64,000 bases of DNA from Paragordius varius (Eukaryota > Animalia > Nematomorpha): positions 248,001 to 312,000 of the forward strand of contig OZ176059.1 of the NCBI GenBank assembly GCA_964247055.1. Reading direction: 5' to 3'. Below the pieces are notes generated by a model that worked only from the letters and a program-made list of their open reading frames with translations, had not been told where the DNA came from and made no database searches. Below are positions 1-64,000 of the stretch, one piece after another. Position numbers and translations under genes: made by a program. Every line of letters begins with the position of its first letter. Position 1 is the first letter of the stretch.

Positions 1-1431
1 TTATTTAATTAAAATTGCGCCCATAATCACACGCCACACTGTTAAAATCCATAAAATTTACTTTAAATGGTGATTTTATCTATATTTAAAAGTGTGATTT
101 TGCTGACACCATTTATATGAAAAAATCTATGCTTATTTAAACAAAAGCATATATAAATTGGTGTGTAACGATTCGTTGGGTGCGCCCTTTTAACTGTCAT
201 TTATTTTTATTCAAAATTAATTATTCCTAAAACATTTTGTCTTATTTTATTTTTTGGGTGTTTATTTTTCCCATATGGAACGTAAAGCCACTTTTTCGGA
301 TTTTGAAAGCTGGTTGGCGAATTTCTCTTTCTATAAATACTTAAATCAGTAAAACTCCATGTTTGGCCCTAAATTTGGCGTACTATGTTACATATCATTC
401 ATATTAATATATTACAATTTTTGAAAATGGATATATCCCGTAAGCTAATATTTAGTTGACTTACACGCACAATGAATATTTTATTGATTGAATGGATATA
501 GTTAGACCAAATAATAAAACGTATTAGTGTTTCCCCCTATCATATAAAATTTTGTATTTTATAATTTTTTTTTAAAAAATTATTTAGCATTTAACGAATG
601 CATAATCGTAACCAAAGCTAAAGTTATTCACCCCAACCACCTCCCTTTTTTTGTTTTCTTTTACTAAATTTTAATCAATCAAACTGCTGATTTTTTTGAC
701 ATTTTTACTTTATTTACCATTGGAATTATTATGGTACTTATTTTCTTGTATATATATGAACTTTTATTGGCTAAAGCCATATTTTTTAATGTATTGAGCG
801 GGGGAAGGGGGATGCCCTTTTTTAGCGCGAATTCCTATGAAATTTTGTTTAGGGTTTTTCAAAAAAGTGTATTGATGATTAATTTTTTTATACATATTAC
901 ATTTATAAATTTCGCCAGTTTTTCGTAAAGATAATTATCAACATTTTTACTTTGACAATAATATTAATAATTATAATTATTTTTATCATTTCTACCACTG
1001 TCTGTTATTGGACAAAAAATAAATTATTCCTTCAAAAAATTTTCAATATTAATGTCACTTTTTTAGTATTTGATATTTTGGTTCCCAAGGGGAACGATGA
1101 AATGTTGGGATCACATTATATATATAACACTGTAATAATAATAAATAATAATAATAATGTGAACTCCTCTTTAAACTATACAATAAATTATCTTTGTTTT
1201 TATATATTTAAGGTTTTTTTTCGGACACCAAAAATGATAATATATTTGTTAGCAACATAAGCACAGTTTTAATGACAAATTTTTAATGAGATATATAGGA
1301 GTTCTTTATAGGACATAATATTTACTAATCAATCTAAGTATCTCTAGGGATTAGCTTAAAGAATCTAAAATTTTGGGCTTAAAACGTTTTTTGTAATGTT
1401 CATAAAACCAGAATATTACCCTTATATTTAG

Positions 1432-4400
1432 CGTCTATTAAAACTGAGTTCAATGAGCCACAAAGCGAAACATCATAGCAATAACAAAGACGGTAATGGT
1501 GGAATAGGTGAATCCATACTTTTTCAACATCCAATTTATAGGTGGGTATATTGTTATAAATTGAAATTTTAAGACAAAACATAAAAATTAAATGATAAAT
1601 ATATTTTTATCAAAAGACAGCCATACTTTTTAAACCTTAATTTTTTTATATCTAACCTAGCATTTTGATTGGCAAAATAAAATGAAATAGATATAAATTG
1701 CTAACTTTTAAATTTTTACTCTATCTTTCTTGAGTACATTATTTTAGAGGAAAACTAATTAGTAATCTGATAAACCAACTTTACATATAAATGAACCAAA
1801 CAGGTATTTAATTAGATAGAAACATTTTACTTATATCATTAATTATGCGAAAGAAATTAATACAAAACTCCTTTAATAATATGATCGATCTTTTTAATAA
1901 TTACATATTTTTTAGGGTGTTTTACGTGTCTCACGATTCGCAAGATCTAAAAATATTCAGTTATATAGCACGAGATTGTGGAACCAATCTTTTCAAATGC
2001 AACGTATTTAAGGCGGATAAAAAGGTTTTTTACACATTAATTTTCGATGAAAAATAGTTGCTTAACAGTTTTATCTATGTTTATAGGAACAAGCCATGTA
2101 TATAGTTCGTACCATTGGGCACGCATTTGAAATTAGCCATAATATAAATGTTGACACAGGATTATTGAATAAAAATATGAAGCCCAACAAAACAAATATT
2201 GCCACAGAAAATAACAATCGTCCCAATCATGTATCAAGTAATAAAAATTGTGATAATATTAATCCTGGCAATAGCGAAAACGTCAAAATGTCGTGTAAAA
2301 ACAATACAGACCCAATAATATATCCGTTTGATAAAATTCAAAGTTCACCCACTAAATCAGATGGTAAAAAGGTTGAGGAAAATGGCAGAAATGTTAATTC
2401 TAAGCTAGTCGTGCATGAAAGTCCATTAATAAATTTGGACGATAATAATAATAACACCCATTTAGATAAAGATTTAAATAAAAAGAATTGTATTAATGAT
2501 GGCAATAATAAAGCAGGAAATCAAAATATTTCATCTCTTGATAACACAATGCCCTTAAGTAAAGACCAGACAATTATAAATCATTCGAATATTACCGCTG
2601 ACTATACGTTTGATTCAGCCATACATATGGATAAGGAAGGGGGCGATGAATGCGATATGGAATTGTGTCAGGAAAAAGCGCATATGAGAGGTTTGCAGAC
2701 TATGTAAAAATAAACCGAAAATGTTAATTATGAATAAATTTTATTTTGTTTTACACAATTTAGTAAGTTTTGCAGGTAATGTGTTAATTTTATTTAGTTT
2801 TTAATTATATTGGTATTACTCATAAAAATCTTTATAGGTACATCGATTAAAGTTCGCTTTATTTTTATATGTGGTGGCATTAGAAAAAGAGTGTCCAATA
2901 CATTTGTGTTAATTAGCCATTTAAATGATTGTGTTTACAGATAGCGGACTTTCCGGTTATTCAATAGCCACAACAATAAAATCAAGTTCACATCACAGTG
3001 TTAGTAATGGAAATCAAAATATTATGTCGCACCAAGAAGAAAGTTCCCAATTTTCGGATAAAAACAAAATAAATTCCGCCTTACTGGTAATTTTTATGAT
3101 GCATTAAATATATAAATTTATAAACAGAAAATGTATACACTTAATAACTGATATTTTTTTATAATCACAACTTGTTTTTTAATATAACGTATTGTTTTGG
3201 TTAGAGGTAAGTGATAACACTCAAAATTATATAGCATTTGCAGTTTAAAAAAGTTCTTGAACACATTTCAAATTGGTCCTCAATACTTCAATTAGTTCCT
3301 TGAACATTTAAAGTTGGTCCTTAATTTTATTTTCTTTCTATAAATACCATACATAATTCACCTATTCTAACCTATTATATTTTTTTATCCCAAACTTTTA
3401 AATTCAACTTTTATTCATATATAACCGTATATTTATTTTTTTAAAAATAATTTAATAATAATATTTTAACAAGTAATTAAAAAAAATTTAAGTTTTCTGG
3501 GTCATTTGGAATTATCGTTATTAACATCAGTAGATTATTGATAATGTTTGAAACATGGATGATGTTAATTTTGGATGAAATAATGCTGATTAATAAAGAT
3601 ATTAGGTTAAAATATAAAATAATAGAAATTATATGCAAAAATTATTGTTATACGCAAACTCCAAAAATTTAAGGAACAACTTGAATTGTTCAATGACCAA
3701 CTTGAAGTGTTCAACCAAAGTACTCAAAGACCAACTTTTAATGTTTAAGACCTGAACAAATGGTATATATGGTTCACAATGGTCATTTAAGTTATAAAGA
3801 TAATAGTCTTTTAGTTTTTACGTTTTGTCTTTGTAATTTGTAGATCCATCAACAAACAGATGATCCAATAAATAAGTCGTCGCATATTTTTTTGCATGAT
3901 ATTCAAAACTCACTGGTGTTAGATGAATTCATAGATGATGAATTTGAAAAACCATTTAATACCGCTGATATTGCCATAAATTTGGAAACAAAAAGACAAT
4001 GTACACAATCATCCACAGAGAGTGAGAGTTTAAGGCTAACTCCAACGCCCACACATAAAAATGTAATTTTAATTTTCATTAATGCTATATACAGCAGTGT
4101 ATGATGTAAAATATGTGTCAATTAAAAAAATAAACTAAATTTTAGTATATCGGGAAAAAAGTGTTAAAAAGCAATCGTTTTTGTTGTTTATCTGACCCAC
4201 TACTGTATATAATATTTTAAAAGTTTTTTTTAAATCATACTGCTTAGTTAGCACATATCTAATGCAATATTTTATGGTATTTAAGGGAAATTCAATACAA
4301 ACTACAATTGATATATCTGATTTACACGTATGGATTTCAAATTGGTTTCAGAATCATGTAGTACCGTCCCAAATTATTAATGATCATTGTTGTAAATGTT

Positions 4401-6380
4401 GTGAAATGCAATTAGTAAAGCCAACAAATAAATGTATATACACTATGATTAATACCAATACCAAAACTATAACGGAAACAAATGACCTTAGTAAATCCCA
4501 TCATTATCATTATTTAAACAGTGAACAACGCATACATCAATTGAATGGTACAAAAAATGTTTTATTAACACGTTCAGCTTGTGAATTATCAACATTGGTA
4601 GAAATAAGCACAAAAACACATGGAGACATTGAATTTCTAACGAAAAAACAACATATTCGCCACCCTAATAATATAAATAATTTTGGGCAAAATAATTTTC
4701 AAACAAATTACCAACAGCATCAACAACATACTGATCGAATATGTAAACCTAATTTAAGTGCCTGGATATATGTAATTAATCAATATGTTCAGAGGTATCG
4801 TCACAAGTTACAAATAACGCAAAGTCAAATCAATCATCTTAAAGAGCGCTTGCAACTTGAAAGTTGTATGAATAAAGAATTAAAGGTATACCTATATATA
4901 AAATTAATTGATTTTATTTTAACAGAAAATTTGGGCCCATATCAAATCAATTTAAATTAAAACATACTGAAAAAACGTAATAGAGACAATTTTTTGCAAA
5001 GACAACCATACTTTTTAATCTTGTTTTTTAAAATGTAAACCATTGTTTAAAATTGCAAAACTGAAACAGTGATGTATAATAGTAACGCAATAATACGATT
5101 GACATTAAATTAAGGAAAGAGTTAATAAAAAGCATGGTTGTCTAGATAAAAAATGTCTTTATATTTTATGTTTTGTCCGTATAATTTTAATTTTTACTGT
5201 AATCTAAACATAATAATTAATTAACCATTCGATTAATAAATAAAATTTATTTTTAAATTTTGCAGAGAAAAGTAACCCATCTTCTGGATCAAAATCGGGA
5301 TCTATTATTGTATTTAAAATCAGAAGTTAGTGGGAGAAACAGAACAAAAACTTTGGACATCAATTCCCCAAACATTAATAACCTGTGTATGGAAAATAGG
5401 CATAAGGAATGTTGCCAACATTATAAATATACGACACCAAATAATTCGGTATATTTTTTATGTATTAGTGACGAATAAGCGAGTGAAGTAATAATAAAAA
5501 TTTTGGCGAAAGGTTAACTTATTATCAGCTACTTCGAATGAAAAATAGAATTAGCAATAACCATGTTTGCGTAAAATATGATTGTTTTGTCATTAAATTA
5601 TTTGTCGTAGACATTACTGTTCTCCAGCTCCCATTATACTTTATAATAACCCATTGTGTTTTATGAAATAGATTAAATCGAACATTATTAAGTATGACGA
5701 AAGAAAACTAAAAAAGAATGGTCACATTTACAATAATCCTTCAAACAATTTCCATAATAACATTGATTATCTAATCTGCCAATCCAAAAGGCAACTGGGC
5801 AACAATAAATGTTTGCTGCATTTTAATAAAACAAAAAATTTTAATTCCCCTTCAATTAATTATAATGTACACCACGGTAAGGAAGGCGGATCAGTTGATG
5901 TTTTCAATAAAATTTGGGGATCCAGTGTCAACTATGTTCCAGATTCCGCTAAAAAGGGTACTTTTTTTATACACATGTTTGAATAATTATATTTCATGGA
6001 CCAATATCTTATAAATGTCATTTATTTTAATACTAAATGATTGTTGTAGCTGTGTTTACTAAACGGATTCGATTTTTTTAGCGTAAAAGTATATTTATTA
6101 AATTAATCATATTCCCCACATAAGGTAGGTTTAATAGATTACTGAATTCTTATATGAACAAACATTTCATTTAATAGTTATTGTATAATTTGCCAAAAGC
6201 GTAAAATAAGCATAACTCTTTTTTAAACCAACAGGGAATAATACCAAAAAAAGAATGGATGAAAATCCGTACTTAAGATCATCGTTTGAATTCAATGGAG
6301 TGCATGATGAACTCTATGAAAATAGCAATAATTTAATTACAAAAAAATCGCCGAATCCCAAAACAATCAAGATAAGATAA
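1432..6380 (+). CDS. NOS1AP: NOS1AP/CAPON-like PTB-domain adaptor protein (5'-partial, 9 exons in window)
   Basis: Phase-consistent GT-AG exons: 1432-1541, 1916-2024, 2087-2690, 2941-3086, 3844-4062, 4286-4885, 5266-5448, 5672-5957, 6235-6380 (stop). The spliced peptide [11 protein letters not shown]|[36 protein letters not shown]|[18 protein letters not shown] matches the CAPON PTB signature ([23 protein letters not shown]...AMRIVRTVGQAFE). [14 protein letters not shown] matches the CAPON coiled-coil segment (VHQLLLQNKDML). N-terminal PTB exons were not found and probably lie upstream of the window. The last two exons are less certain. Confidence 0.88.
3228..3768. mobile_element. Foldback family B copy (older) in NOS1AP intron
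   Basis: tatagcatttgcag...agttggtcc arrays; right end caaatggtata. Confidence 0.75.
4950..5201. mobile_element. MITE family A copy
   Basis: aaagacaaccatactttt ... gtccgtataattttaatttttactgta. Confidence 0.75.
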
Positions 6381-7069
6381 ATGGAATTTTGGAACAAAGC
6401 AAGCTTAATACAATCCCAGAAATTTTATTGGGTTTTTAATATTTTTATTCCTCATTGCCAAATTTTTATTGTTGACAATTTTTTTCTTTGCACATGTATT
6501 ATATCCATCTCCCATCATATAATATTGTTGTTATTAGTAAATTTTGTTGTTTATAAAATTTTTTCACAAAAACTATTTATTCAAATCATCAACAAAATTC
6601 ATATAAATATAGATATGCATAACAAATAACTAATTAAAAAAATATGATATAAATAACAAATTCGTTGATGGAAAAAATTAGCTTAAACATGTGGCTTTTG
6701 AATCGCTAAATCAAAATATTTTAGATTAAAAAAAGTATCACCGAGATTAAAAATTTTCATACGTTATGTAAATAACGTTTATAAATAATAGGTGTATATA
6801 ACGGTAAAATTTTAGCCCCTAACATCTAAACCCAATCTATATCATATAAAAATTACATAATATAATCGCTAAAAACTGTGGATTGTGTCTTTAATCATGA
6901 AAAAAAAACATAAAAAACCATTGCATTGTAAAAATATAAATTGTATAATAAATGGTTTTAATTAAAAATATTGCTTTGTAGTCGCATTAATGGTCATGAT
7001 AATTTTTTATATATAATCAGCTCTTTACCAGAATAAGAGTTTCTGGAACCAGATTACTTGCATTTTTCT

Positions 7070-10000
7070 TTAGTTTTTTAAATTTTTATGTGGGGGATTA
7101 TTAGTAGAAGGTATCCCATTTAAAATAAGACTTAGGTTTGAATCGATACTGCTACAAGAACCGTTGCGACTGGTCCCATGATCAACGTCGTACATATCCA
7201 ACTCAGGTAATTTTACCGGATTCAAATTATGGAGGGCCAGGTTGGATAACGAAAGGGACGCTACCATTAAATTAATAAAGTTAATATAAGATACCGTTAA
7301 AATAACTAGAATTATATACAATACTCTCCCCTTCTTATAACAAGCTCTCTTTAAAACTACACGCTAATAATCCTGCACTTTTCCAAAGTAAAATAAATTT
7401 AAACTAAAAACACCTCTCAACAAACATTTTGTTGACGGAATTCACATGACCAAAAATAGTTTGAAATATCTGCATAATCATAATTCTAATATACTATGTA
7501 TCAAGTTTAATATAAAATTTGGTATGTTTTAAAGTCATGCTTATATTAACCCATATATTTTTTCCAGGGACATTCACGAGAGCATGTTCCATTTATTTTT
7601 GTTACGTTAAAAAACAATGTGTGCAAATAACCAATATACAAAAATTATGTATATTTGAGACAGGGTCAAATATATAAAGACCTATGTCAGGGGTGCTTAT
7701 TTAACATGTGGTCCTCCGAGACATAAGTGACCCGTGATAAATTGAGAAATTAATAATCAAAAACATGCTCACGTAAATATTTTTTAATATTAGATACAAT
7801 TGGATATGAACTAGAAAATTTATTGTACTTTTACAGCCTTATGTAAAAAATCTAATAAAATTTTATGTATCCCTATAATGCAGCCCGAGCGTTTGTGTTA
7901 GACCCCTGGTTAAATATTAATAGGTGCAAGCTTTAGTATAAAAGATCTTGAAAAAGGGTTAAACCTTATAATATCTATATTCCCTTGTTAACAAATTATC
8001 AGATCTCATTGTAAATCCTTGGTTATTTTAAAATATAAACATCTCAATCAATAAATTATCATATCAATATTTTTAACTAAAATTTAATCAGTTTTGAATT
8101 AACTTTTTTATATGATTTTTTAAATATTGATAATATTACAAATTAACTTTCTAGCCTTTTAACGGCAATTATAATAAAGATTTATTATAAAGCTCTCAGC
8201 AATCCAATGATATAAATTACATATATATTTTTTATGCGCGCCATAATATAGCTGTAACCGATATTATATGATTTTAAGAATTTTATGTTTTTGAAAAAAG
8301 AAGTTTCATTACATTAAAACTACAACACTTTCAATATAAAACTATCCTACCTTGTGTGTTTTGTAAGCTAATGTCCCCTAAAGAATTGGTATTTTCGATC
8401 GTATTAGAAGGATCGTGTGGTGTAAGCGAATCATTCAGGATAGATAATTGTTTTTCAGTTTCTAATCGTGAAGTATTAGTACTGAGATCAGCAATATTTT
8501 CCATTAATTCCGTTTCCCGCAATTTAATTGTCAAATTTTTTTCGTCAATCTTCATTAAAAAGTATATAAAAAATAAATTTATGCAAATAATAACTCCATT
8601 TTTTTGCAAAAAATTAAAAACAGTGTTTCAAAAAGCAAAAATAGATTAAAAATGCATATATCTTACAAGACAAAATTCACCATAAATTCGTTGACATTAG
8701 GCATAAGTTTACCCAATTTACGTAAATTATAATATCTCATTAATAAATCACAAATGAACATTTACACTGCGAAAAGATATATTCTATATTAATAAATATC
8801 GAAATAATAAATGCGGTTAATCTAGTAAGAAAAGAATTATTCCATCTTTATATAACCAATATTAATAAATGCATTTTTTTCGTATTAGCACGAATTAATA
8901 CAAATACAATAAAATTGAATGCATCCACTCAATTTAGTTTTCCATTGTTTAAACACCATAATAAATTTATATTATTGACCAGAAAATTTGATATGTTAAT
9001 AAGAAATATTTAGTTAAACCGCTTTTGTCTTTTCTATATATGTTACAATGAAACTCTCAGCTATAAATGCACATCTAAAATTTTGTTCACACCATGATGT
9101 ATTTTATAATAATGCCAAAAATATATCTTGAATTATTCTATAGGAATATCTTAAGATATACTGATGTAAATGCAGAAAATGCATAAAATAATTTAACTCA
9201 TTAAAGCGTAGAAGTTTAAATTATATTCGTCACAAGAATAAGCATAAAAGCCTTAAAAATATCATTTAATAACCTAAAAATATAATTTCTTAAATTATAA
9301 TAATATTAATGGACCGAAAAACGAAAAATGTCAAACATAATTATTTTTTATAATATATAAATAATCTTTCTAATCAAAATATACCTGAGTTTTGAGATCA
9401 GATATTTCCCATTCTAATGTTTTAATTCTGTGTTGACTTTGAGCATCCAAGTTAACATATTCATCAAATTTTTCATGGCAAAATTCAATATTGTTTTGAA
9501 GTTCGTTACAAATTCTTACTTTTGCATTCAACTATATGATTTGAATAATTTCCAAGTTATTTATATTGACAAAATTAATTATAATATTAAGGATGAGGAC
9601 ACAATTTTTTTATTTTCAAAATTTTTTTTGTCAATGCATATATCCTAAAAACATTATGAGATAAATTATTTCCAAATTGCTTTATTATAGCAATTAACAA
9701 TCATAAAAAATATTATACAAGGTGTAATTTATACTTATTATCGCATTTAAAAATAATTTTAATCAATATAAACTCATCATAATTAATATGAGGAATTAAT
9801 TTTTTTAGTTTGTGGGATAAGCGGATTTTAGCAATCAAAAAAATGTCATGATGAACGGCAAGTACGGAATAAAGATGAAAATCAGCTTTGATAATTATAT
9901 TAGTGTCATTTCATAAGCAAAAATATTGATCATAAGGTTATCAAATTATCCAATAAAAATTAACATTATTAATTCAATCGTTCTTGTAGCAGTTAAACTG

Positions 10001-13000
10001 TTTGATCAAGGGGAAAAAACAAAAAATGAACTCATACTTATTAATTTATTTTACGTATAATTATATCTTTAATTTTCGACGTTTATTGAAAAGTCATTAT
10101 CGGAAAAAATAAAATGAATTATACCGAAATGTAATGACTTATATAGTTTCAAATAGGCAACATTAAAATACATATTGTATCCTATATACTTGTGTTTGTA
10201 AATCTATTAGTGTAGTTTGCAATTTTGCCATGTGAGCATTGTGAGTTAATTCTCGAAAACTAGATGCCATAACGTAATCCAATAACTCCCTAACTAATTT
10301 TCGGTCCTTTCGGCACATACTTTCATGTAACTGAGTTAAAGTTGACACATTTAGAGACGGTGTATGATTAATACCTATATAATAGGTGTTAATAAATATA
10401 ATGTTTCTACTAAAGCAGACGTGTGTCCAACATGCGGCATTCCGGGACTCTTTGTGCGGCACGCGAAAAATTTGGGAAACCATAATTTCAAAAATATTCT
10501 CATAAAATCTTGATAAAATTGATCTTTCGTAAGAAATTTTACAGAATAAGTCTATCCAATAGGCAACAAACTAGAAAAAATTGTTATATTGTGTTTGCAT
10601 TTTATGTTTGAAATCTGATAAATTATCTATAAAAGTCAATTTATTTAAATGCGGCCCGCCAGATTTTTTAAGTCAAAATGCGGCCCACGAAGCCATTTGT
10701 GCTGGACACCCCTGATCCAAAGTATAGTTAAAAATTAAAATAATAACTAAACACGAAAATCTATTTTTTGTTAAAGCAGGGCTATTTTTAAAGTCTTTTT
10801 TTCTTTACAACTTATGGGATTGGAATTGTGAAATATACACAAAGTTTATAATCTTATAGGTTATACTAGTTCTAGTTTCAAAAATGGTATTTTGTTAAAA
10901 GACTTAGATTGAAAGAGACTTTAATATTAGTAGATTAAATAACACAATAAACATAAAATACCTTTTATTGACTACTGCTAGCCAAAATATAAATAAATGA
11001 CTAGATATAAAAGCGAAAAGGAAATTATTATTTAGAAAAATAATTATATTGACTGCGGTATAACTATTGTTGAAATTCAAATAATAGTTGATTAAAAATG
11101 CCAAATAATTGTACGTTAAATAATTAAAATATTTTATTTATATTATTTTTAATATTATGTCGTGATAAACGTTGTTCTTTAAACATATGATCTAAAAAAT
11201 TTGCAAAATGCATGATTATGTCCTATATCTTCAACAAATCCTGATAAGCTATAATAGTTATTGGGTTTTTTTATAACGCACCATACAATGTAAATCATCA
11301 AAAATCAAGTCCATTGTCAATGATAAATATAATATATAATATGGTGTAATTCCAATGTAAACTTACCATTCGATTCATTCATGTCATTGTCTATTACTGT
11401 AATTTTTTTTATCAAACCATTTTTTTCTGGCATCACCCTTGAGCCATTCTTTGATTCGTTTGATTCAATGGGGGAATTTGATGGCACTTGATTATTATTA
11501 ATGTTAATTTTTGTATTGGCATTACTATGTATGACATTATAACTATCATCATTATCATTAACTGAAATTTTTGATTGAAAAGCACCATCACCCCCACCAC
11601 TCCCACCAGGGTTAAACATAAGGATAGTGTTAACGATTGTGTCATCGAATTCTGGTATGGGTATATATGACATAATAGTACGGTCCTTATTATCATCCAT
11701 CACATTTTCTGGATTAAAAAAGGCTAAATTATCATTGTCACCATGAGATACAGTGTAATTATTTTTAGCGTCCAAGCTTAAATGATCATTAGATGATGAT
11801 TTTGTTTTCAATGCTGTAGGAAGGAACGTGTCTGGTGTTGAAAATATTTTTTGGTAATTTGATCGGACCCATGTTATATACAGCTATAATAAAATAAATG
11901 ATATGATAAGTAAGTTTATACAATATAAAAATGCGTTGAATATTAACATAATATTATAAATGCAATATTTAATAACAAGATATGTGGGGTATCTATCTAA
12001 TAATGGTTAAAGTTGGAAATGTGTATATAATTCAATAATATTTTAGAAATAAAGAAAGTATCGGCCATATCTTATTAAAATAATATTAATTCTTAAATGT
12101 ATAAAAAATGACACTATTTATTGCAATCATAAATTCATAAATCAAAGGTCTTTCTTTACCTTCCATTGTAGGGCTAAACGACGAATTTGACCTTCGATAG
12201 CGGCCTGAGTTTCTTGCCATTCTACATCTTTAAGCCGAAGGAATTCAAGTTCACGCGTCATATTTTGGAGTTCTTGTTTGTGCGTTAAAGTAATCATTCG
12301 ATAATTCTGTAATATATATATGGTGTGGAGTTAATTATCTTTCTAACTATAATTATAACTCAATTTTTAAGAGTTTTTTTATGAAAAATAAAAAAACGAA
12401 ACATCTTTATTATTCATTATATGCAGTATCAAATAATTAACCTATTCTGGACGGCATAAAAATGCATAAAAAACCTATGGAGAAAACGATAATAATGGCT
12501 TATTTTTAAGCGTTAATATATGCTTTCATGAAAAACCCCATTTGGGGATAGGATATCTAGAATCAATCTTAACAACTAAAAGAATAAATAGCTCCCACAA
12601 ACATCTGTATAAAAATGGTATTTCTAATATATTTTTTACATCTTTTTTTTAAAATATAACTCATTGTTTTAAACTGCCAAGTATAATATAGAGATGTAAA
12701 TTGGTAACACAATTAACAATGTTTTTTACGATTGTAATTACGTGATTTTAATAGAATAAATTAAGGTTGAAAAAAAAGAATGGTTGTCTTTTGAAAAAAA
12801 ATTTGTCCTTCCATTTTTACGATTTGTCCGTATAATCTCAATTTTACTGTATATACATTAAATTGAATATTTATTATTATTGTAATTATAATTCAGCTAA
12901 AATTAAATGAATTGGTAAATTTTCGTTTACTGCTAGTAATCTTTGTCAAACGTAAAAAATAAAATCAAATTATAAATTAAAATATAAACTAAAATTTAGT

Positions 13001-16000
13001 TGTATATCAAGTTATTTTAATAATTAGTAATACCTTTTCAAGTATATCGTGTTCCCTTTTAAGTTCATGGAATGATGCTAGACATTCGGCTTCCCTATAC
13101 TTTACGGCTAAAAGTTCTTGTTCCAAAGTCTCAATGATTTCTATGTTACGTTGTTTTTCATCCTCCCATGATAATTCGCACTTTATATAATGTAATATTC
13201 AGATTAAATGGAGCACCTTATACCTTTGTAATGCCCCTATTATATGGCAAATAAATGGCTCATAATTTGCATCATGACTCTTTTTGAAATAAAAAAAACA
13301 AAATAAATTTATTTAAATATTAAACGATGATATCTAATTTATATTATTCAAGAGATATTTAAGATGAAAAAAAAATATTAAGTTACAAACATATTTTGAC
13401 GGTGTTATAATCTAAACCAGACATGGCCAACACGCGTCCCGCGGGGCGCATGCGGCCTTCGAGACTTTATGTGCGGCTTGCGAATTCCATAATTTGTGAA
13501 ATTATGCTGATAAAATCTTAGCTAAATCATCATTTATTAGACAATTTTTTTAATTTGGTTTATTCAATTGGCAGAAACTATAAAAATTTATGTCTGTTTG
13601 CATATTACAGTCATATGTTTGAAATCAAATTTATTATAAATGAATGCCCATATATTTATTTCAAATGTGGCCCGCCGGTTTTTTGAGTTTAAAATGAGGC
13701 CCGCGAAGCCATTTGTGTTGGACCCTGTACCAAATTCCAGGGATATATTCAGAGAAGATAAAAAGTTTAGGATAATAATTTTGATGAGCTATCCAGTTTA
13801 TAGCCTCTTTTTTTCGTAAAATCTATTATAAAAATGGGTCGGTGTATCAGCCTATAAAGTAAATTAGTTCATGCTAATGATCATAGACCTTTCCAAATTT
13901 TTAGACTAAATTTTAAACTATAATCGTTTATAATTGAGCACATCATCCCATCCCACAAACTTATATTTATGAGTATTGATACAAAACCATGGTAATAAGC
14001 CATGTATAATAAAATAATTAAATTTAATATTCATTTTTATTTTCAAATATCTGTAGGACATTATTAACTATCAAAACTTAACATCAATTAAATTTTGTTG
14101 AAATAAATAATATTTATAATATATTCTTAAAAAAGGGTCATGATACGAATAAAGAAAAACCCCTACATTTTTTTCATACAATCGTAATCATTACGAGTTC
14201 ACTGTATATGTTAAAAACACAAATTTCCAAATTTATACTTTGGTGTATAAAATAGGAAAAAATTACCCCTTCTTTAAGTTTGAGATGACGAATTTGTTCA
14301 AGGGCAACGGCCAAATTTTGATCTTTATCATCGAGGACTTGTCGGAGGACACGGAAATCCCGTTTAACCGAATAACTTTCTTCCGCAGCAAGTGCTCTAC
14401 TCACCTGCCCTTGTACCAATCTATCAGCTAATGAAGCACTTTCCTAAAAGTCAACATATAACAATGTAAAAAAGAAATATGTTGTATATAAAAATTAAAC
14501 TAAATTTAACTAACTGTATTTTATTATATATTATCAAGGGATGTTTTTTTCACGGGTTAAAATACAGTAAAAATTGAAAGGATACAGACAAAATGTAAAT
14601 ACATAAAGAAAAAAGGTTTTTTCAAAAGACAACCATACTCTTTCAACTTTAATTTATCCTATTACAACATTTAATAGCAACCGTAAAGTATGTGATTGAT
14701 TGTGTAAATAATAATATTTAAAAAGTAATTTATTAATTAATCTGCCTTTATATAATTTTTTTGTGTGAAATTAATATGCATGATACAAATAAAACAAATA
14801 TAATTTCCATAAGTATTTGAATACATGCAATATACAAGTAACTAATGGATAAGTTATTTACATAATACAAAAGTATAGATTTTCAAATATTATCATCACT
14901 AAAATTTGTATCATACATACAAAAAATATAATTATAATTTATACATAACATCACTACCCCTTTAGGAGAACCGCACCGGCTTCCGCCGTCTCTCAGAGTA
15001 ACGACGCTCGATCGGAATTTTATTAATTTTGTCATTATTACTATTTATGTTATCATTACATTTTATCATTATTAGTGTCATTACTATTATTGTTATCAAT
15101 GTTACCATTATTATTATTTCTGTTATTGTGGATACTACTATCATTATTAATGTTTTGAATAACTGGTGTAGTTGAGTTGGCGGATGGGTCTACGTGTTTT
15201 ATCTGGTTCGCTTGTTTTCTGACCATCTTATTGTTTTCCTGATCTCATAAGCTGTAAGAAAAAAGACCAGTTGTAGCGACGACCTCGCCTGCTTGCCATC
15301 CGGGACCCTGTTCGTTTTTAATCATTAACCGTTGGTCTATTGAAATCCTACGACGCGGACGGGGTGCGTCTAAGGCTGTTGTTTTTGTGTTAATCCAGGT
15401 CAGGGGTGTTTGAAAGACTCGTTTATAGAGCAGTTGGAAGGGAGTTTCTTTCGTGCTAGCGTGGATTTAGTTACGGTGAGACTATAAGGGAGTATTGAAA
15501 GCTTCCTTCGGTGTAATATTTAATTTTTGATTTTCTTTGCGTTCATTTAAGTCAAGATGAGATCCGGAGAGCGACAGTTAATGATATAATTTTGCAGAAG
15601 ACAATTAAGGCTACTCATAATCAAGATTGGAGTGATGTTGAGTTGGCTGGGTTTACGAACCGGAAAGTAGAAATTGCGTCAATACGTATTGTTAAGTTTT
15701 AACAATCGAATCATTATTACGGAAAGTTTACAGGCAAGTGTGGTTAATTATTTGCACAGCGATGATAATAATGGGGAAACGATGAAAGCGATGGCAAGAT
15801 TTACATGTTTTTGGCCAAAGTTAGAGAATGATTTGGTAAGAATGTACAGTCAATGTAGGTCGTGCCAGGTAAACAAGCCAAATTTATGTGAAAACCCCAC
15901 TTACCAACGGGATCCGAATGCTGTCATATGGGAGCGCTTACACATTGATATAGCTGGTCCAGTTGATGGGTATTTCTGGTAGTTAATTTTGACAGCGCAT

Positions 16001-19000
16001 TAAAGTGGTCGGAAGGGTTCATGTTAAAAAGGGTTACTTCGGTAAATATATTGCACAAACTCGAGGAAATTTTTGCCAGGTTTGGGAGTGATAACGCTTC
16101 TTACTTCAATAATTTGTACTTTACATCAACCCTGACAAACTTGAAAATTAAGCACGTGAGAGTAACCCCTATCCTAAAAGTAATGGGATGGTAGAAAAGT
16201 TAGTGGGGATCCTAAAGGGCAAGTATAGAAAAATCAAAAACTATAATATTTCACCACAAGAAGCTTTCAATACCACTTTATGGTCTTACCGTACCTCAAT
16301 TCACGCTACCACGAAAGAAACCCCCTTTCAACTACTCTTTAAACAAGTATCCCAAACACACCTGACCTGGATTAACACAAAAACAACAGTCTTAGACGCA
16401 CCCCGTCCGCGTCGTGAGTTTTCAATAGACCAACGCATAATGATGAAAAACGAACAAAGTCCTGGATGGCGAGCCGGCGATGTTGTTGATAGAACGGGTC
16501 TCCTTTCGTACAGTGTGTGGGATCAGGAAAACAATAAGATGGTCAGAAAACAAGCGGACCAGTTGAAACACATAGACCCACCCGCCAACTCAACTACACC
16601 AGAAGAATAGTAATGATAGTTATAACGATGGCAATAACAGTAATAATAATGGTATCAGTATTGATAATGATAATAATAATAATAATAATAGTAATGACAA
16701 TAATAATGATAAAAATAATGAAAGTAATAATGATAATATTAAAAAAGTAAAAATTATTAAATATTAATCTGCCTTTATGAAATTTGTGTGAAATTAATTT
16801 GCATGATATCAAAAACAAGAAAAATTTTCACAGGTATATGCTTAATAATTCAAAATATACGAGTAACTAATGGATAAGTTATTTACATAATACAAAAATA
16901 TAGATTATTCAAATATTATTATCACTCAAATTTGTATTATACATAAAATATAATTATAATTTGTATACATAACAGTTACCAACATACATCTCTATTTTAT
17001 ACTTTACGGTTAAAACAATTATATATAAAAAAACAAGATTTAAAAAGTATAGTTGTCTTTTAGAAAAAAATATTTGTCATCTTTATATTTTTACGTTTTG
17101 TCCGTATGATTTGAGCGCTTATGGTAAAAACGAAAGGTTAAAAAGGCATAGCTAGATTTGAAAAATATTTGTTTTTTATATTAGGGTTGGGTTTTTTCCC
17201 CGGTTAAATTATAACGGTTTTAAATGTCATGAATGTAATAATTGATTCATGGTCATAAGCAGTCATGATTACTTATACAAATGTAAAAATTGTGTTATAA
17301 TTAAATCAAACGAAGGTAATCATATAATTAGTAGGATAGTTTTAATGATTAATGAATATGAAATTGTAAATTAGTTACATAAATTTTAAGTTTATAGATA
17401 TAAACAGTTTAGAGTTCCTTTTTTTCTATATAAGGGTCAGGACAGACTCAAATTTTATCAGGACTTGTGAAGGCTAAAACACTCACCTGCCTGTCTGCCC
17501 AGGGCTAATTGACAGTGATATCATGAAAAAATTGCATAGTTTCGGGCAACTCTCTCTGCCATTCCACGCACTCATTCTAAGAGTCCATCACGCCTTAAAA
17601 ATTTACACTTATATTACACAACATTTCATTTTGTATACATATAACTTATAAGATGATATAATGTAATGTATGGAAAACTGTGGATATAGTTTGGTTTTAT
17701 CTCGTAAAAATACCATTTTTCAGTCAAAAGCAACACCCTTTCAACCCAAACGCAACATTTTTAATTCCGTTCAAATGGACCATGTTGCGTTTATATGATT
17801 CATTATATCGTAAAAATATTTTTTTAATGCTTGAAAACCAACCTGTTCAAGGTATTGGATCCGTTGTTTGAGCAATCTATTTTCACCCTTGAGTTTTTTG
17901 GTTTCGGCTAGGCCCTCATTCTCTTTGGCCCGGATAGTAGTGTAATCTTTTTCTAGGCGTTTCATTCGTTTAGTGTCTAAGGGAACCCCTGCACCCCCAT
18001 TCCCATAAAATGCAATGTGAAACAATACATCGGGATCATTGCCGAGTCGGGCTGGAATGTCTTTTTGTAAATACTGTAAGTTCAGATAGAATTTAAATGT
18101 GAAATGAAAATAAATGGTATAGTATAGTGCGTATTATTAATGTTCAATTATAGCGTATGGGTAAAAAAGAGCAAATGGTTCAAATTAAACAATCTCCTCG
18201 CATATTTTCATATTAGATGTGTTGATTAAATTAAGAAAAAACCTTGTTTTATACCATAAGCTATGGTATGTATTACTAATTGGCCAAACAATAAAGTGGG
18301 TACTATTTGAAACTACAGTAAACATAGTTATTTTTTTACATATAAAATATGATTAAACACTAATGTTTGTAAACTATGTAAAGTTTTTACTTTACCGATT
18401 AAGCAAATTATCCTTTATTTAGCCATGCAAAAATATAGCAATATTTAATCAAATTATGGTTTTGTTGGTATTTAAATATTTTATAGGGAAAAAAAAGTGA
18501 ATTAAAAAGTATCAATACTTTTTACCATTATGTATTACAATATAAGTCAAAAAAATACGGTTGTTTACTGTAAACATATCTTTATGAAAGAAATCTAAAA
18601 AAATACTTTAAAATCAAAAACAAAAATATATTATATGTAATTATAATTAATATAAATATACCTGTATCATACCCTCCATATCTAATGCCATAAGGTCCAT
18701 TTTGCTTAAACTTAAAATAGCGGCGGCAATTTTAAAGATAACATCTAACCCCTAATCAGTACATAAATGCAAAAATTTAAAATTTGTTTCATGGGTATTA
18801 AAAAAAATATGTTAAATTATAATCAAAAAAATTTCAAGAATTCCAGATTTTTTTTAAATATACATCTAAAATAAAAACTATAACAAGGCAAAACATAAAA
18901 AACAATAGAAAAAATCATTTGCATAGAAAAAATCAATTTTCTATTTTATAAAACTCAAACTTTTACAATTGTTAGACATAAAATTAATCATGTGAACCAA

Positions 19001-22000
19001 CACTTTATTTCTATATCCTTTTTTGCGACGCAAAATCATACATTATATTTCTACATCGTTGGGAAAATATAATTTTTGTAATTATACTGTAATTATGGTT
19101 TGATATGATGTTACAAAAAATGATGTATAAAAACATAAAATTTTATACTTCAAGTAAAAAAACATCCATAATACGGAAAGCCGTTTCAAGCGGTAAGGTG
19201 GATGAAAATAGGGTTAGAAACCATGGTGATGCATATAGGGATGCGTGAAAGGCATGTTCCTGGAAATGAATAGCTAAATCTGGCAAATAATCTTGGATTA
19301 GGCATTCCAGTTGGTACATGCAAGTGGCCAAATCCGACATACACGGTTTAAAAAGTCTAAAATTGGGTAATTTAATCGCTATTATAATCCTCCCAATGAG
19401 ATGTAATAGGTACGGTAAAAATTGAAATTATACAGACAAAACGTAAAAATATAAAGACAAAAATTTTTTTCAAAAGACAACCATCCTTTTCCAAAACCTT
19501 AATCTATCCCATAATCGTAAAATACATCATTGATTATGTAACCTAGTTACATCTCTATTCCATGCTTTGCAGTTTAAAACAATGAGTTATATTTCAAAAA
19601 AATAATAATTTAATAAGTATAATTGTATTTTTTTTAAAATCGTCGTTATATTTTTATGTTTTGCACGTATAATTTAAATTTTTACTGTAAATGTATCAGC
19701 GAGCTGGTTATTTAAGGATATTTATTATACTTACGTGCATGCTAATAGGTCCATATCGCAAATAAAAAATATATGCTAAATACTTTAAATCTTTTTTGGT
19801 AAAAAATTGCTAAAAGTTTTATCTATTATAAACTATCTAATCTATATTTAAAAAATTTAACGAAAAATACCCAAGAGGTCTTTTGCGCAATCTCTGTGTT
19901 ATATACACAATTTACAACTCAAATTCTCCATTTAATAATTCGAATTCACCCTTAAATAAATTGTGTTTTTGAATAATATATTTTGTTATAATTTTAAAAA
20001 ATAAAATTTCGTTAATTATTAGCATAATACTGAAAAATAAAAGACTATGCCATAAATAAACAATTTATAATGATGTGAGTTATATTAGCTGCCCGAAAAC
20101 ACATAAATTTAGTTCTAGGGTAATTTTAATTGTTCGAGGGTGAATTTGAGGTGTAAATGGTATGCAAAGAAATTTAACAACATACCGTCGTAAATTATGT
20201 TTTTGGCCCGTCATAATGTTCAATAGTACGCTGAATGCATTCTCCTCCGGCATTTGCATAAGTAATAAACCAACTATGAAACAACTGCCTTGGCAGTAAC
20301 CAACCTCTGTATCACACAAGGAATAAGCTTTCATAACGTTAAACAGGCTCTCCTAAAATAGCAAACAAAAGACAGGACATCAATGAATTATTATTATTAT
20401 TTTTATTATAAATTTTTTTAATAAAAAAAATATATTTAATAAAGATAATTATAATAATAATAGTGCAAAATCTACAAAAAACAATAAAACCGATCATTTA
20501 CTTTAATTTAGTTTATTTTGGTAATGATAGTAATAATATTTAATAACCATTTATTGGTTGTGATGACAGACCAAATTTATGGGAAAATCCTAAACTCAAC
20601 AAATAAACAAAAATGGTGAGCTTCTACATTAAATATTTCCATTTTTGTCATAATAACAAAGAAAGAAAGTAGGTATGTTTTATAATTAAAAAAAACTAAA
20701 AATGTCTTCAATATGGCTGACAAAATACCTAATAAATAATTAATTATAATATAAAGGGTCTAAATTATTGGGAATATAAAGCCAATCCCTATTTTATTAG
20801 GATAATATTATGTGATAGATGATCATTTCATGGATTTGAAAATTATAGTTTTTGCATAATAGTTAGTATGTCAAAATAGAATATTTAATATTAACTTTAG
20901 TTGACAAGCTATAGACGAACATCAATCCCTTAAATATTACATTAAAAAGTTATTATTTATGCAGACATTTTTTGACTATTATTGATGTACTACAAAACAA
21001 TTTCACAAGGTTATTAATTTTGTGATAACACTCAATTATTCCGATGCTCAAATAAACGTACGCAATTTTATTTAGTATAGATAGTAATTATCATCCAATC
21101 TTATTTTTATTATTTCATTTCATTAAAAAAATATAAAATCCTAAAAAAAATACCTGTCCAGCGCTATTAGTTTCCTTGAAAAATTTGTGGTCAGGATATG
21201 TTCGATTTATGTCTCGTTTTATCAATTTTTCGTACGGTGAAGTAAGCTTTAAGAAATTGGCATAAACGGGTTTAACCACGGATTCTTCGAGGGCCGCAGT
21301 GTTTGGCACCAATAACATGTGATTACCGCTAAGGAGTTGCCAAGCCATCGGTCTAAATGGTTGTGGAATACCACGTAACACAAGTTCCTACATTAAAATA
21401 ATTTTAATTTTTATTATATAATTATGCATTTTGTCTTTTCTCTTTAATTAGTAGTCCTTAAAAACATTTCGAAATATCCCTTTACACATGCAAATATTAG
21501 TTTAAAAAACTCGTAAACCTTTCCAATTTCTCATAATTAATCCACTCCACCCATGAACATTTACATTAAGGCCTAAACATTTTGATATAATCCGTAAACT
21601 TTCCAATCAACCTTTGTACATCTATAAAATTCGCTAAATTTCGAACTAAATTTTAAATATTTTAACCCTTAAACACGTGTTTGCATTCCCCCTTATGCAA
21701 TTTGAATTCCCTTAAATATTTTAAATTTCTTCCTTAAACTTCTCGAATTTACCCTAAAAAATATCAGATGCTTTGCATATTCAAAATTGGGCTAAATTAT
21801 TGGAAATAAATTTTTTTGGGGATATAATGACTGAAGCTAAATCATAGGAAAATGTTGTTTGAGATGATGATCTATAAGCACCTTTTTTATTGTTTTTTTA
21901 TAAAAACAATTGATATATGTTTTAAAAATATTTTTATTACAGTTTTAAAAATCTTTCACCTTAAAAAATTTATCATTATACCCTTATAACGCCGTGCTAA

Positions 22001-25000
22001 AAAAATTACGTTCATTAACCTTGCCCTTTTTACATTAAATATCGCCCTTAAAAATAATGTAGCTTATATTGAATGCAATTTTTTGATTTTTATATGTGTA
22101 CTTCTAGTTTTATAATCAATTTGATTTGATTGTCTTTTGAGACACTAGTACAATGTGGATATTTAAAGTCCCCATAATGACAAAACAATGGGAAAACATA
22201 ATCAATATTGGTAAAAAATTAAAATAATAGAAATACAATTAATTCTAAAATCAATTTTTTCACTGAATTTAATTTTGGTAAGTATCACCGTAAAAATTAA
22301 AACAAAAATCAGTAGAAAATAAAAATATGATACATTATTATAGATGAATTAATACAGAATGTGTAAATGACTAAAAAAATTTCAGAAAAGCATTGATCTT
22401 AGGTAACTAGCCAAAAAATCAAAAATTTCATTCAATTAATACAACAATACCCTTATGAGTGGAGTATATGACGATTTAGCATTCTCCCAATCCCTAATTA
22501 ATTCACTCCAGAGTGACCATATAACTTCATCGTCTAACCCTTTAACCGTTTCAGGTGGTGTCGCGTTTACTAACGAAATTGTGGATAATAATGAGGAGTT
22601 TTGTGGAATCGATTTTTCATTCATATTGTCATAATGTAAGGGCGATATTATTGTTGTGTTGTCACCATGAGGTTCTTCAGCATGCGAAGCAATGATGGGA
22701 TATTTTACAAGGTTGGTGGAGCATTCATTAAGATGCGGATTATAATCATCAAAGCCATCCAGGATTGAAAGATCATTATTTGTCAGTCCCTGTCCTTGGT
22801 GTTGAGTTATGGTTTCACTTGTCACGCTATTCATATCGGTATTACAACTGCTAATTTCGCTTTCCTCTATACTACCATTACTCCTTTGATGATAGATATA
22901 TAGAAAATAAACGTGTGGAATTGAATTGAATAAAATTTAATAATCTTAAACTATTTTTTGACTCAACTCCGGTTTCATGATTAATTTGGAAAATAGTAAA
23001 TGCTTGAGATTTTGGTCAAAATAAATTGCTATCTGATTTTTAAACAAAATTATTTGACCAAAAAAGCTAATTATACAATTCTATATACATATATATATAT
23101 ATATATATATGTACATTGAATCAATTTTTCCCTCGACTATATATGAATATCATAAAATTATGTTTAAAGTTTTTATCCAATTGTACAAGTTGATTAATCA
23201 TAAATCTTATTTATTTAATTTTTATGAAAGCATGGCAAATATATTTAGTTGTCTTGGATATTGACTAAACTACAAATCAATTATTTTGAAAAAAAAGTTA
23301 TTAATTTTTTAAAATTTATACCAATAGGTATAAATAGTGATAAGGGTTGGATAAATTATCATCTATTAGCTAACAATTTTATCACAGAGGGTATAAAAGT
23401 GGAAAGATATTAATTAAAATAGGACAATTTAAAACGATTTGGCTTTAAGTTTGAACTGGTAGTGGATAAAATAAATATGCATAAGTAAGAATATTTCCAC
23501 TTTTATGCTGAAATTATAGAGCAGGGCTGTCCAACACAAACATATTTGCGGAGGCTTTGATAAATTTTGAGTTTATTTACTTATAATGAGCCCAGTTTAA
23601 GATATATCTTCTAAATAATCGTAAATTTTTGATTAAAATCTAATTTTATATTTTTTAACAATTTTTGAGCACTTTTGCGTAGAGAGAAAGAGTGTTGGAC
23701 ATCTCTGTTTAAGATTCAGTTTGATCTAAAAAACTATATTTCTGAAATTTACACTTTATTCCTAATTAGCCAACCGAAAGTGTCTCATAACCAATATTAC
23801 CTTTCCCTATTATATAGTTACGATGCATTGAACTAGAGATAATTATGAAAAATGTATAATAATGTGCCATGACTTTTACATATATGTAAATATGACAAAA
23901 AATTAACTGGCTTGTTTTAGCTGTAAAGGGAAAAAATATTGACGATAGTTTTTGTTGCAAGCTAGCGCCATTGTTATTATTTTGGTTTATTGCAGCAGGA
24001 ATCATTTTGGACGGTTTTATATCACCAATCTAAAAACAATCATGATTAGAGTTGTGGTAATTTAATGAGTTTACGAGTTTAAAATTTTGCTAAATTTAGG
24101 ATAAAAAACCAAGAGAGATTTATTATATACATCCTTTTGTCGTATAATTAATCCAATAAAATGTCAAAAATAGAGAAAAATTTAATACTTCCAATCAAAT
24201 ATTAAAAATTATTTTGAAATGCATCATATATTTTAATAGTAAAAATATTTAATTTTTAAATCTTTATAACCGTTACATATATATGGGATTTAAAAACAGT
24301 AAAAAGCGTATTATATAACTGTTTTAGTATGAGCAGAAGAGGCTAAGCTATTTTGAGACGAGGTTCGGCTCCCACTACCAAGCGCAACGGTCGAATTGGT
24401 TGAGGATAAACTTAAACCCAACAAACTTTTTGAGTCATTTTCTAGGGCCCTACATATGACAAATGTGTGATTTGAGTTTTTTTTAATAAGAAAAAACCAA
24501 AATATATCAGCCATTATTTATTTACATCTAACAATACACGAAAAATATCTCTTTACTAAGGCGGTTTATAATAATTATCTTATCAATCAATATTAGTTAA
24601 ATTTATGTAGCGTTAAATGGGGGATTATGGAGTTGTAATACATATCATAATTTATTTGAAAAGATAATTATTCTTAATTAACTGTACCACCTATATTCCT
24701 GTTTTATCTTTATAGTATTATAGCATCCAGATTCATTTTTAATAAATATAATTTGTGGATTCATAGATATAATTTATATATCAAAAACAATATTAATTAA
24801 ATTTAAAATTTTTTTGCAATAATTTATTCAAACTAACGTTTCTCATTAAAACTAACATAATTGCTTATTTGCTATAATAATAATAATCTAAAATTCTATA
24901 TCCCGACAAAACATATACTAACGGTTGTATCAAATATAATAAAATTATAATGCATATTTCATAAATAACATCTACTATATTTACTTGTTTGCCGCCTCTA

Positions 25001-25196
25001 ATTTTGCCAAAAGATCAATATCATTGGTTTGATTTGAATTTTTAGGATCTTCATTCTGATAATTTTTATTTTGTTGATAGTTTACATCCTGGGATATAAC
25101 TAAATCATCTTTGATTAAAGAGTCAGAAGAGGCACTCTCATTGTCTGGATTGATGGTGGAATTTAAATATATTCGTTCCCGGTCTTGAAATATCAT
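7070..25196 (-). CDS. EVI5: EVI5-like TBC-domain Rab GTPase-activating protein with C-terminal coiled coils (17 exons, ~1178 aa)
   Basis: Exons 5'->3': 25196-24985, 24449-24320, 24029-23908, 22883-22451, 21387-21154, 20352-20186, 19356-19149, 18751-18662, 18073-17843, 14443-14267, 13180-13034, 12306-12160, 11883-11367, 10374-10190, 9531-9385, 8549-8351, 7260-7070. All are GT-AG and phase-consistent, totalling 3537 nt. EVI5 hallmarks: [20 protein letters not shown]; TBC Arg finger [10 protein letters not shown]; Gln finger GYCQG; [10 protein letters not shown]; [13 protein letters not shown]; [16 protein letters not shown]...[14 protein letters not shown]; [13 protein letters not shown]; [11 protein letters not shown]. 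Confidence 0.92.
10416..10714. mobile_element. hAT MITE family C copy
   Basis: cagacgtgtgtccaacatgcgg ... gcggcccacgaagccatttgtgctggacacccctg. Confidence 0.75.
13418..13727. mobile_element. hAT MITE family C copy
   Basis: cagacatggccaacacgcg ... gcccgcgaagccatttgtgttggaccctg. Confidence 0.75.
14703..16974. mobile_element. Degenerate, rearranged Ty3/Gypsy LTR retrotransposon in an EVI5 intron
   Basis: Two ~250-bp direct repeats (14703-14950 and ~16730-16974), each starting TGTTATGTAT on the minus strand (LTR-like). A polypurine tract aaaggggtagtga abuts the left LTR. Plus-strand integrase 15674-16610 has an HHCC-like segment (LHSDD...[20 protein letters not shown]), [26 protein letters not shown] and [18 protein letters not shown], with stops and frameshifts. 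A second, minus-strand copy of the integrase 3' end (~15560-14962) ends [15 protein letters not shown]. Confidence 0.85.
18662..21387 (-). CDS. EVI5: TBC (Rab-GAP) catalytic domain exons of the EVI5-like gene
   Basis: Four exons (21387-21154, 20352-20186, 19356-19149, 18751-18662) encode [19 protein letters not shown]...[15 protein letters not shown]...[22 protein letters not shown]...[42 protein letters not shown]. Both catalytic fingers (IxxDxxR, YxQ) are intact. Confidence 0.93.
19411..19689. mobile_element. Tc1/mariner-type MITE (family A), full-length copy
   Basis: Long TIR TAC(A/G)GTAAAAATTGAAATTATAC(A/G)GACAAAACGTAAAAATATAAAGACAAA with TA at both ends. Other copies at ~4950-5201, ~12640-12851, 14568-17110 (split by the Gypsy element), ~27210-27487, ~37006-37257, ~57290-57330, ~58431-58704 and ~60265-60470. 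Confidence 0.85.
19903..20163. mobile_element. MITE family D (TIR ~TATACCATTTACACCTCAAATTCACCCT)
   Basis: Inverted aattcaccct(t/c) ... agggtgaattt ends. Related copies at ~28140-28380, ~37780-38023 and probably ~21500-21780. Confidence 0.6.
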
Positions 25197-25813
25197 AATG
25201 ATTTTCTAATTTTAATCATGCTTTTTTTCTTAACTTTAATGTATGGAAATAATGGTATTATCTGTGAGTATATCGAATTTGTAATGGCGAATTGAAAAAA
25301 ATACTAGGATAAAAATACTTTAAATTAAAAATATGCAGAATATTTCTTTCATTTAAAAATGTCACATCTAAAAAACTACGTGCAACTAAAGCAGACGGAT
25401 ATTTAAAATCACGTGACAGCAGTCAGTCAGACGATAAAATTATGTACAAAAATAATCAAAAATCGGTTTCAATAATCAACAGAATTTTTTCTTAAAAGAT
25501 TGTAGAATTGACGTCCAATATAGCTTTAAAAGTGTCTTTTATTTGTGTCAAATCTTCTATTACGAAATACACTATAGTGGAAAGGGAATTCTGTCCAGCT
25601 CGATCTAATATTGCAATAAGGAGGATTCTTTTCAAGTTATGATAAGATTATATATCTCTCCCTCATTCAATTATAATGTTAATAGAAATCTTTTATCAAG
25701 AGTTTTTTTAAATATGCGTGTGTGTGTCTGTGACTAATTGCATATGAATTTAGCATGGACGGATTTGTTAAAACCAGCAAAAACCACTACCTATAAGAAA
25801 AATTAAAAATTGA

Positions 25814-25844
<31 letters not shown>

Positions 25845-26280
25845 TTTACAATTTATATTAATATAGGTTTTCTTCACATACAAAGTAAGCTAACATAGAA
25901 TATCAGCAAAGCAAATGAGTCATTGCTGTAAAAAGTGACATTTGTGTCGAACGCATAAAGTTGGTATATATAAAAATTAAAAATATATTAGTTACTAGGC
26001 TTAAAATGGCATAGTTTATATTAATAATTTCCAATTTTTTTCATCTTTTTCAAAATATACTAGTAATTTTGCCATATTTAAAAAATTTACAAACATTTTT
26101 TTATCGTTATGATGTCTTATTAGTAGATATTATTATTTTTATAAAAATATGTAAAATCAATAACTAAGGTAGAAACCAAATGTTCAATTAATTAATTGAT
26201 TAATTTAGTCCTAAAACGTATAATTAATATAAACTTTGATATGCTATGTTGGTTTAAAGTCAATTTCAAAATATTTAAAA

Positions 26281-26442
26281 TTTCAGTCAAAAGCAATACT
26301 ATTTCAATCAAATGAATAATTTTTTCAAGCAAACGCAATTTTTTTCAACCAAACGCCACATTCAAGCAGGCATTTAATCTAGCAAAAAAACTGAAAAATG
26401 TCGCGTTTGCCTGAAAAAAAGGTTTCTTTTGACTGAAGGTAT
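26281..26442. mobile_element. MITE family E (TIR TTCAGTCAAAAG)
   Basis: tttcagtcaaaagcaa ... cttttgactgaaggtata. A partial copy at ~17708-17765 begins taccatttttcagtcaaaagcaac. Confidence 0.6.
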
Positions 26443-27209
26443 ACAGGTAAAAAGCTTAATCTATACTTTGCGCATTCGTTGAATACTCGAGCAGGGTGTT
26501 AATTTACTTAAAGAACATTCCATAATATTTAATTAGCATTCAACATACAGCCAAATATTTTAACCGTACGTAATTCAAAGGCCTAACTAATTAAAAAATA
26601 AACCAAATTTTAAAATTTAAAAATAATATTTGTATAATGTAAAGGTTGAATGCATTATACATACAATATTTGTCCCTCCAACAATAATTACCATATGTTT
26701 ATTAAATTCATTCATTCGCATATATTTTATAACATAATTTATGATCAGAAAAAAATTATTAGTCTAATAGATAAAAATTTAGAATCGGTGCCAATACTAG
26801 ACCAGAATGAATCATTTTCAATCTATATTAAAACTTGGATTATAAAAACCAACTTAACCCAACCCAAACAAGAAAATTAAAAAGGTTTGTTAGCTGTTAC
26901 CTAATATAAAACCAATCAATTTTGTCCAAATATAAGTAGACTTCATTTATACCAAAACATATAGATAAAATGTACAAATTAATTATTTTAACTACAATAA
27001 ACCATGTCATAAGGATGTGCCTTGTGATATGCGCGCCTCAAAAAAAAAACCAGCAAAAAATTAAAAATTTTATTTTATTTTGTTGTACAATAAATGATTA
27101 AGGGTAATAATTACTTGCATGATAAAATGGATTAATTTTATTTAAGCGAATATTTTTCGTTAAAATACACAATTTTGTTCCAAACATATCAATCCTCATA
27201 TGTCAAAAT

Positions 27210-27487
27210 AAGTAGAAAAAATTGTAATAATACGGACAAAACGTAAAAATATAAAAATATTTTTTAATAAAAAACACCCCATACTTTTTAAAATATTAAT
27301 TTTCTTACAAATATATTACCACTGTAAAATTGTTACCAATATATATCTCTAGTTCCTTTGCATTCTAAATAGCGAGTTATCGGGTAAAAAATTACGATTC
27401 AAAAAGTATGGATGTCTTTTTGAAAAAAAAATCATATTTGTCTTTATATTATTATGTTTTGTCCGTATAATTCCAATTTATACTGTA
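27210..27487. mobile_element. MITE family A copy
   Basis: tacggacaaaacgtaaaaatata ... gtccgtataattccaatttatactgta. Confidence 0.8.
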
Positions 27488-28077
27488 ATTTTAGTGTATG
27501 TTTGCTGCAAAATGCTTGAATCCATACTTATATGTTTTCTCTGTATTGCTAAAACTGGAGAAAAAACCGCACAAAATGTGGTCGCATACTAAATTTATAT
27601 ACGTTAACGCGAAATTATTAAAGTTAATATACCCATGTATGTATACCGTGTTCCAAGAAAATGCATATGAATAAATTTAATTTACTGTAAATTTAATCAT
27701 ATTGTCTGAGATTAAAAAACAACATGATTGTAATTTTAAATTTTTTAAATTAAATCAATCAAAAAAAGCATAGAAAAAAAATTTGAAATATAATATCATC
27801 AACAATTAGCAGATAGGTGATTGGATGGAATATACTAATATATGTGTATGCCATATGATCAAGTAAAAATCGCATTATAAATTTTACAATAATTTTTTTT
27901 ACAAAAAAAACATGATATTAAACCAAAATTAAAATGTATTACAATTGGTTGGTATTAATCTTATTATTTTATAATTACTAAATTATTGGTTTTATTTGAT
28001 CTAACAAACAAGGGGTGTCGTCGAACACAAATGGCTTCACGGGCCGCATTTTTAATTCAAAAAAACTTGGCGGGCAT

Positions 28078-28079
<2 letters not shown>

Positions 28080-28128
<49 letters not shown>
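28080..28128. repeat. (TA)n microsatellite, longest of many
   Basis: About 24 TA units. Others at ~23085, 25820, 28876, 37730, 38927, 39830, 42442, 43903, 46307, 47347 and 48065. Confidence 0.95.
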
Positions 28129-28131
<3 letters not shown>

Positions 28132-28699
28132 GCATTGTTATATAATATATTACCATTATTTCAAATTCACCCTTAAACAATTCATATTTACCCTAAAAAT
28201 AAATTATGGAAATAAATCTTTATGGCTAAGTTTATTATTTTTTCAGTATTATTTTAATGAAAAACAAAATATTAATTTTTAAAAATATTAAAAATATAAG
28301 TATTATATAATCTTAAAAAACCGATAATTTATTTTAGGGTGATTTTGAATTGTTTGAGGGTGAATTTGTGTTCAAGGAATTTAAAGAGTAACCTATATAT
28401 TATATACTGTAAAATGCAAAATAATTTTTCTGGTTCATGCAAATTGAAAAGACTACTCATTTAAGAAAATTGTGTCAAGAAATATATATGTATTTTACGA
28501 TTTTTTCTAAGCATTTAATCCATATTTTTATTCAATCAGATAATTATAAATAAAAAAATATTTAGTTGATGAAAATGTTAGCATTATTATCAAAGGTAGA
28601 ATATTATATAAAGACAACTGTAGTATTTTTTGGAACTAACTCACGTGTGTGTTATAATATGTTATTTCTGCCAAAACTCATTTTTTTAAAACTTTCAAA

Positions 28700-31600
28700 T
28701 ATTAAAATTAAATTAAACAAAATAGTTTTTAAACTAAGGAAACAAAATACCTATGACAATTATTTTATACATATATTATTTGTTATAATAAACAACACAA
28801 TGAGTTCATTAAATATTTTAATTGATATCCATTTTCTTTTGATTTTCCAAGTGTCAGAATGTGTTATAAACGACCTATATATATATATATATATATATTA
28901 TTATTATTATCTAAGAAAACTAATTTTAAATATCAAAATTAAACAAAAATATTGATTTTAATTAAATACATCAGAGCACAATTGTAAATACTTGGATAAC
29001 AGGTAAAAATGTACATGAAAACAATAAAATTTTGTGACCATTAACTCAAACTTTTTGGCCGTGCCATGCCACAAAAGTCAATATAATATTTGTATTACTT
29101 ATCTATATATAATGGATTGACTTATATTTTTGGGTAATGAAAAAATTTATTAAGCGTATATATATTAAATAGTGTTAAAAAAAGCATGTAATGACAATAT
29201 GTAACTTTAAAAAGCCCTAAAGGTTTCATATATAATATACTTGTATAATTTAAACGATGAAAAATTATTCGTTTTAGAAAAATGATCTTTTAAACGGACT
29301 GCTTGACTGACAACAAAATTAAATTATTGTTCTAAATGTTTGAAATTAAAACTAATATAAATCATTGCAAATCATATAAATTTATAGGGAGAAATAAGAG
29401 AATGGGTTGTAAAATTAAACAAATATTTTTAAAATACCTACACAATAAAAGTTATTTATGATTATAAAAGTGAATTTTTTAGAAAGTAATTTCTGGAAAA
29501 ATCTTATAAGCGCTTAGATATTAATAAATATTTTCAGCCAAACGATATTAAACTACGAATAAAAAAAACCAAAAAATATACCTTTGACCACATATGAATT
29601 CCAGGTGTGTAATAGTGTACCACTAAAATAAAATAAAAAATAGTTAATAATTATAGTAATAAAATCGGTTATATAAATTTTTTTATAAAATATTTTTGAT
29701 GATAGATGAATATATCAGGGGGTGGTTTTGTTTGTAAGGCTAAGAAATTTTACTTTTGTCGCAAATGCGCCATATAAAAAATTGCGAAATTTGCGGTAAT
29801 CAACATATTTTTTAAAGAGACGATTCTTATTATAAGGTCGAAAAATCGTAGATTTTGCGAAAAGAATTTTTAATATTTGTCCACATATTTTTGAATGCAT
29901 TTAAATTTTATTAAATTTTTTATGGATCATGTTTTGTATTTTTGGAGCATTGTTAAAAGGTAAAAACACACTTTAAGATACTTTAAAATTGGATGCCAAG
30001 CTTTCCTGTCTACTAAGATATTGATCGGCTGCTCGTCTTATAATTTCAATGTTGTTGCTGTCACAAAAAATTAACATAAATAGGGAAACGATCTCATCAA
30101 AATTATGTAAAAATATTTTCATAATGTCTTTAAGGATTTTTAACAGTTTCCGCTATATTTTCAAATACTATAAAATACGCTTAAAATTTTGAAAAAAAAA
30201 TAAATTTTTAACGCATATTTTATAAAATATTATGATGTCATAGTATTAAGTTATTAGCGCGTATTCGTCTTGTTAGTTTTGCGTTATTTTTAGCAAAACA
30301 GCCTATTTTAGATAGGTTCAAAAGAGTCTTTCAGAGCCCACATATAATTAATGCTATGTTTTCTAGATATTGAAATTTTAATGATACAGCTAGCTTTCAG
30401 ATAAATTTATAATCAATCATTTGCGTTGTGATATCAACAGTGGACGAAACCGATAGATAAATTAGATAGAATTTGTTGCTTTTAGTTTTGAGCCTAACAA
30501 AGAAATTATAACAATTTTGTTTTATTGCTTCATATCAAAAATCGCAAAACTTACACAATCTATGTATGCTAAATAATTTTTGCTGAAATCTTAACGCTTT
30601 CCAAAACAATCCATGCAAGTATTAATAAATAATGATTATAAAAAATTTCTATTATTTGTTGTAGTTTTAAAACATCAAAATGGTTAGGTAAAATAATTTC
30701 AAAAAGCTCAGATTTCTTGCAAGCATTGTTAACACTCCATTACTATCGCGATAGTTTTATATCCCAAAGCTTTTGAATTTTGAATATCTCTTTAAATATA
30801 TTCTTTAGCCATTTAGACGCATTATACAATTTTTTTAAAAAATCTTAAATTGTAAAAAAACGTAGCAAACTTCTGCCGCTATTTTTTTTCTTTAATTTTT
30901 TTTATACCGCTAATGCCTGATAAATAAATGGTTTTGCCCTGAATAAATGTAATAAAACCTTAAAAAGACTTCAGGCTGCATTTTACCGGCAAAAACTTGA
31001 TATATTTTCATTTATATAAGCTGTTCGTCCAGTGTTAGGAAGTTTCTAAATTTTATACTCTAAAAGTCACCAAACTGTAATAGATATAAGTTTTTATGTA
31101 AAACATGTGAAAAATGTTTGAATATGGACTGGAATTCGGAATGAAAAAGGCCGAAAAGCACTTTAAGGCCTTAAAAATACCCTTAATATTTTTAATTTAA
31201 TGAGACAGAACATTTCTCTCTCAAAAATTTGATTAAAATATATCAGATTTAAGTTTAAATTGTGTTAAAAATTTATTGAAATTTAAGTTATAACAATTAT
31301 TTAAATTAAAATTTGTGAGTGGAAATGTTAGCATCATGGAATAATAAGATATAACATCTTAAATTGGATACAATACATTCATATTAGTCCTTCGATTCTA
31401 ATTGGGATCGTTGGATGCCCCAGGCTTAGTTGAAAATAAGGTGAATAAATTAAAACCATTGCAAAAGTTTGCAATTATAAAACATTAATGAACAAAAAAT
31501 AAAAAAATCATTCATACTGGATATTACTTATTCAGAGGTAAAACCCAAAGGTTAAAATTTAGTCAACATGACATTGCATAGCTAAATATATAATGCAAAT

Positions 31601-33727
31601 GTACCACTTTTTCTGTTTATATAAATGTTAAATGTGATTTTTAAAATAGCAAACTTAATTTTAGCATTAGAATCAAATAAACACGATATTTTGCAAAAAT
31701 GTAAAACAAAAATGGCGCTGAAGTAGTTTGATACAGAATATTTTTTCAAAACTATTTTTTAGATATTTTGGCTTGTTAATACAATTATAACCACTTTCTG
31801 TTATGCAGCAGTTACCACAAAATCAGTAATAACATTCTTATATCACTCGTAAGGCATATAAAAGCATCATGGCAATCTTGATCCATTTCATCAGGATATT
31901 TTAAGTTTAAAATTATGTATATAACTTGGTAAAAGCTAGATGTTTATTCTGATATTTTTAAATATATCCTACGCTAATTTTAAAAAAAACCTCCGAAAAG
32001 CTCAAATTTTTGGATCCCACATAGACTAATTTCCTATAATAAACGCAAAATGCCATGCGCGAATAAATGTATCAATACCAGCTAGATTATGATATCATAA
32101 TCAAATACACTTCAATAAAACTTTAATATATATTTTAAGTACGCATTAATTTAAGAGTGACTTTTCAATGTTTAAACTATTATATTTTAAATGGCGGAAT
32201 CTCAGTATGGGTTTGTTTTTTAAAAAACTAGTTTATTTTAGAGAAGTCCAGAAAAACGAGAGTTTCGACCTAAGGTCTAAAAATTTTTTTATATAAATAT
32301 ATATGCTTTAAAGATATTTTTAAAAAATACATTCAAGAGCTAACTTTTGCCAATTTATTTAGAAGGTGCGCTAGTTTTTTGATTTCTGAAATGAAACAAT
32401 TAGACAAGTTTAAATATATAATTACCCGTCAAAAATAAAACACCATTAGTATCCTCATAACCAATTGTACAATAGAGTGTCCTTAAACACTTCAAGTTGG
32501 TCCTTGAACAGTTCAAGTTGGTCATTGAACACTTCAATTTGGTCCTTTGACTTTTTTGTTTTGTTTATAACTTTTATCAATCAAATCGTAAATTCATCTA
32601 TTTTATTGTTTTTAACCTATTTTCTATTATTTAACATAAATTTTAAATCGATATCAACTTTTAATCTTTGAGAAACCGTATATCTTTATCAATTTCTCAA
32701 AATAAATTTGAATTTATAAGATTTTAACACGAAATGAAAAAAGATACAAGTTTTCTGGGTTATTAATTACATTTCACTTAAAACATTAAAAAGTTAATCA
32801 TTTTGTTCAATTGAAAAAAAATAAGTTTGAAACAAAAAAGTGGTTTTTCAATAAAAAATTGTATTTTTAAATAAATAAATATATAATAAATAAAGAAAAA
32901 TAGGTTAATAAATAAAATAAAAAAATAAATGCAAAAATTATGGTAAATGTACAAATTTTAGGGACCAACTTGAAGTGTTAAAGGACTAACTTGAACTGTT
33001 CTAGGACCAACTTGAATTGTTCAAGGACCAACTTGAAGTGTTCAAGGACCAACTGTTCAAGGACCAACTTGAGGTGGTTAAGGACACTCTTGAAGTGCAA
33101 ATAATATATATTATGCATCATTTTTACTGTATAATCCATTAAATATTAGTTTGAACGTAGGAAACTACATAGCCCTGTCACACCTCATTATGACTTAGTA
33201 TAATTATTAATTAAAAAATTGGTGTGATATTTAATTCACTAAGGACATGGAGATAAAAAGATCAATAAAATACATTAAATTGGTCTCTTATTCAAGGTAC
33301 TTCTTCACCTATTATTCAACAAATTAAATTTTTATTTACAAAAAAATTCGATAAAACTGTTGACTGATGATATTGTACCTCGAAATAATCCAGTTGATTT
33401 ATCCAGATATAAAGGGAATGTCCAATGCTTAAAAACCAACCCCATTTTTTAGGTCGGGGGAGGGAGGCAATTAAAATATTAAGTCATCCTAGGCGTTTAA
33501 TTCAAGTAGGCTTACATGTAATCTTTAAAATTGAGTTAATTATAAAGAAAAACCCCATTTTCAGTAGGATGGAGATGAACTAAGATGTTTTTTACGGTTA
33601 AAAATAGCTCTGACACTAACCTAATTTTAGAGTAAAAAATTCCACTTCCGAACGTGAATGGGCCTACATGCTCCTGGCTCGATACCAATCTTTGTGCAAA
33701 AACATGTGTCACACGAGTGGGACAAAA
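28700..33727 (-). CDS. Probable unannotated multi-exon gene (helical protein, family not recognised)
   Basis: Best exon 30152-29982 (171 nt, aaaatatag|...|gtatct, phase 0/0) encodes RKLLKILKDIMKIFLHNFDEIVSLFMLIFCDSNNIEIIRRAADQYLSRQESLASNFK and joins in frame to 29622-29582 (tattttag|WYTITHLEFICGQ|gtatat). Further AG/GT-bounded open segments: 33727-33621 (FCPTRVTHVFAQRLVSSQEHVGPFTFGSGIFYSKI), 33427-33379, ~31.9-31.8 kb (IYIILNLKYPDEMDQDCHDAFICLT) and ~28.87-28.75 kb. The full model is not resolved. Confidence 0.45.
32458..33108. mobile_element. Foldback family B copy
   Basis: Same 21-bp inverted arrays and core (tttgactttttgttttg...aaccgtatatcttt) as 49352-50067; right end ctcttgaagtgcaaataatata. 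Confidence 0.85.
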
Positions 33728-35097
33728 CTGAGAGCAAATATATCAAAATGTTTTAAACACTCTCATGGAACATTTGTTTTATATAAAATTAATTTTTGAA
33801 CATTTCCCGAAAAACTGCTTTAAAGCCAAAATACTTAAGTATTTATTTTTTTATCCAAAATATAAATTAAAACTCCCAATTATGCTCCAAAAATTCAAAA
33901 TTTATCAAAAAGTGTCAATAGGGTTCTGTTAAATTTTAATATGTAGAAATTATCGCAAGTAAAAATATAAAGCCAAATATTTATAGATGTCCAAATCCCT
34001 TTATTTAGAATACGTCCTATATTAAAAAGCGGATTTGAATATGAAAACTACCTCAAAATTGACCTTATTTTAAAATAATCAATTTTAAAGCTTGCAATGT
34101 TTTCTTAATGCATATTGTAATTAAAAAACTTAAATTACAAGGTCCAAATAAATATTTTACTATGTAATATTAGAGAATTATATGGAAAAAAGTGTTTTTA
34201 TAATATCTTAAATTTTCTTATATCGTTTTCTTGGCTGCCAAACGCAAAAAAGACACTTTATCAAAATATTTCTATAAGCTAACATATATATAAAAATTCT
34301 TATCGACAGGTTCGGTCTGCGTTTACTTTTTAATATAGCTAATTTAATTTTTTTTAAAAAATTATTAAAAATTTTGTGATTATGTTAAATGGCTGCCAAA
34401 AAATAACACAAATTCGATTTTAAGAATTATTGACTGAGAAAAAGCTGATTTAACTATTTTGAAAAACTGTAAACCACCCAAAAAATTCTGTTTATTTTCC
34501 TTATTTATTAATAAAAACTTTTTAAAAATAATTATTGAAGTTGGTGATTTGGACATTCATCAAATCATCCACTAGAGACAAATCACCAAAATATATTATA
34601 ATTATATATGTAGAATAATAACATTTATTTTTACGCTATTAGTTAAGTTATATTAAAAATTATCTTTAAGATAAAAATGATAAAATAAATTGGCAAAGCA
34701 TTTATGTAATACATTATATGCGCAATTATCATAGTTGGTAAAATAAAGGTATCCAAAAATTAATTAAAAAAATTGTTTAGTACCAGCGTTTATTATTATT
34801 ATTGATATATTTAATTTAAAATTGGTAATATAAATCTAAACTAATATGAACAACAATTATTTTGGTGACATTTTAGGTGTGATACGTTATTGATAAAATA
34901 TCTTTAACAAGGTAAATTAATATTTACATGAAGGCATAAATAAAGGATAACAAATAACTGTAACATCAAAAATTACATTGCTAATCGTTTAAAACCATAC
35001 ATTTTTGCCCTGGAATGATGTTAAAATTCGAGTAAATTAAATAAAAACACTACGTGTTTGATTTTATAGCGCTTTTCATTTTGAGCGGTATGTGTAT

Positions 35098-36393
35098 TTA
35101 TGCCATAATTTGATTTTCTTGTGGCATACTTTCAGACTCTAAGACAATTATATTAGACGTTTCTTTCTTCTTTTTAGTGATGAGTGTAGTGTTAAAGGTA
35201 CAACATCTTTCATGATTATAATGAATAAATGATATTTGGCTATTTTCATCATCCATGAAACTTTCTTCGTTAAAATTGGTAACAAATTTATCGTTTAGAT
35301 ATTTATTAGGTAAAATTGTGTCCGAATTGGAAGTGATTGTTGGATTATTTGATGTTTCGTTATAACACATCACGGGCAACGTTTTTTCGTTTAGCTTTAT
35401 ATTCTGAATAGTATTGTCCTCATGAGTGATATTAGGCGTTAAAATATTTGGTTTAAGCTGTTCTAACCCTTTGTCCGTAATACAATTATTGACGGGGTCT
35501 AAATTTTGGGTATCATTAAAGTTTTTAGTGTTGTTATCACGAAAATTTTCGTATGCATATAACTTTTTAACATTTTTTTTCCATTTTTTCCGCAAACGTT
35601 TTACACGTCGATTGGTGGAAGGAGGTTTATGTTTAGTAGCAATAACGCAATTATTATGGTTAAAAAAATTAACATTACGATGATTAGGTTGATTTTTATT
35701 ATTATTAGCATGACCAGTTTCGGATATAGCATATTGGTGGTAACGATAATATCGTGGTATATAATATTTGCAAATGAAATAACTTATGACACAAGATTGG
35801 ACAAAAGTGAAAATATAAAATAGGAATAAAAATATCCCAACTCCTGCTAAAACCACCAATATTAAAATGATGATTGGAAATGTATCATTATCATAATCAT
35901 CATTTTTAAAATTATGAAATAAAGGGCTTAAATCTCTTTTTTCCATACTGCGCATAAAATTATTATGTAGAAATAGTAAGGCACGTTGTAATATATTGGG
36001 AACGATATCATCAGGTTTGAATGAAATAGAGGTATCATCAATATGTTGTGAGGAATACTTTTCATTGTCATAACCATTTTGTTTAATGTTAACCAAAAAA
36101 TAATTGTATATATAAACAGCTAGACGTTGTACCATGTTAATTAAAATGGTTATGAAATGATTTAACAGACATTTTAAACTATTCTTCTCCTTATTATATT
36201 GCGGCGTATTATTGTAATATAAAAAAGTAGTATTTTTATTGCTTGTTGACCTATGGATTACATGATGATGTGCGTTTGGAAATGGAATGTTAGATGACAT
36301 GAATGGAAAATTAAAAGACGACTTATTTTTGGTGAGTTGAGTGAAATATTGCAAGATATTAGTTGATGGGATGGGTCGTGATGCGCCACTAAT
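35098..36393 (-). CDS. Large terminal exon (~430 codons) with a transmembrane helix and basic patch; probably the SUCO 3' exon
   Basis: The 418-aa ORF extends upstream in frame to a phase-0 acceptor (ccttttatag|ATTAGTGGC at 36393), compatible with the phase-0 donor at 37355. It has a hydrophobic stretch [27 protein letters not shown] followed by [12 protein letters not shown]. Confidence 0.6.
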   Translation of the reverse strand: MSGASRPIPSTNILQYFTQLTKNKSSFNFPFMSSNIPFPNAHHHVIHRSTSNKNTTFLYYNNTPQYNKEKNSLKCLLNHFITILINMVQRLAVYIYNYFLVNIKQNGYDNEKYSSQHIDDTSISFKPDDIVPNILQRALLFLHNNFMRSMEKRDLSPLFHNFKNDDYDNDTFPIIILILVVLAGVGIFLFLFYIFTFVQSCVISYFICKYYIPRYYRYHQYAISETGHANNNKNQPNHRNVNFFNHNNCVIATKHKPPSTNRRVKRLRKKWKKNVKKLYAYENFRDNNTKNFNDTQNLDPVNNCITDKGLEQLKPNILTPNITHEDNTIQNIKLNEKTLPVMCYNETSNNPTITSNSDTILPNKYLNDKFVTNFNEESFMDDENSQISFIHYNHERCCTFNTTLITKKKKETSNIIVLESESMPQENQIMA

Positions 36394-39300
36394 CTATAAA
36401 AGGATATTATTGTAAAATATATACTAATCCAATTTACAAATCGAAAATTCCACTGTGTTAAAACATTTGAAATTGGTTTCAATTTGAATACAATAAGTCC
36501 CCATAAAGTACACAATTGTATAAAAAATACATGGCTTATAATCCGGATCATGACACACTGTATCACTACAAAAAGATGATTAATTAACTTGAATATTATC
36601 AGTTTTTTTCCCTTATTAATATATTATTTAATATTATTCAAAAAAAATATTTAAACAAATGATTCAATTTACATAAAGGATTCTGGATTATTTGAGGTAA
36701 ATTACAAATACAAACTTATAAGCATGGGAGAAGCTAAACTGAGTTTTAATCGATAATAACTTAATACAACTCATTTTAAATAACATAGGGGTGATTATTA
36801 TAAGAAGACAATATATATCTTACTTTAATTGCTTTTTTAAATCTAGTATATGTGCCAATTATTTCCCTTGTTGACAAAGTCATATAAACGGATACAAAGA
36901 CAAAGGTTATTTTAAAATATTATAGAAATCGCAAGTTGTTTATATAGTTAGCAGACGTAATAATAATTTTATGCCAATATAACCAACATATTATACCTCT
37001 AAAATTACAGAAATCGAATACAGACAAAACATAAAACTATAAAGACAAAATTTTTTCAAAAGACACCATACTTTTTCAAACATTAATTTTATATAAAATA
37101 TTACCACTGTAAAATATTTAATTTTTGTGTTGCCAATATACATCTCTATTTCATCCACTAAACAGTGACTTATTGGGGATATAAATCAAGATTTAAAAAA
37201 AGTATGGATATCTTTATATTTTTACGTTTTGTTCGTATAATTCCATTTTTTACTGTACTTAACTAATTTTATGTTTTAAGCATTTACAAGACAAGAACAG
37301 AAATAACGCAAAATCAAACATGATCCCATTTAACTGAAAAAAAGATATATAAACCTTATCCCATAACAATCGATGCTTATTATTGGTGGCTAGACGGGCA
37401 TCAATTTTTCCAACATGTTGGCTAAGCTTATGTTGCGTGCCTTTGAGTTGGTGAAACAAGTCAGTAAGTTGCGTTATATTGGTTGTAATTTGCCCTTTGT
37501 GTTGAACCAAGTGTTGTGATAACGTTTCAAGGGCTTGTGACATAGATTGCACATGTTGCAAATAACTCCGGGATAATTCATCCAAATAACGTACCGTAAG
37601 GGATAAATTGGCTTCCAACGTTTTTATACGGTTATTCAGACGCATAAAAATGGATTCCTTTTATCAAATACAAACGAATAAATTATTTTAGTGTGTTAAT
37701 TGAGGAATATGGATGTAAATTACTCGCGTATATATATATATATATATATAAGCAACGTTAGGTATATTATAAACTCATTATCACCTCCAACACTTAAAAT
37801 TCACCCAAAATGTAAATTCTGTAGGCTAATTTTACTCATTGATATGCTATTTGATTTTTTTGTATTAGGTTATTTTTAAACGAAATTTTATTTTTGAATA
37901 TCCAAATATATAGTTAATTTTTGTTAAACACACATATTTTATTTTTAGGGTAAATGTTCAAAAGAGAATGTTTTTGAGGAGGACATGGAAATGTCAAGGG
38001 TGAATTGGAGGTGTAAATGGTATAGATATAATATTTCGGATCGAAATAATCCATTATTAATTAAATAATTTATATTTATTAATATATTTTACGTTAAAAT
38101 AATAAATAAATTTTCGTAAGATTTATTAAAATTTTCGATATATGGTTAGCTCAGTAGCCTAAAATCGATCATAAAAACGTAACAAATTATTAGAAGGGAC
38201 AAATACAACTTAACAAACGGTTTTTATATTTAATAATTTAGCATAGACAATAGTTCTATCGGTGCTATTTTTTGAAAATTATGAGAACAAAATTTATATT
38301 GAAGGGCTACTATATTTGTTAATTAAATTACCAGTATTAAAATTTAAATAATTATGGGCCTTAAATAATTGTTTTTCATTGGTATACAATACGTTATATA
38401 ATTTTACTGTAGAATTTAAAGTAAATGCAAAATCAAATAAAAAGGCTGTAAGACTTATATATTTTCATATAAATCCATAAACTAATGTATATTGGGTGGC
38501 ATACTTGGGGAATAGAAGTAAATTGATAATAGTTATACATATTACAATTTTATATTTGTTGATTGTACTAATTCCTAAAAAATAATACCTTACCTTATGA
38601 CTAGCCACTAAACCAAGAGCAGTCGGTTGTTGTTGTGTAAAGGCTTCACTCATGATAATGGGATGGGGAGGAATGTGTTCAGATTTAATTTCATTAAGTA
38701 ATGTGGTATCATTTGTAAAATTGTTGTTTGCTTGTTTAATGTTTGCCGCCATCAATGTTTTCGTCGTTTCGTTTCCATCATGATTAATGATGGGTTTTTG
38801 ATCTATTTCGTGAATACTACCTTTAACATTTGGATTTGTGTTGAAGTCTATAACATATATGTACATGTATGTTAATAAATTTTTTATATATGCATAAATA
38901 TATAATGTTATCTGTATGGTGCGACTTATATATATATATATTACAGAAGCGTATGGCGCAAAACAATGTTAGTCCATAAAGGAATAATAAAAGTTTTTTT
39001 CAAAAAAACAAAGGGATATTGATATGTGTGCACATAAATTTTCATTCTTTTTGGACTAACATCGTATGCCATACGCAACTGTCACCACTATAACCGATTA
39101 TATTTAACAAAAAATTCATTCGAGGAAAATTTAAATTTTTTTTTAATGTCTATATATATAAAATATATATGATCGTTTTTTAAAATATAATAAATGGTTT
39201 TAATAAGTTGATAATAATACATAAATAAATTATAATGTAGAGAGCTCTAAAATATCCATTTATAGATAGATTTAGCGGGACGCTTGGTTGTTAAAAACAT

Positions 39301-39826
39301 AAAGTGATTTAAATACAGATATTAAAATAAATTATATACACCTATAGGATAAATATCGATTAATTTAATTAGTTTATCTATTAAATTTGGAATATTACAA
39401 TATATATTATATCTAACAAGAAAATTGTATTAAATTACCTTTTTGAAGCCATCGCATACATGTAGAAAATAATATTTCGGCATAAAAACAATGAAGACTA
39501 TGCAATGTTTGATAACATTTGGCCATAGTAAAAAATTTGTTTAATTCGATATTTGTTTGATTAATTAGGTTATCATTATTATTATTAGTATTAAAATGTA
39601 AAATTTGTTGAAGTAACCAATATAATTTTTCTTGATTATTACACATGTGTAATTTATGGGAGTCACGATTAAAATTATCAAATATTTCTTTTGGGATGTC
39701 AGATATATTTGGCTTGTGGCGGCCTAGGTTAAAACATTTTTGGAAATGTAGCCTCCAAAACGGTATTATTACATTGGCCATAATGACGTTTGATTGTTGA
39801 TCTAATATTATAAGATAAGTAAATTG

Positions 39827-39862
<36 letters not shown>

Positions 39863-42437
39863 TATACACTTTAAAGTCGCTTTTCCCTTTTTTGTTAAAG
39901 AGTAAGGGCTTAAATTTCATTCGGACATGTGAATACTTTAACACTCGTGCAAAAAGAGTCCGGCGCCCTAACTATTATACCATCACGCCTCAAGATAAGT
40001 AGATAGCATGATACTTACTAATTAAAGTATTTGATAAAATAATTATAAAAAAGTCATACGTAACAATTAGAGAGAGTATTTTATAAGTATTTAGGTTAAT
40101 ATCTTAAAAAGTTAATTTATTATACTTATATTTTGGTGTGTAAACTCGTTTTGCAAGTAAATTTTTTGTAAGGTATGTTTAATTAGATACAGCCAATTAA
40201 AATCTTTAAAAATGCATGGCCCAATTATAAAGATAAAAAATTAATTACATACAAATGAAGAATTTTTAGCATGATTATTAGGCTTAATAAATGCAAATCT
40301 CATCTACATTGTATCAAAAGTTTTTTTTTCCATCTTAATCCGAACCTGTTTTCACTTTTCTCTGTAAAAATAGACAAATAGTTAGAACTTTCCTATCCCC
40401 ACAAAAAACAGACTAGGTATAATAAATTATACAATATTTGTAATTCACTATTAATTATTATTTTAAACATTATAGCGTTCCTTTTTATTTAACTACCTTG
40501 CCTACTTCAGACAAACGCAAAATTTGATATTTTGTGAGATAACAGAATGATCATTTTTAACATTGTCCAAACCAAAAAATACCATATAAACCCCGTTTTT
40601 CCCTTATACCTTGTATAGTATAGCATACGTTTTTAGGACCGTTTACCCATATCAGGAACTTTGATTATGATATTTACTAATTTTTAAAAAAATACTAATT
40701 ATGAAATGGCCAACTTAGCCAACTTTTTTTATCACCTTATTTTAACTGTTCGTATGTTACTGGTAAAAAATATATAAAAAATACACATATAGAAAGGAAA
40801 ATTATATTCAATTTTTAACAACAAATAATCTTACCTTTGTTAATGGTTGCATTCTCAAAGGGATGAGTGACTAATGTGGTTTTATTTGATTGATTTATGG
40901 ACATGACGTTGGATGCGTGACTTAAAATACTTTTCATTGCACCTAAAAAGCCATAATAACAAAATTAATAATAAAAACAAAAAATACATCGCAAAATGAA
41001 ATTAATTTAATTATTTTTTTTCTAATTGAAGTTTTTCCGTTCCAATAACCTTATTAAAACCAATCGAGATTTGGTTAATTTAACAAAAAACAACCCTTAA
41101 ATTTTCAATTTCATAAAAACTTAGTCCAATCCAAGTTCCACTAACTAGACACCATTTCAGTATCCATTATACTCTCTTTATATCTAAAAAATAAAGTTGC
41201 CAACTCAGATTGCAGTTCTATAATTGTGTGCTTTGTGTTACAAAAACATGCGCTACAAACTTTTGCATAATATGGTACAATAAATTTATATCCTGTTACC
41301 AGCAAAATATTTGCATTGTTACCTTACAAGTTACAAAAAATTATGGTGTAGCGTTTGTGCCCTATTTTAAGTGTTTGATATACAAAAAAACTTATGTAAA
41401 AATCCCCTTTAAATTTTTTCTGTTATAAAATAATCCTCACATTTCAATGTAAATGATGTGAAAATTGTCGTAAAATACCGTAAAATAATATACAATTTAT
41501 TGGTTATCAAATTTTCGTTAATAAAAGCATGATTAGGAAGAGCTAGTTAAAACCATGAAAATTAAATTAAAAAATGAATAAAATCATGATTAAGACTACT
41601 TTTATAGGAAAAATTAGAAAGAAACCGTTAATTTGTTAAAAACATTAATAAGAATAATTACTAACTTTTGGCCGTATCAATAATTATATTTTTGGAGGGG
41701 CCATTGGATGAAACATTGTTGTGAACCATATTAAATTCCTGATTCTTTGACATATTAAAATTCATAGAAGATTTTATCAACTGTTCATCATTTTTAATAT
41801 TGGTTTCATTGAATGAGGCCCGATCTGAATTTATATTGGTAATATTATTACTATTATTTATAATATCAAAATCATTTATATTTTGTTGTTGAGTAAATGT
41901 ATCTTTACGATGAGAATTTTTAGCTTTATTGGGGACTACAATAGTGTTATAAACTTCATGCGTCCCATTTAGATTTAATAATTCGTAATCAACTTTTTCC
42001 AACTCATTCGACAAATTTTTCACGTTATTGCTAGGAAAATTAGTATTCGTTTCATTTATAAGGGTATTAATATCGTTATTAAGGTATTCAATATTGCTTA
42101 ACACGATTTCATAGTTTTCCATATTATCGTTGAGTGGTATTTTCTCTTCTGGTCTCATTTTTGTACCAGCTGATGAAAAAGGGATGTTATCGATTTTTGT
42201 GACAGTTTGATTATTGCTTATTACAGATTTATTTAGAATTTCATTTGAGTCAAAATGGGGTAACATAGTATCCGATAATATAGTGGCTGTCGTATTTTGA
42301 TTTTCAATATTTCCATATAAAATGTTGATATTATGGCCATCAGTATGATTTATTAGTGTTATTACTGGTAACGATTTAGGATTGAAGTCTTTTAAAGGTG
42401 TAGGTTTTTCTAAAATATCATTATACATTACACAATG

Positions 42438-42482
<45 letters not shown>

Positions 42483-45400
42483 AGTGTTACAATAGTTTGA
42501 ATTACGAATAAAATCTACCCATATAAACTGGTGACTTAATAAAAAGAATTAAATAATTATTCAGATATATAAGGTATGTCAAAATGATCCAAAAAACCGT
42601 ATTGAAATTATGCATAATAAAAAATAATTTAAAACAAGAGATTCAACATGCAGTTCTCCCAGATATTATGTGCGGCCCGCAAAAAATTTAAAAAACTACC
42701 AAATAATTAAGAAATTTCATAATTTGCAAAAATATGCTAACATAATATTAAATTGATCTTGACAAATTTTTTTTAACAAGTGTCATTTCAATTGGCAACT
42801 AACTAGCAAAAATTGGTGAAATTAATAGTACTTTTAAAGTGTTTGCGTTTTTAAATCTTATGCTTGGGTTTAAATAAAATACTTATTGATGACCAATATT
42901 TTATAAATGAGGCCAGAAAAGCCGTTGTCGGACACCCCTTGTTAAAAGTTACATTTTTCTGTTATCCATTAAAAAAGCACAAGACTTAGAGATTAAAGTA
43001 TTTTATATCAATCTTAATTGTCAAATAAAACAAGGCATACTCTGACTCATTTGAGAATGTGTTTCATCATTTATTATTATGCGACTTTGATTCAAATCAT
43101 CCATATTATCCAGGCTATTTTGACTTATGATTGTTTCGGTTGTATTAACATTGTCATTAAGGATGATAGATGATGATAAAGGATAATCATTCGAATTTTG
43201 GAGTTGAGATTCGTATTCATTTTCAATGTTGGAAGGGATAAGGGGCAGTTGTGTGCTCAATGTTGTCGTACTCTCTATCGTAGGTACAGTAGCCATTTGA
43301 ATATTTTCATGCTCTGTAGGGGGCGGGAAAAATGAAATTATTTTAGAAAGGCTTTGGTTAAAAAATTCGTCGTAGTGTAATAAAAAGGGTATTGTTATTG
43401 ATAATTAAGTTATTACGATCTTAAAAACATTGATCATCTTCTGTGACAAAAAAGGTGCTAAAAAATTGGTCATATTCAGAATTTGATAATAAAAAGGTTA
43501 TAGTTATTGATAATTAAGTTATTAAGATCTTAAAAAACAGTGATCATCTTCTGTGACAAAAAAACATTTATAAAGTGCTAAAAATTGGTCATATTCAAAA
43601 TATTTATCCTTCGGGGTTTATTGAGGGAATTTTTTACGTAACATTTCACACCCCTTGTGTGCAAATAATGATATTCTAGCCAAAACCACGAAGAGGTGGC
43701 AATAGAACTTTGTTGGCCCTTAAAAGGGGCAAAAAATATTTTGTTCTATTCTGAAAGAAAAAAGTAAATACAAGTTGATCATATTATGTACGAATGAAAA
43801 ATTGTTATTTTATGATAATTAAGGGGTGGGGTATAAAATTTACGCTTCTCTATTAAACAGGAATGCCTTATTAACAAAAAAAATAAAAATTAAAAGCCAT
43901 ACATATATATATATATATATCTTTAAAACATACGTTTGTCATCATTATTTGTTGTACCAAGCTGAGCCATGTGGATATCCATATCGTCTCTCTCATTCAT
44001 AATGTCATCATCTAACATTTCATTATCTTCATCCGTGTATTCTTCGACCAGATTTGTCCCAAATACACGTACCAACGTAAGGGGGCAGTAATGTTCCGTC
44101 CCATAATGGCTCAGTAATTCAAACTTATTTTAAATTTTTTTTTGAAAGTATAAGAAGAAAATAATGCAAGTTTTAATTTGTTGTTAATAATCATTATATA
44201 TAAAAATGATTAGGATAAAATTATATATTAGCCAATTCAATTGATTGTGTAAGTGACAAACCTATTTACCAAATTAATGTAAAAAATTAATTTTTTAGTA
44301 ATTTGCATTTCAAAACAAATAAAAATTTTGATGGATATAAAAAACTATTATATTTAAAACAAATTTTAATTCGTCTATATTTACCGTTAAATATCGTGAA
44401 AATAGTGGTGAATTAACGAAAAAACTTTGAATTTTTCGTTCAGGTTGAGCTTCGAACGTAAACTGCCAATCCCGTGATGAAGGACTAATGACAAATAAAT
44501 TCGTTAAAGTAATTTATAAAGGTTTATTGGGTTCAATATTACTGAAAGCATAAAATCTAAAAAACTTTCTTTAAAATTGATAATTGTTTTAAAATAAAAA
44601 CTAGGAAGTGCTAATTAAAACCTATATGATTATTCTTAATCATTAAAAATTTTCCTAATAAAACTAAAAAGATTGAGCAAAAAAATTTGTTATAAAAAAT
44701 TATTTGAGATTGTTTCACCATTTTTAACGGGGAAAAAGGTTCTTTTCTTATAATTATTATAAATCAGGGGTGTCCAACACACGCGGCTGCTTTGATAAAT
44801 TTTGATTTTTTAATTTTTTTGGCCAATTTTGAATAATATATGTCCTAAATATTCGTAAATCTTTAATAAAAATCCAATTTTTTTATTTTTTCAACCATCT
44901 TTTAAGACATTTTGGCTACGAAAAAAAAGCGTGTTGGACAATATTTTGGAAAAAAAACTAAGCTATGGTAACTTTGAAGTGCTCGAGAGCGGCGTGGGAG
45001 ATGGATAACGATCGCTTACAGTTATTCTAAATTCCCGAGGCAACGATGAAAAAAGTTCCAAATTGGCTATTTCTATACGCTTCACTTGGATCGGTTCACA
45101 GAGTTCAATGGTAAACCTAAATATATTTAGAAATAGTGTAAAGCATAACAATAATTTACTATGATTAAAATGCCTACAAAACAAGAAAGGAATTAATAAT
45201 AAACAATATAAATTTTGAATCTACATAGGCTATCCATCCGTAAAAAAATCTCGCTAATATCGATTAGTGTATGTAAATGGTGATATTAACACCAAAACAA
45301 CTTCTCTAACGATTTAAGAACAGCAGTAATTAAATATTTAAATTTTTTGTGTCTCAGTCTGCGTAATATTTATTGCTTAAAAATAAGAATTATCTAGCAA

Positions 45401-46300
45401 ACACTGGAGTGTTAAAGTATAATTAATAAATACCATCTCAATCAACCGCATAAAATTGGTTATGTAGATGACTTCATAAGTGATAAAGTGAAAACGCACA
45501 AGTCTTGTTTTTTTTAAGATAAATGTATTGCATCAAATATATAATTTGCCACATATAAAACCTAAACATCATCTGAGGAATGAAAATGCACTAAAAGCTA
45601 ATACTTATTTTCTACTAATCAAATCAGAAGTGTTATGTTAAAAATTGACCCAAATTAACAATAAAAAAGAGCATTAGGCATGGGAAAGAATAGAACCATA
45701 GAATTAAAACTCAACTAAAAAAGGCCAATAACGCCAATCATTAAATTATCAGTAATTGTAAGCAAAAAGTATACCATGTATGGACGGAACAGGGATTCAA
45801 CATGTAATCATCGAGACCACGTTGCAGGACACCCACTGGATTCAATGCTTCCGGGTTATGGAATAAAATTTTTGCTCCACAATCAACTGATGCATAATTG
45901 GTGGTTAGGGAGGGCCGTGAATGTGAATGCGATGGTATAATTGTTTCAATATTTTTTCCCAACTTAGATTGTTCCTCTGGGGTTAGGGCATTAACAATTG
46001 TACTACTGTCATCAATCAAATTTGCCAAGTTTCCAGTAATATTTGATGTTAATATCTCATTTGCCGTATTGTTGTTATTGTTTTGAGTTGTAAATGTGGT
46101 AAAATTTAGGATATTTGAATCAAATTTTTGGTTGAGATCATAAGCAGACGAATGATTTAAATCATCATTGACATTATGCAAATTATTATTATTATTCGTC
46201 TGCTTCATTGATAAGTCAACATTTGTCGCTTCAAGAAAAGCTGTAGCCGTTTCAGATGCATTAGCCAAGTTGGATTCCAAATATTCCTTAAGTTAAATTA

Positions 46301-46339
<39 letters not shown>

Positions 46340-47332
46340 GCAAGATGAAAAATGAAAAAAAAATGAAAACATATTGTAATATAATTTCGATTGCTGACTA
46401 CAGTAAAACCACTTTAATTTAATAAAAGCCCCAGTATTAAAGTAAAATTCTAATAATATTAAAGTGCAAATATTAATGACCTGCCCGTGGTTAGAGGTTT
46501 TAAGCATAATATTATTCACATGCGTTAAATTTGGACGCGTTCTGTTATCATCGACCAATGTGTCTAAAAATGAAAAACATATAGGTTATAAATAAAATTA
46601 AGTAATTGTCTTTGTTAATATAAAAAAATTATATCGTTTTTCTTAATTCGTATGCAACCACATATATTAAACTAAAAATCAATTTTAAAATTTCGTAAAA
46701 TAAACTTTTCTCAATTGGTAAAATCGTTTCATTCCCAATATCGGTTTGTGGCACCAATCGTTCACCCGTAAGTAGGGTCGATTTTATATTTTTAGCAGAA
46801 ACATTATCCTGATAAACATTCACTTCAATACTATTATTTAGCGCGTGGCCAAGAACAGATGCCCTATTATTATCCATTACTAGTGATAAGTTAGCCTGCG
46901 GTTGATTGTCATTAGATTCATTAGTTAAATTAGGCAATACATTTATAGTCGCCAATGTAATGGTATTATTTGCTAGTATTACATTGCTATCCTCTGCCGT
47001 TAAATTATTTTGATAATTTGCTGGATTATCTTTATTAGTGTTAAAATTATTGGCTTTATTGCGCTGTTTTTGCTGTTTTACTTCAAGGACCCGGGCTCGC
47101 CATTCATTAAATGGTGGTAGGGTGGGCAATGTATAATAAGCCTTATGATCGCCTTTAATATCATTTGTCACATTATTTGAATTAGGTATTTCCGTTTTTT
47201 CCATATAGTTGTCCTCAACTATGATATTTGGACTAACTTTATTGGCATCTCCTAGTGGTAAATTAGTTGTATTATCATCGTTCCAATTGACATGGCTTTG
47301 AGCATGTGATTCGGCATAAGTTTTATTAACGG
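35098..47332 (-). CDS. SUCO: SUCO/SLP1-like mid-SUN-domain ER membrane protein (5' exon(s) unresolved, 47.4-47.95 kb)
   Basis: Phase-consistent exons: 47332-46706, 46563-46481, 46286-45775, 45116-44973, 44484-44385, 44123-43934, 43313-43041, 42409-41666, 40942-40835, 39801-39439, 38847-38594, 37657-37355, and probably 36393-35098. SUN domain: [18 protein letters not shown]...[13 protein letters not shown]|[38 protein letters not shown]...[29 protein letters not shown]. Conserved coiled coil: HK|[32 protein letters not shown]. The 3' exon structure is less certain. Confidence 0.88.
37006..37257. mobile_element. MITE family A copy
   Basis: cagacaaaacataaaactataaagacaaa ... gttcgtataattccattttttactgta. 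Confidence 0.8.
38942..39082. mobile_element. Small MITE with imperfect ~35-bp TIR
   Basis: acagaagcgtatggcgcaaaacaatgttagtccataaag ... cttttggactaacatcgtatgccatacgcaactgt. Confidence 0.6.
43382..43600. repeat. Tandem duplication of ~110 bp in a SUCO intron
   Basis: aaaaagg.ta..gttattgataattaagttatta.gatcttaaaaaca.tgatcatcttctgtgacaaaaaa...gtgctaaaaattggtcatattca occurs twice. Confidence 0.85.
43934..46286 (-). CDS. SUCO: SUN (Sad1/UNC-like) domain exons of the SUCO-like gene
   Basis: Exons 46286-45775, 45116-44973, 44484-44385 and 44123-43934 splice into a continuous SUCO-type SUN domain (NYASxxCGAKI...ELCEPIQVK...[19 protein letters not shown]). Confidence 0.93.
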
Positions 47333-47339
47333 CTAAAAT

Positions 47340-47371
<32 letters not shown>

Positions 47372-48064
47372 TCTGTAATGAATAAATTTAAAATTTTTGC
47401 AATTCTAACAGTTAAATTTTTGAAATGTCAAAGATATTTCTATAGTTAGTTAATTTAGTTTTATCATGGAAAAAATGGGGTCTTTGGTGTCATATAATTA
47501 GAATATTTTAATATACCGTCCGATTTTTTGGCATATAAATCACTATAATTTATGATTATGTGATCAGGGCTTCTCTGCATGCTATCTTGATGGCATGTTT
47601 TAGCAATTTTAATTACTGGCCGTAAGTAACATTTGTTTTGAGGTTTATTATTTACACGATAAAACCCATAACACTATAAAATGTTGTTAATCAATTTTGT
47701 TTTACCTTTTTATGATACACGTGAGCGGCAAAAACAAAGCCAACGATAAAAACAAGCGTGATGGTAATTAACCTATATAATTATGTTTAATCAAATGTAT
47801 ATACTTTAAAAAGAATTGGAAAAAGGATATTTTAGAATTTCCGAACAATCGCATAAAGAAATATAACTTCGATTCCTTTCCAAATAAAATATATGAACAA
47901 GTAAAATCATTTTCTAAATTGGGAGTTTTTAGCATCACATTTTTGCAAGTCAGATGTAACTCGCCTGGTATTAAAAACTAAGAGTAAAGGTGCGGTTGCC
48001 AAAAAATGTAAAAAAAAACATTAATATTTTTAATTTTTAATCAGTGTATATAAATTTATACATC

Positions 48065-48095
<31 letters not shown>

Positions 48096-49351
48096 TATCT
48101 ATAGAGTTATTTAATAATTTTAATTAACAATATAGAAAAATATTGTCTCTAGATATTCATAAAATTTATAATAACTTAAATAAACAGATTCATTTCAGTC
48201 TATCGATTTAAATTGGGTGGTTAATTATCCAGCCTTGTTTTTAAACCAATATTTTCAAAAATATGGAATTAATTTTGCAAAAGTTTGCAATATGTAACAA
48301 TGATAATAAAGATCTATTAAAAAAAATACTTTATCTGAAACTCTTTCTGTTAATAAAAACATTTCAAAAGCTTTGGAGTAGTTTTATGATTTAAAATATA
48401 AAATTAAGATATTTTTTTTAAAAATGATAAAAAAATTTAAGCCTCAACTAGGAAATATGCTTTTTTAGGCGGGAATAATTTTTTACAAAATGTTAAGTTG
48501 TTAATAATCTTCAATGCTTTATTGCCGATATTTTTTCTTTAAATTTTATATTTAGCTAATACACTAGGTAAATGTATATTATGATTAGAGAATGTAAATA
48601 ATTAACTATAGAAAGCTTCAGGTTGTATTTGACCAGCAAAAACTTGTTTTATTCTCTTCTGTTTAGTTTTAAAATGCCAATTTTTGGTTTTGGAAGAAGT
48701 CAGATAACTGTAAAAAATACTTATTTAATACCGAACAATTTTTGATCATTGATTTAAACTAATATAACTTTCAATATGGTTTATTTACAAGATTGAATTT
48801 GCGGATAAACAACAAAATGACGTTTTAAAGGATGTGATTTTAGAAAATTAACTTTAAAATTAGGGTTAAAATTAAAAAGCACGATATTTGCAAAAAGTGT
48901 TTAAACTTAAAATGATCCAACTAGCTTGTTATGGAATCTTTTTAAACTAATTTTGATTATATATTATGGTTTAGTTTATTGATTCTTATTAGTGTAAAAG
49001 CATATATAAAATTGTAACCGTATCTTTTATACCTTTCTTACATCCATTTAAATAGTTTATGGGGTCTAGTTACCCCAATTTGAGCCGAAGTGGAAATGTA
49101 TCAACCAAGGTTTTGTTCTCAAGGTTTATCGAGTCATAATTATATATTAGATTTTTACATTTCTTACTCAGAGTCACTAAAAATTTAAATATTTTTAATA
49201 TTTATTGGGACCAAGAATTTTTATTTAAGAATACTGCTTTTTTGGGTGAATCTTCGAAAACACAATTTATATTCAGCATAAATTGGAAAAGAAAGAATGT
49301 TATTATCGGTAGAGGTAATTCTAATATGCATTATCGAATTATATAGTAAAC

Positions 49352-50067
49352 TATACCATTTGCACTTCAAGAGAGTCCTTGAACACTTCAAGTTGGTCCT
49401 TGAACAGTTCAAGTTGTGAACAATTCAAGTTGGTCTTTAAACAGTTCAAGTTGGTCCTTGAACACTTCAAGTTGGTCCTTTGACTTTTTTGTTTTGTTTT
49501 TAACTTTTATCAATCAAATCGTAAATAATTTAACTATTTTATTATTTTTAACCTATTTTCTATTATTTAACATTAATTTTAAATACATATCATTTAATCT
49601 TTGAAAAACCGTATATCTTTATTAATTTCTTAAAATAATTTTGGATATTTATAAGATTTTAACCCGAAATGAAAAAATATATAGGTTTCCTGGGTTATTA
49701 AATAAAATTTTACATCAAAAACATTTAAAAGTCAATAATTTTGTTTAATTAAAAAAATAGTTTGACACAAAAAAGTTGTTTTTGTATAAAAAATTTTATT
49801 TTTAAATGAATAAATATATAATAAATAAAGAAAATTAGGTTAATAAATAATAAAATAAAAAAATAAATGCAAAAATTATGGTTAAATCAAAATTATAAAT
49901 TTTAAGGACCAACTTGAAGTGTTCAAGGACCAACTTGAAATGTTCAAGGACCATGAACTGTTCAAGGACCAACTTATATTCAAGGTTCAACTTGAATTGT
50001 TCAAGGACCAACTTAAATTGTTCAAGGACCAACTTGAAGTGTTCACTCTTGAAGTGCAAATGGTATA
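49352..50067. mobile_element. Foldback-type non-autonomous DNA transposon (family B), best copy
   Basis: Terminal inverted repeat TATACCATTTGCACTTCAAGAG ... CTCTTGAAGTGCAAATGGTATA, with inverted arrays of a 21-bp unit CA(C/G)TTCAAGTTGGTCCTTGAA at each end and an AT-rich core. Confidence 0.85.
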
Positions 50068-51065
50068 TTTGTACAATATTTTAAACCTCTTTATACCGAT
50101 TCTTTCATGCCTCAAAGCATAAAATTAGTTTAAAATTTTTAGTTATTTTTAGCAAAATTTTGGAATAGATGTTTTTAAATATCAAATTCACCTTTATACT
50201 TTCATTGCAAAATCTCCTTTTTACTATCTCAAGGAATTAGCCAAATCAAATAGATTTCACCATTATAGAAGGACGAATCTGGAGCCAACGTGTAAAAATA
50301 ATATTTTCTAAAAATATTGTTTTGCTTATATAAAAGACTCATAGGGCTGATAAAGCAGTCTTGTTTCAACCATATAGCATTTTTCATTAATTTATTTTGC
50401 AATGGCATCCCCGATTATGTATCATATAAAACAAACTATATGGTTGTAGGGAGAAGTGTAAAGCATATAGCTTTAACCGAAAAATTTTTTATATAGCAAT
50501 ATGTCGCATATTTTCCCATTTTTTGATATAACCTAGAAAGAGTAAATATTTCTAAAATCACTCATAAAACCCAAAACCAAAGGATCCTAAGAGCTTTGAT
50601 AGATATTTACCAAATTGAAAAATACCGAGAAAAACATTTGACCGTCATAATTTTTTCATTTCATTTGTATAAGCCAAAGATCATCTAAAGCTTCTAACTG
50701 ACCCAATTTCTTGGATATACTATTATCAAAACTGGTAACGCTTTATGCAAAAAACAGTTAAAAATTATTTATTATCATTTCGAAAAGGATCATTTGTTAA
50801 TTATTCTACATTTTAACTCCAATTTTTTCCAATCTAAACATTAATTCCCATATACATAAAAACAAAATCACTAAGAATGAATTTATTATTGAACTAAATT
50901 ACAAAAATGCTTTATCTAAACACTATCAATATATAAATACAATTAGCGATTATATATAAATGCGTCTGCAACACCTAAGAAAAAGGTTGAAAAACACAAT
51001 ATGAAACAAATGTTAAATATACATTTATAAAAAGAAAGTTATTGCATTTTTTCTGTTGATGGATT

Positions 51066-52346
51066 CTAACAATATCGAGGTTTGTGATGATATTCCCCAT
51101 ATTCCCCTCCAGGATATTTTGGTTTTTCAACTCCAATCACGGGGACATGAATTTCGTTGTGGAGATCTCCGTTGTCAGAATAAGGACTAAAATTATTTAA
51201 ATTTTAATATTTTATCCACAAAATGAAATTATGATGTATTGTAAATATGATATAAATATGTCACGTACTCATAGTATTGCTTAAATTCAAATTCACCAGT
51301 TGTTTTTTGACCATTGAGGCGCAAAACTTTCAAAAGTGTTTCAGCCTTTGATACTATGATGGAAGAGAAGGCTTCACCCCCGAACATATTGACATATACC
51401 AGAGGCCCTTCTATATAACTAATTTTGACCTAATACATGGATCGAATTTTAATGAAAATAAAATTTGTGACAAAAATATGAAAGAATTACTTTAGGCGAA
51501 AGGGGTTGCGGTGGATAAGTGTCATATGGAGGTCCTATAGGTAGACTCACACCGGGTACAGGTCCGCCTTTGATTAAATTGTAAAGGAAATCTTCATCAC
51601 TTGTGGATTGTAGTAGGGGCCCATTTACACCCACTGGGAAGGTCAGAGGTAACTTGATATCTAAAATATAATTGATAATGTAATTACATGTGTTACGGGT
51701 TTTTGTTTTATATAAAATATAAATTAATATCTTACATTCCTTGTTATCTCCCTTAAAGTAGGCGTAAATCGTGTCATAACCCGCTCCAAGCCCTTGACTT
51801 TTATAATCTTGTGCATCAATTATTGCTGAAACCAAGGTAATATTGACATACTGACGAACTTCATAAAATTCATTTTTGCAGACAACTTTGAAGGGTGGAC
51901 ACCAGCGTTGACCACAAAATGATGGAATATGTCTATTAGAAAATATACATTAAATTTAATATAAATAACTTTGTTAGCGATACCAAAGTTACATACCCTG
52001 GTAACCAATCATATATGGATACATCATTAAAGTTGTCAAACAAATCCTTGTACAAGGCTCCAATAAATGGTACTCTACGCACTTCATATTGATCAAAGAA
52101 ACGAAGGGAGGGGGCCACGTACCTGGGCTCACCCGGTGGAGTTGGAGGTGGGTTATATGGGGTCGCACGGACTCGTCGCGTGCTAAGTGGCTGAATGGCT
52201 TGCGTTGTTCTCCTAGTTTTAACCTTGTAACGAGGAGGTGAGTCTTCATCTTGACGCTTTTCTCGTGTAGCTTGTTCCGATATTTGAGCCATATACAACA
52301 GAGAACACAATAGTGTTAACGGAATAATGAAAGAAAAGTGTGCCAT
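51066..52346 (-). CDS. Secreted SOUL/HEBP-family heme-binding protein, copy A (5 exons, 332 aa, intact)
   Basis: Exons 52346-51997, 51932-51736, 51660-51491, 51429-51269, 51186-51066 total 999 nt with GT-AG introns of 64, 75, 61 and 82 nt. Signal peptide MAHFSFIIPLTLLCSLLYMAQISEQA. SOUL motifs in order: PSFCGQRWCPPFKVVCKNEFYEVRQY, GYDTIYAYFKGDNKEYIKLPLTFPV, SLPIGPPYDTYPPQPLSPKVKI, VYVNMFGG, YYDPYSDNGDLHNEIHV. These parallel HEBP2 YEIRHY...GFTKLNSYIQGKN...KIKMTAPV...PPRP...VFVRSFDG...YNSP...NEVWL. Confidence 0.85.
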
Positions 52347-52619
52347 TATAGTGAAAAACTATTCCTAAGTTTTATATACAATGAAATGAAATGATAGAAA
52401 TAATTTTAATCCGCTAGTAGCATGGCTTTTATACTTTTGACCGAGCTTAGAGCTTAATTTATTCAAATAAGGAAGCAATATAGTTTAAAGAGACTCAATT
52501 ATTTCTCACAACACCAACATTAAGGAAAAAATATCCAGACCACAATAATCAAACCTTAATTGTTTTTGAAGTTTTACATATGATACAAAATATATATAGA
52601 TAGTATTTCAATATATATA

Positions 52620-54010
52620 TTTATTTTCTACAACAACAATTTGTCCAGTATAAGCACCAATAAATAAAATGTGTTTGGTTTCATGATCATACAAAATGTA
52701 CATAAAAGGCGTAGCCGTGAATTCATAAGTGTTCCCTGATGTATCCGATTCTCCAATAGGTGTCGCAGCAGACGCCACAGTCCCATTTTCTTTCACTGAA
52801 AGGCTTTATTAACTAAACTTGAATCATATAAATTCTTTTTGGAATCCTTCGTAATTCCTGAAAAATCGCCACCCTAAATTATTTTATAACAGTGTCAAAA
52901 AATAAAACATATATTTGGTGGTATATTTTTTTCAAAATAAAATTAACCAAACGATACTTTTTAGTCAATGAATACCAATGATTTTATAAATGATAGTGAG
53001 TTTTAATCTAAGTGGTATTAAATTTTAAAGTTCTGTTCTCGTTTAAAACTATTATATCTTTGCCTAAAAATCTTGCGTACGCCCAAATTTTCTAGGGACT
53101 TAATCAAATTAAGATCAGATAGTGTCTGGAAAACTGGCAAAACAACATGAACATCAACAGCATTGACACTCTCTATGTACCGTTGTATCCTATCAACCGT
53201 TAAAGCCTTAATCAAAGTAGATATGGTTTTAGCGGGTGGCTAAATGACATACAAGGCAAATCTCGCAGAGAATAAGGCAATTTCAAAACTTTAAGGTTTT
53301 CATCCGTGTCCTCCATCGGTTCTTCAAAGTAGAGGAGCGTTTTTTCACCACGCATACATTTTAATAAAAGGACTTTCCCGTCATCGCGGCGAAAACTTTG
53401 CTTGGCAGATAGCTTACAATCAAATGATTGTCTCCAATGATCTTCTAAATTAATCGTACTAGTCAAACATTGGCGTATTCTTCGTAATGAATCCCGGAAC
53501 CAATTAATTCCTAATCAAGCCTTTGGTAGTACGGGCCACATCCTCATTATGGTATTTCGTGCACTAACTGGCGCAGCATGAAAATCAAGTGACTTAGCTT
53601 CACTCATATAATATAAGCTAACATTTTTAAGGTAAAATATGATGTCAGAGTAGAGGCCGGATGATATGGTAATATTACTTGAAGCTTGCAAGCTTTGCAA
53701 CATGGTTAGGAATGAACGTTGCAAAGCCAGTTGGTTATTCCCATGTTCATGATTCCTAGAAAGGCTCGGTACCAAATTGTATTGGAGTCCGTTAAATAGT
53801 TCATCAAATGTTTTACCACGCAATCCCGTCATCACCGCACTCAAACAATGGCCAATGTTAGTTGGGGAAAAAACTAGTGAAACATCCTTATACATATCCT
53901 GCAAAAGTTTGATGAAAAAGGCATGATTAGCAGACTCAAATCAATATATTTCGTGACCGTTTTACAAATGACAGGGTAAAAAAGCATAAACATTTGAAAA
54001 TAATCATATC
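52620..54010 (-). pseudogene. Serpin copy A with multiple frameshifts (pseudogene or assembly-error copy)
   Basis: Colinear with the intact serpin at 61711-63047. Lesions: a ~30-nt out-of-frame deletion in the signal peptide leading to an early TGA; 1-nt deletions near 53935, 53550 and 53270; a 4-nt deletion before the hinge (~52795); loss of the His codon in the HPF motif. The ORF track shows it split into 4 fragments (QDMYKDVSLVFSPTNIGHCLS, EDHWRQSF, PVFQTLSDLNL, ENGTVASAAT...PFMYILYDHETKHILFIG). Confidence 0.8.
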
Positions 54011-54084
54011 AACAATCAAAAAATAGTGTTGTATAAAAAATTTTAACCTTTAGCTCATTTAAACCCTTATTTTTTTATTACATT

Positions 54085-54150
54085 ATAAACTGAATTATGC
54101 AAATAACAATGGCTCGCTTACAATAAAACATGCATTAAAGAGCTATTTTA
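54085..54150 (-). promoter_or_regulatory. Conserved upstream block of serpin A with octamer motif (ATTTGCAT on minus strand, 54097-54104)
   Basis: The block gctct..aatg.atgttttattgtaagcgag...ttatttgcataa..agtttataatg is conserved with 61575-61635 while flanks diverge. Confidence 0.45.
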
Positions 54151-55079
54151 CATGGGTTTAAATCTACTATAGCTTTGCATTGTGGAATTATATTCCATTC
54201 AAATTTAAAGACTTTTTTTAGATAATTTTATGTTACTGAATATTTGATTTAATGATTTACGTAAAGTTATAATATTAAAAGTTTCCTTTTATGAACCCAA
54301 CGAAATGTATATATTTCTTTCAAAAGTTATAATTCTATGAGTTGAGCTGATCACAAGATATAATCAAAGTAGCTGTATGTATTATTCGCTAAATTATACT
54401 TATTTGTAAGATGTTAATCATCATATCATAACGGAATACATTTTTATATAAAATTTGGCCTTTGTTAAAATTAAACTTAATGGCATTGATTTCTGATGCA
54501 TATACTTAAAATGTAAATACCAAATTCAAATGATACAAATATATATCGACCCAAAATCCTGGAAGCTGATTGGGTTTTAAAGGATTACACGTAAAAGTGC
54601 ATCTTTACACAGTAATTTAAACTGGTAAACTGAAAAGTTATTAAATGGCAAAAGACATTTGTGTTATGCAAAAGGCTCATATTTAAGAGAGAGAGAGATA
54701 TATAAACCGCTAAACCATTGATTAAACAGTCAAATAATCGATTATTAAATAACCTTTTTCTATAACTTAAAAAAAGGAATTGAAAAAAATTGCTTGTTTA
54801 GAAAATTATTATCGGTTAATTCTTTTTTTGCGAAGTTTTAGGACATTTTTTTACGTTACTTAATGAAAACAGGTAAAATATAAAATGGAATTCCATGTGC
54901 CCCCCCCCCCCTTCTTCTGAGTCCGTAAATTAACCAGCGCCTATTAAACCAATCATATCATTATACACTGCTCACTTGAATATGCACGAAAAGACAAAAA
55001 TAATAAAGAAAAGTAAATCCAAACACTATTATATCTTGGAGATAATTTATAAATGAATGTTAACATATTTTGATCATGT

Positions 55080-55350
55080 CATGCGATCGAATTATTTAGA
55101 CAAGGACATATGTTTTGGAAAGGTAGAAGGGTATGAAAAAAATACAAGGTCGACCGCAGATACTGTAGTTTGATGTGATAAAAGAGGATACTAAGATGAC
55201 ATTAAAACATTTGAATGTAGCGGTAAATGATCGAAATGGAATCAATAATGCACGTTTTAGATCCAAAATGTCGCTTGTTTCGTCTTGGCAATAACCAACA
55301 ACCAAGTTTAAATTATGTTCTATTTCATCCTGATAATGTGCAAATCTAAA
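55080..55350 (+). mobile_element. Possible non-LTR retrotransposon (R4/Dong-like) C-terminal remnant
   Basis: Frame-switching peptides KKYKVDRRYCSLM / VLDPKCRLFRLGNNQQPSLNYVLFH resemble the post-RT zinc-knuckle region (VD...W...D.CRLC....ET..HI). Multiple stops. Confidence 0.25.
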
Positions 55351-55839
55351 TTAATTCTAAACATATTTTTGTTATCTTTTTACATTATTTTTTGCCGTAT
55401 GAAATATCAATTTTATTAGAAACTTATGAAATGTTAAATTTTGTTTTTTAAGAAATGCTAGCTGGTCCTGTTACGCTTTGTGACATAGTCTCACCGATAA
55501 TTATTGTTAATAATTTGCAATAAATAGAAGTAATGGAGATAAAAAATAATAAAAAACATATTTAATAAAAAGAATGTCTTTATTTATTTTTTACGGGTTT
55601 ATGCATAGGCTCAAATATTGTTTACTCGAAATTGACCATATTTAAACTGTCGCTTAGTTAATATTCAACTATCATTGGATTTATTTTAGGATTTTCGTTT
55701 CACGAAATCATGGTTAAAAATTTTATTTTGAAATTGTGTTCACACAGCTGGGATCAAGGGATATAAAAAGAAATCATTTGTGCCCCATTCTTAAAGGAAA
55801 GAATGATATACGAATTCCCTCAGAAATCTATTTAACTGT

Positions 55840-56760
55840 CGCATGGCTTCTTAAGTTTTTCACAAAACCAGGTCATTTTGTATGGTGTATCAGTTAAACC
55901 GGCAGACCTCTACCCATAGACCTATATGGAAAAAGCGAAAAGTTAAATTCTTTGCTCTTATGGGGCAAATATTTGGAATCATCTTTGATACCATCGTCTC
56001 ATGGGTTATTTGAAAAAATACCTCAACACTCAATAATCGTTACGATGACATATTTTAAGGGCATAAAAACCCCAAATTAACATCAAAAAGCCTGACCTCC
56101 AATTAAGGTAATATAAGCTTTTAAGAGCTCATATGGCTTCATAATGTTTCTGTAATTTAGCTCCAAAACAACATAATTTCTATATAGTGGCGCAGTTTCT
56201 GGCGGGTAGTTCCTAACCCAGGGGCAGGTATAAATATGAGCAAAATTTATGCCTTTATATGGGGATAGAATTATCATGGACATATTTTCCTATTAAGTCT
56301 CATAGGTTTTCTGAAATTTAGCTCCAAAGGGAGGCTGTATCCATATGGTGACGCAGTTTTCCGCGGGTAGCCCCCTACCCGGAGGCCTTAAAATAGACGT
56401 TGGATAAAAAATTTTGCCCTTTTACGGAGATACCTGGAATCATAATTGATTCCATATGCTCTCATTAGTTTTTGAAATAATTGCTTCAAATTCTATGGTG
56501 GCGCATTTTTTAGGGCGCGAATGGCCCAATTAACGGCTAATTTTGGAAAACTACACGATTTAAATTTATGCCTTTACGGATAATATTTTAAGCACCTATA
56601 GATCTCATATGGCCTGATCGGTTTTCTGAAATTCATCCCCAAAAGCACGCTATTTCCAGACGCGACAGTTTTTAGCGGGTATCTCCTTACCCAGCAGCCA
56701 ATATAAAAAAACGTACGACTAAAATTCTTGCCTTTCAACAGGAAATACTTGAAATCCTTT
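55840..56760. repeat. Diverged tandem array, unit ~150-166 bp, ~6 copies
   Basis: The anchor aaatt(t/c)(a/t)tgcc(c/t)tt recurs at 56243, 56409, 56562 and 56722 (and ~55945). gcagttt..gcgggta recurs at 56192, 56353 and 56666. gttt(t)ctg(a/t)aatt recurs at 56146, 56306 and 56621. Confidence 0.75.
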
Positions 56761-57849
56761 TGATTTTTACGGTGTTATACCTTGGGCGAAAAAAATTCAA
56801 TTTTTTTGCGGACTTAGTTTTTTTTGAAAAAAATAGCATTTTAGGGGGGGGGGGGGAGCGGGTTAAAACAGGGCCTAAGTTAAAAAAGAAGCTGACTATG
56901 TGCGGCGCAATCAAAAAGTATAAAAATCATAATTGAAATCGAATGGTCCAACACGCTTTCCGGAAAATTGTTTTAAAGACAGGATTTTTGTGGACATGTT
57001 TTCAAAAAAAACCGTTTTTTACAAGGGGTGAGTCCGAACTGGGGGCCAAATTCAAAAAAAGGGCGAAACCGGGGCATTTATTAATCATTATATTTTTTCA
57101 ACATTTGATTTGAATGATTCTACCGGTTTTTACGGAAACAGATCACAAAGCCAGCATTTTCCATTTTTATAAATATTTAGATTAGATATTATTAGGAAGT
57201 TTATTATAAAAGATGCTCAATATTATTTTTTTATCAAAAAAAATGCGGGAAGGGCATTAATGAATCAAGAGTTGTTCACTCACTTTATTTTGTTATTATA
57301 TTTTGTCCGTATAATTCCAATGTTTACTGTATATTTTGACGGCTGTGGTATGAATGAATTGTTCATTATTTAGACCATAACAAAACCCTAATTGTTTAGA
57401 TACATTTCGATGTGTGATTAATTCAATTCGCTTTTAAGAAAGACCTTAGAATCTATATCGACTTCGAATTACATCTTGTGTCCTGTTGTAATATAATTTA
57501 GCATTTAAAATTGAAAAACAAATTATATACAATATGTTATATAATCATCACGAATCTCCATAAAGGCCATTGCCCAAATTTAAAAAATGGTCCGTCCGTT
57601 GCCAAAATTAAAATAATTTCTCAGCCGCTGACTGACTCATTTTTCATTTTATCAATCTGAGAGCATCGGTATCAGCTAATCAGTAATAAGATTTGCAAAG
57701 TCATTTTTTGTTTAGAGTAAAATGGTTTCCTTTTGTTTGGTTCAGTAGATTTTTTGGTAATAATATTATTTATGGCTATGAATTGACTGCATTCATATGC
57801 GGTAAGTCTTTTATGCCTGTCATAAAGTCTAACCCTATTAGTTTTTTAC

Positions 57850-58150
57850 CAAGGAACTTCCACTGTGAATTTTTTTAGCTATATAATGGTACACTTAAGT
57901 CGTTTTCTCGGCTAATCCATTTGACTTTGGTAAATTACAATAAATTTGTTTTTTCAGTAAATTATTAAAATAAATGATGTGAAATCTGTTTGCGTTAGGA
58001 AACTCAATCGATATATATATATCCAGATTTTCCCAATGAAAATATATGAAATAACTTTTAAATATTAAGCCGTTATCAATCAACCGGCTATGTCTATTAA
58101 AAAAGATAGCTTTAAAGTTCCAATTCTATAATTGTTCTCTTTTATATTGA
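57850..58150 (-). mobile_element. Gypsy integrase remnant
   Basis: Minus-strand fragments IDIAG, IDNGLIFKSYF and PKSNGLAEK in the correct order; heavily decayed. Confidence 0.4.
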
Positions 58151-58430
58151 GTTACAGAATCAATGCTGCCTCAATTCGTTTTAAATTTATGTATATTGTT
58201 GGCCAAACTACAGATTATCCTGCAGGAATCGGAAGCTATTTAACTGTAATATCAAGTTTAATCGTCAAAACAATATTCCTTTAGAGAATTATTCATACCC
58301 CATTTATAAATTTTAAATAAATATATTTAAATTAAATAGTCATGATTTGACATTGATCGTATTTGATAATACCAAACTGTTTTACTTATTTATCTATAAT
58401 GTTAATATTAGGTAGACCCAACCAATGAGA

Positions 58431-58704
58431 TACAATAAAGATTCAAATTATACTAACAAAACTTATAAATATAAGACAAAAATTTATTTCTAAAGACAAT
58501 CATATTTTTTTTAAACCTTAATTTACCCTATTAAAATCCTTTAATAACAATAGTAAAATATGTAATTTGAGTTAATTGTATACTTTGATGTTTAAAAACA
58601 ATGAGATATTTGAAAAACAGAATTTAAAAAGTATGGTTGTCTTTTAGAAAAAATATTTGTTTATATATTTTGGGTTTGTCCGTATAATTTCAATTTTTAC
58701 TGTA
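58431..58704. mobile_element. MITE family A copy
   Basis: Degenerate left TIR; right TIR gtccgtataatttcaatttttactgta. Confidence 0.8.
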
Positions 58705-59541
58705 TATTCCCAAAATATACCAACTAATACAAAGTGTATTTATAAATATATGAAAATTCACAAGTTACGGTATAATTTTAAAATATAATTTATCATGAAT
58801 AAATGATAATAATTATAAAATTGTAATGTGAACATCCAAACTTTAATAATTTGTCCTGCTTCGTTGTAAGTTCGTCGAAACCTTATTGTAAGTTTATAAA
58901 ACGGTCGCATATAATCAGCATAATTATAATAATGGTCATAATTATAAAAAAAATTGGACTCCACAATTTTCGGAAAAAAGTCAAATTTATATGTAGAGGT
59001 GGATACCAAGGTCGAAATTTACGAAACGCGTAATAATTTTTACTTTAATCAAACAAATACAACCATTACGAGTTTACATGCTATAGAAGTTTTCGGAGAA
59101 ATTGGTTTTTAAAATTCTTTGAAGATATGGCTTTTAGGAAAATGGTACAGACATAAGCTTAGGCTAAACGGGGTAATTAATGAAGGTGGTTTTTTTATGT
59201 TTGGCGCATTTATATAAAATTTAATGAATGGGCTCACACATCTTTTACAAGGCCTAAAAACACGATTTTGTGAACTTGAATTCTTTGAAAACCAGATTAT
59301 ACGCGGGGTAAAGCGAGAAACGATTATATTAAAAAGATGGACCGATTAAGCTCGGGTCATGAATAATTAAATGTATATATTTGAATGAGGTCCCAAGATT
59401 TGCGGGAAATTGCTTTAATAGATTTTAGTTAGTCGCATGCTAATCCTTTTGTTAAAAATGTGTTAATTAAAAAAACATACTATTTTCAGCCTTATCCCTA
59501 ATAATAATTTTATTAACCACATAATCACTTAGCATCTAAAG

Positions 59542-59814
59542 CAGGAGTGTCTAAAACAATTGGCTTCGCGGGGCATATCTGAAAAATATATGGGTATTAA
59601 CAAAAATTTTATTAGAATTTAGATCTAAGACTATAAAACATCTATTTCTTTTAATTAAATTTTTGCCAGTTCTATGCCGAAATTCGGGAATATCGTAAAA
59701 TTAGTTTAAATAAATAATTTCTTATTAGTCAAATTTTGTATTTGAAATTTCTCGTGGGCGGCACAATTCTGTAGTGTCGCATGCGGATCGGGTGCCGCGT
59801 GTTGGACACCTATG
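59542..59814. mobile_element. hAT-type MITE (family C)
   Basis: TIR CAGG(G/A)GTGTC(C/T)AA ... TTGGACACC(C/T)(C/A)TG with a near-matching 8-bp flank (atctaaag/atttaagg) and subterminal gcggcc/ggccgc motifs. Other copies at ~7688-7908, 10416-10714, 13418-13727, 23522-23707, ~28017-28080 (partial), ~42650-42940 and ~44765-44940. Confidence 0.75.
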
Positions 59815-60264
59815 ATTTAAGGCAATTAAATATTCTTAATTTAATTATTTTCTTATCATTTTAAATTTTTATACCCTTTAACTAAAACATAAATCTATTG
59901 TATGTGTTCTCCATGGATCATATAATTCCTCCCTTTTTAGTGAAAAACTAAAATTTTATCTAAATATAATAAGATTATTATGTGATAATTCAATTTTCTT
60001 GCAGAATCTAACATAAATATGACATAGTAAATGAGGATGTCAAACATCTCAATTATAATTTTTGTCAATCGCATTATGTTTTAATATATTCGGTGATTAA
60101 TTAAAATCGCGGCTAAAAATATACAGCGCACCCCCAATATGGTCTCCCGATTTCATAATGAATATTAATAATCAGCGCCTATACAATCACATTAATATAA
60201 GGGCCTACTTTTTACATTATGATAATGAGAAAAGCCAAATAAATTTTGGGCATACGTGTTATCA

Positions 60265-60470
60265 ATGGAAAAATTAAAATTATACGGACAAAATAAAAAA
60301 AGACAATTTTTTTTAATTGATTGCGTTACCAATATATATCTCTAATTTATATTCCATTTTAAAAGTTATATTATAAAAATCAACATATAAAAACTATAAT
60401 TTTCTTTTAGGAGAAAATATTTGTCTTTATATTTTTACGTTTTGCCCGTATAATTTCAATTTTTACTGTA
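60265..60470. mobile_element. MITE family A copy (internally deleted)
   Basis: aaattatacggacaaaa ... gcccgtataatttcaatttttactgta. Confidence 0.75.
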
Positions 60471-60893
60471 TCTTTTTGATTCTCATAGAATGGATATTCT
60501 ATATTGAATTCTTTTTCTCCATTAATTTAAGAATTTATATTCAAAAGATAAAATATTGCAAATCCCAACTAAATCTTACTATCTAAAGTATGAAACATGT
60601 TTTGACTGTTTTATCAATTACGGGCCGCATCTCGATTATAAAATACGACAAAGGACCGCATACCAAAAATATAAAAAACCACTGGAATCAATGCGACCAA
60701 ATGAAGCTGTATTGTTACATATAAAAAGATTAATTGGTTAAATTTATGACAAAAATGATAAATTATTGTTAATAATTATAATTATAAAAGATATTTCTTT
60801 CAACTAGGTCGAAAAATGCAAGCTATACACTTTTGTTTATTTTTTGTATTTTTTGGGAAGTGGGCAACAAAAAAATCCTAGATCACATGAGGT

Positions 60894-61072
60894 CAGAGTC
60901 GTAGCTAGATGGGGAATGTGTTAAAATTTCTTAATTTTATTTTAAAAAAAGGGTATTTAAAAGTTATTATTTTGAAAATACATTGGACATGATCACGGTT
61001 TGATTTTTTTATTTTTTTAAATGCAAGGGTTCGCATGGATGGAGGGAGCCAGAAATGCAAGCTACGCCTCTG
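60894..61072. mobile_element. Small MITE with TIR CAGAG(T/G)CGTAGCT
   Basis: cagagtcgtagctag ... aagctacgcctctg. Confidence 0.6.
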
Positions 61073-61574
61073 CGATAGTACAAGCGTTTTGTCATTCATA
61101 ATCTTTACAGTGTACACAAATACACCACTTAGATTAATTATTTAAAAGTCATAGCAATAATGGTTCAATTCACAATTTTATAGAAGCGAAATCTTATAGC
61201 CCAAGATTAACTCAATATTAAACATTTTGGGGATATCTATATTTATACAATTTTAATCATTCAAAAATATGGTTTTAGATTTAGCAGTTTTTAACAATAA
61301 ATATGAATTTAAAGTTTTTCTACAAAAATATCCATCATTTTCATGATTTAACTTTACATACTTTTCACAACTACTTTGAATATACCCTTTGAATTGGGTA
61401 ACTCATTAAAATAAACTTTATACATAAAAAGGTTGATTTCATAAAAATACAAAAACTATAATCTTGAATGTTATACATACCCCTAAATAATTAAATAGCA
61501 ATATTCAGGTAAATAAATTTTTAAAACATATATTTAAAATTTGAATAACCATGATTGTACAATGTAACCTACTG

Positions 61575-61665
61575 GCTCTTAAATGTATGTTTTATTGTAA
61601 GCGAGGCGTTATTTGCATAAGTGAGTTTATAATGAATAAAAAGGAGATATTTAGGGTATAAAAGT
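61575..61665 (+). promoter_or_regulatory. Serpin B upstream block: octamer ATTTGCAT (61611-61618) and TATA-like gggtataaaag (~61654)
   Basis: Conserved with the left arm; lies 50-135 nt upstream of the ATG. Confidence 0.45.
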
Positions 61666-61710
61666 GTGATATTTGGGATAGAATAAAATATTTGTAATAA
61701 TTTTTTAAAT

Positions 61711-63047
61711 ATGATTTTTTTCAAATCCTTATGCTTATTTGCTATCGCGGCTTTGTTCTGTGTAAGCGATTACCCTGTCATTTGTAAAACGGTCACGAAT
61801 TCAATTGATTTGAGTCTGGCTAATCATGCCTTTTCCATCAAACTTTTGCAGGATATGTATAAGGATGTTTCGTTAGTTTTTTCACCCACCAACATTGGCC
61901 ATTGTTTGAGTGCGCTGATGACGGGATTGCGTGGAGATACATTTGATGAACTATTTACTGGGCTTCAGTACCATTTGGTTCCTAAACTTGCCAAGGTTAA
62001 ATCTCTAAATGGAATTAACCAGGTGGCTTTGCAACGTTCATTCCTAACCATGTTGCAAAGCTTGCAAGCTTCAGGAAACGTTAGTATATCATCTGGCCTC
62101 TATTCTGACAACACATTTTACCTTACAGATAAATTTGTTAAGGCTGTTAGCTCATATTATATGAGTGAAGCTAAATCGCTTGATTTTCATGCTGCGCCCG
62201 ATAATGCACGAAATAGCATTAATGAGGATGTGGCCCGTGCTACTAAAGGCTTGATTGAGGACCTATTGGCCCCAGGATCTATTACCGAGGATACGAAAAT
62301 GGTGTTGACTAGTACGATTCAGTTTGAAGATCATTGGAGGCAATCTTTTAATGATAAACTTTCGGCTGATCGAGACTTTTTGCGCGATGACGGGGAAACA
62401 GTTTCGCTAAAGATGATGCATGGTAGACAAAAACGTCCCTACTTTGAAGAACCGATGGAAGGCAAGGAAAGCGAAAACCTTAAAGTTTTGAAATTGCCTT
62501 ACCTATCTGCGAGATTTGCCTTGTATGTCATTATGCCACCTGCTCAAACCATGTCTACTTTGATTAAGACTCTAACGGTTGATAAGCTAAAACGGTATAT
62601 TAAGAGCGTGGATGCGGTTGACATTGAAATTGCTATGCCAATATTCCAAACACTTTCTGACCTTAATTTGATTGAGGCATTGGAGAATATGGGAGTACAC
62701 AAGATTTTTAGGTAAACATTGTTTATTTATTTTATAACTTTTTAACACAGGAAAAGAACTTAAAAATATTATGTATTTTTACTATTATATAATAATTTAG
62801 GGCGGATGGCGATTTTACAGGAATAACCAAGGACCCTAGATCGGATTTGCATGTTTCAACTTTGGTTCATAAAGCCTTTCTTAAAGTGCATGAAAATGGG
62901 ACTGTGGCGGCTGCTGCGACAGCTGCTGGAGCATCGGTTACATCAGCTACCCCTTATGAATTTATGGCTACGCATCCTTTTATGTACATTTTGTATGATC
63001 ATGAAACCAAACACATTTTATTTATTGGCGCTTATACTGGACATTAA
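61711..63047 (+). CDS. Secreted inhibitory-type serpin, copy B (2 exons, 415 aa, intact)
   Basis: Exons 61711-62711 and 62801-63047 with a phase-2 GT-AG intron of 89 nt. Signal peptide MIFFKSLCLFAIAALFCVSDYPVIC. Serpin motifs: NHAFSIKLLQ, VFSPTNI, INEDVARATKGLIEDLL, FEDHW, LKLPY, MP, VHKAFLKVHENGTVAAAAT (hinge), FMATHPFMYILYD...ILFIG. Confidence 0.95.
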
Positions 63048-63254
63048 ATTGTTGTATAAAAAATAAAATAAATTGAATTAGTACATATATAATTTTTATT
63101 GTTAACGAATGTTGGTGTTTGCTCGCCTATCGTAATTATCACAAAACTTACCAAAACAATTAAGTAGGTGTTGCCTGTGGTCTGTATATCAACTATTTGC
63201 AAATGTTGTCTATTGTAAGATTAAAATATTTGAATAAATTAACATCTGAGCTCT

Positions 63255-63300
63255 GTCGGAAAGTATAAAAACCACGCTACAAACGGACTAAAATTATTTC
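63255..63300 (+). promoter_or_regulatory. TATA-box promoter block of SOUL copy B
   Basis: aaagtataaaa.cca.gctac...cgga.taaaattatttc is conserved in both arms (left copy ~52395-52440, minus strand), about 70 nt before the ATG. Confidence 0.45.
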
Positions 63301-63333
63301 CATCTTTTGATTTTCAAAATTCGTTCTTTTATA

Positions 63334-64000
63334 ATGTCACACTTTTCCTTTATTATTCCGTTAACACTATTGTGTTCCCTGTTGTATATGGCTCAAATAT
63401 CGGAGCAAGCTACACGGGAAAAACGTCAAGATGAAGACTCACCTCCTCGTTACAAGGTTAAAACTAGGAGAACAACGCAAGCCATTCAACCGATTAGCAC
63501 CCGACGAGTCCGTGCCACGCCATATAACCCACCTCCAACTCCACCGGGCGAACCCAGGTATGTGGCCCCCTCCCTTCGTTTCTTTGATCAATATGAGGTG
63601 CGAAGAGTACCATTTGTTGGAGCCTTGTACAAGGATTTGTTTGACAACTTTAACGATGTATCCATATATGATTGGTTACCAGGGTATGTAACTTTGGTTT
63701 CGCTAACAAAGTTATCTATATAAAATTTAATGTACATTTTGTAATAGACATATTCCATCATTTTGTGGTCAACGCTGGTGTCCACCCTTCAAAGTTGTCT
63801 GCAAAAATGAATTTTATGAGGTACGTCAGTATGTCAACATTACTTTGGTTTCAGCAATAATTGACGCACAAGATTATAAAAGTCAAGGGCTTGGAGCGGG
63901 TTATGATACGATATACGCCTACTTTAAGGGAGACAACAAGGAATGTAAGTGAAAATTAATTATTCACAAAAGCAAAATTTGTAATATATGTATTTACATT
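63334..64000 (+). CDS. Secreted SOUL/HEBP-family protein, copy B (3'-partial)
   Basis: Exon 1 63334-63683 and exon 2 63748-63944; intron 2 runs off the window end. Only 3 amino-acid differences from copy A over the 182 codons visible. Confidence 0.85.

Follow-up and report, generated by a model that had tools for sequence, protein, structure and literature searches.

Does the pairing of a serpin gene with a SOUL-domain gene, found twice in a short stretch of the genome of the horsehair worm Paragordius varius, mark a functional unit, or are the two genes neighbours by accident? The pair lies near the end of the window, that is, the whole stretch of 64,000 nucleotides that we analysed. A sequence-only reading of this DNA had described an inverted duplication of the pair, and had suggested that the two genes form a secreted module. 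Our analysis indicates that the locus is probably an old local inverted segmental duplication of ~3.5 kb that carried two independently transcribed neighbours, and that their adjacency is a historical accident rather than a conserved functional unit.

Two inverted arms and their spacer

BLASTN and a MAFFT alignment of the arms revealed two collinear arms of ~3.5 kb in the P. varius genome, arranged head to head. The left arm (50577-54143, minus strand) contains a serpin pseudogene and then a SOUL gene, transcribed leftwards. The right arm (window-equivalent positions 61575-65067, plus strand) ends 1,067 bp beyond the window end, at L001:4067. BLASTN matches positions 50577-52469 to 65067-63227 (86%, E = 0), 52583-52893 to 63099-62781 (82%) and 53059-53979 to 62716-61770 (82%, E = 0); positions 54072-54143 and 61642-61575 also match. 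The inverted homology is unambiguous, and the pair is indeed present twice, facing outward, as had been read from the sequence. Each arm consists of a two-exon serpin followed, in the same orientation, by a five-exon SOUL-domain gene, both with a signal-peptide-like N-terminus. The arms are collinear not only through the coding DNA but also through promoters, introns, the intergenic stretch and the 3′ flank, which bears out the earlier claim that both genes were duplicated together in inverted orientation. The distance from the end of the right serpin's stop codon (63050) to the SOUL ATG (63334) is a gap of 283 bp, close to the ~290 bp first estimated.

The spacer between the arms (54144-61574) is 7,431 bp long and contains no open reading frame above 83 amino acids. 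Within it, positions 55443-57183 are a dispersed non-coding repeat of ~1.75 kb, with many genome-wide copies at 72-83% identity. A DNA search of the worm's own genome with this repeat gave 5,500 first-look candidates, and at least 113 matches elsewhere in the genome among those listed. Two shorter pieces of the spacer are also repeated, and the remainder is unique. The earlier description of a repeat-rich spacer of ~7.4 kb was thus correct in length and partly right on the repeats.

The serpin genes

The right serpin (61711-63050, plus strand) is intact, as had been read, with 416 codons and a stop codon on two exons (61711-62711 and 62801-63050) separated by a GT-AG intron (62712-62800), and with an AATAAA 12 nt past the stop codon. 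In searches run exon by exon for both genes, its exon 1 matched the Pfam profile PF00079 at 4.6e-56 (191 bits, profile positions 2-289 of 370), and its exon 2 at 1.6e-16 (61 bits, positions 305-367 of 370). Both right exons exceed the curated cut-off of 27 bits, and the family profile is matched across the whole fold. Four fragments of the left-arm copy also match PF00079, at 1e-8 to 5e-5, so the proposed serpin identity is confirmed in both arms. Against its paralogues, the right serpin has a dN/dS of 0.09-0.24.

The left serpin (52620-54007, minus strand) is a pseudogene, and the earlier description of it as broken is accurate. A codon-wise walk through the arm alignment, together with the promoter alignment and the Pfam fragments, identified at least 10 lesions. 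These include a 31-bp deletion in the signal peptide, further deletions of 1, 1, 2, 1, 4 and 4 bp, two in-frame stops (aligned to the right-arm codons ending at 62265 and 62535) and a splice donor changed from GT to GC, and both the original stop codon and the TATA box are gone.

We located the reactive-centre loop of the right serpin (62892-62963, plus strand) in a four-copy alignment and by comparison with inhibitory serpins of solved structure. The right copy, L005 and L006 have an identical hinge, E-N-G-T-V-A-A-A-A-T, and the left pseudogene keeps it nearly unchanged. This hinge has small residues at P15-P9 and lines up with those of the solved inhibitory structures, which suggests that the right serpin is of the inhibitory type. 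Counting from the hinge, P1-P1′ is predicted to be Thr-Ser, with an uncertainty of one to two residues; P1 is possibly Ser or Val. The P4-P4′ stretch of the loop varies between the serpin paralogues. Human SERPINB13, which has Thr-Ser at P1-P1′, inhibits cathepsin L; we mention this as a lead only.

We considered whether the worm had recently acquired the serpin from a host, and rejected this, since nothing closer than ~35% identity was found among 1.84 billion proteins. A candidate Gordionus serpin, protein P0012, was discarded because it is a bacterial metagenome serpin.

The SOUL genes

The left SOUL gene (51066-52346, minus strand) comprises 332 codons and a stop codon on exons 52346-51997, 51932-51736, 51660-51491, 51429-51269 and 51186-51066. 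The right gene comprises 333 codons and a stop codon, and occupies positions 63334-64000 of the window (plus strand) with exons 1 (63334-63683) and 2 (63748-63944). Its exons 3-5 lie beyond the window, at window-equivalent positions 64017-64186, 64247-64407 and 64478-64601 (L001:3017-3186, 3247-3407 and 3478-3601). The left gene and the visible part of the right gene had both been described as intact. The canonical introns of the left gene agree with this (all eight introns of the pair are GT-AG), and the right gene is intact up to its stop codon too, 601 bp past the window end. The left gene encodes a signal-peptide-like N-terminus, an R-E-K-R dibasic site and a Pro-rich N-terminal extension on exon 1, followed by the SOUL domain on exons 2-5 and a His/Tyr-rich tail. 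Comparison of the two copies gave a dS of 0.25 and a dN of 0.012 (ratio 0.05), and both are under strong purifying selection.

Three results confirm the proposed SOUL identity. Exon 2 matches Pfam PF04832 at 3.8e-7 (30.7 bits, cut-off 27), although covering profile positions 3-56 of 173 only. A profile built from exon 2 and 14 paralogues of the same genome (15 sequences) matches human HEBP2 PDB chains at 4-6e-6. The named clusters nearest to exon 4 in the ESM Atlas are all SOUL (0.89). Among the paralogous exon-4 pieces, 3 of 11 match SOUL weakly (best E = 0.032), and none matches another family. Exons 3, 4 and 5 searched singly against Pfam gave no match; a stop-free frame over exon 2, intron 2 and exon 3 had no match to the PDB by sequence, and the exon-4 profile found nothing meaningful there. 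A second SOUL-like motif in exon 1 was rejected as a 17-residue resemblance that is not significant (hhalign probability 1.6%).

His42 in the YEIRHY motif, the proposed axial heme ligand of mammalian SOUL/HEBP2, corresponds to Gln (YEVRQY) in both arms, so that the SOUL genes of neither arm have the axial His; across the 15 paralogues the residue at this position is variable. HEBP1 lacks an axial His and still binds tetrapyrroles, so the Gln is compatible with binding.

The hydrophobic, signal-peptide-like N-terminal segments that had been noted are present in both proteins, and with the conserved Cys pattern they suggest that the serpin and the SOUL protein are secreted. A co-expressed pair would likewise be expected to share one orientation, to have a gap as short as these 283 bp and to encode two secreted products.

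Gene families and promoters

A conserved cassette or co-regulated pair would be expected to recur at independent loci or in other species. Whole-genome scans detected ~17 SOUL loci and ~43 serpin loci. A count of linked units across the genome, which had been put forward as a check, yields none but the two arms of this one duplication; the next nearest SOUL-serpin pair is 172 kb apart, and the adjacency thus does not recur independently within the P. varius genome. The SOUL subfamily has four members (the two arms, C1:10.435 Mb and C10:102 kb), as does the serpin subfamily (the two arms, C10:495 kb and C10:2.248 Mb). Unlinked members of both have the same exon structure, and none has a partner gene beside it within the 10-kb loci inspected. 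Homology between the serpin paralogue L006 and the right arm extends from the serpin promoter to 27 bp past the serpin stop codon. The arm copies are mutual closest relatives, at 82.5% identity for the serpins versus at most 77.6% to others, and 92-96% for the SOUL genes versus at most 74% to other SOUL paralogues. If 17 and 43 loci were scattered at random over 110.6 Mb, only ~0.03 pairs would be expected to lie less than 2 kb apart, so the founding adjacency is mildly unexpected.

Outside this genome, word-indexed homologue searches with serpin exon 1, SOUL exon 1 and the frame over SOUL exon 2, intron 2 and exon 3 found nothing, and a metagenome scan with SOUL exon 2 gave 195 pattern matches with no relative among them. 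No SOUL fusion occurs in the best single-domain serpin matches among the 1.84 billion proteins (Gordionus, 32-35% identity). Serpins of Gordionus sp. m RMFG-2023 have the accessions CAK9302907-13 and CAK9303102-04. Our literature search turned up no publication on serpins of nematomorphs, nor any on a linkage between serpin and SOUL genes.

The serpin promoter (61611-61663, plus strand) contains the octamer-like motif ATTTGCAT (61611-61618), which sits in a block common to the left pseudogene and L006, and a TATA box (61657-61663) 54 nt upstream of the ATG. In the intergenic stretch (63051-63333, plus strand, 283 bp), a SOUL TATA box (63264-63270) lies 70 nt upstream of the ATG, and the motif AAAGTATA(A/T)AA is common to the left arm, the right arm and the unlinked SOUL paralogue L004. 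Each gene thus has its own TATA box and, upstream, a block specific to its family; a separate AATAAA belongs to the serpin. Inspection by eye of the two promoters, which were not aligned to each other, revealed no block common to both. Two features speak against an operon: the SOUL gene has a conserved TATA box of its own, and in the right copy no AG dinucleotide lies between this box and the ATG.

Is the pair a functional module?

It had been proposed that the two genes are a co-regulated module of protease control and heme scavenging. In its full form, this explanation holds that a secreted protease inhibitor and a secreted heme- or porphyrin-binding protein act together at the parasite-host interface, and that their linkage was kept by selection and duplicated as a unit. 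We consider this unlikely. It would account for the shared orientation and short gap of two genes that were copied together, for the signal-peptide-like N-termini of both proteins, for the expansion of both families in a parasite genome and for an adjacency that chance would rarely produce. However, the genome has no second independent adjacency, in neither family do the nearest paralogues have a partner gene beside them, and the serpin and SOUL promoters appear separate and dissimilar. Moreover, the left SOUL gene has a dN/dS of 0.05 beside a dead serpin.

The Gln at the HEBP2 His42 position also speaks against a module, as does the presence of heme-synthesis genes: the genome has multi-exon genes for ALAD, UROD and ferrochelatase, and heme auxotrophy was consequently rejected as a reason for secreted heme binders. 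The clip-domain proteases of the arthropod melanisation cascade cleave after Arg or Lys, so the predicted Thr or Ser at P1 does not fit them. With a single adjacency, separate TATA promoters and a SOUL gene that outlived its serpin, the functional proposal is without support, and part of the evidence suggests that serpin and SOUL are not obligately coupled.

More doubtful still is a stronger form, in which the pair is a selection-maintained secreted duo whose synteny is conserved throughout Nematomorpha and whose genes are expressed together in the parasitic stage. If this were true, the SOUL subfamily, with its propeptide-like Pro-rich extension, dibasic site and His/Tyr tail, would act on host haemolymph beside a protease inhibitor.

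Uneven conservation between the arms

The 3′ flank of the left SOUL gene (50600-51065, minus strand) is 90% identical between the arms, versus 68% for other non-coding DNA and 79% for synonymous sites (Fisher P = 1.6e-17 against the neutral pool and 1.4e-4 against synonymous sites). In a search of the worm's own genome, this sequence occurs in the two arms only. A structured RNA in the flank was rejected (no Rfam match, fold z-score 0.56). SOUL intron 1 is 92% identical between the arms, whereas introns 2-4 are only 53-76% identical, though they lie between conserved exons. The account of an accidental adjacency does not explain why conservation in the 3′ flank and in intron 1 exceeds that of synonymous sites, and this counts against it.

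One explanation of the patches of 90-96% identity could be a functional palindrome, in which arm-to-arm gene conversion rather than purifying selection alone kept the arms alike. Identity is 95% over a contiguous 620-nt tract that runs from exon 1 through intron 1 into exon 2, and intron 1 and the 3′ flank both stand well above the 68% of other non-coding DNA, as conversion would predict. Yet conversion would homogenise synonymous sites equally, and in this same tract they show 20-21% difference, as against 8% for intron 1 and 10% for the 3′ flank. The low identity of introns 2-4 and the lack of homogenisation in the serpin halves of the arms also make conversion improbable here.

An origin of one arm in an assembly error, or in a haplotype that was collapsed or misjoined, which the sequence-only reading had raised as a general possibility and which nothing else favours, is hardly credible, since near-identity is expected of haplotigs, whereas these arms differ by 32% at presumed neutral sites with many indels, one serpin has at least 10 lesions, and a unique spacer with its own transposon insertions separates the arms, which lie inverted to each other on one 3.7-Mb contig. 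With presumed neutral DNA only 68% identical between the arms and a SOUL dS of 0.25, the duplication is old and real.

A likely history of the locus

An old duplication of accidental neighbours suggests the following order of events. In a very AT-rich genome, one gene from each of two expanded families, encoding a putatively secreted inhibitory-type serpin and a putatively secreted SOUL-domain protein, would have come to lie side by side through one accident of gene-family dispersal, and the pair would then have been copied once. Both SOUL copies would have been kept by purifying selection after the duplication, while one serpin copy may have become redundant and then decayed. Transposable-element sequence presumably entered the spacer.

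A new functional serpin-SOUL linkage is not established by these results. The locus is a well-documented case of a local duplication whose gene copies were retained differentially, from a phylum whose genomes have received very little study. It also provides clean gene models for a lineage-specific SOUL subfamily and an inhibitory-type serpin subfamily, both predicted to be secreted and both candidates for the parasite secretome. Synteny in other horsehair worms or stage-specific co-expression, if found, would point to a pair of protease inhibitor and tetrapyrrole binder acting in the arthropod host.

Comparison with known systems

The locus resembles other local inverted segmental duplications, or palindrome-like duplicates, in having two head-to-head arms around a unique spacer, and in that one duplicate became a pseudogene while the other genes were kept. 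Sex-chromosome palindromes are maintained by gene conversion, whereas the arms described here are old and not homogenised.

With inhibitory serpins (PF00079; for example SERPINB1, the leukocyte elastase inhibitor, and tick Iripins), the right serpin shares a near-full-length profile match over its two exons, an Ala-rich hinge of the type that permits loop insertion, and a reactive loop that is hypervariable between paralogues. As in the tandem serpin clusters of Gordionus, the family is apparently secreted and has expanded in a parasite. The single-domain serpins of Gordionus are the nearest among the proteins searched, yet distant from the right serpin. Its predicted P1 is Thr (or Ser or Val) rather than Arg or Lys, and the reactive loop of most solved serpins is one to four residues longer.

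The SOUL genes share with the SOUL/HEBP family (PF04832; HEBP2, PDB 3R8J and 4AYZ; HEBP1/p22HBP) the N-terminal YE(V/I)RxY...Y(I/F)xGxN core in exon 2, the YVxxFGG element in exon 4, and an exon order that is collinear with paralogues matching the profile up to position 161. They differ from it in having three invariant Cys just before the domain, a Pro-rich N-terminal extension of ~115 residues with the R-E-K-R site, for which we found no homologue outside the P. varius genome, and a His/Tyr-rich tail. HEBP2 has His42 where these genes have Gln, and vertebrate HEBPs are cytosolic, whereas the SOUL proteins of P. varius begin with a signal-peptide-like segment.

Anatomy of the inverted duplication

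At the serpin-SOUL locus, an old inverted segmental duplication of an ordinary kind was followed by differential retention; the secreted serpin and SOUL families are both expanded in this genome. The two arms, compared by BLASTN and MAFFT, are collinear, 50577-54143 (minus strand) matching 61575-65067 (plus strand, window-equivalent). The inverted duplication described in the sequence-only reading is thus real, and all its structural details were confirmed. The final 1,067 bp of the right arm, beyond the window, come from the adjoining locus, L001. The window is positions 248001-312000 of contig C10 in an assembly of 110.6 Mb and 44 contigs; GC content is 22-37%, and the introns of the genes are GT-AG.

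The two arms are placed head to head. The 5′ ends of their serpins point at a 7,431-bp spacer that holds no ORF longer than 83 aa. Within it lies a dispersed, non-coding repeat of about 1.75 kb (55443-57183), for which a search of the P. varius genome gave 5,500 first-look candidates and at least 113 matches elsewhere at 72-83% identity; one part of it (spacer positions about 2156-2620) is internally repeated. Two shorter repeated pieces of the spacer (58427-58708 and 60345-60553) recur elsewhere adjoining copies of this repeat, and may be its ends. Immediately beyond the duplicated segment, both arms are bordered by arrays of a tandem repeat with a 21-nt unit (AAGGACCAACTTGAAGTGTTC, also present as its reverse complement), at 49363-49480 and 49904-50045 on the left, where the two arrays are mutually opposite in orientation, and at L001:5061-6512 on the right. 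Elsewhere in the window, two ORFs (15674-16610) resemble by eye the zinc-binding and catalytic-core-like parts of a retroelement integrase, and are probably a decayed LTR retrotransposon.

One intact serpin and one pseudogene

The right serpin is intact, with 416 codons in two exons (61711-62711 and 62801-63050, plus strand). As read from the sequence, its N-terminus is hydrophobic and resembles a signal peptide, a TATA box stands 54 nt 5′ of the ATG, and the stop codon is followed after 12 nt by an AATAAA. Serpin and SOUL searches were all run exon by exon, and both serpin exons match Pfam Serpin (4.6e-56 and 1.6e-16). Among 1.84 billion representative proteins, the best-matching single-domain proteins, with an identity of only 32-35%, are serpins from Gordionus sp. 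m RMFG-2023; we found no description of nematomorph serpins in the literature searched. The hinge reads E-N-G-T-V-A-A-A-A-T, an inhibitory-type sequence that is invariant among paralogues, and the P4-P4′ stretch of the reactive loop varies from one paralogue to another. dN/dS is 0.09 against L005 and 0.24 against L006, two unlinked serpin paralogues.

The left-arm serpin, already noted as broken, is a pseudogene. Its signal peptide has a 31-bp deletion, and six other deletions, of 1, 1, 2, 1, 4 and 4 bp, shift the frame. Two stop codons lie in frame, the splice donor GT has become GC, and the gene has lost both its original stop codon and its TATA box. Its exons are 82-85% identical to those of the right arm, about what would be expected if this copy had become neutral soon after the duplication.

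Two intact SOUL genes

The left SOUL gene is intact, with 332 codons in five exons on the minus strand (52346-51997, 51932-51736, 51660-51491, 51429-51269 and 51186-51066) and GT-AG introns throughout. The right copy matches it in structure, apart from one additional Ser codon in exon 5, and its intactness, previously visible only up to the window end, extends to a stop codon at window-equivalent 64601. In the left copy, intron 2 (51661-51735; 75 nt) is in frame and free of stops, so that exons 2 and 3 form a single open frame of 166 aa; this is probably chance, since intron 2 of the right copy (72 nt) contains a stop codon.

Exon 2 matches Pfam SOUL with 30.7 bits (3.8e-7), which exceeds the cut-off, and a profile of this exon from 15 own-genome paralogues matches structures of human HEBP2, a SOUL-family protein, at about 5e-6. 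Exon 4 has a YVxMFGG element, and its nearest named ESM Atlas clusters are all SOUL (0.89); three of the paralogous exon-4 pieces match SOUL weakly, and none matches another family. Exons 3 and 5 are assigned to SOUL by their collinearity with paralogues. Exon 1 codes for a Pro-rich extension as well as the segment resembling a signal peptide and a dibasic R-E-K-R site, and has no detectable relative outside the P. varius genome. Word-indexed homologue searches with serpin and SOUL exons, and a metagenome scan with SOUL exon 2, found no relatives.

Directly ahead of the YEVRxY start of the domain, all the SOUL paralogues of the genome (15 aligned loci) have three invariant Cys (FC...C...C). 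These shared residues suggest that most or all of them are disulfide-bonded extracellular proteins. Some papers on parasite secretomes list secreted SOUL proteins.

Selection since the duplication

Presumed neutral sequence (SOUL introns 2-4, the intergenic stretch and the serpin intron, pooled) is 68% identical between the arms, and the SOUL exons are 92-96% identical. Summed over exons 1-4, pS is 0.21 and pN 0.012 (dS 0.25, dN 0.012), and the resulting dN/dS of 0.05 shows that both SOUL copies are under strong purifying selection.

Synonymous sites (79% identity) are less conserved than SOUL intron 1 (92% identity; P = 0.015) and about 450 nt of 3′ flank (50600-51065 and L001:3602-4055; 90% identity; P = 1.4e-4); the flank also exceeds other non-coding DNA (68%). 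Such an excess over synonymous sites favours constraint on non-coding sequence more than it does gene conversion. The 3′ flank, found solely in the two arms, matches nothing in Rfam and folds in no unusual way; a constrained 3′ UTR is one possible reading.

Is the pair a functional module?

The sequence-only reading had proposed that serpin and SOUL could form a co-regulated module for protease control and heme scavenging. Our results do not support this interpretation and somewhat disfavour it, given the separate promoter motifs, the unlinked paralogues and the left SOUL gene kept beside a dead serpin. The last point, retention at dN/dS 0.05, is the most telling against an obligate pair.

The SOUL genes have a common TATA motif, AAAGTATA(A/T)AA, 70-90 nt 5′ of the ATG, as does the unlinked paralogue L004. 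A separate upstream block of about 30 nt, conserved 5′ of the right serpin, the left pseudogene and L006, contains the octamer-like ATTTGCAT (61611-61618 in the right arm); the serpin TATA box is present in the right serpin and absent from the other two. In the right copy, the SOUL leader is free of AG from TATA box to ATG, evidence against trans-splicing of SOUL as a downstream cistron. Together, these promoter features indicate two transcription units, which could possibly still be co-expressed via shared enhancers.

Pfam scans of the whole genome, with loci clustered by hand, gave about 17 SOUL and about 43 serpin loci. The only linked units are the two arms; elsewhere, SOUL and serpin loci are at least 172 kb from each other. 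Further members of the SOUL subfamily (L003 at C1:10.435 Mb and L004 at C10:102 kb, the latter with confirmed signal peptide and RKRR site) and of the serpin subfamily (L005 at C10:495 kb and L006 at C10:2.248 Mb) have the exon structure of the arm copies, and none has a partner gene in the 10-kb locus examined. Homology between L006 and the right arm starts within the serpin promoter and stops 27 bp past the serpin stop codon, so serpins have dispersed as single-gene units. In either family, the closest relative of each arm copy is that of the other arm. The adjacency thus has a single origin and was later duplicated once. With about 0.03 pairs within 2 kb expected under random placement it is mildly unexpected, yet it is one event only, in a genome in which serpin and SOUL genes are both actively dispersing. 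The literature searched contained no description of such a linkage.

Comparison with known systems

Counted from the hinge, the predicted P1-P1′ of the right serpin is Thr-Ser, a placement accurate to within 1-2 residues. The clip-domain proteases of arthropod melanisation cascades are Arg/Lys-specific, so the predicted small, neutral P1 does not indicate a simple role in blocking host melanisation. The heme-scavenging idea is weakened in turn: Gln occupies the position of His42, the proposed axial heme ligand of HEBP2, in the arm SOUL genes; heme carriage by the vertebrate SOUL/HEBP proteins is itself not firmly established; and heme-synthesis genes are present, with multi-exon ALAD, ferrochelatase and UROD genes on other contigs of the assembly (C8:5733504-5745205, C6:9107714-9109853 and C1:13285489-13288482, respectively). 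These genes argue against a heme auxotrophy of the nematode kind and, unlike nematodes, P. varius appears to have kept heme biosynthesis.
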